This document shows positions 1 through 64,000 of a DNA stretch of 64,000 nt, piece after piece. Source of the DNA: an uncultured Latescibacterota bacterium. Its GTDB lineage: Bacteria; Latescibacterota; UBA2968. The position numbers and the translations under genes were made by a program. Below the pieces are notes generated by a model, which saw nothing but the letters and a program-made list of their open reading frames with translations, did not search any database and was not told the DNA's origin. The DNA is taken from positions 3,534,896 to 3,598,895 of the forward strand of contig OY282377.1 in assembly GCA_958295785.1 (NCBI GenBank), given 5' to 3'. How positions within the stretch are numbered: the stretch's first letter is position 1; every line of letters starts with the position of its first letter.

Positions 1-2
1 TG

Positions 3-173
3 GCCTTGCGCGCTGGCTATATGGGCAATTACGATGGCGTGGGCTTTAGCGCGGGCGTGGGGTTAAAAGTGCCTTTCGGGGTACGCAATATGACGGCCGA
101 TTTTGCCTGGCAACAAAGCAAAAACGACCTGAACGCGCCGTTGCGCTTTACTGTTGGCTTTAAGCTTTGAGCT
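3..173 (+). CDS. 3' end (partial) of an outer-membrane beta-barrel protein; C-terminus ...FAWQQSKNDLNAPLRFTVGFKL
   Basis: In-frame translation to stop at 171-173 gives alternating hydrophobic beta-strand pattern with aromatic-rich C-terminus; gene start is outside the window. Confidence 0.35.
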
Positions 174-184
174 TTGGACAACCG

Positions 185-232
185 GAAAAAAAAGGGCGAC
201 CGGATAAAAGTCTGGTCGCCCTCTCTTGTATC
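185..232. terminator. Bidirectional intrinsic terminator between convergent genes (stem GGGCGACC / GGTCGCCC flanked by A-run and T-run)
   Basis: Perfect 8-bp stem with 12-nt loop, A8 upstream and T-rich tract downstream. Confidence 0.5.
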
Positions 233-277
233 TTTTCTCTATGAATTGTAACCCCTCCCCCGGCCCAAACGCCGCCA

Positions 278-2740
278 TTATTTTTCGTACCGGAACAAAA
301 TTTCCTTGGCTGAGACCTGCTCGCTGGTGAGATCTTCCACGGTGACGGTCAGGCGGTTGTATCCCGGTTTGACTTTGTCCAGGCTGAGTTCAAAATAGCC
401 AGTTGTGGCGGGGTCGTTGCCAACTTGGTCAAAGCCGACCTTCACTTGCGTTTCTTCCTCGCGTGCAAACAGCCCGGTCAGCACGCCGACACTGCTACGC
501 AAGAGGTTGAAGGGCCGCTTGGGGGTTTCGGAACTGATGGTATAGGTGATGCGATAACGGGTCTCGCCAAAGGTATTTGGCGTCAAGTTATAGACCTCGT
601 AATACACATAAGCATTTTGATCTTTTCGATACGCCCGAGTGGTCATGGGAATCACATAGATGTCTCCCTTTTTGAATTTTTCATCGCCGCCTCTGTCCGA
701 GATGTGATAGCCCAACTGGAGGTCGCTGAGGCGCAATTCCCGCCCAGTATACGATTCGACTTGGATGAGGTGACGGTAGATGCCCTTGCGCTCTGAGGCC
801 CGGTCGTTGAGTTGGACCGTGAGCAGATAGTCCCCAGGCGGCACATTGAGGGAAAGGACATTGGGGATGAAGGCGCCTTCAGGCCATTTTCTGTGCCCGA
901 TAGCCCGATAGCCGAGCAGGTCTTGCGTGCGGTAAACCCGAGTGTAGGACGTATCGGTTAAAACAATGGCGCAATCGGCCATGATGGCACTCGTATCGCC
1001 CGACGCAAAAGTGCCCATTTCCACGGGGTCAATGCCGTAATAGACTTCGACGGTTGTGTTTCCGTGTGGATCGCGAAAATCGGCAAAGTCGTAGGCGAAT
1101 CCCAACCCCGACATGGGGCCTCCGGGCCTGTAAAAATCGGGGATTTCCACAATGGCGCGGGCCGCCGCCGCATGCGAGGAAAAATAGGCAAATTGGGAAT
1201 ACCGATGCAGGCCAATTGAGCCATCCTGTTCGGGAAAGTCTGGGATGGGCGCGTAGTCGTAGATGCCGTTGCTGTGCTCGTCTGTAAAGGTGATCTCGAT
1301 GCCTTCGCCCACATTGGTATAAACCCATGATTCCCACGGGACAATGGTCATGTCGCCGGCTGTGGTGACGGGGCGAAAATGGTGGATGTTGTCCGGGCGC
1401 GTTTGGCGTTGGTGAAAATTTTCCAAAGCGTTTTGCTGCGCGCTGCCGGCTTCGCCTGCGTCTTCGACGGTTTCGTCGGCTTCATCCAAGATAATATCCC
1501 CGAGCAAGTTGCCACCTTCATCAACGCGCTGGACCGCGGATGGATCGAGCACGCCCATAAAGGACTGGTTGCTGCGTACCGGATAAACGGGGCCAATAAA
1601 GGTTTCATCGATGGATTCCGGCCCGTAAAGCGCGAGGGCAAGGCGTTCTTTGACCTGTTCTACGGCTGTGGTCATGGGCGCGGCTGCATACCTCGACCGC
1701 GCCCGGTGGTCTGGGTCTCCATACCGAATATAAATGTCTCCGCGCATATCCCAGGGCTTTTGGCTTTGTCCAAAGTGCTGAAGCGCGTACCACACCCGGC
1801 GGTAGTGTTCAAAGAGCCGCTCGTTGACCGGGGTCAACAAGTCGAGGTCGCGCCGCGTCCAGAATTGCTCGAGAAATGCCGCGCGCTCCGCTTCGGGCAA
1901 TTGGTTGTACGCCCGGATTTCCCCCTTGCTGGCCACTGTGCCGATGTCGCGGTAATGCGTGCGTTTCCCCTCGGGCAATCCGTCGATGTACTGCTCGAAA
2001 AGCGCGAGGGCGTGCTGGGTTTCGCCCTGGTCATAGTGTATTTGCGCGGCGATGTGGAGATAGGCGCGGTCGTCCAAGTGGGCTTTGAGATCGTTGAGCG
2101 TACTTTCGTCCAAGAGGTATTTCGGGGTTGCGCGGTCTCCCTGTGACCTGCGGCGGTGCTCGATGTAGGCTGTGCCAAATAAACGCGCGGTTTCTCGGTC
2201 GTGGGGCTGAAGTTGCAGGGCGCGACCATAAGCCTTGAGGGCCGCGGCGTAGTTTTCATTCAGCCGCTCGTAGCTTTTGCCCAACAGGATATGGGCCGGG
2301 GCATAATCGGGATCCAGGCGCGTGGCGCGGCGCGAAAGGGAAACGGCTTTGCGGGCATTGCGGACCGCGAAAAATCCCCCCGCGGCGCGTCGATAGTGGA
2401 TGCGCGCCATGCCGGATTGCGCCCGCGCAGAGGCCGCGTCAATGTCCATCGCGTCTCGATACGCCCGCATGGCGCGGTCCAATTGCCCGATGTCAAAATA
2501 CGCATCGCCCACGGCAATTGAGGTTTCAACCCCCTCTGCGTCCACCTCGAGGGCCTCCTTCAAATGCGCGATGGCTTTTTTGTTCTCTCTTGCCCGATGT
2601 TCGGCCTTGGCAAGCGCGATGAGGGAATCGCGCACCGCACTCTGATCCGCGGGCACGACGTGGAAAAAGCAAAGGATGAGACCTAGCGCAACGGTCAATG
2701 GTCGCGGGTTGAGCATGGCGAGCCTCCGGATGAAAGACAT
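278..2740 (-). CDS. Secreted TPR-repeat protein with C-terminal GWxTD domain
   Basis: N-terminal signal-like segment, multiple TPR-like A/Y/L repeats, motif KPWDMRGDIYIRYGDPD matching GWxTD-RG-iYi-yG-P core. Confidence 0.55.
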   Translation of the reverse strand: MSFIRRLAMLNPRPLTVALGLILCFFHVVPADQSAVRDSLIALAKAEHRARENKKAIAHLKEALEVDAEGVETSIAVGDAYFDIGQLDRAMRAYRDAMDIDAASARAQSGMARIHYRRAAGGFFAVRNARKAVSLSRRATRLDPDYAPAHILLGKSYERLNENYAAALKAYGRALQLQPHDRETARLFGTAYIEHRRRSQGDRATPKYLLDESTLNDLKAHLDDRAYLHIAAQIHYDQGETQHALALFEQYIDGLPEGKRTHYRDIGTVASKGEIRAYNQLPEAERAAFLEQFWTRRDLDLLTPVNERLFEHYRRVWYALQHFGQSQKPWDMRGDIYIRYGDPDHRARSRYAAAPMTTAVEQVKERLALALYGPESIDETFIGPVYPVRSNQSFMGVLDPSAVQRVDEGGNLLGDIILDEADETVEDAGEAGSAQQNALENFHQRQTRPDNIHHFRPVTTAGDMTIVPWESWVYTNVGEGIEITFTDEHSNGIYDYAPIPDFPEQDGSIGLHRYSQFAYFSSHAAAARAIVEIPDFYRPGGPMSGLGFAYDFADFRDPHGNTTVEVYYGIDPVEMGTFASGDTSAIMADCAIVLTDTSYTRVYRTQDLLGYRAIGHRKWPEGAFIPNVLSLNVPPGDYLLTVQLNDRASERKGIYRHLIQVESYTGRELRLSDLQLGYHISDRGGDEKFKKGDIYVIPMTTRAYRKDQNAYVYYEVYNLTPNTFGETRYRITYTISSETPKRPFNLLRSSVGVLTGLFAREEETQVKVGFDQVGNDPATTGYFELSLDKVKPGYNRLTVTVEDLTSEQVSAKEILFRYEK

Positions 2741-2913
2741 GTAAAGGCGCGGCCCCTGTGCTTATGTGCCAACGCATTCAGCGTCCCGGCCTTGGGCAGG
2801 CCCCTGTGTCTGCCTGAAGAGACGCAGAATCTATCTGCGGGAAAATATAGCCCATCGGATGGCCTCGCACAAGCCCCATACTGCAATAATTGAAACCCCT
2901 TGGAGAACGCGCG

Positions 2914-4857
2914 ATGAGCCTCGCTGTTGAAACCCCTGCTGCGATTTCGTTTGCCGAACGGGGTGTTACCGCCCGCGCTGTGTTATTGGGCCTCGTGCTG
3001 GTGTGTGTCGAAGTTGCGGTGATTGCGTTTTCCGAGCCGGTGGCGCGGTCGTCGTCTATGAACGTGAGCCACTTTCCCGTGGGGTTTTTCATGTGGTTTG
3101 TGGCTGTGGTGCTGTGTTTGAACCCGCTCTTGACGTGGATTTATCCGGGGTACAGGCTCTCGCGCGCTGAACTGTTGACGGTTGCCGCAATGGGATTGAT
3201 CGGCGCACATATTCCCGGCAGCGGTCTTTTGGGATTTTTCTTGGGCGTGCTCGCCGCGCCTTATTATTTTGCGTCGCCCGAAAATCAATGGGAAGCCCTG
3301 CTACATCCGACCATCCCATCGTGGCTGGCACCTTTGAATGCACGTGGCGCGATGCAGGGGTTTTTTGAAGGCACGGCCTCTGGCGCGATTCCCTGGTCTG
3401 CATGGATCGCGCCCCTGTTTTGGTGGATGTGTTTGATCGGCACGCTGACCTTTGTGCTATTGTGCATCGCGGTGATGCTCAGAAAGCAATGGGTGGAAAA
3501 CGAGCGGTTGATCTATCCCCTGATTTCGCCCGTGTCCGATCTCATCGCAGATGCCGATGGGGGGGGCCTGCGCCGCAACAAGTTGTTTTGGGTGGGGTTT
3601 ATTTTCGGGTTTGGACTGCTGGCATGGAATTTTGTGTGGTATTTCTGGGATGCCTGGCCGCGCATCAACTACTTTGGGCGCAAAGACTTGGTGTTTATCG
3701 ACGGGTTTCCCGCGATGACCAACCGCATCAATTTGTACATTATCGGGTTTGGTTATTTTGCCAATCTGGACGTGTTGTTCAGCCTCTGGTTTTTCTATCT
3801 TGTGTACTGGACGCAGAATGGGGTTTTCAACCGCATCGGGCTGGATTTGGGGCCGGGCACCGGCGCGGCGAGTGCCTGGGAAAATCTGGGCGCGCTGTTC
3901 GCGCTCGTGTGGTGGGCTTTGTGGACCGCGCGGCAGCACCTGCGCGATGTCGTGCGAAAAGCGATCAATCCAAAATACGAGGTAGATGATGCGGGAGAAA
4001 TGGTCTCTTACCGCACGGCCGTGTTCGGGGTGATTTTGGGATCGGGGTTTTGCCTCTTGTGGCTGTGTCTGGCCGGAATGGCGTGGTACATCGGCGTCCT
4101 GTTTTTGCTCGCGCTTTACGGGGTGTGTTTGGGGTTGGCAAAAGTGGTGTGCGAGAGCGGGTTACTCTATCTGGCTTGGGGGGTGAGTCCGCAGGTGCTG
4201 GCGACCAATCTTCTGGGATCGGCGTCTATGTCAGGCGGAACGGTGACAACGCTGGCATTTACAGAGGGCCTGTTTTTCCACGGCAAGGGCCTGTTTATGT
4301 CGTCTTTGGCCAATGGCGCGAAGATGGGCGATCTCGCGTCAACCGGTCAGCGGCGATTGGGCAAGAGCATGGGGCTGGCGCTGCTGGTGGGCATTCCCCT
4401 GTGCGTTTATTTGAGCCTGGGATGGGGCTACGAACAGGGCGCGTATAATTTTGGCGGGTTTCCATTTCGCTACGGGCGTGACAGCGTGTTTGCGCGAGCC
4501 GTGAACACGCTACAAAGCCCTCGGGACCCCGCATCCTCTCGCTTGATTTTTTTTCTTATAGGGATGGTGGGCATGACCTTGTTGACCGTATCGCGCTACC
4601 GCTTGCCGCGGTGGCCCTTGCACCCTATTGGGTTTGCAGTGGGCGGAAGTGGGCGCGCTGCGAAATCGACGTGGTCCATTTTTATCGCTTGGGCGTGTAA
4701 GTTTTTGATTGTGAAAACCGGGGGCGTAACCCTGTATCGGCAGTATCGCCCCTTGTTCACGGGGCTGCTCGCGGGATATTCGCTCGGGGTGGGCGCGTCA
4801 TTTGCCGTGGATGTCGTGTGGTTTATGGGGCGCGGGCACTGGATTCACTTGTATTGA
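2914..4857 (+). CDS. Large polytopic integral membrane protein of unknown function
   Basis: ATG at 2914 preceded by GGAGA RBS (the ORF-track start 2890 is a TTG); >12 hydrophobic segments rich in W/F/G. Confidence 0.5.
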   Translation: MSLAVETPAAISFAERGVTARAVLLGLVLVCVEVAVIAFSEPVARSSSMNVSHFPVGFFMWFVAVVLCLNPLLTWIYPGYRLSRAELLTVAAMGLIGAHIPGSGLLGFFLGVLAAPYYFASPENQWEALLHPTIPSWLAPLNARGAMQGFFEGTASGAIPWSAWIAPLFWWMCLIGTLTFVLLCIAVMLRKQWVENERLIYPLISPVSDLIADADGGGLRRNKLFWVGFIFGFGLLAWNFVWYFWDAWPRINYFGRKDLVFIDGFPAMTNRINLYIIGFGYFANLDVLFSLWFFYLVYWTQNGVFNRIGLDLGPGTGAASAWENLGALFALVWWALWTARQHLRDVVRKAINPKYEVDDAGEMVSYRTAVFGVILGSGFCLLWLCLAGMAWYIGVLFLLALYGVCLGLAKVVCESGLLYLAWGVSPQVLATNLLGSASMSGGTVTTLAFTEGLFFHGKGLFMSSLANGAKMGDLASTGQRRLGKSMGLALLVGIPLCVYLSLGWGYEQGAYNFGGFPFRYGRDSVFARAVNTLQSPRDPASSRLIFFLIGMVGMTLLTVSRYRLPRWPLHPIGFAVGGSGRAAKSTWSIFIAWACKFLIVKTGGVTLYRQYRPLFTGLLAGYSLGVGASFAVDVVWFMGRGHWIHLY

Positions 4858-4933
4858 GCGATCTCCTTTTGCGCTTTCTGTGCCTTTTGTAACTGTCACT
4901 GGATTCATTCAGATATGCTCGGAGGATGGAATT

Positions 4934-6418
4934 TTGAAAGGGTTTGGTTATTCGCTCGCGTTGTGGCTGGCGCTGGCCTCCAATGTCAAGGCCGTTGCAC
5001 CGGCGCCGATGGACTCGGTGCTGACAGACATTATCAAGGGCGATTATTATGGGGCTATGGCGCGGTGTGAAGACGCGATTGCTGTCGATTCAACGGCGGC
5101 AAAAGCGCACCGGTTTTTGGGGTGGCTGCAAATTGTGACGCGGCAGGGCGACCTCCACGAGGCCGGGGAAAATTTGCAACGGGCGATCCAATTGCAATTA
5201 AAAGATGCGGGCGCGCACAACGATTTGGGATTTGTCTATGCGTTTCAGCGCAATTACGGCCCGGCTATGGCGGCATTTGAACAGGCGATAGCGCGAGCAC
5301 CTAACGAGACGCTCTTTCATCGCAATTTGGGTTTTGCCGCCCACATGGCGGGTGCATATCCCGCTTCGGAATCGGCGTTTCGAGTTGTTTTGGCACGCGA
5401 CCCCACAGATGACTTGGCGGTTTATGGATATGGCCTAGCACTGGGCAAACAAGCGCGCTATGACGAGGCACTCAAAGCATTTCAAAGGGCCGTTCACATG
5501 TTTGCAGATCGCAAAGAAGCGCATGTAGAAATTGGAAAAATTCGGATGATGCAAGGCGATTATACATCTGCGGCGGCGGCGTATGAGCGGGCAAAAAAAA
5601 TCGACTTTGAAGATCCCAAAAACCACTACGCGCTGGCACAGACCTATCGGCAACTGGGCGATTCCCTGTCGGCGCGGCAAGCATGGGGGGCGTTTAAGTT
5701 TTTCGACAAACGCCACCGGCACGCGGTTCGAGACAAATACGTATTGCCCGTGCGCTTTGATACAACAGCCGATTTGCTGGATCGCGGAGAACGGTTCGCA
5801 CGCCTAGGGCAGCACGAAGACGCCATCGCGGTATATCGACAAGCAGCCGATTTGGTGGCCGACCCGGAATCGCCCCTGCGCTTTAGCCCAGAAGTGCCGG
5901 TGATCTATCTCGCGCTGGGGCAGTCCTATCGAGCACTAGGCGATGTGAAGCGGGCGCGAGGGGCTTATGACGCGGCCTTCGCGCTGGGCAAAGGGGGCAT
6001 TGTGTCCAGCGAGGCATTGCGTCATGCGGCAGATATGTTTTTGTGTACTGAAGGGATGTCGGGCGAAGAGGTGAAGGGATACGCGCGGATTGTGGCGATG
6101 GATCCAATCGCGTATGCCGCGTTCTATATTTGCGATCAAATAAGCCAGGCCCAGGCGAAAACAGGCCACTTGGAAAAGTGCATCGCAACTTATGCGCGCA
6201 AAGCAGAACGGGTCGGATATGCTGCGGGATTGCTGGTGCGCTTGGGCGTGGCACGCGCGGCAGCAGGCGATATAGACGCGGCAAAGGCGTTGTACGACCG
6301 CGTGATTGAAAACGCGCAAGACCCGCGTGCGTTATATCTCCAGTTGTCAATTCTCTATCGCCGGGCCGGGCGAAAAGCAGAGGCCGAGGCGATGTCAGCA
6401 AAGGCGCGATACAAATGA
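4934..6418 (+). CDS. TPR-repeat protein with signal peptide
   Basis: TPR-like repeats throughout; probable TTG start at 4934 after GGAGGA RBS, followed by signal-like LKGFGYSLALWLALASNVKA; start uncertain. Confidence 0.45.
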   Translation: MKGFGYSLALWLALASNVKAVAPAPMDSVLTDIIKGDYYGAMARCEDAIAVDSTAAKAHRFLGWLQIVTRQGDLHEAGENLQRAIQLQLKDAGAHNDLGFVYAFQRNYGPAMAAFEQAIARAPNETLFHRNLGFAAHMAGAYPASESAFRVVLARDPTDDLAVYGYGLALGKQARYDEALKAFQRAVHMFADRKEAHVEIGKIRMMQGDYTSAAAAYERAKKIDFEDPKNHYALAQTYRQLGDSLSARQAWGAFKFFDKRHRHAVRDKYVLPVRFDTTADLLDRGERFARLGQHEDAIAVYRQAADLVADPESPLRFSPEVPVIYLALGQSYRALGDVKRARGAYDAAFALGKGGIVSSEALRHAADMFLCTEGMSGEEVKGYARIVAMDPIAYAAFYICDQISQAQAKTGHLEKCIATYARKAERVGYAAGLLVRLGVARAAAGDIDAAKALYDRVIENAQDPRALYLQLSILYRRAGRKAEAEAMSAKARYK

Positions 6419-8010
6419 TGGCGGGCGTGCAAAAGGGCGTTGTCTGGATTTTTTTCAGTGTTTTTTTTGCTTCGGACGCGAGTTTCGCAGAACAATTTGT
6501 GGAGGTCACAGAAGCGGCTGGCATCGCGTTTGTACACCGAACGGGCGCGCGGGGCAATTGGCATTATTTGGAAACCATGGGCTCCGGGTGCGCCGTGTTT
6601 GATGCCGATGGGGACGGCGATCTCGATCTGTATTTTGTCAATGGCGACCACGCGCAGGCGGGCGGTGAGAACGCGCTGTACCGAAACGAAGGCGGGTTTC
6701 GCTTTGTAGCCGTTCCAGGGGCGCCGGGAAGAGGTTATGGCATGGGGGTTGCGGTTGGCGATTACGACAACGATGGCGATCTCGATCTCTACACGACGGG
6801 ATACGATGCCAATGTGCTGTATCAAAACGACGGTCAGGGGGGGTTTGTGGAAAAAAAGGCGGGCGTGACCGGGGGCGGATGGTCTTCTGGCGCGACCTTT
6901 TTTGATGCCGATGCCGATGGCGATCTCGATCTGTATGTGGCGCGCTATCTGACATATAATGTGACAACCGAACCGCGTTGCGACCGCGTGGGCATTCGCA
7001 CCTATTGCGATCCGGGCTATTTCAAGGGCGCGCCGGATTTGCTGTATCAAAATGACGGAAATGGCAGATTTACAGATGTGTCTTTCGAGATGGGCGTGGC
7101 GGATTCTTCGGGCAAAGGGCTTGGGGTGATCAGCTTGGATTACGACGGCGATGGGGATACCGATTTGTATGTCGCAAACGATACGACGCCAAATTTTTTG
7201 TACCGCAACGATGGCGGGCACTTTGAGGATGGGGGGTTGGAAGCGGGCGTGGCATTCAATGCCGAAGGCGAGACGCAGGCCGGGATGGGCGTCGATGTGG
7301 GGGATATAGACGAGGACGGACGACCCGATATTTTTGTGACGAATTTTTCCTACGAGACCCACGCGCTCTACCAAAACCGAGCAGGTGGCTTTTTCACAGA
7401 GGTGAGCGTTTCAACAGGCATTGCCGCGCCATCCCTGTTGCCCCTCGGATTTGGCTGTAATATGTTCGATTACGACAACGACGGCGACTTGGATCTGTTT
7501 GTGGCGAACGGGCATATTTTCCCAAATGTGAAGGCATTTTCCAAAGCTGAGTCCCATCCACAGGCCGATCAGATATTCCGCAACAATGGCGGACACTTTG
7601 AGACTGTAACCGCGGGCGTTGAAGTGCCAGGGGTGAGCCGCGGGTCGGCAGTTGGCGATCTAGATGGGGATGGCGACTTGGATTTGGTGGTTCTGCATTC
7701 GGGGCAACGGGCGCGGGTGTTTCGCAACGATGGCGGAAATGCGATGCACTGGATAGCCGTAAAGTTAGTAGGCACGCGCTCAAACAGGGACGGCATTGGC
7801 GCAGTCGTGAAAGTGACTGCCAAAGGAAAGACGCAGGTGCGCGAAGTTCGTAGCCAGTCGAGCTATTTGTCGGCGAGCGATTCGCGCCTGCATTTTGGAA
7901 TAGGCCCTGCCAATCGCGTGGCACAAATCGCAGTGCATTGGCCGGGCGGGCATGTGCAAGTGTTGAAAAACATCGCCGCGGATCGGGTTGTCGTCATCAA
8001 AGAAAAATGA
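6415..8010 (+). CDS. FG-GAP repeat / ASPIC-UnbV (CRTAC1-like) protein
   Basis: Repeated DxDGDGDLDLY calcium-binding FG-GAP motifs and C-terminal UnbV-like segment (HWPGG...). Confidence 0.65.
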   Translation: MMAGVQKGVVWIFFSVFFASDASFAEQFVEVTEAAGIAFVHRTGARGNWHYLETMGSGCAVFDADGDGDLDLYFVNGDHAQAGGENALYRNEGGFRFVAVPGAPGRGYGMGVAVGDYDNDGDLDLYTTGYDANVLYQNDGQGGFVEKKAGVTGGGWSSGATFFDADADGDLDLYVARYLTYNVTTEPRCDRVGIRTYCDPGYFKGAPDLLYQNDGNGRFTDVSFEMGVADSSGKGLGVISLDYDGDGDTDLYVANDTTPNFLYRNDGGHFEDGGLEAGVAFNAEGETQAGMGVDVGDIDEDGRPDIFVTNFSYETHALYQNRAGGFFTEVSVSTGIAAPSLLPLGFGCNMFDYDNDGDLDLFVANGHIFPNVKAFSKAESHPQADQIFRNNGGHFETVTAGVEVPGVSRGSAVGDLDGDGDLDLVVLHSGQRARVFRNDGGNAMHWIAVKLVGTRSNRDGIGAVVKVTAKGKTQVREVRSQSSYLSASDSRLHFGIGPANRVAQIAVHWPGGHVQVLKNIAADRVVVIKEK

Positions 8011-8051
8011 CCACACCATCCGCAGACTAAAACGATAACCGGGAGGCAGAC

Positions 8052-10040
8052 ATGGCAGAGCGGGAAAGGCTGTTGGCGGAAATCAACTTGGCGGGGTGTC
8101 CGCTGGGCACGGTGCTGGATAAGACAGAGCCGAATCAGCGCGTGGAGGCGCGATATTTCAAGGGTTGGTGGAACGCGCTGGTCGCGCCGCCCAATTGGAA
8201 TATGCCGAGCCACTATCGGGTGGTGAAAGACGGCGATGATGAGGTGTTGGAGCACACCACCAAATCGGATCGGTGCTTGGTGACCGGCGACCCCCTGTGG
8301 GGCGATTACGCGGTGGAAGCACGAATGCGACAGTTGAATGCGTATAGCCAGCCGAGCAGTGATGATCCCCATGCGATTGTCGCACGGTCAGGCATTATGG
8401 TGCGGTATCAGGACTTGAGGCGGTATTATTATTTTTGCATGGAGGGGTTTGATCGCTTTGTCCTCTATCGCAGGGAAGACGAGGCCTGGGCCATGCTAGC
8501 GGATGTGCCCAATGGAATTGATCGGGGGCAATATTACGCCTTAAAAGTGGTGTGTAAGGGCGAGCGGTTTGCGTGTTATGTCAATGGCGAGGTGGCATTT
8601 GTCGCGTATGACGACCGCTTTCCCACCGGCAAAGTGGGCATAAGGACGAACACGCGCAGTCGCATGGGCAATGTGCGCGTCACAGCGCGAGAATCTGCCC
8701 AGACCGCGTACGCAAATCGGTTGGACGCCCATCAAAAAGCCGTGGCAGAGGCGGCGGAAAAATATCCAAAACCCGTGCTTTGGAAGCGAATTGACATCGG
8801 CGAATTTTGGCCGTGCGAAGTGCGATGCGGCGATTTTAGAGGGGCGGGGCAAAAGGAGATCGTGCTGCAACAAGAGACCGACGAGGGCCCGCGCGTCGCG
8901 TGCCTAAATTTTGATGGGGAAGTGCAATACGACCAGCACTTTCCCGCCGCAAAGGGCTTGCAGCGATCCGTCATCCACGATCTGGACGGGGATGGCGTGG
9001 AGGATTTCATCGGCATCGCGGATCAGCGGCTAAAGTTGGTGAGCGGAAAATCCGGGCAGGTGACCGCAGAAACAGAACTGCCCAAGACCGGGCCGTATCT
9101 CGGGTATCGCAACGCGGGCATGGGCAATTATTTGCATTCGCTCAAGGTGCTCTGGCCGTGCAAAATACGGCAAACAGCCAAAGCGCAGGATTTGATTTTG
9201 CGAGATGGAGACAGCGCGGGCACAGGGTATTCGATCTGGGCGTTTGATGAAACGCTGACCTTGCGCTGGCGGCAAGACGCGCACAATGCGTGGTACGGCA
9301 TGTACATTTGGTTTTACGACATCGATGGCGACGGGCGAGACGAGATTTTGCCCGGTTACGATCTCTACGACGGAGACGGCAATCACCTCTGGACGATGGA
9401 AGGCGCGGAGTACATCGAGGATTCTGGCGGTGCAGGGCATATCGACCACGCCGCCTTTGGGGAATTGGACGGAGACGAGCGCAACGGGCCAGAGATCGGG
9501 ATTGCGGGAAGCGATCCGGGGTTTTTCTTGGTGGATGCGCGCGATGGGTCCGTGTTGCGCCACCACCGCTACGGGCATGTGCAGGGGATTTACGCGGGGA
9601 ATTTCCGTCCGGATTTGCCGGGCCTCGAGATGTGGATGGGCGACCGTTGGGGCACCTACGGGATTTTGAATCTGGTGAGCGGGCAGGGGGATCCCCTCTC
9701 GCGGATGGAGCCGGACAACCGCAGCCAAGGCGGCCCGGCCGTGAACTGGCGCGGCGATGGGGAAGAACTGCTGTTTATCAGCACGAGTGCCGAAGCCTTT
9801 GGGTTTTACGACGCGGCCTGCCGCAAGGTGATCACACCCGTGTGTGAGGGCTTGCCCTTTCATTGGGCGGCCGGGATTGTGGAAGACGTGATTGGCGATC
9901 CGCGCGACGAGATCGTGTATGTACGCGATGGCGCGATTTATATTGTTACGCAAGACGCGCCCTACACAGGCGATCAGATCTACGCGCCCACGCGGCGGAT
10001 GGATATTTCGATTCCGGGATGGCGGGACCACAATGCTTGA
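8052..10040 (+). CDS. DUF1080-like (concanavalin/LamG-fold) N-terminal domain fused to FG-GAP/VCBS beta-propeller
   Basis: N-terminal approx 220 aa with DUF1080-like pattern, then repeated DxDGDG motifs (DLDGDGVEDF, DIDGDGRDEIL, ELDGDERNGPEIG). Confidence 0.45.
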   Translation: MAERERLLAEINLAGCPLGTVLDKTEPNQRVEARYFKGWWNALVAPPNWNMPSHYRVVKDGDDEVLEHTTKSDRCLVTGDPLWGDYAVEARMRQLNAYSQPSSDDPHAIVARSGIMVRYQDLRRYYYFCMEGFDRFVLYRREDEAWAMLADVPNGIDRGQYYALKVVCKGERFACYVNGEVAFVAYDDRFPTGKVGIRTNTRSRMGNVRVTARESAQTAYANRLDAHQKAVAEAAEKYPKPVLWKRIDIGEFWPCEVRCGDFRGAGQKEIVLQQETDEGPRVACLNFDGEVQYDQHFPAAKGLQRSVIHDLDGDGVEDFIGIADQRLKLVSGKSGQVTAETELPKTGPYLGYRNAGMGNYLHSLKVLWPCKIRQTAKAQDLILRDGDSAGTGYSIWAFDETLTLRWRQDAHNAWYGMYIWFYDIDGDGRDEILPGYDLYDGDGNHLWTMEGAEYIEDSGGAGHIDHAAFGELDGDERNGPEIGIAGSDPGFFLVDARDGSVLRHHRYGHVQGIYAGNFRPDLPGLEMWMGDRWGTYGILNLVSGQGDPLSRMEPDNRSQGGPAVNWRGDGEELLFISTSAEAFGFYDAACRKVITPVCEGLPFHWAAGIVEDVIGDPRDEIVYVRDGAIYIVTQDAPYTGDQIYAPTRRMDISIPGWRDHNA

Positions 10041-13000
10041 TCTTTGCCGCACAATCGGATTTTTGATGGCGTTGAGTTTGGGCGCGTGTTCGCCGCGAGG
10101 CGACCATGTACCGGCGCACGATCTGTCCGCCGCGTATGTCTCTGCATTTTATACGGGTGTGTACGCGCTGGAAGTGGGGGCTTTTGATCGGGCAGACATC
10201 AGTTTGGGGCGGGCCATCGCGCTACGACCCGACGAGCCTGGCGCGTGGACAAATCGCGGAGTGTTGAACTTGCGGCGCGGGGATTATGACAGCGCGGCCA
10301 AAGACCTGAAAACAGCGCGTTCATCGATGCCCGAAAACGGAGATATCGCGCTGTTGCAAGGGCTGGTCGAGCGGGCGAGAGGGCAATCGGACGCCGCCAT
10401 CGCGTTTTTTCAAGCGGCAGCGCGACAAGGGGTTGTGAAGGCGCGATACGCGCTGATGAAAGAGATCGAGCGGCGGGGCGGGCCGCAAAGCGATCAAGCG
10501 GTTTGGGCGCAGTTGGACGCGCTGATCAAACAGGCGCCGCACAATCCCGCGCTGTGGGTCGAGCGGGCAAGGCAGGCGGGCAAGCGGGGCGATGCAGAGG
10601 CCCTGCGGGCATCTGTGGAAAAATTGCGCGCATGGGCAACGGATTGGGGCGAGGCAGCGCGGACGCATCTGACGTTGGACATGACGCCTGTGCAAGCCGT
10701 GTTTTTGCACAATGTGTTGTTGCGTACCCCCGCGTATCGGCAGGCGCTAAATGCCCTGATCGTCCCGGCTGAACGCTTGGGTGATCCCGTGTTTGAATTT
10801 TTGAAACACAACGCGCCCCAAGCCTCGCCATCGCCGCCCGATTTGGCGACCCATTTTGTCCCCAAACCCATCGCTGGGCTGACGGGCAACACCTATCAGG
10901 TGCTCGTGCCATTTTGGTCAAAAGATCGCGTTGCCGTGCTTGCAGCGCACGCCTCACAAGTGCATAGCCCCGGGGGGATGTCGCTCGATTTTCCCGGCCT
11001 GCCCGCGGCAAATGGGGTGCTGGCCGTCGATTGGAACAACGATTTTGCATTGGACTTGGCATTGGCCGGGGCCGAGGGCTTCCGCTTGTTTCAACGCAGC
11101 GCAGAGGGAGAGTTCGAGGCAGTGGCTGTTGGATTGGACAACGCGGCAACGGCCTATTCGGGCGTGTGGGGCAGCGATGTCGAGATGGATGGGGATGTCG
11201 ATCTCGTGTTGGGCCGTTCCAACGGCCCTCCACTGCTGTTGCGAAACAACGGGGATGGATCGTTCGCGGCGCGAGAGCCCTTTGGCAGTGTGGACGGGCT
11301 GACGGGCTTTGTATGGGCAGATTGGGACGCGGATGGAGACCCTGATGCGACCATGCTGGATCGGCATGGGCAGTTGATCCACGCGATCAATGAACGGGCC
11401 GGGGATTTTGCCCTCGGACGGCAACAAGCGGTGAACGGGATCGCGCTAACAGCGGGGGATCTGGATCGGGACGGGCACTTAGAGCGCGTGGTGTTAGACC
11501 GCGATGGCAACGTGATCGCCGTATCCCAAGACGAGACCCGCAATCTGATTCGCGGTTGTTCGCCCCTTGAAGGCGCCACCCTTCTCATCGCGGATTTGGA
11601 CAACAATGGCGCGCTGGATGTGATCTGCGGCAAACGCGCCTATCTGGCATCGGAAACCGGATTTCACGCGCTGGATCTAAAAGGTCGCGCAACCGCTGTG
11701 GCCGATCTAACCGGCGATGGGCGGCTCGATTTGCTGGCTGTTTCAGACGCGGGCGAGGCGTTGCAATTGCGGAACCGGGGCACGCTGGCCTATCACTGGC
11801 AGGCGATACGTCCCATGGGTGGCAAGGCCATAGGCGACGGGCGGATCAACGCGCTGGGCCTAGGCGCAGAAGTGGAACTCCGTTCTGGCGCGCTCTATCA
11901 GAAACAGGTGGTGACTTCCCCGGTGCTGCATTTTGGGTTGGGCACTTATACGGGCACAGACATGGTGCGAATTGTGTGGCCCAATGGCATGCCGCAAGTG
12001 GAATTTGATCTCAACGCGGATCGAGAAGTGCGCGCCGTACAGCGGTTGAAAGGGTCGTGCCCTTGGGTGTTTGCCCACAATGGATCAGAGATGGCGTTTG
12101 TAACGGATTTTCTGTGGCGGTCGCCGCTGGGCATGCGGATCAATGCCCAAGCTGTGGCGGGCACGGCGCAGACAGAAGATTGGGTAAAACTCACAGGCGA
12201 TCAGTTGGTCGCGCAAAACGGAGTTTACGATATCCGAATCACAGCGGAGCTATGGGAGACGCATTTTTTTGATTGGGTGTCGCTCATCGCAGTCGATCAT
12301 CCCCCGGGGACCGAGGTTTTTGTGGATGAGCGATTTGCGCGCTCTGCCTCGCCGCTCGATGTGTGCGCGACCACACAGCCGCGCGCTTTTGCAAGGGTGA
12401 CAGACGACCGAGGACGCGATATAAGCGATAAGGTGCGGGTTCGGGATGAACAATATGCAGCCCCCTTTGACCGGGGCAAGTACCAAGGGCTGACGCGAGA
12501 ACACTATGTGGAAGTGACAGTGGGAGACCACGCGCCCCAAAAAGGGCGTTTGTACCTTATCGCTCAGGGCTGGATCCGCCCGACTGACAGTTCGATCAAC
12601 ATGGCGATTGGGCAGGGCAATCATCCACCGCCTCGGGGCATCTCCTTGCATGTGTTCGATGGCACCTCCTGGCGAGTCGCGCACTCGGACTTGGGTTTTC
12701 CAGCCGGCAAGCGCAAGACCATGCGGATCGATCTAAGCGGGGTCTTTCCGCCGCATGGCCCTCGAAAATTCAGATTGCAGACCAATTTGGAGATCTATTG
12801 GGACCGTTTGGCCTGGGCCGTGCCCCTCGACGATTCCGCGATGACCGTTCGCGCCGTGCCCTTGCAAAGCGCGATGCTGCGCTACCGGGGGTTTTCGCAA
12901 GTAACAGCAGCAAATGCGCGTTCGCCCGAAGTGCCGCATTACCACGCGCTTGGCGGCACGTCGCAACTGTGGCGCGACCTCGTGGGGTATTATACGCGAT

Positions 13001-13338
13001 ATGGGGATATCGCGCCGCTGCTCTCGCAGGTTGATGACCGCTACGCGATTGTGAATGCGGGCGATGAAATCCTGTTGCGATTTGCGGCGTTGCCGGCCTC
13101 CAACGGGAAGCGGGATTTTGTTTTGCAAGGCGATGGATGGGTAAAAGATGGCGATTACAACACGGCTTTTTCCACAACGGTGTTGCCCCTGCCCGCGCAC
13201 GGTGTTTTGAATTACGACCAACCGCCCAAGTCGCTCGAAGATGATCCCGTTTTTCAAAAACATGCAAAAGACTGGCAGCGGTTTCACACGCGATATGTGA
13301 CGCCCGAATGGTTTGACCGGGCACTGAGGCGGCCGTGA
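10033..13338 (+). CDS. Lipoprotein with N-terminal TPR repeats plus FG-GAP and ASPIC/UnbV domains (CRTAC1-like)
   Basis: ATG 10033 overlaps upstream stop; lipobox-like LSLGAC; TPR region; FG-GAP DxDGD repeats; UnbV-like C-terminus. Confidence 0.6.
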   Translation: MLDLCRTIGFLMALSLGACSPRGDHVPAHDLSAAYVSAFYTGVYALEVGAFDRADISLGRAIALRPDEPGAWTNRGVLNLRRGDYDSAAKDLKTARSSMPENGDIALLQGLVERARGQSDAAIAFFQAAARQGVVKARYALMKEIERRGGPQSDQAVWAQLDALIKQAPHNPALWVERARQAGKRGDAEALRASVEKLRAWATDWGEAARTHLTLDMTPVQAVFLHNVLLRTPAYRQALNALIVPAERLGDPVFEFLKHNAPQASPSPPDLATHFVPKPIAGLTGNTYQVLVPFWSKDRVAVLAAHASQVHSPGGMSLDFPGLPAANGVLAVDWNNDFALDLALAGAEGFRLFQRSAEGEFEAVAVGLDNAATAYSGVWGSDVEMDGDVDLVLGRSNGPPLLLRNNGDGSFAAREPFGSVDGLTGFVWADWDADGDPDATMLDRHGQLIHAINERAGDFALGRQQAVNGIALTAGDLDRDGHLERVVLDRDGNVIAVSQDETRNLIRGCSPLEGATLLIADLDNNGALDVICGKRAYLASETGFHALDLKGRATAVADLTGDGRLDLLAVSDAGEALQLRNRGTLAYHWQAIRPMGGKAIGDGRINALGLGAEVELRSGALYQKQVVTSPVLHFGLGTYTGTDMVRIVWPNGMPQVEFDLNADREVRAVQRLKGSCPWVFAHNGSEMAFVTDFLWRSPLGMRINAQAVAGTAQTEDWVKLTGDQLVAQNGVYDIRITAELWETHFFDWVSLIAVDHPPGTEVFVDERFARSASPLDVCATTQPRAFARVTDDRGRDISDKVRVRDEQYAAPFDRGKYQGLTREHYVEVTVGDHAPQKGRLYLIAQGWIRPTDSSINMAIGQGNHPPPRGISLHVFDGTSWRVAHSDLGFPAGKRKTMRIDLSGVFPPHGPRKFRLQTNLEIYWDRLAWAVPLDDSAMTVRAVPLQSAMLRYRGFSQVTAANARSPEVPHYHALGGTSQLWRDLVGYYTRYGDIAPLLSQVDDRYAIVNAGDEILLRFAALPASNGKRDFVLQGDGWVKDGDYNTAFSTTVLPLPAHGVLNYDQPPKSLEDDPVFQKHAKDWQRFHTRYVTPEWFDRALRRP

Positions 13339-15086
13339 AACCCATGGTGCAAATTTTGGCGGTGCTGTTTTTGGGCGCTGCGCTGATCGCGTTGGGCTGG
13401 GGCGGTTGGCAACGCGAGAAAAAGGATGGGCCGCCGGTTGCCCGCTATGGATTTTACCTGGAGGAAGTCGGCCGGCAAGTCGGGATCGATTTTGTCCATG
13501 AGGCACCTGTTCTAGATGCGAAGTTGGATCATATCATGCCGCTGATCGCGTCTATGGGTGCGGGCGTGTCCGTGGTGGATTACGACCGAGACGGATGGCG
13601 AGACCTGTATGTGACAAACAGCCGGAAGGGGCGTCTAAATCGGCTATATCGCAATTTGGCGGGAAGGGGATTTGAAGATGTGGCCCCGGCACTGGGCATC
13701 GCAGATGTCAACCGAGAAGGCGTGAGCATGGGCGCGGTGTGGGGCGATAGCGACAACGATGGGTTTGAAGATTTGTTTTTGTACAAATGGGGCCGCCCCG
13801 AGTTGTTTCGCAATTTGGCGGGCAAGGCGTTTGAGCGCGTAACAAAAACAGCAGGTCTGCCGGACTGGATCAATGCCGGAAGCGCGATTTGGGTCGATTA
13901 CGACTGCGACGGATATCTCGACCTTTTTGTGGCGGGCTATTGGCCCGAATCCCTCAATCTGTGGGACTTGCAGACCACGCGGATAATGCCAGAAAGTTTT
14001 GAATACGCCAATAATGGGGGGCGAAAATATTTGTTGCGAAACCGCGGCGACGGGACATTTGAAGATGTGACGGCAAGGGTCGGAATTGCCAGCAGGCGGT
14101 GGACCCTAGCCGTGGGCGCAGCGGATTTGAACGGTTCGGGGTTTCCCGATTTGTTTTTGTCCAATGACTACGGGCGTTCAGAGTTGTACGTGAACGAGGG
14201 CGGCGAGCGGTTTGTCGACCGAGGAGAACAAGCCGGGGTGGGCCGCCAGCCAAAAAGTGGCATGAATGCCGCGTTTGGCGATGTGTTCAACCGGGGCGAT
14301 TTGGCAATTTACGAGACCAATATTTCTCAGGCAGGCGTTCTCATTCAGGGAAATAATCTGTGGGTGGCAACGGCGCACATGCCCCTGCGATTTGAAAATC
14401 TGGCCGGGGCGATGGGCGTGGCCCTGGGCGGGTGGAGTTTTGGCGCGCAGTTTGGGGATTTGAACAACGACGGGATGTTGGATCTTTTTGTCACCAATGG
14501 ATATGTTTCGGCAAACGGACGCGAAAGCTATTGGTACGATTTTTCCCAAGTCGCAGGCGGGCACAGCGCGATTATTTCAGATGCGAAAAATTGGCCGCCG
14601 ATACGGGGCAGAAGCCTAGCAGGCCATCAAACCCAGCGCGTTTGGATCAATGATGGCGCAGGACAATTCGCCGAAGTGGCCCGGTCCGTGGGCGTTCGGG
14701 AGCGATTCGACGGGCGCGCCGTGGCGCTGGTCGATCTGTGGAACAGGGGCGTGCTAGACGTGGTGGTGGGCAATCAGCGGGGGCGTCTTTTGGTGTATCG
14801 CAACACCGTGCGGCCCCAGGCGAACTGGATTGGATTCGATCTGATCGGGCAACAGAGCAATCGCAGTGCGATAGGCGCGCGGGTGCAGGTGTTTTGGCGC
14901 GATAAGATGCAGGTGCAAGAAGTGTTGGGCGGCAGCGGCTATGCCTCGCAAAATCAACGACCACGCCACTTTGGCCTAGGCGAGGGCGCGGGGGTTGACA
15001 GCATTGCAATACGCTGGCCGTCGGGAAGGGTGCATAAGCTCTACGCGCCCGATATTCGGCAGGTGCATCGAATTTTGGAGCCTTGA
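13335..15086 (+). CDS. FG-GAP repeat / ASPIC-UnbV (CRTAC1-like) protein
   Basis: N-terminal TM/signal, repeated DxDxDGxxDL motifs, UnbV-like C-terminus (IRWPSGRV). Confidence 0.65.
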   Translation: MKPMVQILAVLFLGAALIALGWGGWQREKKDGPPVARYGFYLEEVGRQVGIDFVHEAPVLDAKLDHIMPLIASMGAGVSVVDYDRDGWRDLYVTNSRKGRLNRLYRNLAGRGFEDVAPALGIADVNREGVSMGAVWGDSDNDGFEDLFLYKWGRPELFRNLAGKAFERVTKTAGLPDWINAGSAIWVDYDCDGYLDLFVAGYWPESLNLWDLQTTRIMPESFEYANNGGRKYLLRNRGDGTFEDVTARVGIASRRWTLAVGAADLNGSGFPDLFLSNDYGRSELYVNEGGERFVDRGEQAGVGRQPKSGMNAAFGDVFNRGDLAIYETNISQAGVLIQGNNLWVATAHMPLRFENLAGAMGVALGGWSFGAQFGDLNNDGMLDLFVTNGYVSANGRESYWYDFSQVAGGHSAIISDAKNWPPIRGRSLAGHQTQRVWINDGAGQFAEVARSVGVRERFDGRAVALVDLWNRGVLDVVVGNQRGRLLVYRNTVRPQANWIGFDLIGQQSNRSAIGARVQVFWRDKMQVQEVLGGSGYASQNQRPRHFGLGEGAGVDSIAIRWPSGRVHKLYAPDIRQVHRILEP

Positions 15087-15089
15087 AAA

Positions 15090-15941
15090 TTGGCGTGTGA
15101 TCATCCCATATTGCGGCGTGCGACCACGGTGTGGAAATCGGGATTGCAAAGCCGCTATTTGTCGCCGGCATTGATTACGTGCATCCTGATTGGGGCGCAG
15201 GTTTCTTTTGGCATTTTGGAAAGTCTGGCACAAACCCTGACCGCCATCTCGAGCAGTGTGCTGGCAGAACTCGTGCTCGGCCGGCTGACATGGGGCGCGT
15301 GGCCGGGGCTGGTCAGCGCGTACATCACCGGCATCAGCGTGGGCATTTTGATCCGCTCGCCCCTGTTCTGGCCTTATGTGCTGTGCAGTGCCTTGTCCAT
15401 TGTCTCTAAGTACGCGTTGCGCTGGCGCGGCAAACACCTGTGGAATCCATCCAATTTTGGGGTCAGCGCGATGCTATTTCTCGGCCCCGAAGCCGTGGCA
15501 GGCTTGAGCATCCAGTGGGGTAACACCTTGTGGACGATGGGCATAATATGGATTTTAGGCAGCGCCGCCTTGTGGCAGTTGCGGCGATTTCACATCTGCG
15601 CGGTCTATGTTCTTTCGTTTTTCGCCTTTGCCCTTATTCGCAGCCTGTGGACCGGCCAGGCATACATAACCAGCCTGGCACCGATTACGGGATCTATGTA
15701 TCAGTTGTTCATTTTTTTTATGATTACAGATCCCAAAACAACGGTCCCGACCTATAAGGGCCAATGCCTCACGGCTTTTCTCGTGGCTTTTGTCGAAATG
15801 ATTTTGCGGCTCAAAGAAGCGATCTACGCACCATTCTACGCGCTGTTTATCGTGGGGCCTGTGGCAAATGCGTTTGCGATATGGCGCGAAGCCAAAGGGT
15901 CTGCCTCAGCAGCCGTTCACGAGCACAGAGAAATGCAGTAG
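15090..15941 (+). CDS. Polytopic membrane protein of unknown function
   Basis: About 8 hydrophobic helices; motif FFMITDPKTT; family not recognised with confidence. Confidence 0.4.
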   Translation: MACDHPILRRATTVWKSGLQSRYLSPALITCILIGAQVSFGILESLAQTLTAISSSVLAELVLGRLTWGAWPGLVSAYITGISVGILIRSPLFWPYVLCSALSIVSKYALRWRGKHLWNPSNFGVSAMLFLGPEAVAGLSIQWGNTLWTMGIIWILGSAALWQLRRFHICAVYVLSFFAFALIRSLWTGQAYITSLAPITGSMYQLFIFFMITDPKTTVPTYKGQCLTAFLVAFVEMILRLKEAIYAPFYALFIVGPVANAFAIWREAKGSASAAVHEHREMQ

Positions 15942-16065
15942 GCCACACGCCTATATTCTCGCTTTTCATCTGCGTTCATTTTTAACAACAGCTTCTTAGA
16001 AACCCTAACATAAAGAAATCAAGCGTCTGAAACAGATGAGAGAACAGCCGATGGAGAGGAACGCC

Positions 16066-16377
16066 TCATGGATGTCCGCTCTGCGCTCGTAGCGCACTCA
16101 CTCGCAGTCTGCGGAACTGACGGAGCCAGGCCAGAGTCCGCTCAACGACCCACCGGTACACACCCAACCCGCTACCATGCTCTGCACCCCGTCGGGCTAT
16201 CACCGACGAGATGTGGCGTGCACGCAGGGCCTTCCGGTGTGCCCTCGAGTCATAGGCACGGTCTGCATACAGCCGTTGGGGTCTGCGACGCGGCCGACCG
16301 CGTTTGCCTCTGACCGCGGGCACAGCGTCCACCAAGGGCAACAATTGCGTCACATCATGCCGGTTCGCCCCAGTCAC
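16066..16377 (-). CDS. IS5-family transposase ORFB (DDE C-terminal part; probably joined to ORFA by frameshift)
   Basis: ADRAYDSRAHRKALRARHI...RWVVERTLAWLRQFRRLRV matches the C-terminal DDE_Tnp_1_2-like region. Confidence 0.55.
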   Translation of the reverse strand: MTGANRHDVTQLLPLVDAVPAVRGKRGRPRRRPQRLYADRAYDSRAHRKALRARHISSVIARRGAEHGSGLGVYRWVVERTLAWLRQFRRLRVSALRAQSGHP

Positions 16378-16423
16378 AATCGCGGCCAGAGGCAGCCCAT
16401 TGGCATCGGTGATCCCATGATGC

Positions 16424-16909
16424 TTACGCCCGGGCTTGCGGCGGTCTGTGGGATTGGGGCCGGGTTTTCCCCCCAGCGCCTACCGCACGCAGGGAGGCGC
16501 TGTCCACGCAGGCACGAGACCCGGCCAGGCCATCGGCCGCTCGCAGTTTGGACAACAGCAGATGATGAAGCCGCTCCCACACGCCGGCGTCATGCCATGC
16601 CTTCAGACGACGCCAGCAGGTCATCCCGGAACCACACCCCATCTCTTGGGGCAACTGCTCCCATGGGATGCCGCTCTTCAGGACGAATAGAATGCCGGTC
16701 AACGCCTTGCGGTCGTCAATGCGCTTACGTCCGGGAAAGCGGAACCGTCCAGGCTTGGGAACCGGCAAAAGGGGGGGCCCTTTTCCCAGAGTGCATCGCT
16801 CACGAGGGGGTTGGACATTTGTTCCTCCTCGCCCGGTTGCAGATGCCGGGCATGGACGTTGTAAGGGTTGGGCTGAGAAGAAAATCGGCCTCTCACAAAT
16901 CCATGTCAA
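16424..16909 (-). CDS. IS5-family transposase ORFA (N-terminal part; start likely internal to this ORF)
   Basis: Motifs PKPGRF...GRKRIDDRKALTGILFVLKSGIPWEQLP...CWRRLKAWHDAGVWERL typical of the IS427-group DUF4096 region. Confidence 0.55.
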   Translation of the reverse strand: MTWICERPIFFSAQPLQRPCPASATGRGGTNVQPPRERCTLGKGPPLLPVPKPGRFRFPGRKRIDDRKALTGILFVLKSGIPWEQLPQEMGCGSGMTCWRRLKAWHDAGVWERLHHLLLSKLRAADGLAGSRACVDSASLRAVGAGGKTRPQSHRPPQARA

Positions 16910-17026
16910 CGCTTTTTGTTAGGGCTTCTTAGAGTTTTTTTTGTGTAAAAAAGAAAAAATATCGTATATTGAAAATATCCATATTGAAAATATCCCTTAT
17001 TGAGCCTTTTGTGAAAGGATGACCAC

Positions 17027-18862
17027 ATGCCCAACGCGCTTCTCGTGTATCCAAAAAACCCGGTGACGTTTTGGAGTTTTGACGAAGCTCTGAAATTGGT
17101 CGGAAAAAAGTCGGCCTTCCCGCCTTTGGGGTTGTTGACCATTGCCGGTATGATGCCCGACCACTACGATTTGCGGGTTGTCGATGTCAATGTGTATCCC
17201 CTGACAGATGGCGATCTGAATTGGGCAGATATTGTGATTACATCGTCGATGATTATCCACTGGCATTCCCTCGAGGAAATTATCGCCCGGTGCAATGCTG
17301 CAGGCGTGCCCGTGCTCAATGGCGGCCCTTTGCCCACGCAGTATTGCGAAGAAATTGAAGGGCATGCGGCTTTTTATTTGGGCGAGGCGGAAAATGGCTT
17401 CATGGATGTGGTAGAGCGGTTGGTGAACGAGCCTTACAGTGGGGGGCGCGAATACATCGACCGGCGCGGCGAGTTCCAAAGCCTCGAGAAAACCCCGCTT
17501 CCGCGTTGGGAGCTGATCGATTTTGACGATTACACGGTGATGGTGATTCAGATTACGCGCGGCTGTCCGGAAAGCTGTACGTTTTGCAATATCCCATCGC
17601 TTTACGGCAAGATCACGCGCCTAAAAAACAGCAGTCGCGTGATTCGAGAACTCGACGCGCTTTACGACCGGGGCTGGCGCGGCGCGATCATGGCGGTCGA
17701 CGACAATTTCGTCGGCAACAGCGAAGAGATCAGGCAAACGCTGGAAGAAGAGGTGATCCCGTGGCAAAAGGAGCGCGGATATCCCTTCCAACTCAACACG
17801 CAAGCCAGCATTCGCGTCAGCGATGATCCCGCGCTGTTAGAAGCGATGCACCGCGCTGGATTCGACAAAATTTTTGCGGGGATTGAATCGCCCGTGCGAG
17901 AAAGCCTGAAGTTTATGGGCGCGCAAAAAAACTTGCAGGGCGAGACGCCTTTGTTGGACAAAGTAAAGGTGTTGCAATCTTATGGGATGGAAGTGCAGGC
18001 CGGGTTTATTATGGGACTGGATACGGACCCAGACAATATCGCCGACCGCATGATCGCATTTATCAGAGAAGCGGGCATCCCCGTGGCAATGGTCGGCATT
18101 TTGGGCGTGTTGCGCGACACGCCGGATTACAAGCGCTACAAGCGGTTGGGCCGCCTGATCGAAGGCGCGAAATACACGGGCGATTCCGGGATTTTCAGCC
18201 GGCAGTTGAGCTATGTGCCCCTCATCGATCCGGACGAACTGCTCGCTCGCCATCGCCGCGTCGTGGAAACCCTGAACAGCCCCGAGATATTTTTTGAACG
18301 CTGCCGCACGCACTACGCCCATCGCACGCGCAGACCCATCGCGTCTATGCCCATTGGTTGGACCGAAATTAAAGCGTGTTTCCGCTCTTTGTGGCAACAA
18401 GGCGTGGTCGGTACGTATCGGTGGGCGTTCTGGAAGTTTATGGCCTATATGCTCGTGCATCATCCCCGGTATTTGGGCGATGGCCTGCGCCTCGCCATTC
18501 AGGGCAATCACCTCATTCTCACCACGCGCGAAGCCCTGCAAGTCGATGAGGTGAAAACATTTTTGGATGAGGCCCTGGATCATCTGAAGCGATTTGGCGA
18601 AGGGTATCGAGAAAAACATGTCGGCGACTACGCGAGCCAATTGATGCACGCCTTGCACGGGCGTTTTGATCATTTCCAAGACGATTATCGCGCCTTACAG
18701 CACAATGCCGAGGTGCTGTTGAAAGCCGCCCATGAATACTGCGAATTGATCCGCGAAGAATTTCGCCACCAAATCGCAGAACCCCTCGAGTGTTTTCAGC
18801 AAGAAATCGAAGCCATCCTCGAAGCCTATACCAAGCAAAACGGTTTGCAACCCGCACGGTAG
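17027..18862 (+). CDS. B12-binding domain radical SAM protein with C-terminal DUF4070-like region
   Basis: CPESCTFC (CxxxCxxC) motif after N-terminal B12-binding-like Rossmann region; about 610 aa. Confidence 0.7.
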   Translation: MPNALLVYPKNPVTFWSFDEALKLVGKKSAFPPLGLLTIAGMMPDHYDLRVVDVNVYPLTDGDLNWADIVITSSMIIHWHSLEEIIARCNAAGVPVLNGGPLPTQYCEEIEGHAAFYLGEAENGFMDVVERLVNEPYSGGREYIDRRGEFQSLEKTPLPRWELIDFDDYTVMVIQITRGCPESCTFCNIPSLYGKITRLKNSSRVIRELDALYDRGWRGAIMAVDDNFVGNSEEIRQTLEEEVIPWQKERGYPFQLNTQASIRVSDDPALLEAMHRAGFDKIFAGIESPVRESLKFMGAQKNLQGETPLLDKVKVLQSYGMEVQAGFIMGLDTDPDNIADRMIAFIREAGIPVAMVGILGVLRDTPDYKRYKRLGRLIEGAKYTGDSGIFSRQLSYVPLIDPDELLARHRRVVETLNSPEIFFERCRTHYAHRTRRPIASMPIGWTEIKACFRSLWQQGVVGTYRWAFWKFMAYMLVHHPRYLGDGLRLAIQGNHLILTTREALQVDEVKTFLDEALDHLKRFGEGYREKHVGDYASQLMHALHGRFDHFQDDYRALQHNAEVLLKAAHEYCELIREEFRHQIAEPLECFQQEIEAILEAYTKQNGLQPAR

Positions 18863-19023
18863 TGCAAATTGACGACCAGGTGGTTAGCGATCAGCCCGCC
18901 CCAAACCATTATACACAATGTCGATGAACTTCTATCGCAGCCTGACCCTGATAGAATCGATCAGGGGTTATCAGCTCAATGTCACACCCCGTCCATAGAT
19001 TCGCCGATTCGCGGAAAAGAAAA

Positions 19024-19058
19024 AAGGCTACGAATAATCTCGTAGCCTTTTAATTTTT
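19024..19058. terminator. Bidirectional intrinsic terminator (AGGCTACGA...TCGTAGCCT) shared by tRNA-Asn and the radical SAM gene
   Basis: 9-bp perfect stem flanked by A-run and T-run. Confidence 0.45.
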
Positions 19059-19133
19059 GGCTCCGGCGGTAGGACTCGAACCTACGACTTAGTGGTTAAC
19101 AGCCACTCGCTCTGCCGACTGAGCTACGCCGGA
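19058..19133 (-). tRNA. tRNA-Asn (anticodon GTT)
   Basis: Cloverleaf folded by hand: acceptor UCCGGCG/CGCCGGA, anticodon loop CU-GUU-AA, T-loop GGTTCGAGTCC, encoded CCA. Confidence 0.85.
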
Positions 19134-19406
19134 ACATCCTATCCGATGGTGGTCAAATTTACGGGAAGTGAATACAGGTGTCAAGTGCAATTTTTACGTT
19201 GATCTCTCGGGGTATTGGCAACGCTGGATCGCGGGCATTCCCCTTGACAAATCCCATGTGAACATCTATGTTGTCGGCTCTTAGCCATCAGCTACAGTTC
19301 CCAATTTTTCGCTTTTCTTACAAAAAAAATGAACGTAACGCGAAAGCGGCACTATGCCTTTGGACGGCGAAATGCAACGGCAACCGCGCATTTGAGACCG
19401 CCGATC

Positions 19407-20132
19407 ATGCGGATTGCACACAGAGGGGCTTCAGGCGAGGGGCTCGCCCCTGAAAATACCTTGGCTGCCGTCAAAAAGGCACTTGATATTGGGGTAGATC
19501 TGGTCGAAGTAGATATCCACTTAACAGCCGATAGACAACCCGTCGTCATTCACGACCAAATGGTGGACCGCACGACCAACGGCACGGGTCTGGTCAGTAC
19601 AATGACCCTATCTCAGATCGTGGAACTGGATGCTGGAAGTTGGTTTGGGACCCAATTCAAGGGCGAGTCGATTCCAACCTTAGAGGAAGTAATCGCCATG
19701 TGCCGGTCCAGGGCACTGGTGCTGGTTGAAGCAAAAACCGTTGACGCTGCTGAGGCGGCGGCTGTGCGCGTGCGGGCCATGCGGGCTCAATCGCATGTGA
19801 TGATTCAATCCTTTCACGGTGCGGGTATCCGCGCGGTCAACAGATTGGACAAGCGCATTCCCACGGCATTTTTGATGACGGGAAGTGAGGCGACTTTGCG
19901 GCGGCGCACGGGGGGTGTCAAGCGCGTTTTAAAATTGGGTGCCAACGCTCTCGCGCTCAACCATCGGGCCGCACAGCCCGGCCTCGTGGCACAATTTCTG
20001 GCGCGGGCACTGGGGTTCTGGGTGTACACTGTCGATGAAGAACGAGATATGCGGGCGATGATTGAGATGGGGGTAGGCGGGATAATTACGAATTATCCGG
20101 ATCGCCTGAATCGGGTGCTCGAAGAAGGGTGA
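19407..20132 (+). CDS. Glycerophosphodiester phosphodiesterase (GDPD family)
   Basis: MRIAHRGASG...EVDIHLTADRQPVVIHDQ catalytic His/Glu/Asp pattern. Confidence 0.75.
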   Translation: MRIAHRGASGEGLAPENTLAAVKKALDIGVDLVEVDIHLTADRQPVVIHDQMVDRTTNGTGLVSTMTLSQIVELDAGSWFGTQFKGESIPTLEEVIAMCRSRALVLVEAKTVDAAEAAAVRVRAMRAQSHVMIQSFHGAGIRAVNRLDKRIPTAFLMTGSEATLRRRTGGVKRVLKLGANALALNHRAAQPGLVAQFLARALGFWVYTVDEERDMRAMIEMGVGGIITNYPDRLNRVLEEG

Positions 20133-20182
20133 AAATCCGTGCTGCATGGCGCGGCCAAACTGATTTGACAAATTGACAACTG

Positions 20183-20896
20183 ATGAACGAAAAATTGATA
20201 CAGCGGATTGTCGCCGAAGTGGTGCGGCGGTTGAGAGCACTAGAGGGAATCGCGGCTTGCGAACCGGTTGATCCGCCAGTGAATTTGGTGACGGAAGAAC
20301 GGGTCAAATCCGCACTCAACCGCGGCGGCGATGCGGTTTATGTGACGCCCAATGCCATTGTGACGCCATTGGCGCGCGATCTGATCAGGCAGCAAAAAGT
20401 GCGTCTGGTAGTGGCTACCGATGACGCGGTGATTCAATCGCAGAAATCGGATGGGGTGGCGATTGGGGCAGACCACACGGGTTTTGAGTCGAAGAAACAG
20501 ATCGCGCAAATGTTGCGAGATGCCGGGCGAGAGGTGATGGATTGTGGCGTGCATGGCCCGCAAGAGACCTCTTATGTCGATATAACAAAAAAGGTGGCGG
20601 ATGCGGTCACAGAGAACAATTTAATGACGGGCATTGTCGTTGATGGAAATGGCATGGCTGCTGCCATCGTTGCCAACAAAGCAAAGGGGATTCGCGCCGT
20701 GTCCTGCCACGATGTGACCTCGGCCAAATTTGCCCGCGCCCATGTGGATGCCAATGTGTTGTGTCTCGGCGTGGACATTGTGGGCCCCACAGTGGCAAAA
20801 GAGATCATCGCCACCTGGTTGAGCACGCCATTTGAAGGCGGGCAATACGCCGTGCGCGTTCGGGAAATTGACGCTGTGGCGCGTGAGAATCAGTAA
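20183..20896 (+). CDS. RpiB/LacAB-family sugar-phosphate isomerase with approx 90-aa N-terminal extension
   Basis: C-terminal approx 145 aa match the RpiB fold (IGADHTGF...DGNGMAAAIVANK...CHD). Confidence 0.55.
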   Translation: MNEKLIQRIVAEVVRRLRALEGIAACEPVDPPVNLVTEERVKSALNRGGDAVYVTPNAIVTPLARDLIRQQKVRLVVATDDAVIQSQKSDGVAIGADHTGFESKKQIAQMLRDAGREVMDCGVHGPQETSYVDITKKVADAVTENNLMTGIVVDGNGMAAAIVANKAKGIRAVSCHDVTSAKFARAHVDANVLCLGVDIVGPTVAKEIIATWLSTPFEGGQYAVRVREIDAVARENQ

Positions 20897-21104
20897 GAGA
20901 AGGCTATCGGCAACCAGCTTGAGCCTCGACCATCCCCCCTTGAAGACGACTTGTTTTGCTGGCTACTTCCCGCTGATACCGACCGCCAAACCGAAAAGTT
21001 GAAGGTTGACTCTATGTGGAGAAATCCGTATATTTTTTTTGTTTCTAATCGGGAGTTGTTTTCCACACTTTGGAGTCTGCGTGCAGGACGATGATCTGAC
21101 GGGC

Positions 21105-21539
21105 ATGAAACTCGCCCTTGAAGAAGCCCGAGCCGCAACACGCGAACGCGAAGTGCCCGTTGGTGCGGTTGTGATGTGCAATGGCGAGGTCATCGCACGA
21201 GATCACAATCGCGTTGTTCAACGAGATGATCCCACAGCGCATGCCGAAATGCTCGTTCTTCGGCAGGCCACGCAAAAAATGGGGGTTCGGTGGCTGAATG
21301 ACTGCGCGCTTTACACGACGCTCGAACCCTGTGCGATGTGTGCAGGTGCGATGGTGCTCGCCCGATTGTCCCGGTTGGTCTTTGGCGCGTGCGATCCCAA
21401 AACCGGGGCGTGTGGTTCCTTGAGAAATATTGTCGAAGACAAACGCCTGAATCGCCGCTTGGCCGTGCGACGAGGGGTTTTGGAAGAAGAATGCAGTCAG
21501 ATATTGCGGGCGTTTTTTCAAACTTTGCGAAAAAAATAA
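21105..21539 (+). CDS. tadA: tRNA-specific adenosine deaminase
   Basis: HAEMLVL and PCAMCAGA zinc-binding deaminase motifs; alternative GTG start at 21081. Confidence 0.8.
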   Translation: MKLALEEARAATREREVPVGAVVMCNGEVIARDHNRVVQRDDPTAHAEMLVLRQATQKMGVRWLNDCALYTTLEPCAMCAGAMVLARLSRLVFGACDPKTGACGSLRNIVEDKRLNRRLAVRRGVLEEECSQILRAFFQTLRKK

Positions 21540-21547
21540 AATATTGC

Positions 21548-21637
<90 letters not shown>

Positions 21638-21693
21638 AAAACAAGTGATCAGCACGCCCAAAAAATGGCGTGCGAAAAGTCGAAAACCATTGT

Positions 21694-21783
<90 letters not shown>

Positions 21784-21822
21784 AAAACAAACGATCACCG
21801 ACAGCTATTTTACGAGGTCGTT

Positions 21823-22197
21823 ATGCCGCATCCCATTCGCATCACAGTTGGCGATATTCAACTCGACGCGCAGTTGAACGATTCGGAAACAGCGCGCAAA
21901 ATTTACGAGCTTTTGCCACTCAATTGTTCGTTTAATACCTGGGGCGACGAGATTTATTTTGCGATTCCCCTTGAAATGGGGCCCGAAGACCCACGAGAAA
22001 CCGTGTCGCTAAACGAACTCGGGTATTGGCCTCCGGGTCATGCGTTCTGCATTTTTTACGGATTGACCCCGGCCAGTCGGGATGGCAGTGAAATTCGCCC
22101 GGCGAGTCCCGTCAATATCATCGGTCGGGTTCTGGACGATGCCACGGTGCTCAAGTCCGCATCGGGCGCGCATAACATTGCGGTCGAAGCCGTTTAG
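21823..22197 (+). CDS. Cyclophilin-like fold protein (DUF3830-like)
   Basis: IRITVGDIQLDAQLNDSETARKIYELLP...NTWGDEIYF...GYWPPGHAFCIFYG...IRPASPVNIIG pattern. Confidence 0.55.
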   Translation: MPHPIRITVGDIQLDAQLNDSETARKIYELLPLNCSFNTWGDEIYFAIPLEMGPEDPRETVSLNELGYWPPGHAFCIFYGLTPASRDGSEIRPASPVNIIGRVLDDATVLKSASGAHNIAVEAV

Positions 22198-22198
22198 G

Positions 22199-22275
<77 letters not shown>

Positions 22276-22356
22276 AAAAATAATTGTCAGGGGTCGGTGT
22301 CCTGTCCCATTGGCGTTGGACGGGGAACTGAGTTCTGATCGCAGTTTAGATTTTCA

Positions 22357-22629
22357 GGTCGTGCTAGACGGGGAGATAGCGGTGCCCTGTAGCCCGCAAT
22401 CCGCTATAGCGGGGTCGAATTCCACGTCTGAGAACCGGTATTTTGGATCGCGGTCAACGAGTAAGCAGTGTTGATCGTCAGGTCCTGCGCAACGTGCCTA
22501 TGCCGAATCCCGTCAGGACCGGAAGGTAGCAGCGGTAAGCAAATCGGCGCGTGTGCCGCAGGGGCACCTGGCAGGAGCCCGCGCTCGTTGAACGCCCTGG
22601 GATAGCGGTTCGAAGCGCGGTGCACGGCC
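22357..22629 (+). ncRNA. ffs: Signal recognition particle RNA, long (Bacillus-type, Alu-domain-containing) form
   Basis: GUCGUGCUAGACGGGGAGAUAGCGGUGCCCUGUAGCCCGCAAUCCGC and GUCAGGACCGGAAGGUAGCAGC and GUGUGCCGCAGGGG and GGUGCACGGCC blocks closely match B. subtilis scRNA from memory; T-run follows; upstream of dnaX as in Bacillus. Confidence 0.75.
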
Positions 22630-22665
22630 TTTTTTTGTTTTTTTCAAAGCCCTTTTGGAGTTTTT

Positions 22666-24396
22666 ATGTCTTACACGGTAATGGCGCGAAAGCGGAGGCC
22701 ACAGGCATTTGAAACCGTGGTCGCACAAAGCCATGTAACCACCACATTGCAAAACGCCATTCGGCTGGGGCGCGTGGCGCAGTCCTACTTGTTTTCCGGG
22801 CCGCGGGGAACGGGCAAGACCACCACGGCGCGCTTGCTCGCTATGGCACTCAATTGCGATCAGGGGCCGACCTCTGAACCGTGTGGACAGTGTGCTTCGT
22901 GCGTTGCCATTCGGCAGGGCAACAGCATGGATGTGCTAGAGATCGACGGGGCTTCAAACCGCGGGATCGACGAAATCAGACAATTGCGCGAAGAGGTGGG
23001 ATACGCGGCTTCGCAGGGCAAGCGCAGGGTTTATATCATCGACGAAGTTCACATGCTAACCACCGAGGCGTTTAATGCCCTGCTCAAAACGCTCGAAGAA
23101 CCGCCAGCGCACGTCGTGTTTGTGTTTGCGACGACCGAATCCCACAAGGTGCCCGAAACGATTTTGTCGCGCTGCCAGCGATACAATTTTCGGCGCATTC
23201 CGGCCGCGGCAATTGTGGAAGAACTCAAAATAGCCGTGGCCGAAGAGGGCGTAAAAGCCGAAGAATCCGCGCTGTTTTTGATCGCCCGAAAAGCCGATGG
23301 CGGCATGCGCGATGCGTTGAGCTTGCTCGATCAGGTCATTGCCTTTTCAGAGGCCGGCATTGCCGAAGATGCGGTGCAAAATTTACTGGGGCTGATTCCC
23401 CGAGATGTGTATTTCGATCTGACCCAAGCGATTGTGGAGCGGGATGGCAGCCGGGCACTGGGCGTTTTGGATAATCTGATGCGCGAAGGCAGCGACCTCA
23501 GCGAATTTGTGGCGGGTCTGATGGCGCATTTTCGGCATCTATTGGTCGCCCGTGCCGTGGGCAAATTGACAGATGAAAATTTGCCAGAAGCCGATAGCAA
23601 GCAATACACAGAGGTTGCAGCGCAATTTGAAGAGCCGGATCTCGTGCGTATGCTCAATGCCGTGGGCGAGTTGGAAACGCAGATCAGCCGCGTGACCGAG
23701 CCTCGATTCTGGCTCGAATTGACGGTTATGAAACTCGTGCAGATGACGGCGAGCGTGGATTTGCAGGTTTTGATCGGTCGCTTGGAGCAACTCGAGCGCG
23801 ACTTAAAACGCCGTGGAACAGTATCTGCACGCACGCCAGCCGCCATTCGGAACTCGCCCAGGCCCAAAACACCTTCTCAAAACACAACATCGCCCGGGCG
23901 AAACAGCAACATCAGACCAGCACCCCCTCAAAGGGCAACCGATTCCAAACCCCCTCTCGCAGCACAACCGCAGGGTAATGGTCGGGGCGCGTCAGAAACG
24001 CCGCGGATTGCAGAAAACGCACCGCCAATTGTATCCAATGGCAAGCCGCCAGACCCTTCGGTTGTAGAAGACAGGTGGGCGCAACTCGTGCAAGCGGTGA
24101 AAGACAAAAAAATTTCACTGGGCACATTTTTGGATGAAGGCCGCCTGCAATCCCTGGATGGAAAGCGTTTGGTGGTGGCTTTTGAAAAGGACCGCGAATT
24201 TCACGCCAATCAGGTGCGGCGCAACCGCGCATTGGTCGAAGAAGTGGCAGGGGGTGTTTTTGGAGGCACAGTCACCATTTCGTGCGAGGTCGTGTACGAT
24301 AACGACAACGCGCAAATCCCGGAGGAGAAAGGCCCGGAAAACGACGAGCGCGTGCAGATGGTGATGCAGGTGTTCGGCGGGGAAGTGATCGGGTAA
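22666..24396 (+). CDS. dnaX: DNA polymerase III subunit gamma/tau
   Basis: Walker A GPRGTGKTT, zinc module CGQCASC, DEVHML; low-complexity Pro/Ser-rich linker. Confidence 0.85.
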   Translation: MSYTVMARKRRPQAFETVVAQSHVTTTLQNAIRLGRVAQSYLFSGPRGTGKTTTARLLAMALNCDQGPTSEPCGQCASCVAIRQGNSMDVLEIDGASNRGIDEIRQLREEVGYAASQGKRRVYIIDEVHMLTTEAFNALLKTLEEPPAHVVFVFATTESHKVPETILSRCQRYNFRRIPAAAIVEELKIAVAEEGVKAEESALFLIARKADGGMRDALSLLDQVIAFSEAGIAEDAVQNLLGLIPRDVYFDLTQAIVERDGSRALGVLDNLMREGSDLSEFVAGLMAHFRHLLVARAVGKLTDENLPEADSKQYTEVAAQFEEPDLVRMLNAVGELETQISRVTEPRFWLELTVMKLVQMTASVDLQVLIGRLEQLERDLKRRGTVSARTPAAIRNSPRPKTPSQNTTSPGRNSNIRPAPPQRATDSKPPLAAQPQGNGRGASETPRIAENAPPIVSNGKPPDPSVVEDRWAQLVQAVKDKKISLGTFLDEGRLQSLDGKRLVVAFEKDREFHANQVRRNRALVEEVAGGVFGGTVTISCEVVYDNDNAQIPEEKGPENDERVQMVMQVFGGEVIG

Positions 24397-24450
24397 GACG
24401 CAATTAGCTATCGGCTTTTGGCTTTCAGCTGTCAGTCTAAGGAGAAAAAA

Positions 24451-24780
24451 ATGGCAAAAAGCATGGGTGCCATGATGAAGCAGGCTCAAAAATTACAGGC
24501 CAAACTGGCCAAGGTGCAAAAAGAACTGGGGGCAAAAGAGGTCGAGGCAACCTCGGGCGGGGGCATGGTGACGGTGCGGGCGAATGGGCATCAGGAGATT
24601 TTGTCCGTGAAAATCAATCCCGAAGTCGTCGATCCCGAAGATGTGGACATGCTGGAAGACCTCGTGCTGGCAGCGATTCAGCAGGCGCGGGAAAAATCAG
24701 CGGAAATGGCCGAAGCGGAAATGCAAAAAGCCACAGCGGGGCTGATTCCCCCGGGCATGAATATGCCGGGGTTCATGTAA
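24451..24780 (+). CDS. ybaB: Nucleoid-associated protein YbaB/EbfC
   Basis: MAKSMGAMMKQAQKLQ...GGGMVTVRANGHQEILSVKINPEVVDPEDVDMLEDLV; AAGGAG RBS; conserved dnaX-ybaB-recR context. Confidence 0.85.
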   Translation: MAKSMGAMMKQAQKLQAKLAKVQKELGAKEVEATSGGGMVTVRANGHQEILSVKINPEVVDPEDVDMLEDLVLAAIQQAREKSAEMAEAEMQKATAGLIPPGMNMPGFM

Positions 24781-24799
24781 AGGAGAAAGGAGTAACGTC

Positions 24800-25207
24800 A
24801 TGCCAGCGAGACTTTTGGCTGTATTCGTTTTGATGTCGTTCTCAGGCGTTGCTTTTGGTGCTTCATCTCCTTCTTCAACCAATCCAAGTGTTGAAGAAAG
24901 ATTGGCGACACTTGAAACGACCATGAAACTTCAATATGAAGCCTTGAGCAAGCAGATTGAGGCAAATCACCAGGCCACGCTTAAGTTGATTGAGGCGAAT
25001 CACCAGGCCACGCTTAAGTTGATCGAAGTTACGAATAATCGAATTGATACATTGAACAACTGGGTCATCGCTTTATTCGGAGCTATGGTGGCCTGTGTCG
25101 TGGCCGCTGTAACGTATGCGTTAGGGCTTTGGAAAACTCCCAAGAAAGATAAAACCGTGGCAACGGAAGCAAACGCGAACAGGTCAGAAGTAAGCCATAC
25201 CGCGTGA
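24800..25207 (+). CDS. Small protein: signal peptide, hendecad (11-aa) coiled-coil repeats x2, C-terminal TM helix (cassette copy 1, gene A)
   Basis: AGGAGAAAGGAG RBS; KQIEANHQATL repeated; TM WVIALFGAMVACVVAAVTYALGLW. Confidence 0.45.
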   Translation: MPARLLAVFVLMSFSGVAFGASSPSSTNPSVEERLATLETTMKLQYEALSKQIEANHQATLKLIEANHQATLKLIEVTNNRIDTLNNWVIALFGAMVACVVAAVTYALGLWKTPKKDKTVATEANANRSEVSHTA

Positions 25208-25272
25208 TTTGTTGATTGGCATTTATCCGCGCAGATATGAACGCGATCAACCTTTTCACCATAGAGGTAGCA

Positions 25273-25530
25273 ATGGCTGCGACAATTGAAGAATTGGACA
25301 AACGACAAGCGGTTTTAGAAGTTCAACAAAAAACTTTGGAAACCGAACAGCGAACCCCTGCACAAGGGCATACCGACCTTCGGGAACGCCAAACCCGGGT
25401 AGAGGAAACGGATAGGCGAATATTAGAGCAGTTGGCGTTTATCCGCGTTGAGATTGGAGAAGTTAGAACCAATATTAGGGAAGTTAAAACCTTTTTTACT
25501 TGGTTCGTCAGCCTCGTCGTGGCGATCTGA
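25273..25530 (+). CDS. Small coiled-coil protein with truncated C-terminal hydrophobic tail (cassette copy 1, gene B)
   Basis: Start at MAATIEEL after GAGGT RBS; a 30-bp deletion relative to copy 2 creates an early stop after SLVVAI. Confidence 0.4.
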   Translation: MAATIEELDKRQAVLEVQQKTLETEQRTPAQGHTDLRERQTRVEETDRRILEQLAFIRVEIGEVRTNIREVKTFFTWFVSLVVAI

Positions 25531-25688
25531 ACTGAGCATGACCGCGTCTAATTTTGACGCCTGAGAGTCATTTGTGCAGGCGCGAGAATACCGGGAAAAC
25601 GCGCTTACAATGGCCTGGCCTATAAAGGCCAGAACAAAGATGCGAGGATAGAAACGTAGGTGCCCGAAAATGCAAGAAGGAGTACGTC

Positions 25689-26117
25689 ATGCCAGCGAGA
25701 CTTTTGGCTGTATTCGTTTTGATGTCGTTTTCAGGGGGTGCTTTTGGTGCGTCACCAAATCCAAGTGTTGAAGAAAGATTGGCGACACTTGAAACGACCA
25801 TGAAACTTCAATATGAAGCCTTGAGCAAGCAGATTGAGGCGACCCACCAGTCCACACTCAAGCAGATTGAGACGATCCATCTGTCCACACTCAAACAGAT
25901 TGAGGCGAATCACCAGTCCACGCTTAAGTTGATCGAAGTTACGAATAATCGAATTGATACATTGAACAACTGGGTCATCGCTTTATTCGGAGCTATGGTA
26001 GCCTGTGTCGTGGCCGCTGTAACGTATGCGTTAGGGCTTTGGAGAACGCCCAAGAAAGATAAAACCGTGGCAACGGAAGCAAATGCGAACAGGTCAGAAG
26101 TAAGCCATACCGCGTGA
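25689..26117 (+). CDS. Small protein: signal peptide, hendecad repeats x3, C-terminal TM (cassette copy 2, gene A)
   Basis: Identical 5' end and RBS to copy 1; one extra 11-aa unit (KQIEATHQSTL KQIETIHLSTL KQIEANHQSTL). Confidence 0.45.
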   Translation: MPARLLAVFVLMSFSGGAFGASPNPSVEERLATLETTMKLQYEALSKQIEATHQSTLKQIETIHLSTLKQIEANHQSTLKLIEVTNNRIDTLNNWVIALFGAMVACVVAAVTYALGLWRTPKKDKTVATEANANRSEVSHTA

Positions 26118-26182
26118 TTTGTTGATTGGCATTTATCCGCGCAGATATGAACGCGATCAACCTTTTCACCATAGAGGTAGCA

Positions 26183-26455
26183 ATGGTTGCGACAATTGAA
26201 GAATTGGACAAACGACAAGCGGTTTTAGAAGTTCAACAAAAAACTTTGGAGACCGAACAGCGAACCCCTGCACAAGGGCATACCGACCTTCGGGAACGCC
26301 AAACCCGGGTAGAGGAAACGGATAGACGAATATTAGAGCAGTTGGCGTTTATCCGCGTTGAGATTGGCGCGGTCAAAACCTTTTTTACTTGGTTTGTCAG
26401 CCTCGTCGTGGCGATTGGCATTTTGATTGTCGGCCTGTTGAACTATCTGAACTGA
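26183..26455 (+). CDS. Small coiled-coil protein with full C-terminal TM helix (cassette copy 2, gene B)
   Basis: FFTWFVSLVVAIGILIVGLLNYLN tail; near-identical to 25273-25530 otherwise. Confidence 0.4.
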   Translation: MVATIEELDKRQAVLEVQQKTLETEQRTPAQGHTDLRERQTRVEETDRRILEQLAFIRVEIGAVKTFFTWFVSLVVAIGILIVGLLNYLN

Positions 26456-26494
26456 GCATGACCGCTTTGTATTCTTCAACGCTTGGAGTTTCAA

Positions 26495-27088
26495 ATGGCA
26501 TCAGAAGCCATTGAAAAATTGATTGTCGGTTTGAATCGGTTGCCCGGAATCGGCGCCAAATCAGCGCGGCGCATCGCGCTGGATATGCTGACATGGGATA
26601 CGGAAGCGGTGCGCTCACTCGCCGATTTGATGGTCGATGTCAAGACTCGAGTGCGCCGTTGCTCAATCTGTTTTAATCTGACCGAGGTCGAACCGTGTTC
26701 TGTGTGTAGCGACGTGCGGCGAGATCGCTCCCGAGTGATGGTGATCGATTTTATCGGCGACTTGTTGGCATTTGAGCGCACGGGGCTTTATCGCGGGCTT
26801 TACCATGTGCTGGACGGGCGGATTTCGCCCTTGGACGGCGTTGGCCCAGAGGATTTAAATATTTCCCAACTGTTGCACCGCTTGCGCCAGGGGGAAATCC
26901 GCGAAGTGATTTTAGCCAATGGCCCAACAGTCGAAGGCGATGCCACCGCGCAATACCTGTCTCGGTGTTTGGCGCCTTATGAGGTGTCTGTCACGCAAAT
27001 TGCACGCGGGTTGCCCGTGGGCAGCGATCTCGCCCTGGCCGATCAAGTGACCTTGTCGCGCGCGCTGGAAGGACGTCGGGAGTACTAA
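26495..27088 (+). CDS. recR: Recombination protein RecR
   Basis: HhH LPGIGAKSARRIA, C4 zinc finger CSICFN...CSVCSD, Toprim region; GGAG RBS. Confidence 0.85.
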   Translation: MASEAIEKLIVGLNRLPGIGAKSARRIALDMLTWDTEAVRSLADLMVDVKTRVRRCSICFNLTEVEPCSVCSDVRRDRSRVMVIDFIGDLLAFERTGLYRGLYHVLDGRISPLDGVGPEDLNISQLLHRLRQGEIREVILANGPTVEGDATAQYLSRCLAPYEVSVTQIARGLPVGSDLALADQVTLSRALEGRREY

Positions 27089-27730
27089 ATGCCCCAGGTA
27101 AATACCATAGAGCCGAATCGCATGACAGTGCCCAAACCGCGTCCCGCAAACCGGTTGTGGACCGTGCCCAATGTGTTGACCGTGTCGCGCTTGGTGCTCA
27201 CACCCGTGTTTTGGCTGTTGATTTTTGCCGCCAACTGGTATTTCAAAATCCTCGCGCTGTTGGTCTTTACCGTGGCCTCGTTGACCGATTTCTACGACGG
27301 GCGCATTGCGCGGCGCGACGGCACAGTGACCAATTTCGGTCGCTTTATGGATCCCCTTGCCGATAAACTGCTGGTGTCTTCGGCCCTGATCGCATTTGTG
27401 CGCCTAGGCATGATCGAAGCCTGGCTCATCGGCGCGATGCTCTTGCGCGATGTCGTGATCACCGGGTTGCGAATTCTTGCGATTCGGCGCGGCAAGCCCG
27501 TGGTGACCTCGCAACTCGCCAAGTGGAAAACCATGCTGCAACTGGTGCTCGTGTTTGGCATTCTGGTCTTTATCAACGTGCGCGTGGTCGAGGCCAAATT
27601 GGCCGCCCAACCCATTGTGCTCGTGGGCGATATTTCCTATTGGGTTTTGAATGCACTGGTGGCACTTGTCACCCTTGTCGCCGTGGTTTCAGGCGTTCGG
27701 TATTTGATCGAAAACCGAAAGGCGTTTTGA
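27089..27730 (+). CDS. pgsA: CDP-diacylglycerol--glycerol-3-phosphate 3-phosphatidyltransferase
   Basis: CDP-alcohol phosphatidyltransferase motif DGRIARR...G...DPLADKLL; 4-5 TM helices. Confidence 0.8.
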   Translation: MPQVNTIEPNRMTVPKPRPANRLWTVPNVLTVSRLVLTPVFWLLIFAANWYFKILALLVFTVASLTDFYDGRIARRDGTVTNFGRFMDPLADKLLVSSALIAFVRLGMIEAWLIGAMLLRDVVITGLRILAIRRGKPVVTSQLAKWKTMLQLVLVFGILVFINVRVVEAKLAAQPIVLVGDISYWVLNALVALVTLVAVVSGVRYLIENRKAF

Positions 27731-27740
27731 CGGAATTTCC

Positions 27741-28205
27741 ATGACCGATTTTCGACCCTCCAAGCCGCCGTTTTTTGTCCGGTTGATCGCAACCGGCTTT
27801 TTTTCTGGCTATTCGGTTTTCGCCCCCGGCACAGCGGGTTCATGCGTGGCACTGGCGATTTATTGCTTGTTGCCGCCGCTGAGCGCGTGGGCGTGGTGTG
27901 GCCTGTTGTCTGGGCTTTTTTTTCTGGGCGTTTATGCGTCCCGAGCCGGTGAAAAAGCATGGGGTAAAGATCCCAAATACGTGGTGATCGACGAGTTTCT
28001 CGGTTTTTTTGTCACGGTGAGCCTGCTTCCACAATCGGTGCTCATGGGCATTGTGGGGTTTGTCGCGTTTCGCATTTTAGATATCATCAAGCCACCGCCA
28101 GCCCGACAGGCCGAGGCATTGCCCGGAGGGTGGGGCATCGTGGCAGACGACGTCATCGCGGGCATTTACGGGCATCTGATTTTGCGCGGGTTGCTGATGT
28201 TGTAA
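27741..28205 (+). CDS. pgpA: Phosphatidylglycerophosphatase A
   Basis: GFFSGYSVFAPGTAGS PgpA signature, about 154 aa membrane protein, follows pgsA. Confidence 0.7.
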   Translation: MTDFRPSKPPFFVRLIATGFFSGYSVFAPGTAGSCVALAIYCLLPPLSAWAWCGLLSGLFFLGVYASRAGEKAWGKDPKYVVIDEFLGFFVTVSLLPQSVLMGIVGFVAFRILDIIKPPPARQAEALPGGWGIVADDVIAGIYGHLILRGLLML

Positions 28206-28220
28206 ATGCCCAATTATTCC

Positions 28221-28248
28221 TTGACTTTACACAAATGTTCACTATATT
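28221..28248 (+). promoter_or_regulatory. Putative sigma70-type promoter of recA (TTGACT - 16 nt - TATATT)
   Basis: Near-consensus -35/-10 hexamers about 60 bp upstream of the recA start. Confidence 0.4.
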
Positions 28249-28312
28249 CTCTGCGGCAGACGACGAGATAGACAGTGCCGCGATCCCCAACCTTTTGTAA
28301 GGAGAGATGCAG

Positions 28313-29374
28313 ATGGCAAAACGAAAAACGAAGAACAAGCCGCAAATTGAAGGCAAGGAGCAAGCCATTGAAAATGCAATTGCCCAAATCGAAAAGCAAT
28401 TTGGGCAAGGCTCAATTATGCGCTTGGGCGGCGAGGAAGCCGAGCCCGTCACAAAAGAGGTTATCCCCACCGGGTCTTTGAGCCTCGATGTGGCCTTGGG
28501 CGCAGGTGGCGTTCCGTATGGTCGCGTGGTCGAGATATTTGGCCCCGAAGGGTCGGGCAAGACCACCTTGATTTTGCACATCATTGCCGAGGCGCAAAAG
28601 CGCGGTGGCGTGACCGCTTTTGTCGATGCCGAACACGCCTTGAATGTGGAATTGGCCGAACGCCTGGGCGTGGATCTTTCAAATTTGTTGATCGCCCAGC
28701 CCGATTCGGGCGAAGAAGCCCTTGAAATTACCGATACCCTCGTGCGAAGCGGCGCGTTTGAAGTGGTGGCTTTAGACTCTGTGGCCGCGCTGGTGCCGCG
28801 CGCCGAACTCGAAGGCGAAATGGGCGATTCCCACATGGGCCTCCACGCCCGCCTGATGTCGCAAGCCCTCCGCAAAATGACCGGGTCGATCAGTCGGTCT
28901 AAAACCTGTCTGATTTTCGCCAATCAGATTCGCATGAAGATCGGCGTGATGTTCGGCAACCCAGAAACGACCACGGGCGGTCGCGCCCTTCCCTTTTACG
29001 CATCGGTGCGCCTGGACATTCGGCGCATCGGCTCCATCAAAGACGGGCAAGAAGTCATCGGCAATCGCGTGCGGATTCGCGTGGTGAAAAACAAGATGGC
29101 GCCGCCCTTCAAAGATTGCGAAGTCGATCTGATGTTCGGCGAGGGCATTTCCAAAGAAGGCAGCCTGATCGATATGGCCGAATTGCACGGCATCGTCAAA
29201 AAAAGCGGTACGTGGTTCTCTTGTGGCGACGAGCGGCTCGGGCAGGGGCGCGAAAATGTCAAGCGGCACCTGAAAGAAAACGCGGCCCTGGCTGCAAAAA
29301 TTGAACACCAAGTGCGCGAGATTGTGGGCCTGCCCGTCGATCCGGCATTTCAACTCGAGTCCGAACCCGCTTAA
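28313..29374 (+). CDS. recA: Recombinase RecA
   Basis: Walker [11 protein letters not shown]1/L2 loops, canonical RecA; second ATG chosen for RBS spacing (the ORF-track start is 28307). Confidence 0.9.
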
Positions 29375-29406
29375 GAGCTGTCTGAAAACCGCATTTTAGG
29401 CTTTGA

Positions 29407-29456
29407 CAACAGAGTGGGTTTGCCTATTTTAATACCCGCTCTGTTGTTCTTTTTTG
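29407..29456 (+). terminator. Intrinsic terminator after recA
   Basis: 12-bp stem CAACAGAGTGGG/CCCGCTCTGTTG then TTCTTTTTTG. Confidence 0.5.
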
Positions 29457-29469
29457 TAAAGGAGTTGGC

Positions 29470-29979
29470 GTGAAACTGTTTGAGGTTGACGAGGCGGTTG
29501 AAAAGGCCAAGGCGTATGCTATGCGCCTGCTCGGCTATCGGGCATATACCCAAAAGGAGATTGGCGACAAACTCGCCAACCGCGGCTATGCACAACGTGC
29601 GATTGAACAAACCCTATCCACCCTCGAGCGGCTCAATTTAATCGACGATGCGCTGTTTGCGCGTCAATTTGTCGCACAGCGGTTGCGGTCGCGCCCTGCG
29701 GGCCGAAAGGGGCTTGCATTTGACCTTGTGCGGCGCGGCGTCCCATCCGAAGTGATCGAGCGCGTTTTGGACGAGGCTCTCTCAGATGTCGATGTCGAAA
29801 ATATGGCACTCGATCTGATGATGCACCGGGCAAATCGCTACCGGGGCTTGTCGCGCGAGCGCGCACTGGGGCGGATGTACGGGTTTTTGGGGCGCAGGGG
29901 ATTCGAGGCGTCGGTCGCGCGAGAGGTGGCCCAAAAAGTGTGGACGACTATCGAGAATGAAAAGGTTGAGCAAAGATGA
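29470..29979 (+). CDS. recX: RecA regulator RecX (GTG start)
   Basis: RecX-like helical repeats (LLGYRAYTQKEI..., RLNLIDD...); recA-recX-alaS synteny. Confidence 0.75.
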   Translation: MKLFEVDEAVEKAKAYAMRLLGYRAYTQKEIGDKLANRGYAQRAIEQTLSTLERLNLIDDALFARQFVAQRLRSRPAGRKGLAFDLVRRGVPSEVIERVLDEALSDVDVENMALDLMMHRANRYRGLSRERALGRMYGFLGRRGFEASVAREVAQKVWTTIENEKVEQR

Positions 29980-32591
29980 AAACCGCTACACAAATACGCG
30001 AAGAGTTTCAGGCGTTTTTTGAATCCAAAGGCCATGTGCGAGTTCCAAGCGCGCCTCTCGTCCCGCAAGACGACCCCACCTTGTTGTTCACCAATGCGGG
30101 GATGAATCAGTTTAAGGATGTGTTTTTGGGCACCGGGCGTCGGCCTTATGCGCGTGCGGTGGATACTCAGAAGTGTTTGCGCGTTTCGGGCAAGCACAAC
30201 GATCTGGAAGAAGTGGGGTTCAGCCCCAACCACCACACGTTTTTCGAGATGTTGGGCAACTGGTCTTTTGGCGACTATTTCAAAAAAGAAGCCATTGCAT
30301 GGGCCTGGGAGTTGCTCACCGAAGTGTGGCAATTGCCAAAAGATCGCCTGTGGGCAACGGTGTTTGGCGGCGACGAGGCCGATGGCCTCGAGGCCGATTC
30401 AGAGGCCGAGAGCCTTTGGTCGCAGGTGACGGATTTGCCCGCCTATCGCGTGCTGCGCTTGGGGAAAAACGACAATTTTTGGGAAATGGGCAATACGGGC
30501 CCTTGTGGCCCGTGTTCCGAAATCCACCTCTATCTCGGCGACGACCCAACACTTCAGAAGGCCGTGCCCAATTTAGACACAGAGGATTATGTCGAACTCT
30601 GGAATCTGGTCTTTATTCAGTACAATCGCAGTGCCGATGGCAGCCTAGAGCCTCTGCCCGATCAACACGTAGATACGGGCCTGGGCTTCGAGCGGATCTG
30701 CGCGATTTTGCAAAACGCGGAAACCACTTACGATACGGATGTGTTTTTGCCCATCCTCGCGGGGATCAGCGATATGACCCGCAAGCCCTATCGCGGCGAC
30801 CATATCGTGCCCATGCGCGTGATCGCCGATCACATCCGCACCCTCACCTTTGCTATCGCAGATGGCGCGCTGCCGTCCAATGAAGGCAGGGGCTATGTTT
30901 TGCGGCGAATTTTGCGCCGCGCCGCGCGGTTTGGGCGCGCATTGGACAGGCGCGAGCCATTCATTTTTCAATTGGTCGAGATCGTGGCCCGAGAAATGGG
31001 CGCGGCATTCCCCGAAGTGGCAAAAAAGCGCGATCACATCGCACGGGTGATTCGGTCCGAAGAAGAGAGCTTTGGCAAAACACTGGATCGCGGCCTGGAA
31101 ATTTTTGAAACCATGCGCGCAAAAGGGCGTATTTCCGGCGCAGACGCCTTTCGCCTATACGATACTTATGGTTTTCCCATCGATTTAACCCGGTTGATGG
31201 CAGCCGAAAAAGGCATTGAGGTCGATGAGGCGGGCTTTGAAGCGCGCATGGCCGCACAGCAGACGCGGTCTCGCAAAGCGGGCAAGCATGTGTTTGCATC
31301 GCAAGAAGCGCGACAACCCCTGCCGCAAAACCATTCGGAATTTGTCGGATACGAAACCCTGACGGCCCATTCCCGCGTCGTGGCCTATCAACCCGTGCGC
31401 GATGGGTTGCTGGACCTCTATTTGGACATCACGCCCTTTTACGCCGAATCGGGCGGGCAGGTCGGCGACAGGGGCACGCTCACAGGCGATGGCACGCGCT
31501 TTGACGTGGCGACCACCTTCAAGGATGGCGAGGCCATTGTCCATCGCGGTCGCCTGTGCGATGGGCCAGCCGAAGCCCTCATGGGCCTGCGCGTGATGGC
31601 ATCCGTCGATGCCGAAACCCGCTTGAACACGGCGCGCAACCACACGGCCACGCATCTGATGCACCGCGCCCTGCGGCAGGTCTTGGGCGATCACGTCCAC
31701 CAAGCCGGTTCCCTGGTCGCTCCGGATAGGTCGCGCTTCGATTTTACGCATTTTGAAGGCGTGGAACCCGCCCAATTAGACGATATTGTGGGGATTGTCA
31801 ATGACGCGATCCGTAGCGATTGGGCCGTGGATATTTCCCTTGTCCCCTTGGCCCGCGCTGCGGAAATGGGCGCGATGATGTTGTTTGACGAAAAATACGG
31901 CGATGTGGTTCGCATGGTGCAAGTGGCAGACTTCAGCTTGGAGTTGTGCGGGGGCACGCATGTGCAAAGCACCGGACAAATCGGACTGTTTCAACTCGCG
32001 CACGAGACGGGCATTGCAGCGGGCGTGCGGCGCGTGGAAGCGGTCACAGGGCCGGGCGCGGAGGCCATGGTGCGCGATCAAAGAAAAATTTTGACCGATC
32101 TCACGTCCCAACTGAGCGCGCAAACTTCTGAATTGCCCAACAAGGTCGCGCACTTGCTGGCGCGCACTCGCGCACTCGAGCGCGAGGTGCAATCCATGCG
32201 CCGCGAGCACGCGGGTTTGGAGATGGACGCGCTGGTGGGCCGCGCCATCAATGTGGATGGGGTGCGCGTGGTCGCCGCCGAAGTCTCGCCGCCCGATATG
32301 GACGGGTTTCGCACCCTGGGCGACGGGTTGCGCGGCGCGCTGGGCACTGGCGGGGTCGGCGTGATTGGCGCGAACCTCAATGGCAAAGCGTCTCTCCTCG
32401 CGGTGGTGACAGACGATCTGATCGGTCGAGGCGTGCAGGCCGGCGATGTGGTCAAAGCCATCGCAAAGACCGTGGGCGGGGGCGGGGGCGGGCGGCCCCA
32501 TCTGGCGCAGGCCGGCGGCAAATTCCCCGAAAAGATCGGCGAGGCTTTGGCGCGAGTCCCCGCCATCATTCGGGCACAGGTGGGAGGGTAG
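29976..32591 (+). CDS. alaS: Alanine--tRNA ligase
   Basis: Class II motifs incl. FFEMLGNWSFGDYFK, editing-domain HxxxH/CxxxH, C-terminal DHHA1 GGGGG. Confidence 0.9.
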   Translation: MKTATQIREEFQAFFESKGHVRVPSAPLVPQDDPTLLFTNAGMNQFKDVFLGTGRRPYARAVDTQKCLRVSGKHNDLEEVGFSPNHHTFFEMLGNWSFGDYFKKEAIAWAWELLTEVWQLPKDRLWATVFGGDEADGLEADSEAESLWSQVTDLPAYRVLRLGKNDNFWEMGNTGPCGPCSEIHLYLGDDPTLQKAVPNLDTEDYVELWNLVFIQYNRSADGSLEPLPDQHVDTGLGFERICAILQNAETTYDTDVFLPILAGISDMTRKPYRGDHIVPMRVIADHIRTLTFAIADGALPSNEGRGYVLRRILRRAARFGRALDRREPFIFQLVEIVAREMGAAFPEVAKKRDHIARVIRSEEESFGKTLDRGLEIFETMRAKGRISGADAFRLYDTYGFPIDLTRLMAAEKGIEVDEAGFEARMAAQQTRSRKAGKHVFASQEARQPLPQNHSEFVGYETLTAHSRVVAYQPVRDGLLDLYLDITPFYAESGGQVGDRGTLTGDGTRFDVATTFKDGEAIVHRGRLCDGPAEALMGLRVMASVDAETRLNTARNHTATHLMHRALRQVLGDHVHQAGSLVAPDRSRFDFTHFEGVEPAQLDDIVGIVNDAIRSDWAVDISLVPLARAAEMGAMMLFDEKYGDVVRMVQVADFSLELCGGTHVQSTGQIGLFQLAHETGIAAGVRRVEAVTGPGAEAMVRDQRKILTDLTSQLSAQTSELPNKVAHLLARTRALEREVQSMRREHAGLEMDALVGRAINVDGVRVVAAEVSPPDMDGFRTLGDGLRGALGTGGVGVIGANLNGKASLLAVVTDDLIGRGVQAGDVVKAIAKTVGGGGGGRPHLAQAGGKFPEKIGEALARVPAIIRAQVGG

Positions 32592-32596
32592 CCTCC

Positions 32597-33346
32597 ATGA
32601 CGGTATTTGAACAATTGGTGGCTGTTCGAAACCGCCGAGGCGCGGGTTTTTTGCCCTATCTGGATCCCGACCGGCTCGACAAGAAGGATTTGGCGCACAC
32701 GGCTGCGGTTTGCGAAGCACAGGGCGCAGACGCCATTTTGATCGGCGGGAGTTTTTTGTTTTCCGCCAATTTCGACCGCATGGTACGCGAAGTCGCCCGA
32801 GCCGTTGAGGTGCCGGTGATTATTTTTCCCGGCGATACCAACCAGATATCGCCAGCGGCAGATGCGATTTTGTTTTTGTCCCTCATCAGCGGGCGCAATG
32901 CCGATTTGCTCATCGGGCAACACGTCAAGGCCGCGCCCATGTTGAAAGCGTGTGGCATAGAACCCATAGCCACCGGCTACGCGCTCATAGACACGGGACA
33001 GCAGACCACGACCGAATACGTGAGCAATACCCGGCCTTTGCCCCGCGACAAACCCGAGATCGCTATGGCGCACGCCTTGGCAGCCGAGTATTTGGGCATG
33101 CAATGCGCCTATTTGGATGCCGGCAGCGGGCCGGAGTTGATGGTGCCCGAAGATATGGTGTGCGCTGTGTGCGACTATGTCGACATTCCAGTCATTGTCG
33201 GCGGCGGCATCCGCGACCCCAAAGCCGCTGCAAAACGGGTCGCACTCGGCGCGTCTTTTGTGGTGGTTGGCAGTGCGTTTGAAGAAACGGGTTGGGACGC
33301 CGCGCTGATTGGCGCGTTTGCCGCTGCCATTCACCATCTCGACTGA
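32597..33346 (+). CDS. GGGP synthase / heptaprenylglyceryl-phosphate synthase family (PcrB-like) prenyltransferase
   Basis: TIM-barrel PcrB/GGGPS pattern: ...YLDPD...ILIGGS...IFPG...AYLDAGSG...VIVGGGIR...VVVGSA. Confidence 0.65.
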   Translation: MTVFEQLVAVRNRRGAGFLPYLDPDRLDKKDLAHTAAVCEAQGADAILIGGSFLFSANFDRMVREVARAVEVPVIIFPGDTNQISPAADAILFLSLISGRNADLLIGQHVKAAPMLKACGIEPIATGYALIDTGQQTTTEYVSNTRPLPRDKPEIAMAHALAAEYLGMQCAYLDAGSGPELMVPEDMVCAVCDYVDIPVIVGGGIRDPKAAAKRVALGASFVVVGSAFEETGWDAALIGAFAAAIHHLD

Positions 33347-33422
33347 GTTCATTTTTTGTTTTTTACGATAGGGTATAGTCTTACCGTCTTTGCCGACGGT
33401 TTTTTTATGCGAGTGTATTGTT

Positions 33423-34313
33423 ATGGCTATTTCATCTGGTGCAGTTTTGTGTTACGGTTTTTTGGGTATAGATCAAATTGTTCAAGTGCCGTGGTTTCCC
33501 GAGCGCAATGGGCACACGCGCGTGCTGCGAGACGAGGAATTTGTCGGCGGCGAAGCGACCAATACAGCGGTGACTTTGGGCGGATTGGGCGTTGACGTGC
33601 GGTTGATGGGCTGCGCGATTGGCGAGGATCGCAGGGGGGCGTTTTTCCTGCGCGCCATGCGTCAATTTAACTTGGATGTTCGCAAGTTGGATATAGACCC
33701 GAGCGTTCGCACGGGGCACACCGTTATCCTGTCAGATGTCAACGGCGGGCGAACGATTTGCGGGCATTTTCTCGACGTGCGAAGCCGCCCCTTGACCGAA
33801 GCAGATCTCGAAGGCGTCGCCCTGTTGTCGGTCGATCCCTTTTTGGGCGAAAATGCGATCCGCGCAGCTAAAATCGCACGGGCCTGCGATGTGACGGTGT
33901 TTGCCATTGAATTGACACCCGATCACCAACTCGCAAAATTCTGCGATGTGGTGATCAATTCGGCCGGGTTTATGCGCCGGCACAGGATGGGCCCGCCCGC
34001 AGATGTGGCGGTTGGGCTGTTGAAAGCCGGCGTGGAAACCGTGGTGATTACCAAGGGAAAACTGGGAAGTCAGGTTTTTCAGGAAAATGGCAACAGTTTT
34101 GACCAACGCGCATACCAAGTCTCTGCACGCGAGACCACCGGCGCGGGCGATGCGTTTCGCGCCGGCCTCATCTACGGGTATTTGCAGGGATGGACCCTGA
34201 CGCGCAGCGTGCAATTTGCCAGCGGCAGCGCGGCCATAACGTGTACAAGGGCCGGCGGTGCAGGCCATATTCACGGGGAAGAACAGGTCTTGAAACTGAT
34301 CGCCGAAGAGTGA
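33423..34313 (+). CDS. PfkB-family carbohydrate/nucleoside kinase
   Basis: Ribokinase-fold motifs incl. C-terminal TTGAGDAFRAGLIYG. Confidence 0.65.
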   Translation: MAISSGAVLCYGFLGIDQIVQVPWFPERNGHTRVLRDEEFVGGEATNTAVTLGGLGVDVRLMGCAIGEDRRGAFFLRAMRQFNLDVRKLDIDPSVRTGHTVILSDVNGGRTICGHFLDVRSRPLTEADLEGVALLSVDPFLGENAIRAAKIARACDVTVFAIELTPDHQLAKFCDVVINSAGFMRRHRMGPPADVAVGLLKAGVETVVITKGKLGSQVFQENGNSFDQRAYQVSARETTGAGDAFRAGLIYGYLQGWTLTRSVQFASGSAAITCTRAGGAGHIHGEEQVLKLIAEE

Positions 34314-34409
34314 GGCATTTAAGAACTGACGTTACGCAACGTCGCGTCGTTGCAACAGCGGTGTACAACTGCGATTCCTACGTAGGTCTTAAGCAAAGGT
34401 GACGTATTT

Positions 34410-34670
34410 ATGCAGGAACAACGGGCAATCGTCAAAAACGAACTGGGCATCCACGCCCGACCTGCGGCTTTGCTCGTGCAGGCGGCGGCCAAGTTCACTT
34501 CTGAAATCACATTGAAAAAAGATGGCCTCGCGATCAATGGCAAGAGCATTATGGGCGTGATGATGTTGGCCGCAGAAGCGGGTTCTGTGATCACCGTGCA
34601 GGCCGAGGGCGACGATGCACGCGAGGCACTAGATCACATCGTCAAAATGATCGAGTCGAAATTCGACTGA
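34410..34670 (+). CDS. ptsH: Phosphocarrier protein HPr
   Basis: GIHARPAA active-site His15 motif and Ser46 region KSIMGVMML. Confidence 0.85.
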
Positions 34671-34798
34671 ACATGAGAAGCCATCTTAAAACGAAGACCC
34701 TTCCCCGCGATGGGGATGTGAGGCGATATGCCGACATCAATTGCGAATTGGGGAGCATGGGGCATTCCTCATTTCCCAAAATTTATGGCGACTGACTT

Positions 34799-36592
34799 AT
34801 GAAGCACTTTAAAGGCATACAGGCTTCTCCCGGCATTGCGATTGGACCGGTGTATCTCTACGATCCCGAAGAGTTTCTCGTGGATCAACGCCGGGTACAT
34901 CCCCGGGATATTCCCGCAGAAGAATCCAGATTGCGAGACGCGATAGCGGCCGTGGCCGAGGATTTTGCGGCCACGCGGGCGCATGTCGAAGATGTGCTCG
35001 GCAAAGAACACGCGCAGATTTTCGATGCCCACCTGCTCATTTTGCAAGACGCCGCACTCCTCGATCCCACCATTGCGCGCATTCGCGACGAGGCGCGCAA
35101 TGCCGAATACGCCTTCTGGACGACCTTCCGGCATTTGCGCCGCCAATTTGAAGCGATCCAAGACGATTATTTGCGCGAACGCGGCACAGATCTGTTGGGC
35201 ATTGAAAAGCGGGTTTTGGCAAAATTGTGCAACTGGGAAAAGGCAGGATTAGACCGATTGCCCCACGAGGCGATAGTGGTCGCGCGCGATTTGATGCCCG
35301 ACGATATGGCACACATGCAACCCGACCGGGTTTTGGGGCTGATCACAGAGGTGGGAGGCCCCACGTCGCACGCGATCATTTTGGCGCGCGGCTTGGAAAT
35401 CCCCGCGGTTGTCAGCGTCGTCCATGCGTTGTCTGAAGCGCGCATGGGAGATATGGCAATCGTCGATGGACAGCGCGGACATTTTATTCTCCATCCCGAT
35501 AGAGAAACACTTGCACACTATCGCCGCCTGTCAAAAAAGCTCAGGGCGCGAAAGGCGGGATTGGTCGATTCTCGGGATTTGCCGGCCGAGACCACAGATG
35601 GGGTTCGCGTCGCGTTGCAGGCCAATGTGGAATTGCCCAACGAGGTGCATTCCGCCATGGCCTACGGCGCCGAGGGCGTGGGGTTGTACCGCACGGAATA
35701 CCTCTATCTCGCGCAAAATACCTTGCCCGATGAGGCGTCCCAAGTCGCCGCCTATTCGCAAATGGCCGAGCGCATCGCGCCGCAACCGCTCGTGATTCGC
35801 ACCCTGGATTTGGGGGGCGATAAAATGTCGCATGTGCTCAACACACAGCCGGAAATGAATCCCTTTTTGGGCCTGCGATCCATCCGCCTGACAATGGAGC
35901 ACCGCGATCTGTTCAAAACGCAGTTGCGGGCCATCCTAAAGGCGAGTGCCGTCGGCAATGTGAAAGTGATGTTCCCTCTGATTTCGGGGGTCGGTGAATT
36001 GCGCGAGGCCCTGTTGGTGCTCGCCGAGGTGCGCGAAGAATTGACGCGGGAAGGCGTGCCTTTTGACGACCGCTGTCCCGTCGGGGTCATGATCGAAGTC
36101 CCTGCCGCCGCGCTGGTGGCCGATCAATTGGCGCGCGAAGTCAATTTTTTCAGCATTGGCACCAATGACCTGATTCAATACACGCTCGCGGTTGATCGCG
36201 GCAACGATCTCGTGGCCTATTTGTTCGAGCCGTTTCACCCTGCGGTCTTGCGCTTGATCAAGCGCGTGATAGACGCGGCGCACGCGCAACAAATACCCGT
36301 GACCGTGTGCGGCGAGATGGCGGGCAATCCGCATTCCGGCCTGTTGCTGATGGGCATGGGCGTGGATAAACTCTCCATGACGCCCTCGGCCCTGCCAGAG
36401 GTCAAACGCGCCATCCGCGCCGTGTCCTTTGACCAACTCCAATCTCTCGCCGAAGACGTGCTCAACATGCATGTAATCGCAGAAATTCGCGCGCGCATAA
36501 CCCACGCATTTTCCGAGGAAGATGACGCGGGAGAAGCCAGAGGTCAAGAGTCAGTTCGCCCATCCACGCACAAGAACGCAGCGCAGGCGTAA
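34799..36592 (+). CDS. ptsI: Phosphoenolpyruvate--protein phosphotransferase (PTS enzyme I)
   Basis: PEP-utilising motifs GGPTSHAIILARGLEIPAVV and C-terminal GEMAG/GTNDL. Confidence 0.85.
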   Translation: MKHFKGIQASPGIAIGPVYLYDPEEFLVDQRRVHPRDIPAEESRLRDAIAAVAEDFAATRAHVEDVLGKEHAQIFDAHLLILQDAALLDPTIARIRDEARNAEYAFWTTFRHLRRQFEAIQDDYLRERGTDLLGIEKRVLAKLCNWEKAGLDRLPHEAIVVARDLMPDDMAHMQPDRVLGLITEVGGPTSHAIILARGLEIPAVVSVVHALSEARMGDMAIVDGQRGHFILHPDRETLAHYRRLSKKLRARKAGLVDSRDLPAETTDGVRVALQANVELPNEVHSAMAYGAEGVGLYRTEYLYLAQNTLPDEASQVAAYSQMAERIAPQPLVIRTLDLGGDKMSHVLNTQPEMNPFLGLRSIRLTMEHRDLFKTQLRAILKASAVGNVKVMFPLISGVGELREALLVLAEVREELTREGVPFDDRCPVGVMIEVPAAALVADQLAREVNFFSIGTNDLIQYTLAVDRGNDLVAYLFEPFHPAVLRLIKRVIDAAHAQQIPVTVCGEMAGNPHSGLLLMGMGVDKLSMTPSALPEVKRAIRAVSFDQLQSLAEDVLNMHVIAEIRARITHAFSEEDDAGEARGQESVRPSTHKNAAQA

Positions 36593-36705
36593 CCTACAAC
36601 ATATCGAAGATGGTACTGTGCCCGCCCAAAGATCGACTCTGTATCGATGAACTGCTAGCGCGGTTGTACCCTGTTTCGCAATTTTTTTGACAGGAGTAAC
36701 TTTTT

Positions 36706-37860
36706 ATGAACCGTTTGTTTACGTCTGAATCGGTTTCCGAAGGGCATCCGGACAAGGTGGCCGATCAAATTTCAGATGCCGTGCTCGATGCCATGTTGTC
36801 GCAAGACCCCAAATCCAGGGTGGCCTGCGAAACGCTGGTGACGACCGGGCTCGTGGTGGTCGCGGGCGAAGTGACCAGCGACGCGGTCGTGGATTTTGAA
36901 TCGCTGGTGCGCGGCGTGGTCAAAGACATTGGATATACGGATGCGAGCTATGGATTTGATTACAAAAGCTGTGAGGTGATGGTGCGATTAGGCCAGCAAT
37001 CGCCCGATATTTCCCAAGGCGTGACAGCGGGCGAGGGGTTGCACACCGAGCAAGGGGCGGGCGATCAGGGGATGATGTTTGGCTATGCGTGCAGGGAAAC
37101 GCCGGAATTGATGCCGCTGCCCATTACCCTGTCGCACAATCTGGTGAGCGAACTCGCGCAAATCCGCAAAGACAAAGGGCTTTCGTATTTGCGCCCCGAT
37201 GGCAAAGCACAAGTGACCGTGGCATACGACGGAGACGAACCGCGCCGCGTCCACACCGTGGTGGTCTCAACGCAACACGATGAAAACATATCCCACGATC
37301 AGATTGTGCGCGACATCAAAAACAAAGTGATCCGCGAGGTGGTGCCCTCGCATCTCTTGGATGGGGAGACAATTTATCACGTCAACCCAACCGGCAAATT
37401 TGTGGTGGGCGGGCCACACGGCGATTGCGGGTTGACCGGGCGAAAAATTATCGTGGATACGTACGGGGGCATGGGGCGTCACGGCGGGGGCGCGTTTTCG
37501 GGCAAAGACCCGAGCAAAGTGGATCGCAGCGCGCATTACGCCGCGCGTTGGGTCGCCAAAAACATCGTGGCGGCGGGCCTCGCGTCTCGATGCGAAGTGC
37601 AACTCGCCTACGCTATCGGCGTGGCAAAACCCGTTTCGGTTGCCATCGACACGTTTGGCACGGGCAAACAGACGGAATCAAAAATCGCAACGCTGATCGA
37701 GGAACATTTCGACCTGACGCCATCTGGCATCATTGAGACCCTTCAATTGACCAAGCCCATCTATCGCGCCACAGCCGCGTATGGTCACTTCGGGCGCGGC
37801 GAATTTACCTGGGAACAAACCGATAGAGCCAACGCCTTAAAACGGGCCGCTGGCCTGTAG
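36706..37860 (+). CDS. metK: S-adenosylmethionine synthetase
   Basis: GHPDK, GAGDQG and GGGAFSGKD signatures. Confidence 0.9.
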
Positions 37861-37867
37861 AAACGCA

Positions 37868-37903
37868 AAAGAGCGGGCGCGAATGCCCGCTCTTTTTTTT
37901 TAA
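37868..37903. terminator. Intrinsic terminator after metK (AGAGCGGGC...GCCCGCTCT + T9), between convergent genes
   Basis: 9-bp GC-rich stem and long T-run. Confidence 0.55.
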
Positions 37904-37913
37904 CATCTCTTGC

Positions 37914-38801
37914 TTAGAACTGGTACCTCAGGCTGAGGCCCGCGCCCCAAAACCGGGTGTCGTCCGTCCTGACTTGGTATAAAATCTGCCCGCCTCGGCC
38001 GACGGAAGACTCGTGGCTGCGGAGCTGATTCCATTCTCTCCTTTCGCTCTTGAATTTTCTGAAATCCGCCATGCGAAATCTGAAATCCAGCGCGACCCGG
38101 TCGCTGAACAGATAGTTTGCGCCGGCGAGTATCTGATAGCCGATCAAGCGATCTGCCAAGCGCGCCTCGCCGATGGTGGTCGAACCTGCAACTTTCGCTT
38201 TCAGCATCGGATCTTCAAACGTCGCGATCTTGTCGGGATCGTCATTTCGCTTCCAATGCGTAAAGTAGTAAAACGACGTATTGCCCAATCCCGCGCCAGC
38301 CCCCACGTATGGCGTAAAGGGCGATTTCAAAGAGAAGTTGTAGTACACATTGGCAAAAAAGTTGTGCGACGCCATATTGTCGATGCCGCCGACCGCCAAC
38401 TCGATTTCCTGATCCTGCTTGCCGAGAGTCACTGCGTCGAGAATGGTGATATCGGCACGCTCGTTATAGATCGTGACGCGATAGAAATACTCCCCTTCAA
38501 CCCTGACCGCTCCTCGGCGATATCCAAAGGCAATACCCGACTGCATGCCGGTGCCTCCGCCCAATGCCTGACTCCACTCTCCCGGCCCCGGGGGGTTATT
38601 GCACTCATCTGTCACTTCCAACCCATCGGGATTGATGATCCGGTCACACTTGGTGCTCCAGTCGTTATCGTCGCCATCCATGTCAAATGCCGGGGATACA
38701 ACGAGCCCCAAGCCCATCTGAATGTACACGCCATCCCGTGCAATGGCTTGCCCAGACAAACTCAGCGCAGCCACCATCCACAACAAAACGCGCGAACACA
38801 T
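37914..38801 (-). CDS. Outer-membrane beta-barrel (porin/OmpA-like) protein with signal peptide
   Basis: Start MCSRVLLWMVAALSLSGQAIA (signal peptide); amphipathic beta-strand pattern; C-terminal ...LSLRYQF. Confidence 0.5.
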   Translation of the reverse strand: MCSRVLLWMVAALSLSGQAIARDGVYIQMGLGLVVSPAFDMDGDDNDWSTKCDRIINPDGLEVTDECNNPPGPGEWSQALGGGTGMQSGIAFGYRRGAVRVEGEYFYRVTIYNERADITILDAVTLGKQDQEIELAVGGIDNMASHNFFANVYYNFSLKSPFTPYVGAGAGLGNTSFYYFTHWKRNDDPDKIATFEDPMLKAKVAGSTTIGEARLADRLIGYQILAGANYLFSDRVALDFRFRMADFRKFKSERREWNQLRSHESSVGRGGQILYQVRTDDTRFWGAGLSLRYQF

Positions 38802-38995
38802 CGCCCTCTCCTTTGAAAAATAAAAATCGCCAACGCTTCCATCCCGCCCAATTTTCCCTTCGAATCCCAAAAAAATAGTATAAAACAAAAAAGGCAACTG
38901 TATACAGCTATCGGCCCCTACCCATTCGCCCCAAAGCGATGTAGGAACTTGCCGCTCGTTTGCCGACCCCTGATCCTTCGGCTTGCACAATCCTC

Positions 38996-40357
38996 TCATT
39001 TTTCGAGCGCGTAATAGTTGATTTTCTTGTGTAAGTTGGTGCGTTCAATGCCCAAGGCGTTGGCCGCGTGCGTGACGTTCCAGTCGTGCTGATTGAGTGC
39101 TTCGGCAATATGGTGTCGCTCGACGGCTTCGCGCACCTGACGGAGCGATTTCCCCGGGCCCAGGCCGGGGATGGCGTCGGCCGGTCTCGGCGCGTTCACA
39201 CCCTCTAAAGCGGGCAAATCTTCGGCGTAAATCGCAGCGCCCGAAACCATGATCGAGAGGCGTTCAACCAGGTTTTTCAATTCGCGGATATTGCCGGGCC
39301 AGTCGTAGCGCAAGAGCACATCCCGCGCATCTGACGCCAGTGTTTTGGGCAAAAATCCGTTTTCTTCCGCATAGGCGACAAAAAAATATTCGGCCAGATC
39401 CGGGATGTCTTCGCGGCGCTCTCGCAGGGCCGGCGCGGTCAAGGGCACCACATTGAGGCGAAAGTAGAGGTCTTCTCGAAATTTGCCCTGCGCGACTTCG
39501 GCGTGCAAATTTTTGTTGGTCGCGGCGATGACGCGCACATCCACGCGAAAGGTCTTCGCGCCGCCCACCCGTTCAAACTCTCCCTGCTCGAGCGCGCGCA
39601 ACACCTTGGCCTGCACCGACAGGCTCATATCGCCAATTTCATCGAGAAATAGCGTTCCCCCATCGGCTTGCAAAAACTTGCCATCGCGCGTTTTCACCGC
39701 GCCGGTAAACGCGCCGCGATCACTGCCGAACAATTCGCTTTCGATGAGTTCTTCGGGAATGGCGGCGCAGTTCACTTTGATAAATGGCGCGTTCGCCCTG
39801 CGGCTCATTTTGTGAACAGCGCGCGCGATGAGTTCCTTGCCTGTGCCGCTTTCGCCCAAGATGAGCACGCGCCCATTGGTCGGCGCGACGCGCGCAATTT
39901 GATTGCGAATATCCGTCAGCGCATCGCTCGTCCCCACCATTTCATAGCGGCTTTCAATTTGTTGCTTGAGGTCGCGGTTTTCCGCGGCGAGTTCTTGCGT
40001 TTGCAGGGCGCGAGAAACCGCCAAGAGCACTTTGTCGCGCGACAAGGGCTTTTCCAAAAAATCATAAGCCCCCAATTTGATGGCGCGAACCGCGTTTTGC
40101 ACATTGCCGTGCCCCGAAATCACGACAACGGCCAAGTCCGGGCGCACCTCGAGGAGTTTGGGCAACAGGTCGAGGCCATTGATTTCGGGCATCACGATAT
40201 CGAGCAAGACCAAGTGGATGGGTTCTTTGTGCAACACGCCGAGGCCGGCTTGCCCCGAAGCGCGGGCAAAAACCCGATAGCCTTCGCCCGATAAGATCAT
40301 GTCCAAAGTTCGGCGGATGTTTCTTTCGTCGTCGATGATGAGAATATTTTGGCTCAT
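38996..40357 (-). CDS. Sigma-54-dependent two-component response regulator (NtrC family)
   Basis: REC domain (DDERNIR...LLDIVMP), AAA+ GESGTGKE, GAFTGA, C-terminal Fis-type HTH. Confidence 0.8.
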   Translation of the reverse strand: MSQNILIIDDERNIRRTLDMILSGEGYRVFARASGQAGLGVLHKEPIHLVLLDIVMPEINGLDLLPKLLEVRPDLAVVVISGHGNVQNAVRAIKLGAYDFLEKPLSRDKVLLAVSRALQTQELAAENRDLKQQIESRYEMVGTSDALTDIRNQIARVAPTNGRVLILGESGTGKELIARAVHKMSRRANAPFIKVNCAAIPEELIESELFGSDRGAFTGAVKTRDGKFLQADGGTLFLDEIGDMSLSVQAKVLRALEQGEFERVGGAKTFRVDVRVIAATNKNLHAEVAQGKFREDLYFRLNVVPLTAPALRERREDIPDLAEYFFVAYAEENGFLPKTLASDARDVLLRYDWPGNIRELKNLVERLSIMVSGAAIYAEDLPALEGVNAPRPADAIPGLGPGKSLRQVREAVERHHIAEALNQHDWNVTHAANALGIERTNLHKKINYYALEK

Positions 40358-41796
40358 CGCTGTTCCTCCTGTTTTGCGCGTTCCGGAATGGGGAATTGAA
40401 TGTCGAATCGCGCCCCGCCCGTGGGCGCGTCTGTCACCGAGATGTGCCCGCCGTGGTCTTCGATAATGCTCCGCACCACCGCAAGGCCCAAGCCCATCCC
40501 GCTTTCCTTTGTGGAAACGTAGGGTTGGAAAATGCGCGCGCGATCTTCTATGGGCACGCCCGGCCCGCTGTCGATGACCGAGAGGACCGCCGTCTCCCCA
40601 TCCCTGTGCGTGCGAATGGTGATCTGCCCGTTTTTGCCCGAGGCGTCAATGCCGTTTTCGATGAGGTTGATCAACACGCGGCGCATCTGCTCTTCGTCGA
40701 GTTCGAGCAGGGGCTGGTTGTCCGCCAAGTCGAGGTGAATGCGCGCATCCGGGTACAGGCGAACAACGCGGCGCAAGCTCTCGTTGAGATCGCTCGGCGA
40801 AAGCGACAGAGATGGCATGCGCGCAAAGTTGGCAAATTCCTGTACGAGTGAACGGAGAGTTGTGACTTCTTCTGTGACGATTTCCGTGCAGTCGGTGACA
40901 AAGCGTTGATACTCCGGATCGTCGCCCGCGTACTTGTCGCGCATTTGTTGCACCGCGAGTTGAATGGGCGTCAAGGGATTTTTGATTTCGTGCGCCAACC
41001 GCCGCGCGATTTCGCGCCACGCTGCGATTTGCTCGGCTTCGAGGCGTTTGCGCCTGTTTTCCACGAGGTCTTGTGCCATCTGGTTAAACGATTCGATCAA
41101 CACCCCGACCTCGTCATCCCTGTCGTTGGGAATGCGGTATTGCAAGTTGTCGCGCGCCATTTCCCGCGTGCCTTTCAGCAAGGCGTGAAGCGGTTGCGTG
41201 ATTCCAAAGCCAATGCGAATGCCGATCACGCATGCCAGAACGACTACGCCGGCCGCGGCGACGAGAAAGGCGAGCAAAAAGGCCGTTCGCAAATCGCTTG
41301 CCGCCATTTCGATGTGCTTGTAAGTACGCACGGCATTTCCAACCGCGATGAGTGCATCGAGCGAATGCAGCGCGATCAATGCCCGCTGCGAGTCGGGAAG
41401 CACGAGGGCGAGTTGGAGTTGATCGGTCGCCACTTTGGAGACCACCGGGCCGTGCGCGAGATCCATTTCGACCTGTTCCACGGGCGCGATCCGCAGGGTC
41501 AGATCCTCCAACCCGGCAGTTGCAAACGCGGCGCGTATGGCTTCGCGGTCGCGGTGAGGCGGCGCGGACAAGAGATGCCCAATCTCCTGAAGTTGTCGCT
41601 TTTTCGAGTCGTAATTCTCTTTTGCCAACGCGAGCGCGCTGGTCATCGCGCTGCCCATCTCGACATTGACGCTGGTCTGAAGCTGAAGACTCAGTGCCAA
41701 GAAGTGGCGGGCGAGCAGGGTGAGCGCGAGCGTCGTGCCCAAGGCCAGTCCAATCAGCGCGACGATAATGCGCCACCGCAAGGGGAGAGCTTTCAT
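40354..41796 (-). CDS. Sensor histidine kinase (HAMP-HisKA-HATPase)
   Basis: Two TM helices, H-box LAHEIKNPLTPI, N/G boxes (ENGIDASG, GMGLGLAVV); overlaps regulator by 4 bp. Confidence 0.8.
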   Translation of the reverse strand: MKALPLRWRIIVALIGLALGTTLALTLLARHFLALSLQLQTSVNVEMGSAMTSALALAKENYDSKKRQLQEIGHLLSAPPHRDREAIRAAFATAGLEDLTLRIAPVEQVEMDLAHGPVVSKVATDQLQLALVLPDSQRALIALHSLDALIAVGNAVRTYKHIEMAASDLRTAFLLAFLVAAAGVVVLACVIGIRIGFGITQPLHALLKGTREMARDNLQYRIPNDRDDEVGVLIESFNQMAQDLVENRRKRLEAEQIAAWREIARRLAHEIKNPLTPIQLAVQQMRDKYAGDDPEYQRFVTDCTEIVTEEVTTLRSLVQEFANFARMPSLSLSPSDLNESLRRVVRLYPDARIHLDLADNQPLLELDEEQMRRVLINLIENGIDASGKNGQITIRTHRDGETAVLSVIDSGPGVPIEDRARIFQPYVSTKESGMGLGLAVVRSIIEDHGGHISVTDAPTGGARFDIQFPIPERAKQEEQR

Positions 41797-41912
41797 GGTG
41801 TGTCTCCATAAGTAAGACGCGAGACGTGAGATGGAAGTTTATCCACAAAAGGCGAGTGTGTGTAGGGGCAATGCCCCCGTGCTCGCCCAAAGATACAAGA
41901 GGGTCATCTGTT

Positions 41913-42524
41913 TTATTTCTCGAGAAGATGCGGAAGCGCGCTGGGGCGAAATTTGATCACGTCAACCCATTCGGACGACGGGGGGCTGTCCAGCGAATAA
42001 AAAAATTCGAGATAACTGCCCTTTTCCAAAATCTTGAGCCACCGCCGCGTGCGCTCTTGCTGTTCGGGCGAAATGGGGTTCACGTCTATCCGCATTTGCA
42101 GGGTGAGGGGTACGTTGGGCAGGGGCAACCCGGCTAGATCGAGCCCCTGAAGTCGGGAACACCCGCGTCGAATGTCTTCAAAACGCGGCGTTATCAACGT
42201 GTCTGCCTGCGCGGCTTGTCGGATGAGGCGGTATTCCCCTTCCCATATATCGTGTTCCAAGCGCGTGGTCAGGCCGCGCTGTCCCACCTGATCCCCGCGC
42301 CCGGTCCGCAGGCGAAATTGCACGACAATCGACGTTGTCATGCCCGATTCAATCGCGTCTATCGCCCGTTTGGAAAACAGGGACGCGATAGTCGCATCCA
42401 CGCGAAGCGTATCGGATTGTACATAAATGTAAAGACTGTCTTTCGAGATGTGCTGTGCAAACACGGGCCGAAAGGGTGCGAACATGCATGCAACGAGCAT
42501 CGGGATATGGATGAACCGAGCCAT
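41913..42524 (-). CDS. Secreted/periplasmic protein of unknown function (possibly DUF4390-like kinase partner)
   Basis: Start MARFIHIPMLVACMFA signal peptide; immediately upstream of the histidine kinase. Confidence 0.35.
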   Translation of the reverse strand: MARFIHIPMLVACMFAPFRPVFAQHISKDSLYIYVQSDTLRVDATIASLFSKRAIDAIESGMTTSIVVQFRLRTGRGDQVGQRGLTTRLEHDIWEGEYRLIRQAAQADTLITPRFEDIRRGCSRLQGLDLAGLPLPNVPLTLQMRIDVNPISPEQQERTRRWLKILEKGSYLEFFYSLDSPPSSEWVDVIKFRPSALPHLLEK

Positions 42525-42531
42525 CTTTGCC

Positions 42532-43800
42532 TCACAGACCGAACTTGATGCCGCCAAAGCGATGCGATTTGACGATCAGTGTGCCCGTGTTGATCCCAAA
42601 GCTGATGTCGATGCGGTTGAACAGCAACAAGCCCACGCCAATCGCAGTGCCAGCGTCTCGCCGACTGTTGTCGTTCACAAAGCGACAGACACCGCCGCTT
42701 TCGGCAAAGGCATATATCCGCCCCAGGGGTTTGATAGCCACGGCATAGAGGGCTTCGGCTACAAAAAACAGGGTGCCTCCTTCAGGGCCAATAACGCGGC
42801 GTTCAATCCCCCTGAGTTGGTTATCGCCATCGAGGTAAAAGCGTTCGTAAAAGGGCGGATGCCCCCAGATGCCCCCTGCTTTGATCCCCAGCGAGAGGAT
42901 GTGCCCGGCAAAAAGGTGCTGGTGTCGATAGAGTTCTGTGCGGAATTTGGCGTAATTGGCAACCGATCCCAGCACTTTGGACGACAGGGTGAGGCGGGCG
43001 TTAAAATCCGTGCCATGCCCCCATGGGCCGCCCGTGGATTGCTTGAACAGGTGCAACGCGAGTGTGGATAGTTTTTCCCGGCCTTCGGCCTCTGCAATTT
43101 CATTGGCGAAAACCTCGTCACCTGTGGCAATGGCGGGCCGTTGAAACGCGCCGATTTGGATGGCTTCAAAGGCGTATTTCAAGACGAAATGGTACGCGCG
43201 CAGAGGAGAAGGTTGACCAATTCCCAGAGCAAATCCGATGCGTTCGAGATCGTATCGCCCCCGGATATCGGGGTTTGAATGGCGAAAAATATCGCGATCC
43301 GCAGAAGATCCCCTGACCTGAATGTGAAATGCCTGATTGGTTTTGAGAAAGAGCGGATCGCCGTATCGAAACCCCCAGTATTTGAGGCGTTCGCGCCAAC
43401 CATAAGCCGCGCCGATCAATTTGCCCTCTCCGCGCAGATTGGCGTAATAAGCATCCGCGGCCAGGCCAAAGCCGTCGAGTTCGGAATATTCGAGACTTCC
43501 GCCCAGGGTGCCAAAGCGTTTTTCCCGCACGTACACGACGAGAATGGCCTTGCCTTTTTGCGTGCCGGGTTTGACATTGACAAAGACCGTGCGAAACAGC
43601 AACAACCGCTCGAGCACCACGCGGCAGCGATCCAGATCCCCTTCGCGCAGGGGATCCCCAATTTTGATGGGCAAGACCTGCCGAATGATTTCCGCGCGGG
43701 TTTTTTCATTGCCGCGCACTTCAATCTGTTCTATCTCGTGCCCAATTTGAGCCAAAGCAGGCGCGGCAATCAGGCAGAGGATGGCGAGGTATTTGAACAT
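42532..43800 (-). CDS. Omp85/BamA-family outer membrane protein (single POTRA + beta-barrel)
   Basis: Signal MFKYLAILCLIAAPALA, POTRA-like IEQIEVRGNEKTRAEIIRQVLPIKIGDPL, C-terminal barrel ending ...GGIKFGL. Confidence 0.6.
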   Translation of the reverse strand: MFKYLAILCLIAAPALAQIGHEIEQIEVRGNEKTRAEIIRQVLPIKIGDPLREGDLDRCRVVLERLLLFRTVFVNVKPGTQKGKAILVVYVREKRFGTLGGSLEYSELDGFGLAADAYYANLRGEGKLIGAAYGWRERLKYWGFRYGDPLFLKTNQAFHIQVRGSSADRDIFRHSNPDIRGRYDLERIGFALGIGQPSPLRAYHFVLKYAFEAIQIGAFQRPAIATGDEVFANEIAEAEGREKLSTLALHLFKQSTGGPWGHGTDFNARLTLSSKVLGSVANYAKFRTELYRHQHLFAGHILSLGIKAGGIWGHPPFYERFYLDGDNQLRGIERRVIGPEGGTLFFVAEALYAVAIKPLGRIYAFAESGGVCRFVNDNSRRDAGTAIGVGLLLFNRIDISFGINTGTLIVKSHRFGGIKFGL

Positions 43801-44075
43801 GACAGAGGCACTCGTGTGGATTTTGAATATCATTGGGCAAAAACCGTGCCCAATGGCCGCAACTGTTCTTGGGCAAAAAATAAAATTTGGAAAAACAAGA
43901 AGTTGTGCGTATATATAACGCCAAAGCCCGGGGCGCGTTCTGTGAAAGAATACGACATGTGTATCTTTTTTGCAACAGGATTGCAACATACAGCAACCGA
44001 ACTGGAGACGCGCCATGACCCCAGAGCAAAGTATTTCGCAAAAGAAAATCGCGTAAACGAAACGAGGAGGCCTAC

Positions 44076-45399
44076 TATGTCAAATTTGCAACTCGAATCC
44101 ATTGAATCCTGGGCGCCGCATCCAACCGCCGCACCATTGACAGAACGCAGCGAAGACGCGCTGGCAATTGCCGCGAATGGCACGCGCACCTGCATTGGCG
44201 GATGGCAGGTTGTGTATTCGGGCACTCGGGCCGGCAAAGTGTATGAGATTGTTGCCCATACACAGTTTCAAGACGTGGATCACGCGCGCGATGTGTTGCG
44301 TTGCGAGGCGTATTGGGGCCACATGCCCCGGGACAATGCGCGGCGAAACAACGTGCTGTCTTGGGATTATCTTCTGCCCGAATGGAACGGCAATACCGTG
44401 CAATTTTCGCGACGCCTCACCGCGCCCAAAGGCGCCGACCACCTGACCGTGCGCTATACGTTCCGATGGTCCATCAAAGGCGCGTCCGAATGGCAATTGC
44501 CCAATGTGACCGTACACGGGCAGGGCGAATCGTCCAAACCCGTAAAAATCTGCGTGGCAACGGGCCGGCGGGAAGATCGCAACCGGCGGTTTGCGTCCAT
44601 TCAAGACAATGTCGATCTGTACGCGTCTTTGTGCCGCTCGGCCTGTGAACGCGAAAAACCCGATCTCATTGTGTTGCCCGAGATCGCATTGCAATACGGG
44701 ATTCAAGGCAGCCCTTTGGATTTGGCCGTGCCCGTGCCGAGTGCGGATACAGCACCGTTTTCAGATCTTGCGCGAGACTATGGCATCCATGTGCTCTTGG
44801 GCGCGATTGAACGCGATGGCGATGCGGTGTACAACACAGCCGCGTTGTTCGCGCCCAATGGCGGCATAGCGGGCAAATACCGCAAGGTGCATCTGGCCGT
44901 GGGTGGAGAAATGGATTCCGGCATTTTGCCGGGCGATGATTTCCCGGTGTTCGATACGGCAATCGGCCGGATCGGGTGCAATATTTGTATGGATTCTTCG
45001 GCGGCCGAGTCCTCGCGGATGATCGGACTCAATGGCGCGGACTTTTTGCTGTTGCCCATTATGGGCGATCACCGCGCTTGGCATCCGGAAGATCATACGT
45101 GGGACGCCCAACGCTTTCGCGGCATCATGCAAACGCGCGCGCTGGACAATCAGTTGTGCATGGTGGTGGCCGTCAACCGCGCAGAGGGCAGTTGCATCAT
45201 CGACCGCACCGGGCATGTGCTGGCCTGGAACGATGGCAGTCAGCCCTTTGTCACCGCCGAAGTCGATCTCGCAGATGGCTTCCGCCCGCAAAATCGCGGA
45301 TGCTATCGCAGCATCAACTGGATGCAACGCCGCCCCCATGCGTACCGCGTTTCAGTCGATGAAACAAACGCGGGCGGCCTGCGCCTTGAAGCGTATTGA
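44076..45399 (+). CDS. Carbon-nitrogen hydrolase (nitrilase superfamily) with approx 150-aa N-terminal extension
   Basis: AGGAGG RBS before ATG 44076; catalytic E-K-C triad contexts LPEIAL, KYRKVHL, GCNICMD; the ORF-track 5' extension to 43279 is antisense to the Omp85 gene. Confidence 0.7.
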
Positions 45400-45441
45400 T
45401 GGGGAATGGAACAATCCTCGACATCGCCAAAGGAGATATGC

Positions 45442-45625
45442 CGTGAATGCGATTGACGACATCCGGGCAGAACAAGTCCAACGGCGGGAAAGACAAGCCC
45501 GAATTGAAGGCATCAATGAGCAGATTTTAGCGCGGCTGACGAGCATTGAAATTTGGCAGAGATTGGCTGGTTGTGCGGGAATCTGTCGTCGAATACAAGG
45601 CGGGGCAGGACTGCCGAAGGGGTAG
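45442..45625 (+). CDS. Small hypothetical protein (approx 61 aa, GTG start)
   Basis: AAGGAG RBS 8 nt upstream; followed by a clear intrinsic terminator; no recognisable family. Confidence 0.25.
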
Positions 45626-45654
45626 AGGTGAATAAGCACGTTGCGCCAAAACAA

Positions 45655-45690
45655 AAGCCTCCGAGACGATGTGTTCGGAGGCTTTTTTAG
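45655..45690 (+). terminator. Intrinsic terminator (AGCCTCCGA...CGGAGGCT + TTTTTT)
   Basis: 9-bp stem, T-run. Confidence 0.5.
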
Positions 45691-45775
45691 ATGTCGGCCT
45701 CAGCGTATCCATTGCAAGTTGGGGTGGCGCGGGGCATTCCTAATTCCCGATGGGATGCAGGAACTCGAAATCAAA

Positions 45776-46429
45776 TCAAATGGGTATAACACCCCTTTGT
45801 TTGAGCGTTTCGGGGGTATCAGCCGAGACAGAGATGGCGCCGAGTTCTCTGAGGTGGGCGTTGTCCGGCGAGTCCAAAGCGAATACCGGCTTGCCCTGGG
45901 CGAGCGCGGCCTTGCACAGCCCCTCGGTCTTGCTGCCCGGTTCGGCATGGGCGATGAAGATGTGGTCGGCCAACGCGGCGACGTAGGCATTGCGCCGGGC
46001 AGCTATAGCGACGGTTGGGCGCCGGATGGTGTCGGCGAAAAAGGACAGGATGAGCAAGCGGCCTTGGGTGAGTGCGGGTTTCCAACTTTTCGGGATTCGC
46101 AGGCGCTGGAATCCCCGCGCCGGACAAACGACAATGGACGCCGTGCCCCGCAACAGAATGTCCAGAAATTCTTTCTCCATCGCGGACTGAAAACCGCCGA
46201 TGATCGCCGCGTCTGCCTCTCGGAGTGCCTGCGCCAGATCATAGGTCTTGAGGATAATGTCGCCCGGACACCGCACAGAGCAAAAGAACCCAATCGGGGT
46301 TCTGTCCAGTGCGCCGAGATTGCCTCGTGCTGTGACGACAGGAGGGGTGCCGTTATCCTCACATTGGCGCAACACCGCCGGATAGTCCGCAGCGTCGGGG
46401 CTTAACAGCGTTTGCTTCTCATTATCCAT
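45776..46429 (-). CDS. DprA/Smf-like Rossmann-fold (SLOG) domain protein, short stand-alone version
   Basis: Matches DprA Rossmann core (...AIIGGF...EKEFL..., NAYVAALADHIFIAHAEPGSKTEGLCKAALAQGKPVFAL) but only 217 aa. Confidence 0.55.
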   Translation of the reverse strand: MDNEKQTLLSPDAADYPAVLRQCEDNGTPPVVTARGNLGALDRTPIGFFCSVRCPGDIILKTYDLAQALREADAAIIGGFQSAMEKEFLDILLRGTASIVVCPARGFQRLRIPKSWKPALTQGRLLILSFFADTIRRPTVAIAARRNAYVAALADHIFIAHAEPGSKTEGLCKAALAQGKPVFALDSPDNAHLRELGAISVSADTPETLKQRGVIPI

Positions 46430-46529
46430 AGCATCCGGCTCTCAGCCATTCTCATTGTCCATGGCCTCCAACAGGCGGGCAATTTCCCGTGGCGACGGCA
46501 ACTGCCCTTGGCGTTCTTTCTACTTTTGT

Positions 46530-46567
46530 AAAAACCCCGCGCTGGAATGACCAGACGGGGTTTTTGT
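46530..46567. terminator. Bidirectional hairpin AAAACCCCG...CGGGGTTTTT
   Basis: 5-bp G/C stem extended by complementary A/T runs on both sides. Confidence 0.4.
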
Positions 46568-46584
46568 CATGTACTCCAATTACC

Positions 46585-46864
46585 GCGAGATACAAATTAC
46601 GCCCTGCTTTCGCCGCGCTTAGGAGAAGGCCAGCGCGGGATTGCTCGATGGGCAGTAGCTTCCCATTTGCGCGATTTATTCCCCTTCGACAACCGGATGG
46701 CCGTCTTCACCGCGTTCTGGGATCCTCGGATCTTCGTCGGTGAGGATGGCTTCTGACTCAGTGGGAGGGTCTTGAGTCTCATGGTTTATCTCCTTGAATT
46801 GACCCAAGAGGGTCAGCCCTTCATTTAGCTTGGGATTAGGGCATCAAAAATTGCATCTAATTCC
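46585..46864. repeat. Direct repeat B copy 1: degenerate copy of the 3' end of the protease gene plus its downstream sequence
   Basis: Approx 95% identical by eye to 47345-47634; a 1-nt deletion (AATCCCAAGC vs AATCCCCAAGC) frameshifts the protease reading frame. Confidence 0.7.
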
Positions 46865-46875
46865 GGTAGCAGTTA

Positions 46876-47085
46876 CTACATGTTTGTGTGGTCCGTCGTC
46901 GTTATTGTCTGCGGTTCTTTTGTTGCCGCTCGGTAAGCGTCAAGTCCGCTGTCGGCCTTTTGCCAGTTTCGATAGACTTCCATGACTTCGTGCACGCCCG
47001 GACGCGCCAATGCCGCTTCCAACATGGCCTTCCGGTCTTGCTCCCGCTTGGAGTCTCGATGCTTGGTTGCGTGTGTATCGCTCAT
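46876..47085 (-). CDS. Small hypothetical protein (69 aa)
   Basis: Strong AGGAGGA RBS 5 nt upstream of the ATG; no recognisable family. Confidence 0.35.
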   Translation of the reverse strand: MSDTHATKHRDSKREQDRKAMLEAALARPGVHEVMEVYRNWQKADSGLDAYRAATKEPQTITTTDHTNM

Positions 47086-47100
47086 TTTATCCTCCTATGT

Positions 47101-47316
47101 TCACATTCGTTGTTTGAAGTGTACGCAAAAATAAAATTGGTAGGCGATCATGTCGCGCTTGTGGGCGATGTCTTTGAGCGCGTAAGGCTTGTCGGCGACC
47201 GTGACTTCAACATCCGCTCCGCCGGGGTTCTAGCTGAACTCGTCAGTGAACAGCGTCTGGAGATCAAAGGTCTCCAGATGCTGTTTGACTTTGTTTCTGT
47301 CGAGAGGCGTCGACAT
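47101..47316 (-). pseudogene. Remnant of the N-terminus (approx first 60 codons) of a third PglX-like methyltransferase copy, with an in-frame TAG
   Basis: Translation MSTPLDRNKVKQHLETFDLQTLFTDEFS*NPGGADVEVTVADKPYALKDIAHKRDMIAYQ parallels MNFNRNTVKRHLENFDLQTLFIEELGWDHGGADTEVTIAGKTYALEAIAHKRGMVAYQ; TGG to TAG at 47229-47231. Confidence 0.6.
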
Positions 47317-47344
47317 TTCAAGGGCCTCACAAGGATGGCGGCGG

Positions 47345-47634
47345 CAGAATACAAATTACGCCCTGCTTTCGCCGTGCTTAGGAGAAGGCCAGCGCGGGAT
47401 TGCTCGATGGGCAGTAGCTTCCCATTTGCGCGATTTATTCCCCTTCGACAACCGGATGGCCGTCTCCACCGCGTTCCGAGTTCCTCGGCTCCGCGTTGGT
47501 GGAGTCGATTTCTGACTCTGTGGAGAGGTCTTGAGTCTCATGGTTTACCTCCTTGAATTGACCCAAGAGGGTCAGCCCTTCATTTAGCTTGGGGATTAGG
47601 GCATTAAAAATTTCATCTAATTCCTGCGGTGATT
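47345..47634. repeat. Direct repeat B copy 2 (functional 3' end of the protease gene and downstream sequence)
   Basis: See copy 1. Confidence 0.7.
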
Positions 47635-48469
47635 TTTCAACTTTTAGACCGATCCTCTCGGCCTCATCCGAGTCAATCACAAATCCGTGCTCGGGATATT
47701 GTTCCACTAAACGACGTGCTATCTTTCTCGATTGTTCATCTGTGTGTTTTGATGATAGCAAACGGATCGCATACTCCTCAGCCACTTGCAAAACTCGTGC
47801 CATTTGTGTGTAATGCACTGCGTCAATATTCTCTATTAAGGGCCGTATAAAATTGGCTGTGTACTCAAGGACAGGCGGCAAAATGGTTTCTATCTTTTTT
47901 CCTGTTCGCCCTAACAACAGCAACATAGTTTGATAGAAAACATTGAGTGCAGCGGCATTTAATCGTTCGAGGGTGTGAACCTCGTCAAGTGCCGACATAA
48001 CATTCTCTCTATCGACATCTCTTATTTGGACATCAAGCGGTCCCAACTCGGCATCTACCCCCAAGTAAATTTGATGTGCGCCGAGGGCAAGAAGTGTGGC
48101 CGCGCTTTTGGCATATCGGGGAATGAGTGCTATGAAACCGGCTCGTCGATTGAAAAGCCGAGCAATCTGATAGGCCACTCGAGTATCCCCGCCCGATGAA
48201 TCTATCAGTAGCAACGCTGGTTGTTCTGAGGATATCTGGCTCTTTCTTTCCAAAAATTCATGTTGCAACCCATCAGAAATTGGTTCTTCGCCAAAGAGGA
48301 ATAGCCAAAGCGGTAGATTCTCAAACTGCAATTGAGAGGGCAGGACAGCGTTCAAAGATCTCACGCTCATCTCTTGCAACTGACATAGCAGACGAGCAAA
48401 CTCGTCATCCAGTTCGGCTTTTTCGCCACAATATATGTCAGCGGTGTATTTCCGTTGGTTTTGGGACAT
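47435..48469 (-). CDS. SDH-family / ClpP-fold serine protease
   Basis: ClpP-like active-site context LLLIDSSGGDTRVAYQIARLF (compare ClpP INSPGG), approx 344 aa. Confidence 0.55.
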   Translation of the reverse strand: MSQNQRKYTADIYCGEKAELDDEFARLLCQLQEMSVRSLNAVLPSQLQFENLPLWLFLFGEEPISDGLQHEFLERKSQISSEQPALLLIDSSGGDTRVAYQIARLFNRRAGFIALIPRYAKSAATLLALGAHQIYLGVDAELGPLDVQIRDVDRENVMSALDEVHTLERLNAAALNVFYQTMLLLLGRTGKKIETILPPVLEYTANFIRPLIENIDAVHYTQMARVLQVAEEYAIRLLSSKHTDEQSRKIARRLVEQYPEHGFVIDSDEAERIGLKVEKSPQELDEIFNALIPKLNEGLTLLGQFKEVNHETQDLSTESEIDSTNAEPRNSERGGDGHPVVEGE

Positions 48470-48572
48470 TCGTCTTCCTCCTTATCAGCACGTTTCTGAC
48501 AATTTAGCCGCCTAACCGAGATTTGTCAAGACAGGAACTTCTCATCATGCCTTGCTCGTGCATTGCTATTGC

Positions 48573-48806
48573 TCACCGCCCCATGCGATACTTGATGTCG
48601 TAGTTGATGATGAAGTCCAATTCCTCGTCCGTGAAGCCGTAGTGTTTGGCCAACACGCGGTCAATTTCGTCGATAATAGGCTTTGATTCCCTATGGTAGT
48701 ACTCATAATCCGTTTGCTTAGTTCCAACAAATTTTTTGTTTTCTTCCAAGTGCAGTTCAAGAGACCTGCCAAGCTTGATGAGTGACTTTCTATTAGTTTT
48801 AGACAT
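48573..48806 (-). pseudogene. Displaced C-terminal fragment (77 codons) of methyltransferase copy 1, separated from the gene body by the IS
   Basis: Begins exactly at the IS left end; tail ...IDEIDRVLAKHYGFTDEELDFIINYDIKY parallels the copy-2 C-terminus ...HEIDEWISTTFSIKPERVEEI. Confidence 0.6.
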
Positions 48807-49900
48807 TTAGGACTTACGCATGCTGAGTTAAAAAAGGGTGCAATTCCGTAAAATTTATCACTTTGAGGAGGTATCAATGCGCCACCCGACGCGTTTGGAT
48901 TACTGTCAGTATCTGCTTAGCAGTCCCCTCAACTATACCCTGACCCATTTCGCCGACCATAGCGAAGGGTTCAGTCATGATATGATCAACCGCTATCTCG
49001 CCGGTGCGCGTATCCCACCCCGCTTGGTGTGGGAACACGTCAAAGACCACATCGCGTTGACGCCCAAAGGCTATGTGATCTTTGATGACACGGTTTTAGA
49101 CAAGCGACACGCACGCAAGATCGCGTTAGTGCGCCGTCAATATAGCGGCAACGCCCAAGGCGTCATCAACGGCATCGGGGTGGTCACATGTGTCTATGTC
49201 AATCCGCAAGAGGATCGGTTCTGGCTGATTGACTATCGGATTTATGACCCGCAAGGCGATGGCAAAACCAAATTGGATCATCTCAAGGACATGCTCTCTG
49301 GGTTGGTCTATCAGAAGCGCCTTCCTTTTACCGGGGTCTTGATGGACAGTTGGTATGCGACCAAAACGGTCATGCTACACATAGAGCAGATGCAAAAAAC
49401 CTATTATTGTCCCCTCAAGACGAACCGGCGCGTGGACGATTCGGCAGGCACAATCCCCTACCAGCGCGTAGATAGCTTAACTTGGACTCAAGAGGAGCGC
49501 AAACAAGGCAAGTCCATTAAAATCAGAGGGTTCCCCAAAGACCACAAAGTGAAATTATTCCGGGTGGCGTCTTCTGCCAGACGCACGGCGTATGTCGTGA
49601 CCAACGACCATGCTCAAAACGATTCTTCAGTGGTACAACAGGTGTGTCACCAAAGATGGAAAATTGAGCAATTTCACCGCGAAGTCAAACAAGTGACCGG
49701 GCTTGAAAAGTGTCAATGCCGGTTGGCACGCATTGTACGAAATCATATTGGGTGTGCGATGTTAGTTTGGATAAGACTCGAGCAGGTGGCCTATCAAACA
49801 GGACAAACCATTTATCAAGTCAAATACCGAGGGCTGGCTGACTTCTTGAGACAACAACTCAAAGCACCTCATATTCCAATGGTGATTGCGTAAGTCCTAA
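48807..49900 (+). mobile_element. Insertion sequence (approx 1.09 kb) with 13-bp perfect terminal inverted repeats TTAGGACTTACGC / GCGTAAGTCCTAA, inserted into methyltransferase copy 1
   Basis: Inverted repeats at 48807-48819 and 49888-49900; flanking CAT/ATG triplet appears duplicated (48804-48806 and 49901-49903). Confidence 0.7.
48877..49893 (+). CDS. DDE transposase (IS4/IS5/IS701-superfamily-like)
   Basis: GAGGAGG RBS; candidate DDE residues in VIFDDTVLDK, VLMDSWYATK and RWKIEQFHREVKQ. Confidence 0.65.
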   Translation: MRHPTRLDYCQYLLSSPLNYTLTHFADHSEGFSHDMINRYLAGARIPPRLVWEHVKDHIALTPKGYVIFDDTVLDKRHARKIALVRRQYSGNAQGVINGIGVVTCVYVNPQEDRFWLIDYRIYDPQGDGKTKLDHLKDMLSGLVYQKRLPFTGVLMDSWYATKTVMLHIEQMQKTYYCPLKTNRRVDDSAGTIPYQRVDSLTWTQEERKQGKSIKIRGFPKDHKVKLFRVASSARRTAYVVTNDHAQNDSSVVQQVCHQRWKIEQFHREVKQVTGLEKCQCRLARIVRNHIGCAMLVWIRLEQVAYQTGQTIYQVKYRGLADFLRQQLKAPHIPMVIA

Positions 49901-52900
49901 CATTTTTCCCAAGTCAATACGAAAATCGCTCACGTCATCAACAGTCAAATGCCAGCAGTCTCCTTTAGTTTCCCAATGCCAAAAGAACAAGCTGGAATTA
50001 AACACACCTGACAACTCCTCTGGTTGAATTCCTTTTGCCGGATAATAAGTTTTAAACTCCCGTGACTTCTTGGAGGCAAGAAAACACTTTACCCACATCA
50101 TCAATCTAATGTTCAAATAGAATGGTTGAGAATCAGTTTTGCGATTAGAGTACAACGTATTCAGTGGGAGAATGTCCCTGTTGATTTTGCTGATAATGGA
50201 TTCTTCAAGTTCCGTTGCAAACTTACGAATAAATCCCTTTCGATAGTTTAGTCTGTTGTAATCCAGGTTGTTAAAAAGATGATTCCTTTCACTGTCGGGA
50301 GCTCTTCCATAAAAGTGAGTAAATCCTGTGGAATGGATGGCAGAATTTCCCTTAGTGCAAAGTATGATTGAAAGTTTCTGATGTACCCCAAAAAATAATG
50401 TAGATGGTCTGTCAGCATAATTACTGATATGCAACATAGGATAGGTTGCGGTTATGACATTTCGAGCTTGATTCATCCTCTTGGTTGACACCCAAGAGAT
50501 AGGAATTATCCACCCCGCATTTCTTTGACCGAGCGAGGTTCCCCGCTCAAGCACGAAGGCGTAAAGGCTGCCGCAGGATTCGGTTTCGTAGCCTTTGACG
50601 GTGTAGCCTTCTTTGGTTTTTTTGACTTTGCTGTATTCCACATACGGCGGATTCCCAATAATCACATCAAAGCCACCCTTGTGCATGATGCCGTAGAACT
50701 CGACGAACCAATGAAACGGCTGATGGCTGTCGCGCCATCGCTGATACGCTCGCCGGCTCTTGGGCTTGACGCCGTATTCACCGGCCAAATACTCGTCCAA
50801 CTCATCGCGCAGATTAGTGAGGCGTTTCCGCAATTTCAACTTCGCGCTGGCAAACGCACTGGCGTCCATCCCAGGTTTCGTCTGCATCTGGCGGAACTGG
50901 CGAAAGGCGCGGTCGGCTTTCTCGGCGCGTTCCTCGATCTGGGGAAGCGACAGTTGCTTGATCAGGTCGCTACTCAATGCTTCCTTCACTTGCGCGAGCG
51001 AAGTGAAGCCGACGAGCGTGTTCCCGGCGCGGACGTTGAAGTCGATGTCGGGCAACGGCTCGATCTGCTCGTAAGTATCCAACTGCGCGACGAGTTTGAG
51101 GAACAGCCGCAGCTTGCAGATTTCCACCGCCTCCTCCATGATATCCACGCCGTAGAGATTGCCGATGATGATCGACTTGAGAATGAAATAGCGTTCGCTG
51201 GCGTGCTCTTCAACCTGTTGCAACACTTGGCGAAAATCGCGCAGTTTCTCGGGGCGGTGCTTGCGGTTCAAGCGTTCCAAGTCGTCGAGGAAACCGCGCA
51301 TGGCCTCCAAGCAGGCGACGTAGAGCGGCTCCAAAATGTTGAGCGCGGCGAATAGGAATGCGCCCGAGCCGCAGGTGGGATCGAGGACGGAGACCGCGTT
51401 GATCGCCTTCCAAAAAGCGTGCACCAGTTCCGGCCCCTCGCTGCTCGCAATGACGTCTTGGGCAAACTTTTCGATGTCCAAATTGTACGTGATCAGATCG
51501 TTGATCGACGCGATTGCACCAGCGGCGAGTTTGGCGCGGATGTCCTCATAGCGTTGGCGGCGGGCAATGTGCTCGCGCCACGTCTCGGTCGGCAGAGCGT
51601 ATTCGGGCGGGGCCGCTTCGTTCCAGCCATCGCGCTTTGCTATGTCGTCCAGACCGGCGGCGATCTCCGGCGGCAGGGCGCGTTTTTCGGCAAGGTCCGC
51701 GTTGTTGTGCAGATCGTAGGTGATGCCGTGACGCACCGCCTCGTGAAAGTAGCGATCCGGGGCGTCCGACAGCAACCGCCATATCCAGCCATCGGGCGAG
51801 AAGGCGATGGCGCATGCCTTTCGCGCTCGGTCGAACAAGAACGGAATGATGCTGTTGCGGCTAATGTAGCCGGTAATGTCTTCCTTGGTGTAGTACGCCC
51901 CCATCTGTTTCTGGTTGATGTACTTCTCGAAAATGTAGCCGAGCACATCGGGGTTGATCTCGTTGTCGTTGCGGAGCGGCCGGTCGTCGAGATGCCATTG
52001 GTACGCGTCGAAGAACGCGAAAATCTGTTCAAAGGCTTCGTCGGGAATGTGAATTTCCGGGTTGTCCCGCTCCAAGTCATGCACCTCGAACAAGCCGCCG
52101 TTGAGATAGGGGACTTTGCCGATCAGGGCGACCAAGGCGGGGGCGCGGTCAGCTTCGGGCTGTCCCAAGCCCTCGTGAAACAGCCGCAACAGGAACAGCC
52201 GGTAAAAGCCGAGGAAGTTGCCCTCGCCCTGTTGCTGGCGCACCCGTTCCAAACGGTCGCGCAGATAGTTTGGGTTGTTGTCGAGAAAACCGCGCTTCTG
52301 GATGAAGTAAATGAACATCATGCGATTGAGCATCAGCGAGGCGTACCACTCGCGGTCAGTCAAATTTTCAATGCCCTCGATGAAGTCCAGAAACGCGCTG
52401 TGCTCTTTCTTGAACCGGTCATAGAATCGCTTGGCGACTTTCTCCACATCGAAAGCCGCCCGCACTCGGCTCGTCACATCGACAAGGGTGAGGGCTTCTT
52501 CCTCCTCCAGCGCGAAGGCGATTTGCTCTAACTTCTGGACCAGGGATTCGCCCGATTGCCCCCGATCATAGATATGCTGTCGAGACCGATCGGGGCGACC
52601 CGGTTCGCGCTTGACCCATTGCCAATACTGGGCATCGGCGCGTGCGTAGATGATGAGGTGTTCGCGGACGGTCTTGGCGACATTCCGCTCGATCTTCTGC
52701 CGAGTGGGGTAATCGGGCAAGGCCCTGTCCGAATCCGCCATGTATTGATAGGCAACCATACCGCGCTTGTGGGCGATGGCCTCGAGCGCGTAAGTCTTAC
52801 CGGCGATAGTAACCTCGGTATCCGCTCCGCCGTGGTCCCAGCCGAGTTCTTCAATGAAGAGCGTCTGAAGATCGAAGTTCTCCAGATGTCGTTTGACTGT

Positions 52901-52918
52901 GTTTCTGTTGAAATTCAT
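49859..52918 (-). CDS. PglX/DrmMI-like (Eco57I-superfamily) N6-adenine DNA methyltransferase, copy 1; TRD truncated by the IS, so likely inactivated
   Basis: Motif I VLDPTCGSGAFL, motif IV IIGNPPYV; last 13 aa (LGLTQSPLEYEVL) are encoded by the IS right end. Confidence 0.75.
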   Translation of the reverse strand: MNFNRNTVKRHLENFDLQTLFIEELGWDHGGADTEVTIAGKTYALEAIAHKRGMVAYQYMADSDRALPDYPTRQKIERNVAKTVREHLIIYARADAQYWQWVKREPGRPDRSRQHIYDRGQSGESLVQKLEQIAFALEEEEALTLVDVTSRVRAAFDVEKVAKRFYDRFKKEHSAFLDFIEGIENLTDREWYASLMLNRMMFIYFIQKRGFLDNNPNYLRDRLERVRQQQGEGNFLGFYRLFLLRLFHEGLGQPEADRAPALVALIGKVPYLNGGLFEVHDLERDNPEIHIPDEAFEQIFAFFDAYQWHLDDRPLRNDNEINPDVLGYIFEKYINQKQMGAYYTKEDITGYISRNSIIPFLFDRARKACAIAFSPDGWIWRLLSDAPDRYFHEAVRHGITYDLHNNADLAEKRALPPEIAAGLDDIAKRDGWNEAAPPEYALPTETWREHIARRQRYEDIRAKLAAGAIASINDLITYNLDIEKFAQDVIASSEGPELVHAFWKAINAVSVLDPTCGSGAFLFAALNILEPLYVACLEAMRGFLDDLERLNRKHRPEKLRDFRQVLQQVEEHASERYFILKSIIIGNLYGVDIMEEAVEICKLRLFLKLVAQLDTYEQIEPLPDIDFNVRAGNTLVGFTSLAQVKEALSSDLIKQLSLPQIEERAEKADRAFRQFRQMQTKPGMDASAFASAKLKLRKRLTNLRDELDEYLAGEYGVKPKSRRAYQRWRDSHQPFHWFVEFYGIMHKGGFDVIIGNPPYVEYSKVKKTKEGYTVKGYETESCGSLYAFVLERGTSLGQRNAGWIIPISWVSTKRMNQARNVITATYPMLHISNYADRPSTLFFGVHQKLSIILCTKGNSAIHSTGFTHFYGRAPDSERNHLFNNLDYNRLNYRKGFIRKFATELEESIISKINRDILPLNTLYSNRKTDSQPFYLNIRLMMWVKCFLASKKSREFKTYYPAKGIQPEELSGVFNSSLFFWHWETKGDCWHLTVDDVSDFRIDLGKMLGLTQSPLEYEVL

Positions 52919-52958
52919 GGTGAAACCTCTACTGCGAAACTACGAAAAACGCGAAAAG
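50650..52958. repeat. Approx 2.3-kb near-identical direct repeat (copy 1) covering the methyltransferase 5' leader through the NPPY motif
   Basis: Matches 55195-57503; identity degrades at the low-coordinate boundary. Confidence 0.8.
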
Positions 52959-53016
52959 GCGCAAAAAAAACAATGCCCATTCTTCAGTCCTTTCGCGCCT
53001 TTCACGTTTTTCGTAG
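52936..53016. repeat. Long imperfect hairpin (22-bp arms CTACGAAAAACGCGAAAAGGCGC / GCGCCTTTCACGTTTTTCGTAG) between the HNH gene and methyltransferase copy 1
   Basis: Arms are near-perfect reverse complements separated by approx 35 nt; same motif family recurs at 57481-57668 and 58058. Confidence 0.45.
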
Positions 53017-53040
53017 TCCCTTTTCGCCCCATGCGATTTC

Positions 53041-54009
53041 TCAGGCCAACTCGACTCCCCGCAACTCACTGCCGAGTGAAAGGTTATCCGGTGCAGGAAA
53101 CCACTCGTCATTGGCTGGCAGAAGTAGTTCACTTCTGAGTTGCTCTTCGTACCTACTCAGCCCATCGGCTCTGCCCATTTTTTTTAAGTGCTTAACTCTA
53201 GACGAGTTCAGATGGATTGAGTAGTCATCCCGAACATAGAGTAGTCCGGTATCGAAAGACCGATGATGCAAGGAGCAAAGAGCCAAGCCATTGCTGACTA
53301 CATCATGCCCTTGTAGATGGGCGTGTGGCACAATATGAGCGGCATCTACAAGGCCCAGTTGAATCCCGCACATTGCACACCTGTAGGAGTACGCTTCTAA
53401 CACCGCTTGCCTGAATCGTGGGTTTCGAGGATACGCAGTACTAGTTACCTGTATTCTCTGTCGCTTGACCGCGATTGGTCGCGCAAGGAATTGCTTATAG
53501 TCTCGGGCTATCCTTTGCAATGCCCGATCAGTATCTCGGTGAAGTGCTGCCTGGTTCTCCACATACAAACCAATGAGATCGGGGCGAAACATGATCACGA
53601 TTTGCCCATCGGTGTCGGTATGAGTTGATAATCCCTGTGCGGCAGCCTCCTGCATGCGCGATAACCGAGTATAGAGAGAAAATCGCTGGACTCTCGATTT
53701 CCGGTCCAAAAGTCTGTCTGGATCCCATGCGCTGAATGTATTTACGTCTGCGGAAAATCCGAGAACGAGAACCTTGTCCTCCCTTTGTCTATTCCTGAGT
53801 TTCTCAGGCAAGTCGCCTGGACATTGGATCCGATATTCATCCGGCGTACGGCTAGTAGAATGGATGTTGCCAATGAAAACAGTAACGAACTTGTCTTTGA
53901 AGAAAAAGCGGTACGGATTGTCTCTGCCATCAAAATAGACGAGGTCTGTGTGTTGTCGAAAAGCGTCGAACAATGCATGGAACAGATCCATCTTGTTTAG
54001 TATGACCAT
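53041..54009 (-). CDS. HNH endonuclease with approx 200-aa uncharacterised N-terminal domain
   Basis: C-terminal HNH motif CAMCGIQLGLVDAAHIVPHAHLQGHDVVSNGLALCSLHHRSFD. Confidence 0.7.
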   Translation of the reverse strand: MVILNKMDLFHALFDAFRQHTDLVYFDGRDNPYRFFFKDKFVTVFIGNIHSTSRTPDEYRIQCPGDLPEKLRNRQREDKVLVLGFSADVNTFSAWDPDRLLDRKSRVQRFSLYTRLSRMQEAAAQGLSTHTDTDGQIVIMFRPDLIGLYVENQAALHRDTDRALQRIARDYKQFLARPIAVKRQRIQVTSTAYPRNPRFRQAVLEAYSYRCAMCGIQLGLVDAAHIVPHAHLQGHDVVSNGLALCSLHHRSFDTGLLYVRDDYSIHLNSSRVKHLKKMGRADGLSRYEEQLRSELLLPANDEWFPAPDNLSLGSELRGVELA

Positions 54010-54037
54010 TTCAAATTATCCTCAATCGTTATGCCGA

Positions 54038-57000
54038 CTAAATTTCTTCAACGCGCTCAGGTTTAATCGAGAATGTCGTCGATATCCACTCGTCAATTTC
54101 GTGCAGACGACCATCGGCGGAAAAATCCATGGGACTCGGCGGCAGGAAACGCTCTCTTAGAGATGGGGGGATGTTCTTCTCTCCGGCTTCGTAGTTGATA
54201 CTACGTACCAAAGAAATAAAAAAAAATAATTCTTTCAAATCAGCCCAACCTGCACCCAGTCCCGAAAGAAATACAACATCGGCCTTTCTCGTCAGTGAAA
54301 GCAACTTTTGATAGTTGAAATTTCCAACGTACTTACCTGCGTTTTTCTTAAAGACAAGCGCGGAATATCTTTGTTGGTGTAGTAATTCTCCAATGGTAGC
54401 CAGCCTGCGTAAATGATCTTTTGGAAACGAAGCGATGGGCGCGAGGAGGTCCGTGAGTAACCAGTTTGTAACGTGGAATCCATCCCCTCGCGTTAGCCAA
54501 TACCAAAAGCAGGCGTCGCCTGCTGTACTCGCGAGCGCGGCAAATGCTATCTCATCAGAGGGCAGTGTCAGCCAGCCGCACTGAGCGGGATCGAGCACAC
54601 ATCCGTCATCTACGTGCAATACGGGTGGCTGTTCAAGATATGTAGAAATGAAATTCCGCGCTGTGGGCGAAAATCCCAATCTGACTGTTGCACCATCTGT
54701 AGCGCAGGGCGAGGTTGGCTTTGAGGGAGATGACTCGATGTGCAATGCCAACAGTTTTGCACAGTAGCGATTCGCCAAGCGGGGAATGCCGAAATTTTCG
54801 GCGGGGACGCCATTAGCTACCTTGTTATAGGTTATGTTGTTCAGCAGAAAAGTCCGAAACGCCGAGCGCCATCTAAAGAGACGAGTGGCGAACGAATCGC
54901 CATCCGATGGGGAACTAAGCCAGATTGTGCATCGCTGGCTTACGCCGGAAAAGAGGGTTGCGGGCCCATTGTCGAAAGAAGAAAACCAATGCGTCCCCCT
55001 GTTGGCGAGTTGCCCCCGGAGGTCAGAAAACTCAAAGCTGAAGGTCACAGAAAGGGGAACAATAACCCCGTAGCGTCCGCACTGATTGGTGATGCGGTGG
55101 GATTGCATGACCACGTATCCATAAATGTCCGGGAATTTCAGGGACTTGGGCGACTGCACAACGTATTCCAGTGACTTGCAGTTGATATACGGCGGGTTCC
55201 CGATCACCACATCAAAGCCGCCCTTGTGCATGATGCCGTAGAACTCGACGAACCAATGAAACGGCTGGTGGCTGTCGCGCCATCGCTGATACGCTCGCCG
55301 GCTCTTGGGCTTGACGCCGTATTCACCGGCCAAATACTCGTCCAATTCGTCGCGCAGATTGGTGAGGCGTTTCCGCAATTCCGACTTCGCGCTGGCAAAC
55401 GCACTGGCATCCATCCCAGGTTTCGTCTGCATGGCGTGGAACTGGCGAAAGGCGTGGTCGGCTTTCTCGGCGCGTTTCTCGATCTGGGGAAGCGACAGTT
55501 GCTTGATCAGGTCGCTACTCAATGCTTCCTTCACTTGCGCGAGCGACGTGAAGCCGACGAGCGTGTTCCCGGCGCGGACGTTGAAGTCGATGTCGGGCAA
55601 CGGCTCGATCTGCTCGTAAGTATCCAACTGCGCGACGAGTTTGAGGAACAGCCGTAGCTTGCAGATTTCCACCGCCTCCTCCATGATATCCACGCCATAG
55701 AGATTGCCGATGATGATCGACTTGAGAATGAAATAGCGTTCGCTGGCGTGCTCTTCAACCTGTTGCAACACTTGGCGGAAGTCGCACAGTTTCTCGGGAT
55801 GGTGCTTGCGGTTCGAGCGTTCCAAGTCGTCGAGGAAACCGCGCATGGCCTCCAAGCAGGCGACGTAGAGCGGCTCCAAAATGTTGAGCGCGGCGAATAG
55901 GAATGCGCCCGAGCCGCAGGTGGGATCGAGGACGGAGACCGCGTTGATCGCCTTCCAAAAAGCGCGAATCAGTTCCGGCCCCTCGCTGCTCGCAATGACG
56001 TCTTGGGCAAACTTTTCGATGTCCAAATTGTACGTGATCAGATCGTTGATCGACGCGATTGCACCAGCGGCGAGTTTGGCGCGGATGTCCTCATAGCGTT
56101 GGCGGCGGGCGATGTGCTCGCGCCACGTCTCGGTCGGCAGAGCGTATTCGGGCGGGGCCGCTTCGTTCCAGCCATCGCGCTTTGCTATGTCGTCCAGACC
56201 GGCGGCGATCTCCGGCGGCAGGGCGCGTTTTTCGACAAGGTCCGCGTTGTTGTGCAGATCGTAGGTGATGCCGTGACGCACCGCCTCGTGAAAGTAGCGA
56301 TCCGGGGCGTCCGACAGCAACCGCCATACCCAGCCATCGGGCGAGAAGGCGATGGCGCATGCCTTTCGCGCTCGGTCGAACAAGAACGGAATGATGCTGT
56401 TGCGGCTAATGTAGCCGGTGATGTCTTCCTTGGTGTAGTACGCCCCCATCTGTTTCTGGTTGATGTACTTCTCGAAAATGTAGCCGAGCACATCGGGGTT
56501 GATCTCGTTGTCGTTGCGGAGCGGCCGGTCGTCGAGATGCCATTGGTACGCGTCGAAGAACGCGAAAATCTGTTCAAAGGCTTCGTCGGGAATGTGAATT
56601 TCCGGGTGGTCCCGCTCCAAGTCATGCACCTCGAACAAGCCGCCATTGAGATAGGGGACTTTGCCGATCAGGGCGACCAAGGCGGGGGCGCGGTCGGCTT
56701 CGGGCTGTCCCAAGCCCTCGTGAAACAGCCGCAACAGGAACAGCCGGTAAAAGCCGAGGAAGTTGCCCTCGCCCTGTTGCTGGCGCACCCGTTCCAAACG
56801 GTCGCGCAGATAGTTTGGGTTGTTGTCGAGAAAACCGCGCTTCTGGATGAAGTAAATGAACATCATGCGATTGAGCATCAGCGAGGCGTACCACTCGCGG
56901 TCAGTCAAATTTTCAATGCCCTCGATGAAGTCCAGAAACGCGCTGTGCTCTTTCTTGAACCGATCATAGAATCGCTTGGTGACTTTCTCCACATCGAAAG

Positions 57001-57463
57001 CCGCCCGCACTCGGCTCGTCACATCGACAAGGGTGAGGTCTTCTTCCTCCTCCAGCGCGAAGGCGATTTGCTCTAACTTCTGGACCAGGGATTCGCCCGA
57101 TTGCCCCCGATCATAGATATGCTGTCGAGACCGATCGGGGCGACCCGGTTCGCGCTTGACCCATTGCCAATACTGGGCATCGGCGCGTGCGTAGATGATG
57201 AGGTGTTCGCGGACGGTCTTGGCGACATTCCGCTCGATCTTCTGCCGAGTGGGGTAATCGGGCAAGGCCCTGTCCGAATCCGCCATGTATTGATAGGCAA
57301 CCATACCGCGCTTGTGGGCGATGGCCTCGAGCGCGTAAGTCTTACCGGCGATAGTAACCTCGGTATCCGCTCCGCCGTGGTCCCAGCCGAGTTCTTCAAT
57401 GAAGAGCGTCTGAAGATCGAAGTTCTCCAGATGTCGTTTGACTGTGTTTCTGTTGAAATTCAT
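54038..57463 (-). CDS. PglX/DrmMI-like (Eco57I-superfamily) N6-adenine DNA methyltransferase, copy 2 (1141 aa, apparently intact)
   Basis: Motif I VLDPTCGSGAFL, motif IV VIGNPPYI; N-terminal approx 745 aa approx 97-98% identical (by eye) to copy 1; C-terminal approx 390 aa unrelated. Confidence 0.8.
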   Translation of the reverse strand: MNFNRNTVKRHLENFDLQTLFIEELGWDHGGADTEVTIAGKTYALEAIAHKRGMVAYQYMADSDRALPDYPTRQKIERNVAKTVREHLIIYARADAQYWQWVKREPGRPDRSRQHIYDRGQSGESLVQKLEQIAFALEEEEDLTLVDVTSRVRAAFDVEKVTKRFYDRFKKEHSAFLDFIEGIENLTDREWYASLMLNRMMFIYFIQKRGFLDNNPNYLRDRLERVRQQQGEGNFLGFYRLFLLRLFHEGLGQPEADRAPALVALIGKVPYLNGGLFEVHDLERDHPEIHIPDEAFEQIFAFFDAYQWHLDDRPLRNDNEINPDVLGYIFEKYINQKQMGAYYTKEDITGYISRNSIIPFLFDRARKACAIAFSPDGWVWRLLSDAPDRYFHEAVRHGITYDLHNNADLVEKRALPPEIAAGLDDIAKRDGWNEAAPPEYALPTETWREHIARRQRYEDIRAKLAAGAIASINDLITYNLDIEKFAQDVIASSEGPELIRAFWKAINAVSVLDPTCGSGAFLFAALNILEPLYVACLEAMRGFLDDLERSNRKHHPEKLCDFRQVLQQVEEHASERYFILKSIIIGNLYGVDIMEEAVEICKLRLFLKLVAQLDTYEQIEPLPDIDFNVRAGNTLVGFTSLAQVKEALSSDLIKQLSLPQIEKRAEKADHAFRQFHAMQTKPGMDASAFASAKSELRKRLTNLRDELDEYLAGEYGVKPKSRRAYQRWRDSHQPFHWFVEFYGIMHKGGFDVVIGNPPYINCKSLEYVVQSPKSLKFPDIYGYVVMQSHRITNQCGRYGVIVPLSVTFSFEFSDLRGQLANRGTHWFSSFDNGPATLFSGVSQRCTIWLSSPSDGDSFATRLFRWRSAFRTFLLNNITYNKVANGVPAENFGIPRLANRYCAKLLALHIESSPSKPTSPCATDGATVRLGFSPTARNFISTYLEQPPVLHVDDGCVLDPAQCGWLTLPSDEIAFAALASTAGDACFWYWLTRGDGFHVTNWLLTDLLAPIASFPKDHLRRLATIGELLHQQRYSALVFKKNAGKYVGNFNYQKLLSLTRKADVVFLSGLGAGWADLKELFFFISLVRSINYEAGEKNIPPSLRERFLPPSPMDFSADGRLHEIDEWISTTFSIKPERVEEI

Positions 57464-57503
57464 GGTGAAACCTCTACTGCGAAACTACGAAAAACGCGAA
57501 AAA
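55195..57503. repeat. Approx 2.3-kb near-identical direct repeat (copy 2)
   Basis: See 50650-52958. Confidence 0.8.
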
Positions 57504-57526
57504 GGCAAGGCCATAGCCCCGCTTTG

Positions 57527-57668
57527 ATTTTCGCGTCCTTTCGCGCTTTTCGTAGTGGAAAATACGATCATCTATAACTACGAAAGAGAAAAAAAAGACA
57601 AAGCCCACTCCTCGCCCCTTTCGCGTCCTTCCGCGCTTTTCGTAGTGGAAAATACGATCATCCTATAA
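57527..57668. repeat. Tandem approx 90-bp units containing palindromic motif TTTCGCGTCCTTTCGCGCTTTTCGTAGTGGAAAATACGATCATC in the methyltransferase-2 leader
   Basis: Units at 57527-57578 and 57620-57668 plus partial third copy at 58058-58085; CTACGAAA/TTTCGTAG inverted cores. Confidence 0.5.
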
Positions 57669-57686
57669 GACGCGAAAGGGATGTTT

Positions 57687-58052
57687 TACAATTCGTTGAC
57701 GAAACGTTCGTATTCTAATTTTGGGTGATAGCCGAAATTGACGAGCAGGCCGAGTTTCATACCTGTTGATTTCAGGTAATTGATGATTTGGCGCGATGTC
57801 GGTCTTGATTTCCACAATTATTGTGTCGAAACAGAGAAAATCAGGTAGGTAGAACTGCTTCAACGCCTGCCCTTTGTAACGAAGTTTCAATTTTGTCTTT
57901 TCCTTGTGCGGGATATCCGAAGAAGTGAATTCCATTGCGAGGCACTCTTGATAAACAGCTTCGAGAAAGCCGGATCCTTTTTCTTTGTACACTTCAAAGC
58001 AGGCACCGATAATCCGGTAACTTTCTTCCTGATAGACAATTTTTCCAGTCAT
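57687..58052 (-). pseudogene. GxxExxY-family (PD-(D/E)XK-like) protein gene with an internal frameshift or small deletion
   Basis: N-part MTGKIVYQEESYRIIGACFEVYKEKGSGFLEAVYQEC...IIVEIKTDIA in one frame; C-part QIINYLKSTGMKLGLLVNFGYHPKLEYERFVNEL in another; ATG overlaps helicase stop as ATGA. Confidence 0.6.
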
Positions 58053-61000
58053 AATTTTCGCGTCCTTTCGCGCTTTTCGTCGTTCATCAGACCCATAGAG
58101 CAGATAATGCGCGGCTCTTGGCGTTCGTCTTCTTCGTGCATGATGCAAAGCCGGTCGTCATCTCTGAGCGCGATAACCAATTGCGCGAGGGCCTCGTCGG
58201 AGATGCTGCTACGCAACTGGCGGTTCAGCGTATCCACCGCCGTTTGGCGCAGGGGATAGCGGTAAATGTCTTCAATTGTACGCCGCAGCGAATCGGTATC
58301 GAACAACGTGCCTTTGACGTTTTCCGCATAGCTCTTGAGCCTTTCATAAGCGCGAAACCGCGCACCGGATGGCCGGCCGAGATGACCGCCGACCTGCTTT
58401 TCCTCACGGGCGATATGTTCTGCGGCTTTGCGAACCAAATCGTGGTGGGTCTCGTGGCGCGGGAGGGCCGGCGTATCGGGCACGCATGCGGCGGCGTGCA
58501 AAATCTCGAATTGACTTTCGGTCACGCTATTGCCATCGCGATTCATCCACGCCAAGGCATCGTGCCCCTGCGCTGTACGCATATAAACCAGCGCGCCTTC
58601 GGGCCGCTGTGGCGTTTCCGGATATGCCATTGATGAATGCACCACGGATGGCATCGCTTCAATTTTCCGCTCGAGCGATGGATCGGCTGTTGTCGCGTTT
58701 TTCCAAATCTGATACGCATACGAGGCGAGATCGACATCCGTCTCGTCGTCGCTGTCGAGAATCCCCGCCTTTTCGTTGTAGAGGTCGAGCACGGCCCGTT
58801 GATCCTCATCCTCGAAAAACGCCTCGTCCGTTCCCATCACCTCGGCATTGTCGCGGAGGCGCGTCCGAACGCGGGCGCGAAGTCGGATCAAGCGTTCAAT
58901 GCCCTCGGCAGGCAAAAAGGAGCAGCACAAAATATCTCGCGCCTGTTGACCGATGCGGTCCACGCGCCCGGCCCGTTGAATCAAGCGGATAATCGCCCAC
59001 GGCAAATCGTAATTGACAACGATGGCGCAGTCTTGCAGGTTTTGCCCCTCACTGAGCACGTCGGTTGCGACCAGCACGCGCAACTCGCCTCTAGATGAGA
59101 CCCAAGCCGTCTTGTCGTTGCTCTTTGGACTGAACCGCCACGCGAGTTCCGTCGGGTTCGCCATGTCCCCAGTCGCGGCGGCTATCCCGGACACGCCGCG
59201 TGCTTTTAGCTCCATCTCCAAATAGCGCACCGTGTCGGCGAACTGCGTAAAGACCAGAATTTTGCGGTCGGGATGTTCGTCCATGAGCAGGACTTCCAAG
59301 GCGCGGAGTTTCGCGTCTTCAGCCGCCCGCCACGCGCCGAACTGCGCCAACAAATTGAGCAGCGTCTCGGTGTCGGCGACCAAGTTCCTGCGAAGGGCGT
59401 CGCCAAAATGATGCGAGGCCAACCACCGAAACCGCCTTGTGTAGGTGTTGGCAAAGCGTGCGTAGATCGCGGCAGCGCGGTTGCGAAAATCCCTTTCGGC
59501 TCTTAGCGGCGTCGGCTCTGCGGGGGCCTCATTCTCCTCGTCATCCGCATCAAAAAAATCCCCGATAGTCTGATCGGCGTCCTCGTCAAAAGACTGCGGA
59601 TCCAAGAGTCCCGCATCTGTCGTCCCTATCGGAAGCGGCAGGTCATTTTCAAGGGCATACAAAAAAATGAAGTTCCGCAGAACGTGCCGTTCAACCGACA
59701 GCAAGAAGGCGTGGCCGCTGCTCTCCAAGCGTTTGAACAAATTGGTTCGGCAAAAACCCATCAGCCGCTTGCCCGCGCGCGACAAATCGTCCAGCACCTT
59801 CTTTTCTCTCGGCGTGGGTGGCATAGGCGGCGACGCCCCGACGTAGTTGCCGAGTCCATAGCGCGGCAGTTCCAAGCTGTTTATGGCGTCGATCACGTCG
59901 TTTGCAAATAGCCGGGCGTACTGATCGTCAATGTCGAACGGAATCGTCTTTGGAACCCGAGTCGGAAAATACGACCGCGTGCCATCTTCAAAGGTCAGGT
60001 ACTTGCGACCACTGTGCGGATCCGTGTCGGCGTAGTGTGCACGAATAAAACTGCGCGTCCGGCGCACGAGATATAAGCGCATGAGCTCGCGCCAGTCGTC
60101 CGCGTACTCGGATTTTTCAAACGCGGATAGAGACCGCACAGACGCTTGGTGCCGGCGGATGAACTCGGTTTCGCCGATCTCCTGCAACATGCGCTCTGGG
60201 CGAATGCCCAAGTCCTCGTCTTCGGGCACAAACAAGCGGAGTTGGCTGGACAGATCGAGATACGTTTTGTTGTAGGGCGTCGCGGACAGCAGAATACACT
60301 TGCTGTCGTTTTCCCAGATGTATTCTCGGATGGCCCGGTAGCGTTTGCCCTCGCGGTTTCTCAGGTTGTGGCTTTCGTCGATGATCACCAACCGATACCG
60401 GCGCAGGTCGGGCAGTTCGTTGATGACGCGGCTCACCGATAGCACGCGGGCGCGCATGCGGTATTGATCGCGGTAATCCTCCCACATGGAAACGAGGTTT
60501 TTCGGACTTATGATCAGGGTTTCGAGGCCGTGATCGTCTTCGAACACACGCGCCAAGGCCGTCGCCATCAGGGTCTTGCCCAGCCCGACGACATCGCCGA
60601 TGATGACGCCGCCGCGTCGGTTGAGGTGATGCGCGGCGATTTTCACGGCAGCCGTTTGGAAATCGAGGAGTTTGTCGCCAAAATCTTTCGGGATGCGAAA
60701 TTCCGCCAAGCCGGCCCGCGCTTCTTGCGAGAGGTGGTACGCAATCTTGATGTAGATATGGTGCGGCGGGATCAGTTCTTCTCGCGCCCAACTCTCGTCG
60801 ATAATCTCGGCGAGCGCGTCAGAAATATCCACGCACCAGCGGTCATTCCAGCGGTCTTCAAACCACTGGGCGAGTTTTTCGCAGGCGTCTCGGTCGAGCA
60901 CGTCAATGTTGAGTTCGCCCTGTCGGGACAGCCCCGATAGCGTGAGATTGCTGCTTCCGAGATAGCCAACCGTCGGGTTGATCGGATCGGGACGGAATAA

Positions 61001-61462
61001 CAAGTAGAGCTTGGCGTGAAGCGGGTGTTTGAGAAAGAGCTTGACGACGACTTTCTCAGCCTTGATCTGCGCTGCCAACCGCCGCAGACCCGCCTCATCT
61101 TCATTGGTCGGCGCGCCCAAGATCAGTTGTTCCCGAAATTCTTCCGCGAGTCTTTTCTTTATGCGGTGTGCCGCCTGATTGTCGAGCGCGGAGCGATTGC
61201 CCGACAAGCTCGCGGACAGCCGAAACTCGTCGTGTGGCAAGCGTTGCATCCCAACGAGAAGCCGGCAACAATGTCCGACGCCTCCGCGCCACTTTTCCAC
61301 GTATTCATCAATTGACCGCCATCCTCGCAGGTTGAAATAGCCCACGCAAAAATCCGCCCGCTCTGCGATCTCCAGGGTCTCCGCCAACGCGGGATGGAGG
61401 TGTTGTTCAATATTGTCGAAAATTCGGGGCATACATGCTCCTACGGTTTGGAATTGGATCAT
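58049..61462 (-). CDS. Fusion protein: N-terminal PLD-family (single HKD) nuclease-like domain + SNF2-family helicase
   Basis: HKD motif HAKLYLLFRPD...GSSN; SNF2 motifs GLGKTL (I), IIDESHNLRN (II), helicase-C QRAGRVDRIGQ (VI); AGGAGA RBS. Confidence 0.8.
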   Translation of the reverse strand: MIQFQTVGACMPRIFDNIEQHLHPALAETLEIAERADFCVGYFNLRGWRSIDEYVEKWRGGVGHCCRLLVGMQRLPHDEFRLSASLSGNRSALDNQAAHRIKKRLAEEFREQLILGAPTNEDEAGLRRLAAQIKAEKVVVKLFLKHPLHAKLYLLFRPDPINPTVGYLGSSNLTLSGLSRQGELNIDVLDRDACEKLAQWFEDRWNDRWCVDISDALAEIIDESWAREELIPPHHIYIKIAYHLSQEARAGLAEFRIPKDFGDKLLDFQTAAVKIAAHHLNRRGGVIIGDVVGLGKTLMATALARVFEDDHGLETLIISPKNLVSMWEDYRDQYRMRARVLSVSRVINELPDLRRYRLVIIDESHNLRNREGKRYRAIREYIWENDSKCILLSATPYNKTYLDLSSQLRLFVPEDEDLGIRPERMLQEIGETEFIRRHQASVRSLSAFEKSEYADDWRELMRLYLVRRTRSFIRAHYADTDPHSGRKYLTFEDGTRSYFPTRVPKTIPFDIDDQYARLFANDVIDAINSLELPRYGLGNYVGASPPMPPTPREKKVLDDLSRAGKRLMGFCRTNLFKRLESSGHAFLLSVERHVLRNFIFLYALENDLPLPIGTTDAGLLDPQSFDEDADQTIGDFFDADDEENEAPAEPTPLRAERDFRNRAAAIYARFANTYTRRFRWLASHHFGDALRRNLVADTETLLNLLAQFGAWRAAEDAKLRALEVLLMDEHPDRKILVFTQFADTVRYLEMELKARGVSGIAAATGDMANPTELAWRFSPKSNDKTAWVSSRGELRVLVATDVLSEGQNLQDCAIVVNYDLPWAIIRLIQRAGRVDRIGQQARDILCCSFLPAEGIERLIRLRARVRTRLRDNAEVMGTDEAFFEDEDQRAVLDLYNEKAGILDSDDETDVDLASYAYQIWKNATTADPSLERKIEAMPSVVHSSMAYPETPQRPEGALVYMRTAQGHDALAWMNRDGNSVTESQFEILHAAACVPDTPALPRHETHHDLVRKAAEHIAREEKQVGGHLGRPSGARFRAYERLKSYAENVKGTLFDTDSLRRTIEDIYRYPLRQTAVDTLNRQLRSSISDEALAQLVIALRDDDRLCIMHEEDERQEPRIICSMGLMNDEKRERTRKL

Positions 61463-61505
61463 TTGGTTTGATCTCCTAAGATTACGCTGGCGATGTCAGC
61501 ACGGG

Positions 61506-61528
61506 TTGACGAAAGGGCATCGTCAACG
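61506..61528. promoter_or_regulatory. Perfect 8-bp inverted repeat GTTGACGA-N7-TCGTCAAC between a TATAAT-like -10 and the helicase RBS (candidate operator)
   Basis: Located in the 90-bp gap upstream of the helicase start; not followed by a T-run on the coding strand. Confidence 0.3.
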
Positions 61529-61553
61529 CATCGCATATTTTGAGAACTAAAAA

Positions 61554-63119
61554 TTATATGCCGAGCGCGCTTTGTTCGCACTCGGCGTATTTTTTTCTGA
61601 GCGCGTCGTACACTGCGGGATTGGAGGGCGAGACCGCAGAGGCGGATAGGGGGTTGGCGATGCCCGCGATGAGGTCTTCCCAAGGGGTGTCCTGCGAGGC
61701 GTTGAGGTGGGCGTGGGCTGCGCGCAAAGCCGCGCCGAGGGCCGCGCTGTTGGTGACTTCAAACGGGTACACCGGGCAGTTTTGCACATCGGCCATGATC
61801 TGGAGGATTTCGGGATTGACAGACGCGCCGCCGGTCGCGTAAATGGCCGAGGGCCGCACGCCCATCCATTCCGCGTGCAAGCGCATGGACATCATCTGTG
61901 CCTCGACAACCGCGCGGCAATTGCCAGCCGCGTCTCGTTCGTCGAGGTCAAAGCGGTGAACGCGAGGGACGAGCACATTCGGCACAATCTCAGGCTCGAA
62001 ATAGGGCAGCATGATTTTGCCATCATTGCCGGGAGGCGTGGATTGAAGGGCGCGAGAAAAATCGTCCCAGTCCAAGCCGTGCGCTTTGCGAACCGCGTCG
62101 CGGGCGAGCGAGCCATTTTTGAAACACAAGAGGGTCATATAGTCGCCCGTGGGCGAAACAAAAACGTGCCCCTCGCCGCGCGGATCGGTCTGGCAAAATT
62201 TCATCGTGCCAAAATAGGTGTCGCTGGTGCCGAGCGAAATGGCGACCATGCCCTCGCGGATGAGACCTAGGCCAATGACGCTGTTGGGATTGTCGCCCGA
62301 CCAAACAAGGGCCTGCGCCTGGGGATTGAAATCGTATTTATCGACAAAATACCGGCTGACCGGCCCGATCACTGCGCGGGATGCGGCAAGCGGGGGCAGG
62401 CGGTCAGACAGGCCGGGGGCGGTGGCGTCGAGCGCGCGGGGATGCCATGCGCGCCGCTGAATGTCCATCAAATTCATGCCCGCGCCATCGCCGTGATCGA
62501 TGGGGGCAACTGTGCCCGCGATCAAAGAAGCCATAAAGGAACTGACGAGCATGACATGTGCCGTGTGGGCATAAGCATCGGGTTGCGTTTTGTAAAATTT
62601 GCGAATCTGCGGCCCTGTAAAGCGTTCAAAAGTCGTCGAGCCGGTGGCCCTCGTGGTCGCCTGAAGCCCGCCCAAGGCAGCGCGAATTTCATCGCATTCA
62701 ACGCGCGTTGAGGAATCCATCCAGATCGGCGATGTGTTGCGAGAGAATACCCCATCGAGATTTTGAACGAGGGATTTTGCGGGATCGAGATTGGACAAGG
62801 CGCGCACAATGCCGGCGTTGAGATAGACAGAGCCGTGTTGCTGCCCCGAACCCGAGATGGCCCGAATATGGCCCAGGCTGACGCCTTCGGCTTTCAGAGT
62901 GTCAAACAGCGCGTCGAGGGCCTCGGCCCACATGAGGGGCGGCGCGTGAACAATTTTGGGATCGGGATTGTCTAAAACGCCATTTTGCGTGCCGTAGTGC
63001 GGCAGCGTTTCGTCGTAGTTTAAGGAAATATCGCACACCGCGTTGCGGGTGTCGAGATCGATAAGAACAGCACTCAAGCTCTGTGTGCTCGCGTCGAGTC
63101 CGAGATAGAGGGTGCTCAT
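61554..63119 (-). CDS. FGGY-family carbohydrate kinase (xylulokinase-like)
   Basis: N-terminal LGLDASTQSLSAVL and GQQHG motifs, approx 520 aa. Confidence 0.7.
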   Translation of the reverse strand: MSTLYLGLDASTQSLSAVLIDLDTRNAVCDISLNYDETLPHYGTQNGVLDNPDPKIVHAPPLMWAEALDALFDTLKAEGVSLGHIRAISGSGQQHGSVYLNAGIVRALSNLDPAKSLVQNLDGVFSRNTSPIWMDSSTRVECDEIRAALGGLQATTRATGSTTFERFTGPQIRKFYKTQPDAYAHTAHVMLVSSFMASLIAGTVAPIDHGDGAGMNLMDIQRRAWHPRALDATAPGLSDRLPPLAASRAVIGPVSRYFVDKYDFNPQAQALVWSGDNPNSVIGLGLIREGMVAISLGTSDTYFGTMKFCQTDPRGEGHVFVSPTGDYMTLLCFKNGSLARDAVRKAHGLDWDDFSRALQSTPPGNDGKIMLPYFEPEIVPNVLVPRVHRFDLDERDAAGNCRAVVEAQMMSMRLHAEWMGVRPSAIYATGGASVNPEILQIMADVQNCPVYPFEVTNSAALGAALRAAHAHLNASQDTPWEDLIAGIANPLSASAVSPSNPAVYDALRKKYAECEQSALGI

Positions 63120-63131
63120 GCGCGCTCCTTT

Positions 63132-63917
63132 TTACGCCCCGTAAATCACCGGGCATTTGGACAGGTCGTCAATATGTCGGGTCAGGCCCTGCCGCAAGTC
63201 GTTGACCGGGCGCGATTTTTCGCTCCGCATGTGAATGGCAAAGCTGCGGCGGGGGCCATTGGAACGGTTGGGGCCGCTACCGTGCAGGGTGAAGCAGTCG
63301 TGCAGGCTCAACGCGCCGTGCGGCAAGAGCATGGGCACTTCGCGCCACGTTTCGCGTTCGGGAATTGCGATGCCGCCGCGCAAGGTGTCGAGGTCCTGTT
63401 GTTGAAAGCCGAAGTCGATGTCCAAAAGCCCCCAGCGGTGCGACCCCGGCACAAAGCGCATCGGCCCGGCATCGGGGGTGATGTCGCTGAGGGCAATCCA
63501 CGCCGTGAAAAGTTCGCTGCCATCTTCCCACGCACGCCAATAGTAGCGGTCCTGATGCCAGCCGATGTTGGTGACGCGCTCGCCTTCGGGTTCGCCCACG
63601 GGTTTGTAGAGCAGTTGCACCCACCAGACCTGCACCATTTTCGCCCCCGTGACCTCGGCCGCGAGTTTGCCCAGCGCGGGATGCGCGACCAAGTCCATAA
63701 TGGCGCGGCTCGCCAGTTGGGGCATTTCAATTTTGCACAGGGTTTGGGGATCGTCGCCCGGGGTCCAGCGCGAGTTTTCCGGCGGGCATCCCGTATCGTA
63801 CTGTCCCGCGCGCACGGCGTCCATGCCCGCAACTGCGGCATCGACGACCTCGGCGGGCATAACCGGTTGCAAAACCGCGCAAAAACCGTCTTTTCGATAG
63901 CGTTCTGAAAGGGTCAT
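63132..63917 (-). CDS. PhyH-family Fe(II)/2-oxoglutarate-dependent dioxygenase
   Basis: WHQDRYYW (HxD) and distal His in PhyH-like context, approx 260 aa. Confidence 0.6.
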   Translation of the reverse strand: MTLSERYRKDGFCAVLQPVMPAEVVDAAVAGMDAVRAGQYDTGCPPENSRWTPGDDPQTLCKIEMPQLASRAIMDLVAHPALGKLAAEVTGAKMVQVWWVQLLYKPVGEPEGERVTNIGWHQDRYYWRAWEDGSELFTAWIALSDITPDAGPMRFVPGSHRWGLLDIDFGFQQQDLDTLRGGIAIPERETWREVPMLLPHGALSLHDCFTLHGSGPNRSNGPRRSFAIHMRSEKSRPVNDLRQGLTRHIDDLSKCPVIYGA

Positions 63918-64000
63918 CGCGTCCTTTCTGAAAATGTTTTAACGAAGGGCATAGCACGCTCAATGAACATGCCTTTTGCGCCAAATTCGACAAATCTGCG

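What the first reader, a model, noticed from the sequence alone, without database searches (positions are those of the whole stretch)
24781..26470. Conserved dnaX-ybaB-recR operon interrupted by a tandemly duplicated two-gene cassette with variable hendecad repeats
Between ybaB and recR, which are normally adjacent, sit two near-identical copies of a gene pair.
- Gene A: signal peptide + 11-residue repeats (KQIEANHQATL) + C-terminal TM helix.
- Gene B: coiled coil + C-terminal TM.

The copies differ by exactly one 33-bp repeat unit in gene A (2 versus 3 hendecads). In gene B they differ by a 30-bp deletion that truncates the TM helix in copy 1. This is indel-driven diversification of a repeat protein inside a core operon. 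The architecture vaguely recalls spanin or other envelope-spanning pairs, but I cannot assign a family.
Basis: seen in the sequence. Interest (0 to 1): 0.6.

Follow-up and report, generated by a model that had tools for sequence, protein, structure and literature searches.

The report
Variable coiled-coil membrane gene array
One small clade of uncultured Latescibacterota carries, inside the housekeeping dnaX-ybaB-recR operon, a fast-changing array of two kinds of small helical membrane-anchor genes of unknown function whose copy number and internal repeat number differ between species and between co-occurring strains.

Summary
Between ybaB (24418-24780) and recR (26483-27088) lie two copies of a gene pair, 751 and 782 bp long and 96% identical. 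They differ by four indels of 12, 33, 21 and 31 bp. The last is 31 bp, not 30: it shifts the frame onto a stop and removes most of B1's membrane helix.

Gene A encodes a signal peptide, one long helix with 11-residue repeats, a C-terminal membrane helix and a basic tail. Gene B is a tail-anchored helix with an invariant RERQTRVEETDKRILEQLAFIR motif.

Of 46 related recR loci, only the two closest species carry A/B genes there. In all the others ybaB and recR are adjacent, so this is a lineage-specific insertion.

Nine occupied loci show six architectures, from a single A-B pair to seven ORFs, including in-frame A::B chimeras. One sample holds both one-cassette and two-cassette contigs. A proteins carry 1-5 hendecads.

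Both genes are under purifying but relaxed selection (dN/dS 0.2-0.5). Neither matches Pfam, NCBIfam, PADLOC, phage, plasmid or PDB entries. Spanin and XhlA membership fail.

The closest analogue, not a homologue, is the Borrelia Bdr family, whose function is also unknown. Related arrays sit in other core operons (trmD|rplS, downstream of rnr). I rate it a moderately interesting new variant of a known kind.

The parts
22666..24396 (+). dnaX (DNA polymerase III tau/gamma), first gene of the host operon
   Evidence: Pfam DNA_pol3_delta2 at 2e-46, plus DnaX_C and gamma3
24418..24780 (+). ybaB/ebfC nucleoid-associated protein (likely ATG at 24451)
   Evidence: PF02575 at 3e-34 and TIGR00103 at 89.6 bits. 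The orthologue is called as 109 aa in L083.
24800..25207 (+). Gene A copy 1 (135 aa): signal peptide, SSPSST insert, 2 hendecads, juxtamembrane IEVTNNRIDTLNNW, TM helix, basic/disordered tail
   Evidence: It is identical to database protein P0017, found on a 5.66-Mb contig. A strong AGGAG Shine-Dalgarno sequence follows directly after the ybaB stop.
24955..25023 (+). 33-bp tandem repeat in A1, 2.1 copies, 97% match (KLIEANHQATL units)
   Evidence: Tandem Repeats Finder
25208..25272 (+). A-B intergenic segment. It reads LAFIRADMNAINLF in frame with B, like a degenerate relic of B's own LAFIRVEIGAVKTFF segment, and it ends in a GAGG ribosome-binding site.
   Evidence: Repeat family D3 and the sequence itself
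25273..25530 (+). Gene B copy 1 (85 aa): coiled coil with the RERQTRVEETDRRILEQLAFIR motif and an extra heptad EVRTNIR. The membrane anchor is truncated to 12 hydrophobic residues by a 31-bp deletion and frameshift.
   Evidence: The same allele occurs in L084 and L085.
25531..25688 (+). 158-bp stretch between the B1 stop and the A2 start (25546-25683 is not duplicated). It contains an array-specific 18-nt box (25596-25613, AAAACGCGCTTACAATGG), a small hairpin, and the Shine-Dalgarno sequence of A2.
   Evidence: It is conserved in L084 and L085. The box is shared with the inter-gene spacers of the second A-type array in L081 and is unique in the window.
25689..26117 (+). Gene A copy 2 (142 aa): same architecture as A1, with 3 hendecads and no SSPSST insert
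   Evidence: AlphaFold2 model: helix 27-114.
25826..25928 (+). 33-bp tandem repeat in A2, 3.1 copies, 81% match
   Evidence: Tandem Repeats Finder
26183..26455 (+). Gene B copy 2 (90 aa), full length: coiled coil plus a C-terminal TM segment (residues 66-88), tail-anchored
   Evidence: It is identical to P0100 on the 5.66-Mb contig.
26445..26465 (+). 21-nt right-hand junction (ATCTGAACTGAGCATGACCGC), repeated at 25525-25545. It marks the 3' end of the duplicated unit.
   Evidence: Repeat family D6
26483..27088 (+). recR (likely ATG at 26495), followed by pgsA, pgpA, recA, recX and alaS
   Evidence: TIGR00615 at 232 bits. The downstream annotation comes from the orthologous locus L083.

Best explanation
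What it is. This is a clade-restricted accessory gene array, not a mobile element and not part of DNA metabolism. An ancestor of one Latescibacterota lineage acquired a two-gene module in the roughly 33-nt ybaB|recR spacer. The module has its own ribosome-binding sites and no terminator-like site, so it is probably read through from the dnaX-ybaB-recR operon (inferred).

How the DNA changes. Since the insertion, the array has been remodelled by homologous processes acting at two scales:
- Slippage or unequal exchange between 33-bp (11-codon) and 21-bp (7-codon) units changes the helix length.
- Unequal crossing-over or gene conversion between whole ~0.8-0.9-kb units changes copy number, homogenises paralogues within a genome, and creates truncations and in-frame A::B chimeras.
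The variation itself is shown. The processes behind it are inferred.

What the proteins look like.
- A is exported by a Sec-type signal peptide. It remains anchored in the inner membrane by its C-terminal helix, with a short basic tail in the cytoplasm. It projects a single alpha-helical, hendecad-type coiled-coil rod into the periplasm. Rod length changes by 11 residues, about 1.6 nm, per unit.
- B is a tail-anchored inner-membrane protein. Its conserved coiled coil faces the cytoplasm.

Most likely function (inference only). A and B oligomerise through their juxtamembrane and TM segments. Together they form a structural, envelope-associated coiled-coil assembly of the same general kind as the Borrelia Bdr proteins.

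The window's state. A-B(truncated)-A-B is one state of this polymorphic array. B1 is probably a crippled or modified copy.
For: Insertion is lineage-specific.
- Only L001 and L002 (RecR 95% and 94% identical) carry A/B genes at this site, out of 46 Latescibacterota/Gemmatimonadota recR loci.
- In the others, ybaB and recR are adjacent.

Inheritance is vertical.
- dS of A and B between cassette-bearing genomes is 0.13-0.39. dS of the flanking recR, pgsA and ybaB is 0.11-0.36.
- The empty-site clade lies at dS 0.6-1.0.

The array is polymorphic.
- Architectures seen: A-B; A-B'-A-B; A-A-A-B plus an extra ORF; A-A-B-B'-A::B; and A-X-B-B-B-B'-A::B.
- L083 (single cassette) and L084/L085 (double cassette) come from the same sample.
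- Hendecad counts among ybaB-recR-type A proteins: 1 (1 protein), 2 (17), 3 (17), 4 (5) and 5 (6).

Paralogues cluster by genome.
- The C-terminal module is 97-99% identical within a genome and 88-92% between species.
- A1 versus A2 in the window has dS 0.05.

The genes are real.
- dN/dS is 0.2-0.47.
- The B motif is invariant.
- Shine-Dalgarno sequences are present.

Topology and structure.
- Hydropathy, the -3/-1 signal-peptidase pattern and positive-inside residues fit the proposed topology.
- AlphaFold2 gives single long helices.

Co-transcription is plausible. The consensus scan found no terminator-like site between the ybaB stop and the recR start other than two weak hairpins at the A start codons.

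The family recurs in other core operons as tandem arrays with unit indels.
- Three B-like genes (119, 112 and 105 aa) lie between trmD and rplS in L090.
- Four A-like genes lie downstream of RNase R in L081.
- A B-like and an A-like gene lie together in L082.
Against: - No function is demonstrated and no homologue has been characterised.
- Topology rests on rules and hydropathy, not on a dedicated predictor or an experiment.
- The B core motif also occurs behind a signal peptide: in the A::B chimeras of L002 and L087, and in P0135 and P0136. Its compartment is therefore not fixed, which weakens the idea of a specific cytoplasmic partner.
- A-like and B-like genes also occur alone in other arrays (L081, L090), so physical A-B pairing is not shown.
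- GC is about 46% in the cassette versus 55-58% in the flanks. This may reflect foreign origin or only the K/E/N/I/T-rich composition.
- Co-transcription is inferred only from the absence of consensus terminators.
Confidence: 0.6

Rival explanations
1. Conflict-driven variable envelope system. Under this reading the length and copy-number variation is adaptive. An example would be inner-membrane or periplasmic exclusion of phage DNA injection, or of other invading machinery, with A's rod length and A:B dosage under diversifying selection.
For: - The array turns over quickly, and copy number differs between co-occurring contigs.
- dN/dS is 3-6 times higher than in the flanking genes.
- The family has a narrow taxonomic range.
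- The products are small membrane proteins, like known superinfection-exclusion factors (my own knowledge, not tested here).
Against: - PADLOC gives only generic coiled-coil noise, and nothing significant for the window proteins.
- dN/dS is well below 1.
- There are no neighbouring defence or phage genes.
- Repeat-number variation is also what neutral slippage would produce.
Confidence: 0.15
2. Remnant of a prophage lysis cassette, either spanin-like or XhlA/holin-accessory-like, that was captured in the operon.
For: - The coil-plus-C-terminal-TM architecture resembles XhlA.
- There are weak hits: PHROG 1193 'hemolysin' at E 9e-5 for B1; Pfam XhlA at 14-16 bits for A and B and 23 bits for the L090 B-like protein; PHROG Rz-like spanin at E 0.017.
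- GC is lower than in the flanks.
Against: - All scores are below the curated cut-off (XhlA gathering score 34.7).
- A has no lipobox and neither protein has an N-terminal anchor.
- No holin, endolysin, integrase or other phage gene lies within +/-4 kb.
- There are no relatives in IMG/VR, in INPHARED phages or in plasmids.
- The dS values indicate the cassette is inherited vertically with its flanks.
Confidence: 0.05
3. Functionless, decaying duplicates. Under this reading the ORFs are evolutionary debris tolerated in an intergenic hot spot, and all the variation is neutral.
For: - B1 has lost its anchor.
- Truncated B' fragments, chimeras and unrelated extra ORFs accumulate at the same site.
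- The family is tiny and lineage-restricted.
Against: - At least one intact A and one intact B are kept in all nine occupied loci.
- dN/dS is 0.2-0.47, with dS up to 0.39.
- The 22-residue motif in B is invariant or nearly so across divergent members.
- All repeat indels in A are multiples of 3 and keep the frame.
Confidence: 0.12
4. Assembly artefact of a repeat-rich region in a long-read metagenome assembly.
For: Tandem duplicates and 33-bp repeats are classic places for mis-assembly.
Against: - The same A-B(truncated)-A-B structure, including the 31-bp deletion and the heptad insertion, is present in two further contigs from another assembly (L084, L085).
- The window's A1 and B2 are identical to proteins deposited from a 5.66-Mb contig.
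- Related architectures recur across several samples.
Confidence: 0.03

Closest known systems
Borrelia Bdr (Borrelia direct repeat) proteins: Pfam PF02524 KID repeat, NCBIfam NF040500 Bdr_N
   Same: - Both are small proteins made of tandem 11-residue repeats (33-bp DNA units) whose number varies between strains and paralogues.
- Both have a C-terminal hydrophobic anchor.
[quoted passage not shown]
- Both form multi-copy paralogous families reshuffled by homologous recombination.
- Function is unknown in both. [quoted passage not shown]
- The cp32-1 Bdr sequence read here shows KID-type 11-residue repeats and a C-terminal TM segment.
   Different: - There is no detectable homology. hhalign probability is 7.5% (A family) and 0.2% (B family).
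- No A- or B-family protein hits the KID repeat or Bdr_N models, whereas the Bdr control scores 70.6 and 93 bits.
- Bdr has no signal peptide and sits on Borrelia plasmids and prophages.
- Here there are two distinct protein types, one of them exported, on the chromosome inside core operons of Latescibacterota.
XhlA (PF10779; PBSX-type lysis accessory protein) and PHROG 1193
   Same: Both are short proteins of about 90 aa with an N-terminal coiled coil and a C-terminal TM segment. There are weak profile hits.
   Different: - Scores of 14-23 bits fall below the gathering cut-off of 34.7.
- There is no holin or amidase neighbour and no phage context.
- There are no relatives in the phage collections.
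Two-component spanins (Rz/Rz1)
   Same: Both are a pair of small envelope proteins, one of which carries a periplasmic coiled coil.
   Different: - The i-spanin has an N-terminal anchor, and the o-spanin is an outer-membrane lipoprotein with a lipobox cysteine.
- A has an AFG|AS signal-peptidase-I-type site, no lipobox cysteine, and a C-terminal anchor.
- B has no export signal.
- There is no lysis cassette.
TIGR04211 'SH3_and_anchor' (YgiM-like) proteins, and generic 'KRID-repeat plus TM' proteins of Magnetococcales/Magnetomorum (P0117, P0118, P0124)
   Same: All share a signal peptide or N-terminal domain, then heptad/hendecad repeats of the xxNKRIDxL type, then a single C-terminal TM segment. 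Sub-threshold hits recur, aligned to the coil-plus-anchor part of the model.
   Different: - Scores of 22-34 bits fall below the cut-off of 65.
- There is no SH3 domain.
- In the profile search, E-values jump from below 1e-30 inside the family to about 1e-5 for these proteins. That points to shared composition and architecture rather than demonstrated common ancestry.

Membership tests
dnaX-ybaB-recR operon (host context) | The three genes are identified by curated models and lie in this order on one strand | tested here: met
   Pfam and NCBIfam hits are above their cut-offs. The same order is seen in 46 related loci.
dnaX-ybaB-recR operon (host context) | ybaB and recR are directly adjacent | tested here: not met
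   The gap is 1705 bp in the window, versus about 33 nt in 16 sister species and short gaps in all more distant relatives.
Two-component spanin (Rz/Rz1) | The i-spanin has an N-terminal TM anchor (type II) and a periplasmic coiled coil | tested here: not met
   A has a cleavable-type signal peptide and a C-terminal TM segment. B has only a C-terminal TM segment.
Two-component spanin (Rz/Rz1) | The o-spanin is a lipoprotein with a lipobox cysteine | tested here: not met
   A's signal peptide ends ...SFSGVAFG|AS, with no Cys. B has no signal peptide.
Two-component spanin (Rz/Rz1) | The genes lie in a lysis cassette with holin and endolysin | tested here: not met
   The neighbours are dnaX, ybaB, recR, pgsA, pgpA and recA. 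The PHROG spanin hits have E of 0.017 or worse.
XhlA (PF10779) | The profile score reaches the gathering threshold of 34.7 bits | tested here: not met
   Scores are 14.1-16.4 bits for A1, A2 and B2, and 23.0 bits for the L090 B-like protein.
XhlA (PF10779) | Short coiled coil plus a C-terminal TM segment | tested here: met
   In B2 the helix spans residues 3-89 and the TM segment spans 66-88.
Bdr family (PF02524 KID repeat; NF040500 Bdr_N) | Matches to the KID-repeat and Bdr N-terminal domain profiles | tested here: not met
   No hit for A1, A2, B1, B2, P0055, P0057, P0080, P0135 or the B-like proteins. The Bdr control scores 70.6 and 93.1 bits. hhalign probability is 7.5% or lower.
Bdr family (PF02524 KID repeat; NF040500 Bdr_N) | Tandem 11-residue repeats of variable number, a C-terminal membrane anchor, and multiple paralogues | tested here: met
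   This is an architectural resemblance only.
Known anti-phage defence proteins (PADLOC-DB) | A significant profile match to a defence-system component | tested here: not met
   A1 has one hit at E 0.007 (LeoC, 14.5 bits). A2, B1 and B2 have none. More repetitive relatives hit only SMC/JetC/LmuB-type coiled-coil regions.
Mobile element or integron-type gene cassette | An associated integrase or transposase, attC or terminal repeats, and presence on phages or plasmids | tested here: not met
   No such genes lie within +/-4 kb. There is no target-site duplication at the junctions. No matches were found in viral, phage or plasmid collections. attC-like structure was not formally modelled.

The most novel reading that the evidence does not exclude
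The A/B family may be a previously undescribed kind of self-contained 'operon-hitchhiking' accessory module. In this reading, small coil-anchor membrane genes carry their own ribosome-binding sites but no terminators or mobility genes. They repeatedly settle in the intergenic gaps of constitutive housekeeping operons (ybaB|recR, trmD|rplS, downstream of rnr). There they expand into arrays and use 7- and 11-residue unit indels and module swapping (signal peptide / B core / A anchor) to tune a length-adjustable trans-membrane coiled-coil assembly. The selective pressure would come from phage or envelope conflict.
Probability: 0.12. Interest if true: 0.7.

Novelty: new variant of a known kind. 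Interest (0 to 1): 0.45.

Why it matters
- The ybaB-recR junction is adjacent in 44 of the 46 related loci examined and, to my knowledge, is conserved widely across bacteria. A polymorphic accessory array wedged into it shows that core operons can serve as expression platforms for fast-evolving genes.
- The family has about 100 members for A and about five 50%-identity clusters for B. It has no annotation in any library searched, and it comes from an uncultured phylum.
- Its variable hendecad number, C-terminal anchors, tandem paralogues and recombination-made chimeras make it a second, independent example of the Bdr-type design, whose function in Borrelia has yet to be discovered (PMC10016077).
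- An exported rod that changes length in steps of about 1.6 nm is also a natural system for asking whether periplasmic or membrane-proximal distances are being tuned.
- If the variation turns out to be neutral, the locus is still a clean natural example of unequal-recombination dynamics, and a strain-resolving marker for these organisms.

Tried and rejected
Searches that found nothing significant:
- Pfam, NCBIfam, PHROGs and PADLOC scans of A1, A2, B1, B2 and divergent relatives gave only sub-threshold coiled-coil hits.
- PDB profile searches with the A and B alignments gave nothing significant.
- IMG/VR scans with A2 and with the B alignment found no relatives.
- INPHARED phage tblastn and PLSDB plasmid blastn found none.
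- JGI metagenome scans with the B and A alignments found none.
- Literature searches for XhlA and for tail-anchored coiled-coil repeat proteins gave nothing directly relevant.

Tests that came out negative or uninformative:
- A-versus-B homology: hhalign of the A family against the pure B family gives 2% probability. The 97% result with alignment A5 is caused by the natural hybrids P0135 and P0136 included in it, so I discarded it.
- Fold search was not run, because both models are single long helices and would match any coiled coil.
- The consensus promoter/terminator scan gave counts close to the shuffled expectation. I use it only for the absence of an obvious terminator.

Look-ups that failed:
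- P0094, the A-type paralogue elsewhere in the window's genome, is not on record in the contig index.
- Two Bdr primary papers are not held in the library.
Full report
**1. What is in the window**

ORF listing, sequence reading and profile searches give the following order on the + strand:
- large SRP RNA, 22359-22627;
- dnaX, 22666-24396;
- ybaB, 24418-24780;
- four small ORFs;
- recR, 26483-27088;
- then pgsA, pgpA, recA, recX and alaS, by orthology with L083.

The four ORFs are A1 (24800-25207, 135 aa), B1 (ATG 25273-25530, 85 aa), A2 (25689-26117, 142 aa) and B2 (ATG 26183-26455, 90 aa). I take the ATG preceded by GAGG as the B start. A longer TTG-initiated frame exists but adds no recognisable feature.

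**2. The duplication**

The two units, 24795-25545 and 25684-26465, are 751 and 782 bp long. They are 96.2% identical over 718 aligned bases and have exactly four indels:
- 12 bp in A1, adding SSPSST after the signal peptide;
- 33 bp, one hendecad more in A2;
- 21 bp, one heptad (EVRTNIR) more in B1;
- 31 bp missing from the 3' end of B1.

It shifts the frame onto an immediate TGA. B1 therefore ends ...FFTWFVSLVVAI, with only 12 hydrophobic residues. It has no 19-residue window above 1.6 on the Kyte-Doolittle scale, whereas B2 reaches 2.6.

A 158-bp stretch (25531-25688) separates the B1 stop from the A2 start; 25546-25683 of it is not duplicated. The 33-bp arrays are the only substantial tandem repeats in the 64 kb.

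**3. The proteins**

A has these parts in order:
- an n-region (MPAR);
- a hydrophobic core of about 12 residues;
- a small-residue -3/-1 site (AFG|AS);
- a conserved NPSVEERLATLET...EALSKQ segment;
- a variable number of KQIEANHQ[AS]TL units;
- a conserved IEVTNNRIDTLNNW juxtamembrane segment;
- a 23-residue TM helix;
- a basic then acidic tail, KTPKKDK....

The positive-inside rule implies the tail is cytoplasmic. The hydrophobic positions in the repeat follow a 3-4-4 spacing (L..I...H...L), which is a hendecad register with His, Gln or Arg at one core position. This is my reading of the sequence, not a program output.

AlphaFold2 run on the family alignment gives one uninterrupted helix from residue 27 to 114, with pLDDT 85-91 in the rod, and a disordered tail. 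B is predicted as one helix, residues 3-89. B has no export signal and its TM segment lies at the extreme C-terminus, so it is a tail-anchored protein by inference. It contains a strikingly conserved segment, RERQTRVEETDKRILEQLAFIR.

**4. Organism and family size**

- RecR is 91-95% identical to RecR of several complete 'Candidatus Latescibacterota' MAG chromosomes.
- A1 and B2 are identical to database proteins from a 5,660,449-bp contig.
- Sequence and profile searches of 5.8 billion proteins recover about 100 A-family proteins with E below 1e-30. There is then a gap to E of about 1e-5, where generic 'KRID-repeat plus TM' proteins appear.
- An exhaustive HMMER search of 1.84 billion cluster representatives with the B profile gives only 11 hits at E of 1e-3 or better, and about five of these are true relatives.
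- Nothing is found in IMG/VR, INPHARED phages, PLSDB plasmids or JGI metagenome contigs.

Both families are therefore tiny, sharply bounded and unannotated.

**5. Comparative test of the 'interrupted operon' claim**

I mapped dnaX, ybaB, A, B, recR and pgsA onto 46 Latescibacterota/Gemmatimonadota recR loci.
- Only the two closest species representatives, L001 and L002, have A/B genes between ybaB and recR.
- Sixteen sister species with RecR 91-93% identical have a spacer of about 33 nt there instead.
- All more distant relatives also have ybaB and recR adjacent.

Among cassette-bearing genomes, synonymous divergence of A and B is 0.13-0.39. That of ybaB, recR and pgsA is 0.11-0.36. The empty-site clade lies at dS 0.6-1.0. 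The simplest reading is one insertion in the ancestor of a shallow clade, followed by vertical descent.

No target-site duplication, integrase or transposase is visible. GC drops to about 46% in the cassette against 55-58% in the flanks.

**6. Variation**

Nine occupied loci show six architectures:
- A-B in L083 and L086;
- A-B(truncated)-A-B in the window, L084 and L085;
- A-A-A-B plus an unrelated ORF that starts with a duplicated recR 5' end, in L001 and L088;
- A-A-B-B'(truncated)-A::B in L002;
- A, an unrelated 150-aa secreted protein, B-B-B-B', then A::B, in L087.

L083, a circular 5.63-Mb contig with a single cassette, comes from the same sample as L084 and L085, which have the double cassette. 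Copy number is therefore polymorphic among co-occurring contigs in that sample.

The truncated, heptad-bearing B1 allele recurs in both other contigs that carry the double cassette, so it is not a sequencing error. The in-frame A::B chimera joins A's signal peptide and N-terminal 63 residues to B's residue 13 onwards. It is intact in two genomes.

Among ybaB-recR-type A proteins the hendecad count is 1 (n=1), 2 (17), 3 (17), 4 (5) or 5 (6). Paralogues resemble each other more within a genome (97-99% in the C-terminal module) than across species (88-92%). A1 versus A2 in the window has dS 0.05. This indicates recent duplication or gene conversion.

dN/dS is 0.2-0.39 for B and 0.24-0.47 for the non-repeat parts of A, against 0.04-0.13 for recR and pgsA. 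That is purifying but relaxed selection, not neutrality.

**7. Other loci of the same family**

- In the genome of L001, a second locus (L081) carries four tandem A-type paralogues of 165-176 aa with EATNKRIDASN 11-residue repeats. It lies downstream of RNase R, and no B gene is present.
- L082 has a B-like gene, a YtxH-like gene and an A-like gene with DATNERI heptads. They lie between a peptidase gene and a SpoU methylase gene.
- L090 has three tandem B-like genes of 119, 112 and 105 aa, differing by whole heptads. They are inserted between trmD and rplS in the ffh-rpsP-rimM-trmD-rplS operon. Their spacers of about 220 nt contain a hairpin element that is also dispersed in L081 and L082, which suggests related genomes.
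- P0135 and P0136 are natural hybrids: a signal peptide, then the B core motif, then repeats, then an A-type anchor.

The family is thus modular. It is prone to tandem expansion, and it is repeatedly found inside housekeeping operons.

**8. Comparison with known systems**

*Spanins.* A has no lipobox and no N-terminal anchor, and there is no lysis context. Membership fails.

*XhlA.* The architecture is similar, but scores of 14-23 bits fall below the 34.7 cut-off and there is no phage context.

*Defence systems.* PADLOC gives only coiled-coil noise.

*Bdr.* The best analogue is the Borrelia Bdr family. Bdr proteins have 11-residue (33-bp) repeats of variable number and a C-terminal anchor. They associate with the inner membrane, form multi-copy paralogues reshuffled by recombination, and have no known function (PMC3303823, PMC10016077; cp32-1 Bdr read).

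It is an analogue only. Bdr scores 70.6 bits on the KID repeat and 93 bits on Bdr_N, while no A/B-family protein hits either model. hhalign probabilities are 7.5% or lower. A and B themselves show no detectable homology to each other.

**9. Interpretation**

*Shown:*
- a lineage-specific insertion into ybaB|recR;
- real coding genes;
- variation in copy number and in unit number at species level, and in copy number within one sample;
- chimeras and truncations made by recombination;
- recurrence of the family in other core operons.

*Inferred:*
- read-through expression from the host operon;
- topology: A's rod periplasmic and anchored in the inner membrane, B's rod cytoplasmic and tail-anchored;
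- coiled-coil oligomerisation;
- a structural, envelope-associated role.

*Not resolved:*
- whether the variation is adaptive;
- whether A and B interact;
- what the assembly does.

**10. Verdict**

The spanin analogy is not. I rate this a new variant of a known kind, namely Bdr-like variable-repeat, membrane-anchored coiled-coil paralogue families. Interest is moderate, at 0.45.

Noticed in passing
L090:5283-7085: Three tandem B-like genes (119, 112 and 105 aa, differing by whole heptads) are inserted between trmD and rplS of the ffh-rpsP-rimM-trmD-rplS operon. They are separated by repeated spacers of about 220 nt. GC is 52% here versus 59% in the flanks.
   Followed up: partly
L081:7389-9687: Four tandem A-type paralogues (165-176 aa, with EATNKRIDASN 11-residue repeats) lie downstream of RNase R and upstream of a 418-aa secreted protein, a TPR protein and a DUF4292 gene. 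This is in the same genome as L001. No B gene is present there. The window's own genome also has such a paralogue (P0094) outside the window.
   Followed up: partly
L002:4548-4973 and L087:6258-6683: An intact in-frame A::B chimera of 141 aa joins A's signal peptide and first 63 residues to B from residue 13 onwards. It is conserved in two genomes and preceded by a truncated B'. It would place the B core motif in the periplasm.
   Followed up: partly
P0135, P0136 (L089:234-842): These are natural hybrid proteins from other contigs: a signal peptide, then the B core motif (RVEETDKRILEQLALIR), then repeats, then an A-type NNWLIALF...VTYALGYWG anchor. The two families evidently exchange modules.
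   Followed up: partly
window:25596-25613: The 18-nt box AAAACGCGCTTACAATGG in the spacer upstream of A2 is unique in the window. It recurs upstream of the A-type genes in L081 (three times) and in L084 and L085. It may be an array-specific promoter or regulatory site.
   Followed up: partly
window:25216-25250 and 26126-26160: The A-B intergenic DNA resembles the internal B segment that encodes LAFIRVEIG... (repeat family D3). The piece upstream of each B gene looks like a relic of a B 3' end.
   Followed up: no
L001:4696-4953 and L088:5263-5475: An unrelated 70-85-aa ORF lies between B and recR, and its start duplicates the recR 5' region (MSMTA...FQMAS). This looks like a second insertion at the same spot, which suggests that the ybaB|recR gap is a hot spot in this clade.
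   Followed up: partly
L087:4536-4988: An unrelated 150-aa ORF with an N-terminal hydrophobic, signal-like segment sits inside the A/B array. It has no Pfam or NCBIfam hit.
   Followed up: partly
L090:5360-5395; also L082:400-435 and 1044-1100; L081:13723-13849: A short hairpin-containing element (…CGTAGGGACAGGCCCCCGTGCCTGTCC…) is dispersed in intergenic regions of several loci. It resembles a REP or MITE element and could supply recombination substrates.
   Followed up: no
window:21548-22627: Two tandem tRNA-Ser genes (CGA and GGA), a tRNA-Ala (CGC) and a full-length large (Bacillus-type) SRP RNA at 177.7 bits lie immediately upstream of dnaX.
   Followed up: no
window:16956-17003: A small AT-rich tandem repeat with a 15-16-nt period and about 3 copies is the only other tandem repeat in the window.
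   Followed up: no
window:24750-26400: GC falls to 45-47% across the cassette, against 55-58% in dnaX, recR and pgsA.
   Followed up: partly

Follow-up and report, generated by a model that had tools for sequence, protein, structure and literature searches.

The segment between positions 46585 and 47634 of the window (the whole 64-kb stretch of DNA analysed here) is probably a scar that recombination left in a hypervariable defence locus resembling restriction-modification systems, in a bacterium that is probably a member of the Latescibacterota; it retains intact copies of a small gene, orf61, together with a methylase stub. The stub relic by itself is ordinary and confirms that defence loci are patched by deletion and recombination. 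The interest lies in the hidden overlapping gene and in the swapping of cassettes between strains.

The locus is framed by a PLD-SNF2 helicase (58049-61462; all features are on the minus strand unless indicated) as its conserved upstream end and by a DprA-like (PsyrA-like) protein (45776-46429) as its conserved downstream end. Between them lie MT3, an intact Eco57I/type IIG-like methylase of 1141 aa (54038-57463), the MTaX1-HNH protein, an effector paired with MT3 (53041-54009), and MT2 (48573-52918), a methylase of the same type split by an insertion sequence with a DDE transposase (48808-49899, plus strand; ends TAGGACTTACGCA, 5-bp target duplication ACATT). In silico removal of the insertion restored a 1082-aa reading frame. 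The first ~2.3 kb of MT2 and MT3 are ~97% identical and the two genes are divergent beyond. MT2 is followed by an intact SDH-family serine protease of ClpP fold (344 aa; 47435-48469) with a promoter-like site upstream (48501-48529; TTGACA-17-TAAATT, a consensus match only). The catalytic domain of the protease scored above the Pfam cut-off (PF01972, E 4.3e-14) and homologues are 73-84% identical over the full length; with 63 bits against a cut-off of 250 for NCBIfam NF047768, the protein is no equivalog by the NCBI rule. In PADLOC, no model fitted the gene set as one system and the protease also received no label. Literature searches for partners of SDH proteases or for this gene set found nothing relevant.

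Two direct repeats of about 280 bp had been reported in the preliminary description. Alignment within the window recovered them as 46590-46864 and 47349-47624 (276 aligned bases, 91.7% identity, E 1.8e-110); the ends first given (46585, 47345 and 47634) were 5-10 nt too wide. The right copy comprises the last ~63 protease codons and 86 nt beyond the stop, and it contains the real protease C-terminus as had been proposed, with homologues spanning the 344-aa protein end to end. The left copy is a protease 3' remnant that lacks the catalytic domain: residues ~281-344 alone are left, and the loss of 1 nt within a run of C, the one indel between the copies, shifts their frame. Each copy contains an orf61 gene (orf61-R and orf61-L, respectively). 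The earlier account of the left copy as a frameshifted duplicate is correct for the protease frame, but the copy is not simply a decaying duplicate, as it holds an intact, conserved orf61 with a ribosome-binding site (RBS).

One recent duplication in place is a poor fit, because the copies diverge in a mosaic pattern (of their 23 differences, 17 fall in the central 63 bp, at 73% identity, with flanks 96-98% identical) and their central parts resemble different alleles from elsewhere. Neither the uniform divergence nor the junction of unit end to unit start of a simple tandem duplication was found, and the sequences upstream of the right copy (the protease body) and downstream of the left copy (the terminator) are not repeated. 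The longest perfect run in the segment is 90 bp. No further copies of the repeat, stub or orf69 pieces were found elsewhere in the 64-kb window. An assembly artefact was rejected, since the junctions of the segment match base for base (271/271) in the independently assembled contigs L001, L007 and L060.

Upstream of the left copy lies a second small gene, orf69 (46876-47085). At a deletion junction (46862-46878) its stop (TAG TAA) and ~9 nt are joined to protease codon ~281 (GGAATTAGAT), and this junction is also present in L001, L007, L008, L009 and L059-L062. In the L010 locus, orf69 heads an intact orf69-protease-orf61 operon, and the left unit is such an operon from which the protease body has been deleted. 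A terminator-like hairpin (46530-46565, no strand assigned; A5/T5 flanks, AAAAACCCCG...CGGGGTTTTT), read directly from the sequence and not listed by the scan, stands after orf61-L only and is kept in L002, L008, L010 and L011. The left unit adjoins the DprA-like gene in every sampled co-occurring strain and is also found in L008, an 86%-identical relative with a different genomic neighbourhood. In L002, which is syntenic with L010, the protease body is deleted at another junction, and independent deletions were found in L055 (codons ~17-231) and L120 (codons 55-281). Protease-body deletions have arisen at least four times independently; that orf61 and orf69 persist where the protease is lost is an ascertainment-prone observation, the loci having been found by those genes or by the protease tail.

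An alternative is that the resident protease 3' end was duplicated in place along with a methylase copy, and that left copy, stub and spacer are decaying junk. The shifted protease frame of the left copy, the stop within the stub and the direct orientation of all pieces would agree with this. However, both repeat copies keep orf61 with its RBS, and the only frameshift sits upstream of the orf61-L ATG; the left unit occurs in all strains and in L008, whereas an intact protease was found among the compared strains in the window only, as a strain-specific addition. The mosaic differences, with central parts that match different outside alleles, and the conservation of orf69 under purifying selection likewise speak against it. 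We regard decay of such a duplicate as unlikely, and the strain comparison has already largely refuted it.

The stub (47134-47316) begins with an ATG at 47316 and covers codons 1 to ~61 of a third Eco57I/type IIG-like methylase. Its positions 47303-47136 align to 52911-52744 in MT2 and to 57456-57289 in MT3 (79.8% over 168 nt, E 2.9e-38), and the resemblance to region 52739-52918 that had been proposed is thus significant. Identity was 76-79% to the alleles of L011, L014 and L055 and 76-80% to all alleles compared. The motif FIEELGWDHGG of the intact genes reads FTDEFS*NPGG in the stub; the TAG that had been noticed in place of the Trp of ELGWDHGG is codon 29 (47232-47230). A 216-bp remnant reaching to 47101 had been described: the first ~60 codons are indeed homologous, but homology ends at ~47134, and the last ~33 nt are the 5' leader of orf69, which occurs without the stub in L001, L002 and L010. 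The stub contains no methyltransferase domain, as homology stops at codon ~61 and the PF07669 match starts at residue 587 in MT2 and MT3. No relative compared carries the stub as an intact, stop-free small gene, and a search for a full-length relative of the third methylase found none.

MT2, MT3 and the stub derive from the type IIG/Eco57I-MmeI-like restriction-modification family (PADLOC REase_MTase_IIG PDLC03628; PF07669, PF20473), the stub being a dead pseudogene fragment and, functionally, no member of the family. As is typical of these genes, MT2 and MT3 share a 5' region of 2.3 kb and have different 3' ends; type IIG-like enzymes usually change specificity through a swapped C-terminal region. 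Unlike them, the methylases here are flanked by a PLD-SNF2 helicase on one side and a DprA-like gene on the other, and are paired with MTaX1-HNH, SDH protease-orf61 or TIR.

Strain variants of the locus (L001, L007, L059-L062) have flanks 98-99% identical to the window. Among the strains sampled, the extra MT2::IS-protease-orf61 cassette upstream of the stub occurs in the window's strain only; at its position, either a TIR cassette or another orf69-orf61 unit stands in the other strains. L011 shows the canonical four-gene form. At most two intact cassettes were seen (MT3-HNH and MT2'-TIR, in L061 and L062). The proposal that the locus has carried at least three methyltransferase cassettes is borne out insofar as a third methylase did leave a decayed relic, the stub; an ancestral arrangement with three intact cassettes, which was expected from syntenic relatives, was not found among them.

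The same cassettes might be toggled by a programmed switch, in which recombination between direct repeats varies methylation specificity or effector within the population. Co-occurring strains of one sample differ in exactly these cassettes, unit 1 of L001 is a mosaic of the left and right orf61 alleles, as recombination between repeats would produce, and the repeats contain perfect runs of up to 90 bp, all of which is consistent with this. Recombination between direct repeats, however, deletes DNA and is irreversible within a lineage, the decayed stub is beyond reactivation, and exchange of alleles between strains explains the variation equally well. Gene-altering inversions such as the Type I hsdS shufflons depend on inverted repeats and, in most cases, on a recombinase encoded close by (PMC9881135), and these hallmarks of programmed inversion are missing here. 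The locus resembles such phase-variable systems in that it groups several partial or alternative copies of a specificity gene in an arrangement that varies within the species; it differs from them in that all its repeats are direct, with no pair of inverted repeats of at least 30 bp in the 16 kb between 42000 and 58000. In the ORFs scanned from 45.7 to 63.1 kb no integrase or invertase domain was detected, the only related enzyme being the DDE transposase of the insertion sequence. An integron-like cassette (no integrase or recombinase) and an invertase shufflon (no recombinase, no inverted repeats) were accordingly rejected, and a programmed switch seems to us quite improbable. The initial suggestion of remodelling by duplication and deletion rather than inversion holds for deletion and direct-repeat recombination and for the exclusion of inversion, but the mosaic copies do not agree with one recent duplication in place.

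We favour the recombination scar, and propose that [Eco57I-like methylase + effector] cassettes arranged head to tail within the constant helicase-to-DprA frame are swapped between strains. Microhomology-mediated deletions may have built the structure, with CGCCG or ACCGC as the microhomology where the deletion ends at protease codon ~281, and another deletion of this type would have cut the orf69 promoter within its -10 box; in the window the methylase stub stands in place of the native orf69 promoter. The locus could then have been reshaped through gene conversion and homologous recombination over two shared segments, the 5' 2.3 kb of the methylases and the 276 bp that hold orf61. Transcription of orf69 and orf61-L in the window probably comes from read-through that starts at the protease promoter, a proposal that takes into account that the sole terminator comes after orf61-L.

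orf61-R (47356-47541; 61 codons, AAGGAGG 7 nt before the ATG) overlaps the protease gene by 107 nt in another frame, beginning beneath the acidic C-terminal tail of the protease, and ends 79 nt beyond the protease stop. orf61-L (46597-46782; AAGGAG 7 nt before the ATG), the second intact copy, shares 82% aa identity with it and follows the protease remnant. The gene is open in every copy, with RBS, ATG and stop position conserved, and it stays open in L013 although the DNA past the protease stop is only 63% identical there. Both window copies, whose ORFs are within the family range of 57-80 aa, carry the family motif G(T/S)R(D/N)AVE(T/S)AI.LSK..K..(W)E and the conserved W that comes after it, and they scored 84-92 bits against the family profile, which was itself trained on both copies. 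Searches with tblastn and orf61 as query gave matches directly after 39-51%-identical proteases in ten phylum-level lineages. In the window clade the protease frame continues over the first 36 orf61 codons, whereas in distant relatives the protease ends at or just after the orf61 start: the small gene and the protease stop overlap by 0-11 nt in seven of the ten lineages and by 38 nt in L021, with a gap of ~100 nt in L034.

A non-circular test used a profile from seven window-clade sequences against 7987 ORFs of 42 distant loci (E<=0.01). It matched 16 ORFs, in 16 of the 42 loci, all on the protease strand and ending 110-349 nt after the protease match. Column-shuffled profiles (n=50) gave no match in 49 cases and one match in the remaining one. 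For the 25 non-overlapping codons, dN/dS favoured the orf61 frame among close relatives only (0.2-0.4 vs about 1); with distant relatives it favoured no frame. A phmmer search with a single orf61 sequence against 1.8 billion representatives returned only seven matches, owing to the shortness of the query and to the rarity with which annotation calls this gene. The predicted protein has a basic composition and is disordered over most of its length, apart from one conserved helix (model pLDDT 61, low confidence).

That the conserved ~90 nt after the protease stop form a non-coding element (RNA structure, terminator-associated signal or protein-binding site) over which the 61-codon ORF is accidental appears very improbable. 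In favour of such an element, the ~90 nt are more conserved than the coding tail upstream, the ORF encodes many K, R, S and P residues, a composition common in out-of-frame readings of acidic regions, and dN/dS is not decisive. Against it, the peptide motif recurs after distant proteases where the DNA is unconserved and small ORF and protease do not overlap, RNAalifold gave no covariation support (-13 kcal/mol, covariation term +0.31), and Rfam had no match in 46400-47700.

Among viral contigs we found 57 SDH-like proteases (27-41% identity), none with orf61 after it or orf69 before it, a result that confines the partnership to a single clade of cellular proteases. Within that clade the comparisons identify orf61 as a conserved downstream partner gene in many phyla, with translation predicted.

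The 69-aa ORF with a strong RBS that had been pointed out between the repeats is orf69, and it is intact, with AGGAGGA at 47090-47096, 4-5 nt before the ATG. It belongs to a conserved family of ~70-aa proteins (52 clusters) in which a pN/pS of 0.1-0.4 points to purifying selection, and carries the family core MLEAALARPGVREVM..Y..WQ..D.GLDAYRAATK....TTTD. A three-helix protein is predicted, and Foldseek found no fold match for the model in the PDB. orf69 was absent beside the protease in 44 loci of species-representative genomes and was found in no viral contig; a scan of JGI metagenomes with the orf69 alignment gave one locus, L058. Neither orf61 nor orf69 received a label in Pfam, NCBIfam, PADLOC or PHROGs.

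Both small proteins would most likely bind or regulate the protease as antidote- or adaptor-type partners, a role that would explain why they stay intact after loss of the protease body. A more specific possibility, which we put forward tentatively and as a whole, is that orf69, protease and orf61 make up a self-contained toxin-antidote-like module. orf61, in some lineages with orf69, would be a dedicated regulator or antidote of an SDH protease effector. The module would be one of several swappable effectors (HNH, TIR or protease) in an undescribed helicase-methylase-effector-DprA defence system, and in the window clade overprinting of the protease tail onto orf61 would have created the out-of-frame overlap of 107 nt, which is unusually long. 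If so, it would be selection rather than accident that the protease body is repeatedly lost while the two small genes are kept, for example as protection from incoming protease copies.

To our knowledge, SDH proteases are no established toxin class. The arrangement is like that of toxin-antitoxin pairs that lost the toxin and kept the partner, with a small gene tightly coupled to an enzyme whose body is repeatedly deleted; unlike in such pairs, orf61 lies downstream rather than upstream, and the likeness is one of gene arrangement, in a sample biased to retained orf61. In conflict systems, small, fast-evolving and mostly disordered proteins are predicted to act as trigger sensors or negative regulators (PMC10853773). 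By description only, orf61 is similar to these, as it is small, predicted to be mostly disordered and travels with a defence-island effector.

The co-occurrence, in one metagenome, of strains that share a locus frame and carry HNH, SDH protease or TIR cassettes is a natural experiment on what the helicase, methylase and DprA-like protein require. Studies of SDH proteases probably overlook the partner gene: orf61 is conserved across phyla and was missed by annotation, lying out of frame within or hard against the protease ends. A repeat that looks like a pseudogene fragment can conceal an intact gene, and where a repeat lies at the end of a gene, every frame deserves inspection, as does the sequence of distant relatives.

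Same-strand gene overlaps in bacteria are mostly 1-4 nt long. Like overprinted bacterial genes, the protease of the window clade runs over the start of its neighbour in another frame, and because an overlap of 107 nt is unusual, gene callers report orf61 only where the protease is deleted. A public NCBI/ENA record (P0175) does annotate the sequence of orf61-L as a gene.

BLAST of the 46430-47700 region, whose features all lie on the minus strand, against the whole window returned two kinds of match only. The first, a 276-base direct repeat (46590-46864 and 47349-47624, 91.7% identity, E 1.8e-110), agrees with the ~280-bp copies of the preliminary description, whose ends were off by a few bases. 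The second aligns a stub at 47303-47136 with the 5' ends of MT2 (52911-52744) and MT3 (57456-57289), the two resident methylase genes (168 nt, 79.8%, E 2.9e-38). This bears out the earlier claim of a methylase remnant carrying TAG in place of the Trp of ELGWDHGG. The 69-aa ORF with a strong ribosome-binding site reported between the repeats was also recovered (orf69, 47085-46876, 69 codons, AGGAGGA just 5' of the ATG). The interpretation of the repeat stood in part: each copy holds an intact 61-codon gene, orf61 (47541-47356 and 46782-46597), and the 276-bp repeat is this small gene in duplicate, not a fresh duplication of the protease end. The left copy is indeed frameshifted, but 5' of the orf61 ATG; it is not a mere duplicate, since its orf61 is intact and it belongs to an operon remnant. 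As a relic the feature is ordinary. New here are an unannotated cross-phylum small gene hidden in a "repeat", a second conserved small gene (orf69) and a clear view of how co-occurring strains exchange cassettes.

In minus-strand order the locus starts with a PLD-SNF2 helicase (61462-58049), which matches the candidate model 'HKD+Snf2' (C3a139) and DrmD. It continues with MT3 (57463-54038; 1141 aa, Eco57I/type IIG-like, full-length match to PADLOC model PDLC03628), an MTaX1-HNH gene (54009-53041), MT2 (52918-48573), interrupted by a 1092-bp insertion sequence, and an SDH/ClpP-like protease (48469-47435). MT2 and MT3 are ~97% identical over their first 2.3 kb and divergent afterwards; both are ordinary Eco57I/type IIG methylases. 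The stub, orf69, the left repeat copy and a hairpin with flanking A5 and T5 (~46530-46565) follow the protease, and a DprA-like (PsyrA-like) gene (46429-45776) ends the locus. In PADLOC the latter matched PsyrA (E 1.7e-14) and gave a weak match to ShosA; each of these is a partner of antitoxin type. No PADLOC system model fits the helicase-methylase-effector-DprA set as a whole, and the protease, orf69 and orf61 all remained without a PADLOC label. A programmed-inversion switch needs inverted repeats and a recombinase (PMC9881135), and the locus falls outside this definition; inverted repeats of at least 30 bp were absent within 42-58 kb.

An AAGGAG(G) site lies 7 nt 5' of the orf61 ATG, and site, ATG and stop position are kept in every copy. 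The start lies within the acidic tail of the protease in another frame (107-nt overlap), and the end, a TAA in GGCGTAATTT, falls 79 nt past the protease stop, at the exact end of the repeat. In loci that lack the protease body, gene callers consistently give an ORF of 61 aa (the related loci L001, L007 and L008; 59 aa in L002). In L013 the last 118 nt of the repeat are 63% identical DNA, with orf61 still open and its stop at the aligned position. Searches by tblastn placed orf61 directly 3' of proteases 39-51% identical to that of the window in Pyrinomonadaceae, Nitrospirae, Planctomycetota, Blastocatellia, Omnitrophota, Myxococcales, Binatia, Terriglobia and Betaproteobacteria. The motif G(T/S)R(D/N)AVE(T/S)AI.LSK...WE...W occurs in all distant lineages; in seven of ten the overlap of orf61 with the protease stop is just 0-11 nt, in L021 it is 38 nt, and in L034 orf61 follows after a gap of ~100 nt. 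A profile built from seven window-clade sequences only matched 16 of 7987 ORFs from 42 distant loci (E<=0.01). All 16 were on the protease strand and ended 110-349 nt after the protease match, whereas 50 column-shuffled profiles gave zero matches in 49 cases and a single match in one. This non-circular test supports orf61 as a conserved gene after the protease. Values of dN/dS over the 25 non-overlapping codons were suggestive among close relatives only, and the structural model was poor (pLDDT 61): a single helix spans the conserved motif, and elsewhere the chain is disordered. Since proteases of the distant lineages stop at about residue 305-311 of the window protein, the window clade's acidic tail seems to be an addition that came to overlap an orf61 already in place.

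The reading of the 90 nt past the protease stop as an RNA element found no support: Rfam gave no match, and RNAalifold an energy of -13 kcal/mol (covariation term +0.31). The two repeat copies, whose longest shared perfect run is 90 bp, do not fit a fresh duplication: 17 of their 23 differences lie in the central 63 bp (73% identity, flanks 96-98%), and the centres resemble different alleles, the right one nearest L010 and L002 (89-91%), the left one nearest L011 and L008 (81-84%). The right-type orf61 allele adjoins DprA in two strain architectures (S1 and S2, below). Unit 1 of L001 is a left/right mosaic, which shows that the copies of this duplicated gene recombine.

Orf69 is a genuine gene that, in its native setting, heads a protease operon. 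Its family (52 clusters in a protein search, ~70 aa) has a strongly conserved core, MLEAALARPGVREVM...GLDAYRAATK...TTTD, and intact copies gave pairwise pN/pS of 0.1-0.4. The predicted structure has three helices (pLDDT 73.5) and no PDB match. The intact operon is found in L010: a promoter (TTGCGG-17-TATTAT), the orf69 homolog orf70, 97 nt, a 330-aa protease 81% identical to that of the window, ~90 conserved nt and a hairpin. In L005 a more distant SDH protease (26% identity; L005/L006 8001-9250) starts 31 nt after an orf70, and in L004 (8001-11000) a family member precedes a 416-aa unknown protein next to DUF1156 and DUF499. The family is therefore not tied to a single partner. Neither orf69 nor orf61 had a name in any library searched, and the literature yielded no small partner of SDH proteases.

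The left unit is an orf69-protease-orf61 operon minus the protease body: ~9 nt after the orf69 stop (TAG TAA) the sequence continues at protease codon ~281 (GGAATTAGAT...). L001, L007, L060 and L059-L062 have the same junction, and so do L008 and L009, at just 86% identity and in another chromosomal context. Losses of the protease body in L002/L003, L055 and L120 are independent of it. L002/L003, syntenic with the intact L010, join a point 21 nt past the orf70 stop to codon ~262; L055 lacks codons ~17-231; in L120 codons 54 and 282 are joined across ACCGC microhomology. On its right side the L120 deletion ends at the window-type junction site (..CCGC.GGAATTAGAT). The frameshifts in the window left copy and in L002 both sit 5' of the orf61 ATG, which hints that orf61 may be maintained after protease loss, among deletion loci that were retrieved with orf69, orf61 or the protease tail as query. 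The L120 product (716-1141, P0212) is a fusion ORF of protease codons 1-54 and codon 282, then shifting into the orf61 frame; it ends in the conserved half of orf61, as does P0211, a fusion with an unrelated N-terminus.

The stub, a fragment of an Eco57I/type IIG family gene, is non-functional. It starts with an ATG at 47316, has its TAG at 47232-47230 and loses homology at ~47134. Its distance to every methylase allele in hand is about equal (76-80%), and the most conserved motif, FIEELGWDHGG, has become FTDEFS*NPGG with several replacements; on these grounds we regard it as an old relic that decays neutrally. A near-perfect 19-bp palindrome inside it (47247-47287), less palindromic in the homologous MT2/MT3 stretch, lacks a U-tract on the minus strand and is therefore probably no operon terminator.

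Six contigs of one sample (ERZ19489113), with flanks 98-99% identical to the window, fall into four architectures: S1 (L059), helicase-MT2'-TIR-orf69-orf61-DprA; S2 (L061, L062), helicase-MT3-HNH-MT2'-TIR-orf69-orf61-DprA; S3 (L001, L007, L060), helicase-MT3-HNH-(native promoter-orf69b-orf61, R type)-stub-orf69-orf61 (L type)-DprA; and S4 (the window), helicase-MT3-HNH-MT2::IS-protease/orf61(R)-stub-orf69-orf61(L)-DprA. In S1 the TIR gene has inserted downstream of the native orf69 promoter, ahead of the orf69 ribosome-binding site. In S3 the unit 5' of the stub keeps this promoter, while the unit 3' has the stub fused inside the -10 box; stub and both junctions are identical between S3 and S4 (271/271). 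More distant loci show the plain form helicase-MT-protease/orf61-DprA (L011, L014) or helicase-MT3-HNH-(deleted protease)orf61-DprA (L055), and the closest genome records are Candidatus Latescibacterota. Helicase, methylase, an orf61 copy and the DprA-like gene are common to the compared architectures and thus the constant parts, with a slot in between for HNH, SDH protease or TIR. TIR is a third effector type in this slot (L059 8775-9990, also L061 and L062; AT-rich, ~1.15 kb, 186-aa TIR_2 protein). In the Latescibacterota chromosomes L014 (7070-9050) and L055 (6380-8040), 1.7-2 kb separate orf61 from the DprA-like gene.

From these pieces, homologies, junctions and population variants we infer that microhomology-mediated deletions made the junctions, and that the cassettes were stacked and swapped, for the most part between strains, by homologous recombination and gene conversion at the shared 5' region of the methylase genes and at the orf61 segment. 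A single transcript would probably run in the window from a promoter-like site (48529-48501) through protease/orf61-R, stub, orf69 and orf61-L to the hairpin. Most tentatively, orf61 and orf69 might act on the protease as antidote, adaptor or regulator; small disordered regulatory proteins are described in conflict systems (PMC10853773), an analogy and not a test for these two. MTaX1 is a likely sensor of modified DNA (PMC10853773).

The protease matched the function-unknown PHROGs phrog_21683 (E 3e-32) and phrog_11747 (E 7e-22); relatives therefore circulate in phages, though the SDH-like proteases on viral contigs come without orf61 or orf69. The insertion sequence in MT2 (48808-49899, 1092 bp, DDE) has 13-bp terminal inverted repeats (ends TAGGACTTACGCA) and is flanked by the 5-bp target duplication ACATT, and its removal in silico restores a frame of 1082 aa. 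A 97.6% identical copy interrupts the helicase gene of L060 (3179-4269), so the element appears active in this population. Each methylase start is preceded by short, TTTCGCG-rich REP-like repeats of 30-66 nt (window 52938-53003 and 57483-57662; L001 4401-4569 and 9052-9117), which may mark cassette boundaries.

Follow-up and report, generated by a model that had tools for sequence, protein, structure and literature searches.

Closest described systems and layout of the locus

Among described defense systems, MANTIS (Gao_RL, BREX-related type 2; MtsA-D) combines an N6-adenine methyltransferase that sets specificity with an effector in which an N-terminal HKD/PLD nuclease is fused to an SF2 helicase-like ATPase. 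In this system, (i) asymmetric 6-bp sites are hemimethylated, (ii) the methyltransferase recognition domain sets the specificity of restriction, (iii) a dimer of the HKD+SF2 effector forms one PLD active site, and (iv) a DUF499 AAA+ ATPase (MtsA) and a small DUF3780 protein (MtsB; spelled DUF3870 in the preprint) are needed to load the methyltransferase, while cleavage has not yet been reconstituted in vitro (bioRxiv 10.64898/2026.09.23.753747). The locus described here lies in a 64,000-nt window (the whole stretch of DNA that was analyzed) from an uncultured Latescibacterota bacterium, and shares with MANTIS both the HKD/PLD-ATPase fusion and an N6-adenine methyltransferase as the putative determinant of specificity; hemimethylation is proposed for it by analogy. 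It differs in that its methyltransferase is a 1100-aa Eco57I/Type IIG-like protein, not one of the MtsC/DUF1156 type, and DUF499 and DUF3780 ORFs were neither found in the block nor conserved in 80 related loci (the best 80 of the close helicase relatives found in at least 530 GTDB species).

The only relative of the locus with any experimental data is the Slr6050 (M.Ssp6803IV) locus of Synechocystis sp. PCC 6803. Slr6050 is 45% identical to the intact methyltransferase of the window (MTase A) over 1017 aa, and a pSYSX 'helicase-related protein', encoded on a plasmid two small genes upstream, is 52.5% identical to the window helicase. Both gene families occur there in the order and strand seen here, with a toxin-antitoxin pair in the spacer that is comparable to the spacer cassette in the window, whereas the specificity region is only 21-33% identical, and the HNH gene, the DprA-like gene, and the duplicated methyltransferase are lacking. 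The motif GA(m6A)GGC was assigned to Slr6050 by elimination and with REBASE, and an slr6050 knock-out would not segregate, in a paper that does not mention the helicase (PMC6105098). Such non-segregation would be expected of a locus with a live, linked restriction activity, but it could have another cause, such as polar effects on the neighboring VapBC.

Type III systems (Mod and Res, e.g., EcoP15I) likewise consist of two genes, with a methyltransferase that holds the sole recognition domain and an SF2 ATPase-nuclease that depends on it, a dependence that we extend to our locus by analogy. Type III sites are asymmetric and hemimethylated, as the GA(m6A)GGC motif of Slr6050 suggests may be the case here. 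However, the nuclease in our locus is an N-terminal PLD/HKD domain instead of a C-terminal PD-(D/E)xK domain, the motor is SNF2-like, the nuclease gene comes first, and the methyltransferase is a gamma-class protein of ~1100 aa with a long N-terminal extension, not a beta-class Mod; the locus thus lacks the combination of a C-terminal PD-(D/E)xK Res with a beta-class Mod by which Type III is recognized. We consider it probable that the locus is an ATP-dependent, Type III-like restriction-modification (R-M) system, in which the target-recognition domain of the methyltransferase directs the PLD-SNF2 nuclease.

All of the domain calls made in a first-pass annotation of this DNA were recovered by profile search at the coordinates given there, among them the PLD(HKD)-SNF2 fusion, a GxxExxY gene called at 57663-58148 on the minus strand (PDDEXK_3/TIGR04256), a ~1140-aa adenine methyltransferase (Eco57I and MmeI_Mtase matches, with motifs I and IV present), and an SDH protease, and the R-M-like character that it ascribed to the locus is supported. 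Our delimitation of the functional unit departs from the one given there: the core consists of the helicase-nuclease and MTase A, several genes of the block are passengers or broken copies, and the conserved neighborhood extends beyond the left limit of the block to a DprA-like gene that lay outside the annotated coordinates (Table 1). Its claim of a 'non-canonical' system also overstated the novelty, as the pair is very widespread, the methyltransferase is already classed as Type IIG in REBASE and PADLOC, descriptions of HKD-SNF2 fusions in R-M contexts began in 2006, and the pairing itself was noticed in 2023; apparently, no experimental test of the pair has been reported in the literature. 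A promoter and terminator scan was uninformative on operon structure.

Table 1. Coordinates of the features of the locus, in positions of the window
Feature	Position	Strand	Basis or remark
DprA-like (Rossmann/SLOG) protein	45776-46429	-	217 aa; Pfam DNA_processg_A 5e-10
Second copy of SDH 3' end and downstream sequence	46590-46864		92% identity to 47349-47624
Third methyltransferase relic (gene 5' end)	47136-47300	-	80% nt identity to 52744-52908 and 57289-57453
SDH-type ClpP-fold serine protease	47435-48469	-	Pfam SDH_protease 4e-14
MTase B, 3' part	48567-48806	-	conserved C-terminal tail, ~80 codons, moved off by IS; the '103-aa ORF'
IS701-family insertion sequence	48807-49900	+	transposase ORF 48838-49893
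MTase B, 5' part	49901-52918	-	~1006 codons; canonical 'B-type' specificity region; cut by IS
MTaX1-HNH nuclease	53041-54009	-	Pfam MTaX1 2.7e-17, HNH_2 3e-11
MTase A	54038-57463	-	intact, 1141 aa, gamma-class N6-adenine methyltransferase; 'A-type' C-terminal specificity region
Two direct copies of the helicase gene end (final 27-50 nt; 58054-58080)	57529-57577, 57619-57668		repeat search, self-blastn
GxxExxY/PDDEXK_3 gene	57692-58052	-	frameshifted near 57790; ATG overlaps helicase stop (ATGA)
PLD(HKD)-SNF2 helicase-nuclease	58049-61462	-	Pfam PLDc_2, RE_NgoFVII, SNF2-rel_dom, Helicase_C

The helicase-methyltransferase pair and competing readings

The PLD-SNF2 protein, which the first-pass annotation had proposed as the restriction motor-nuclease, is the most plausible candidate for that role, and we predict it to be the restriction subunit. 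Its best PADLOC match was 'C3a139 HKD+Snf2' (3e-48, over 123-871). Its nuclease motifs (HxK and GSSN), like GLGKT, DExx, SAT, and QRxGRxxRxGQ, show little or no variation in 80 species, and the protein has no region as variable as that of the methyltransferase, with a column identity of at least 0.60 in each 50-residue bin. The HKD histidine is H149 in ORF numbering. The helicase ORF starts 10 codons upstream of the start of protein P0001, which is 100% identical to the window helicase and 1127 aa long, and the true start is likely at 61432, giving the same length of 1127 aa. Exact-sequence look-ups with the helicase ORF and with P0121 returned no match, helicase homologs were not found in a phage collection, and a search of the accessible literature, including one under slr6047 (the inferred old locus tag of the Synechocystis helicase), found no experiment on this helicase family.

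In 78 of the 80 related species-level loci, the methyltransferase core lies immediately downstream of the helicase on the same strand, and the remaining two loci end at a contig edge. Moreover, loci with a helicase more identical to that of the window also have a more identical methyltransferase core (r = 0.94, 58 loci), which indicates that the two genes travel as a unit. All-against-all clustering of the ORFs in the 80 neighborhoods showed conservation of just two further genes, the DprA-like one and, in 7 loci, HNH. Frequent horizontal spread is suggested by the identity of the helicase across phyla (66-81%), which compares with 82-83% for AlaS when only the phylum itself is considered. The pair also occurs on plasmids. 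Several loci have neighbors of defense type, namely (i) reverse transcriptase and TIR-domain genes in L089 and L090, (ii) an Mrr-like nuclease gene in L002-L004, and (iii) ThiF/E2/multiubiquitin genes in L091.

MTase A is the predicted modification and target-recognition subunit. Its motif I (VLDPTCGSGAFL, residues 511-522) and motif IV (GNPPY, residues 755-759) are invariant in the homologs, and both full-length model similarity and a gamma-class motif order place it in the Slr6050/M.Ssp6803IV family; PADLOC model PDLC03628 matched MTase A with 943 bits (1-888 of 1100) and its paralog MTase B with 1028 bits (1-1013 of 1100). Residues ~830-1050, flanked by a conserved core on one side and a conserved tail on the other, have a column identity of 0.32-0.37, and outside the HNH-linked subtype, the identity of the specificity region is ~0.2 even where the cores are 80-95% identical. 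In its sequence, the methyltransferase appears to bear the signature of a specificity subunit. The isolated A-type C-terminal region had no Pfam match.

The best fold and profile matches of the methyltransferase are Type IIG and IIL enzymes (Eco57I, MmeI, BpuSI, and DrdV) and BREX PglX, in which a gamma-class methyltransferase is likewise followed by a recognition domain in one polypeptide. The methyltransferase might accordingly be a complete Type IIG enzyme that cuts via its N-terminal domain, with the PLD-SNF2 protein as a helper clearing the cut DNA or as an independent fellow traveler, but we regard this as unlikely. The N-terminal ~130 residues are predicted to adopt an alpha/beta arrangement (helix-helix-3 strands-helix-3 strands), and this domain could be a divergent nuclease. 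Its conserved residues include K51, E86, and H87. However, neither 38 nor 61 homologs revealed a conserved D...(D/E)xK triad in it, that is, an invariant acidic-acidic-lysine set; a Pfam scan of the isolated domain gave no match, the MmeI nuclease domain included, and fold searches returned nothing informative. Unlike the Type IIG and IIL enzymes, the window methyltransferase lacks a recognizable N-terminal nuclease motif and has an obligate helicase-nuclease gene partner. Further, PDLC03628 is essentially Slr6050 itself, which scores 2662 bits against it (1-1100 of 1100), so the 'Type IIG' label is a database prediction and not the outcome of an assay. As for a fellow traveler, neither the adjacency in 78 of 80 loci nor the co-variation of the pair would be expected of a mere companion.

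DISARM class 1 (DrmA, DrmB, DrmC, DrmD, and DrmMI) also combines a PLD nuclease, an SNF2 helicase, and an Eco57I-like adenine methyltransferase, and in sequence-profile comparison, the solved methyltransferase nearest to that of the window is BREX PglX/BrxX. Partial HMM similarity extends to DrmD (8e-32), BrxHI (1.5e-26), DrmMI (~1e-25), and PglX, and the DprA-like partner hints at an involvement of ssDNA. The locus might therefore be BREX- or DISARM-like, for example a reduced DISARM class 1 (DrmD + DrmC + DrmMI), with methylation marking self and the PLD-SNF2 protein blocking unmethylated DNA replication or acting on replication intermediates without sequence-directed double-strand cleavage. 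We find this rather improbable. All of the scores lie far under the family cut-offs (119 bits vs. 610 for NCBIfam DISARM_DrmD, and 55-60 bits vs. 500 for BREX_1_MTaseX [PglX]), and the PADLOC DrmMI match is partial, at ~85 bits. The PLD and SNF2 parts are fused here, and the DrmA/DrmB (DUF1998) pair was found neither in 45.7-64 kb of the window, nor on the sister contig (L001), which continues for ~7 kb past the right edge of the window, nor as a conserved family within 10 kb on either side in the 80 loci; the same holds for BrxC and PglZ in the block, the sister contig, and the related loci. The invariant HKD motif also argues that nuclease chemistry is in use. Hma fits no better, with HmaA matching the Helicase_C region only (6e-20) and the DUF1156 methylase and DUF499 ATPase absent. 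With these core genes missing, the locus is not DISARM, BREX, Hma, or MANTIS, in agreement with the first-pass exclusion of canonical DISARM and BREX. The gene fragmentation seen in the sister contig was not taken as pseudogenization: it coincides with clustered 1-nt insertions in the repeated region and looks like assembly noise.

Least probable, and in our judgment very much so, is a role outside defense, as an epigenetic regulator or as a selfish addiction module with post-segregational killing and little phage protection: while the Synechocystis methyltransferase behaves as essential, an addiction hallmark (PMC6105098), and while the horizontal spread, plasmid occurrence, and nested toxin-antitoxin cassettes would suit such a module, addiction and defense are not mutually exclusive in R-M systems, the hypervariable specificity regions find their best explanation in selection for targeting invaders that change, and the neighbors in several loci are of defense type.

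Accessory genes, passengers and broken copies

The DprA-like gene is a frequent third gene, and its sequence leads us to predict a regulator or an ssDNA-binding partner. It lies downstream on the same strand, with a gap of 1-4200 nt, in 40 of the 62 loci with enough sequence, and is absent from ~35-40% of close loci, as well as from those cyanobacterial and Pelobacter plasmid loci that were examined. Its PADLOC matches were PsyrA (1.7e-14) and ShosA (5e-4). The toxicity of a RecQ-like helicase is countered by RqlI/PsyrA, which has a region of DprA homology and binds that helicase (PMC4670107), and in PsyrTA/RqlHI, as here, a DprA-homology gene adjoins an SF2 helicase of potentially toxic activity. 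In contrast, the partner here is PLD-SNF2 and not RecQ-PRTase, and the window protein is about half the size of PsyrA, has no HTH, and is not always present. No RecQ or PRTase gene was found in the block, which has only the PsyrA-like domain, and the locus is thus not PsyrTA/RqlHI.

The HNH domain of the gene next to MTase A was called correctly in the first-pass annotation, whereas its 'unknown' N-domain is Pfam MTaX1. An HNH gene is located directly downstream of the methyltransferase in exactly 7 GTDB loci, plus L088; in those 7 loci, the methyltransferase C-terminal region is 54-76% identical to that of MTase A, and the MTaX1-HNH gene was found only with an 'A-type' methyltransferase C-terminus. 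The protein, put forward earlier as a possible second effector, appears from this distribution to be not a general one but an accessory effector tied to A-type methyltransferases.

MTase B, annotated at first as a second methyltransferase (49859-52918, minus strand), is indeed a paralog, but it is split and inactivated by an insertion sequence. MTase A and MTase B are 98% identical in DNA over 2323 nt (50642-52964 and 55187-57508; self-blastn), comprising codons 1-757 and 46 nt upstream, and their difference is confined to the C-terminal specificity region. The inserted element is a member of the IS701 family, with (i) a transposase that matches NCBIfam transpos_IS701_2 (NF049921; 3.9e-119, 398 bits vs. 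a cut-off of 250), (ii) terminal inverted repeats of 14 bp that match perfectly and have no further copy in the window, and (iii) a 3-bp target duplication, CAT. The 3' part of MTase B was located by tblastn with the C-termini of ~50 homologs, and in silico excision of the element together with one CAT yielded a 1082-aa ORF that aligns end to end with homologs. Only this one insertion sequence, on the plus strand, is present within the block, where two had been reported, while the count of three methyltransferase copies or remnants holds, the third being a relic of the gene 5' end that is bracketed by the two copies of the SDH 3' end (repeat search, self-blastn). Programmed inversions of specificity cassettes have been reported near similar gene pairs (PMC9881135). 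A phase-variable shufflon was rejected for the window, where the two methyltransferase copies repeat in direct orientation and meaningful inverted repeats were not found.

GxxExxY and the SDH protease, both initially counted as components, are a cargo gene and a lineage-specific passenger, respectively. The GxxExxY gene matches TIGR04256 (3e-23) over profile positions 2-76 of 116 only, and tblastn with the intact homolog from L022 splits it into two frames at ~57790; it is a pseudogene here. Direct copies of the helicase 3' end flank its insertion, and in other genomes the same spacer slot is occupied by other small cassettes (MazE/PIN, HicAB, AbiE, or DUF559). SDH homologs are absent from the 80 related loci except for a C-terminal relic in L008, and GC at the SDH gene is ~48%, against 55-58% in the flanks.

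Proposed mechanism and implications

In the Type III-like reading that we favor, the large Eco57I/Slr6050-family methyltransferase would hold the sole target-recognition domain and would mark self by methylating one adenine per short asymmetric site. At an unmethylated site, it would recruit or license the PLD-SNF2 protein. As each PLD-SNF2 protein has a single HKD motif, two copies would have to join to form one nuclease active site, and ATP-driven travel of the SNF2 motor along DNA may unite two enzymes or sites before cutting. In this genome, MTase A would be the working copy and MTase B the one switched off by the insertion sequence; MTaX1-HNH may act as an extra nuclease tied to the A-type methyltransferase, and the probable task of the DprA-like protein is to bind ssDNA or hold back the helicase-nuclease, comparable to PsyrA/RqlI with its RecQ-like helicase. 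The domains, intact catalytic motifs, operon conservation, co-variation, and specificity-region variability are observed; that the two proteins are physically coupled, that sites are hemimethylated, that cleavage depends on a dimer, and what the HNH and DprA-like proteins do is inferred. Two AlphaFold models were both poor (pLDDT of 63.7, and a mean of 45.0 for the helicase, modeled from a shallow alignment whose homologs were all at least 75% identical) and gave no structural support for an interface.

More tentatively, and with slightly more doubt than confidence, we propose that the pair is a distinct minimal class of ATP-dependent R-M system found in well over 500 species, in which a nuclease-less, Type IIG-like methyltransferase lends its recognition domain to an SNF2-driven PLD nuclease. 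The PsyrA-like protein of DprA fold would gate this nuclease, e.g., by sensing ssDNA or by keeping the motor inactive on self DNA, and specificity in the HNH-linked subtype would be frozen by a second nuclease that is sequence-matched.

If the helicase-nuclease is the restriction arm, the 'Type IIG' database label of the methyltransferase family would be wrong, and a very common two-gene R-M architecture in soil, sediment, cyanobacteria, and plasmids would have been missed by standard typing. The pair would also be the simplest known methyltransferase-steered PLD-SNF2 effector, without the loader ATPase of MANTIS, and therefore a good system for asking how hemimethylating defenses spare their own newly replicated DNA. 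Its two subtypes, with free shuffling in helicase-only loci and frozen specificity in HNH-linked ones, would provide a natural experiment on the evolution of R-M specificity, and Synechocystis PCC 6803, where the motif is known and the methyltransferase knock-out does not segregate, would offer an example that is tractable by genetics.

Gene content and decay in the block

Profile searches recovered, each in its place, all of the domains that the first-pass annotation had called in this putative defence block, whose right flank consists of housekeeping genes (FGGY kinase and PhyH); the accompanying gene list omitted one member, namely a DprA-like gene. A plus-strand ORF overlapping the latter has tblastn matches in the same loci and no family match, and is almost certainly its antisense shadow.

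Features of the block in the window
Feature	Positions	Strand	Remarks
PLD(HKD)-SNF2 helicase-nuclease	58049-61462	-	1137 aa; PLDc_2 / RE_NgoFVII, SNF2-rel_dom, Helicase_C by profile search
GxxExxY gene	57663-58148	-	PDDEXK_3 / TIGR04256 profile match
MTase A (intact methyltransferase)	54038-57463	-	1141 aa; Eco57I/MmeI_Mtase type; motif I VLDPTCGSGAFL, motif IV GNPPY
MTaX1-HNH gene	53041-54009	-	HNH_2 nuclease; N-terminal domain Pfam MTaX1 ('methylase-associated X1')
MTase B ORF	49859-52918	-	second methyltransferase by profile search
IS701-family element	48807-49900		splits MTase B
MTase B 3' part	48567-48806		last ~80 codons, beyond the IS
SDH-type ClpP-fold protease	47435-48469	-	profile search
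Methyltransferase relic	47136-47300		third copy; 5' end of gene
DprA-like gene	45776-46429	-	217 aa
ORF overlapping DprA-like gene	45641-46405	+	254 aa

The two methyltransferase genes are 98% identical in DNA across 2323 nt (50642-52964 = 55187-57508), a stretch that comprises a 46-nt leader and codons 1-757 and ends at the NPPY motif, beyond which the proteins share ~25% identity. MTase B, listed in the first-pass annotation as a second, paralogous methyltransferase, proved to be interrupted by an IS701-family element that has (i) perfect 14-bp terminal inverted repeats occurring nowhere else in the window, (ii) a CAT target duplication, and (iii) a transposase scoring 398 bits. In silico removal of the element and one CAT regained a 1082-aa ORF, with which homologues align end to end. 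MTase B is most likely a recently inactivated allele, and MTase A with the HNH protein the active set in this genome.

Two further genes had been counted as components and are better left out. The GxxExxY gene, whose start codon overlaps the helicase stop (ATGA), carries a frameshift near 57790 and, judged by its reading frame, is a pseudogene. The last 27-50 nt of the helicase gene occur three times around it (57529-58080), in what looks like a target duplication from cassette insertion. In other genomes, the helicase-methyltransferase spacer holds MazE/AbrB plus PIN, HicAB, RelE-like, AbiE, DUF559, or GxxExxY cassettes; it is a hotspot at which small selfish cassettes insert, and the GxxExxY gene is therefore cargo. 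The SDH protease is represented in related loci only by a C-terminal relic, in L008 (18105-18400), between the HNH and DprA-like genes of that locus. In the window, the SDH 3' end occurs twice, in copies that are 92% identical, with the methyltransferase relic between them (within 46590-48469), which suggests that [methyltransferase...SDH] cassettes were repeatedly stacked and decayed via recombination at conserved flanks.

Outside the block, window positions 15995-16932 share 92.9% nucleotide identity with a DUF4096-domain, transposase-like gene in the sister-strain contig L001 (1723-2658), where its relative position differs; this stretch is probably a copy of a mobile IS, perhaps the second IS of the first-pass annotation. 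No Pfam match at 1e-4 was obtained for the ORF at 16177-16932. Just past the right edge of the window, beyond PhyH, L001 (1-7300) carries a second defence-like cluster, with a 467-aa XPB/ERCC3-like helicase, MazE- and UPF0175-type antitoxin genes, a DUF4096 transposase fragment, and a 937-aa N6_N4 methyltransferase. Apparent gene decay in L001 was discarded, as the broken genes lie where single-base insertions cluster, a pattern suggestive of assembly noise.

Linkage and spread of the helicase-methyltransferase pair

The helicase belongs to a very large family with unusually high conservation: a close relative occurs in at least 530 GTDB species representatives, and the best 120 of 8000 scored relatives, drawn from several phyla, are mostly 75-81% identical. 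Of the 80 best loci, 78 have the methyltransferase core directly downstream of the helicase on the same strand, and the other two break off at a contig end, so that the neighbourhood which the first-pass annotation had proposed to check in other genomes is borne out. Moreover, helicase identity and methyltransferase-core identity rise together (r = 0.94; 58 loci). All-against-all clustering of every ORF in the loci yielded only two more recurrent genes, namely the DprA-like gene, found in 40 of the 62 loci whose sequence extends 800 nt or more downstream, in every case on the strand of the pair and at a gap of 1-4200 nt, and the MTaX1-HNH gene, found in seven loci. The pair is also plasmid-borne (Anabaena, Nostoc, Pelobacter, Synechocystis, Rhodococcus, and others; Anabaena cylindrica pANACY.05 and Pelobacter propionicus pPRO1 are examples), its genes being annotated as 'helicase-related protein' and 'DNA methyltransferase'; the phage collection searched yielded no copy of it.

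The PLD-SNF2 protein keeps 66-81% identity (relatives P0001-P0120; loci L008-L087) across distant phyla (Latescibacterota, Acidobacteriota, Gammaproteobacteria, Nitrospirota, Chloroflexota, and Planctomycetota), whereas AlaS, whose best matches place the window in Latescibacterota, reaches just 82-83% inside that phylum. Defence genes are not usually conserved to this degree, which implies that the gene has been transferred horizontally, recently and often, under strong purifying selection. The slot directly after the methyltransferase varies, holding an HNH, DUF4238, DUF2513, or DprA-like gene. Among immune-type genes adjoining the pair, we observed a ThiF/E2/multiubiquitin cluster on Synechocystis pSYSX (L091, 16924-19545), a 1249-aa reverse transcriptase with a TIR-domain protein (L089, 12637-18830), and an ATP-binding protein with a DUF4276 gene in Anabaena (L092, 7503-9301).

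Catalytic motifs and the specificity region

In 80 species, the helicase motifs are invariant or nearly so, including HxK and GSSN of a single HKD motif, GLGKT, DExx, SAT, and QRxGRxxRxGQ. The methyltransferase has a conserved core, a hypervariable region at residues ~830-1050 (column identity 0.32-0.37), and a conserved tail of ~90 residues. By the C-terminal specificity region, two classes can be told apart. In B-type systems, variable-region identity is ~0.2 at any core identity, including 80-95%, the pattern seen in the specificity modules of Types I, III, and IIG, in which one recognition domain serves methylation and restriction alike. In eight A-type proteins with an HNH neighbour, the variable region tracks the core (mean 0.73 vs 0.75). 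A more distant A-type system (57% identity) again comprises helicase, methyltransferase, and MTaX1-HNH, and in another (61% identity) a DUF4238 gene replaces HNH in that slot. Frozen A-type specificity would be expected if the HNH protein independently matches the site or docks on that particular C-terminal domain; for MTaX1, discrimination of modified DNA has been proposed (PMC10853773).

The best PADLOC match of both methyltransferases is PDLC03628 ('REase_MTase_IIG'), a model that is essentially Slr6050 of Synechocystis PCC 6803 (2662 bits, 1-1100 of 1100). Slr6050 shares 45% identity with MTase A over 1017 aa, and upstream of its gene on plasmid pSYSX, with two small genes between (one annotated as a VapC-family toxin), lies a helicase (WP_011153866) 52.5% identical to that of the window. 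Hagemann et al. assigned the asymmetric GA(m6A)GGC to Slr6050 by elimination and REBASE; they found that a slr6050 knock-out would not segregate, and judged the gene essential (PMC6105098). The complementary strand of this site holds no adenine, and methylation is therefore on one strand only. Their paper makes no mention of the helicase, and the inferred old locus tag of the latter, 'slr6047', was absent from the literature searched. An indispensable methyltransferase next to an intact nuclease-helicase matches what a live restriction partner would predict; other causes are possible.

The database label is also the basis of an alternative that we consider unlikely, in which the methyltransferase is a self-contained Type IIG enzyme and the PLD-SNF2 protein a helper. 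The role of the methyltransferase N-terminal domain leaves room for it: residues 1-130 are modeled with fair confidence as an alpha/beta domain, while both structure predictions, of the methyltransferase and of the helicase, are of low confidence overall and fold searches returned generic methyltransferase matches only. No conserved acidic-acidic-lysine triad was seen at the N-terminus among homologues, nuclease profiles gave no match there, and the near-obligate linkage of the pair is left unexplained.

Proposed mode of action and relation to known systems

At the locus, the genes for a motor-nuclease and for an N6-adenine methyltransferase that bears specificity form a conserved operon; catalytic motifs are intact, and specificity variation is limited to the methyltransferase. 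We consider it probable that this is an ATP-dependent restriction-modification system in which the methyltransferase steers the PLD-SNF2 nuclease. The methyltransferase would hemimethylate an asymmetric site and, at unmodified sites, would recruit or license the PLD-SNF2 protein. ATP-driven movement would link sites, which would solve autoimmunity at hemimethylated sites after replication; Type III and Type ISP enzymes cope with such sites in this way. Because each helicase has one HKD motif, two protomers would have to meet to form an active site, as seen for the MANTIS effector MtsD, whose dimer, resolved by cryo-EM, builds one active site from two protomers (bioRxiv 10.64898/2026.09.23.753747). 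For the DprA-like protein, which is matched by the PsyrA and ShosA models, we propose a role in restraining or targeting the helicase-nuclease, perhaps via ssDNA, since PsyrA/RqlI neutralises the toxicity of a RecQ-like helicase to which it binds (PMC4670107).

A reduced DISARM or BREX-like mode, acting without directed cleavage, appears distinctly improbable: the nuclease motif is invariant, family scores lie below cut-offs (DISARM_DrmD, 119 vs 610 bits; BREX-1 PglX, 55-60 vs 500), and core genes are missing, as the first-pass annotation had held in rejecting canonical DISARM and BREX. A pure addiction or epigenetic role, which fits horizontal spread and the Synechocystis phenotype, leaves specificity-region shuffling unaccounted for and is very improbable.

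The closest experimentally studied system sharing the effector architecture, MANTIS (Gao_RL; BREX-related type 2), requires a DUF499 ATPase and a small DUF3780 protein (DUF3870 in the preprint), and its methyltransferase is of a different family; all three are absent here and not conserved in related loci (PMC12839542; bioRxiv 10.64898/2026.09.23.753747). By comparison with known systems, the locus is not DISARM, BREX, Hma, MANTIS, or Type III, and its likely mode of action would most resemble Type III and MANTIS.

Fusion of HKD to SWI2/SNF2 ATPases in bacterial restriction-modification contexts was noted long ago, according to the passage of PMC3417536 that cites Iyer et al. 2006; Milman et al. 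list a 'Type II R-M CDS with an adjacent PLD + SNF CDS' among contexts of programmed inversions (PMC9881135), and NCBI names some helicase relatives 'NgoFVII family restriction endonuclease'. In the literature searched, we did not find (i) the near-universal linkage and co-variation of the two genes, (ii) the DprA-like third gene, (iii) the contrast of free, HNH-less and frozen, HNH-linked specificity subtypes, or (iv) the link between the 'essential' Synechocystis methyltransferase and the neighbouring helicase-nuclease. The locus adds a member to a family that is widespread and is best described as a putative new variant of ATP-dependent restriction-modification that the literature has noticed in passing.
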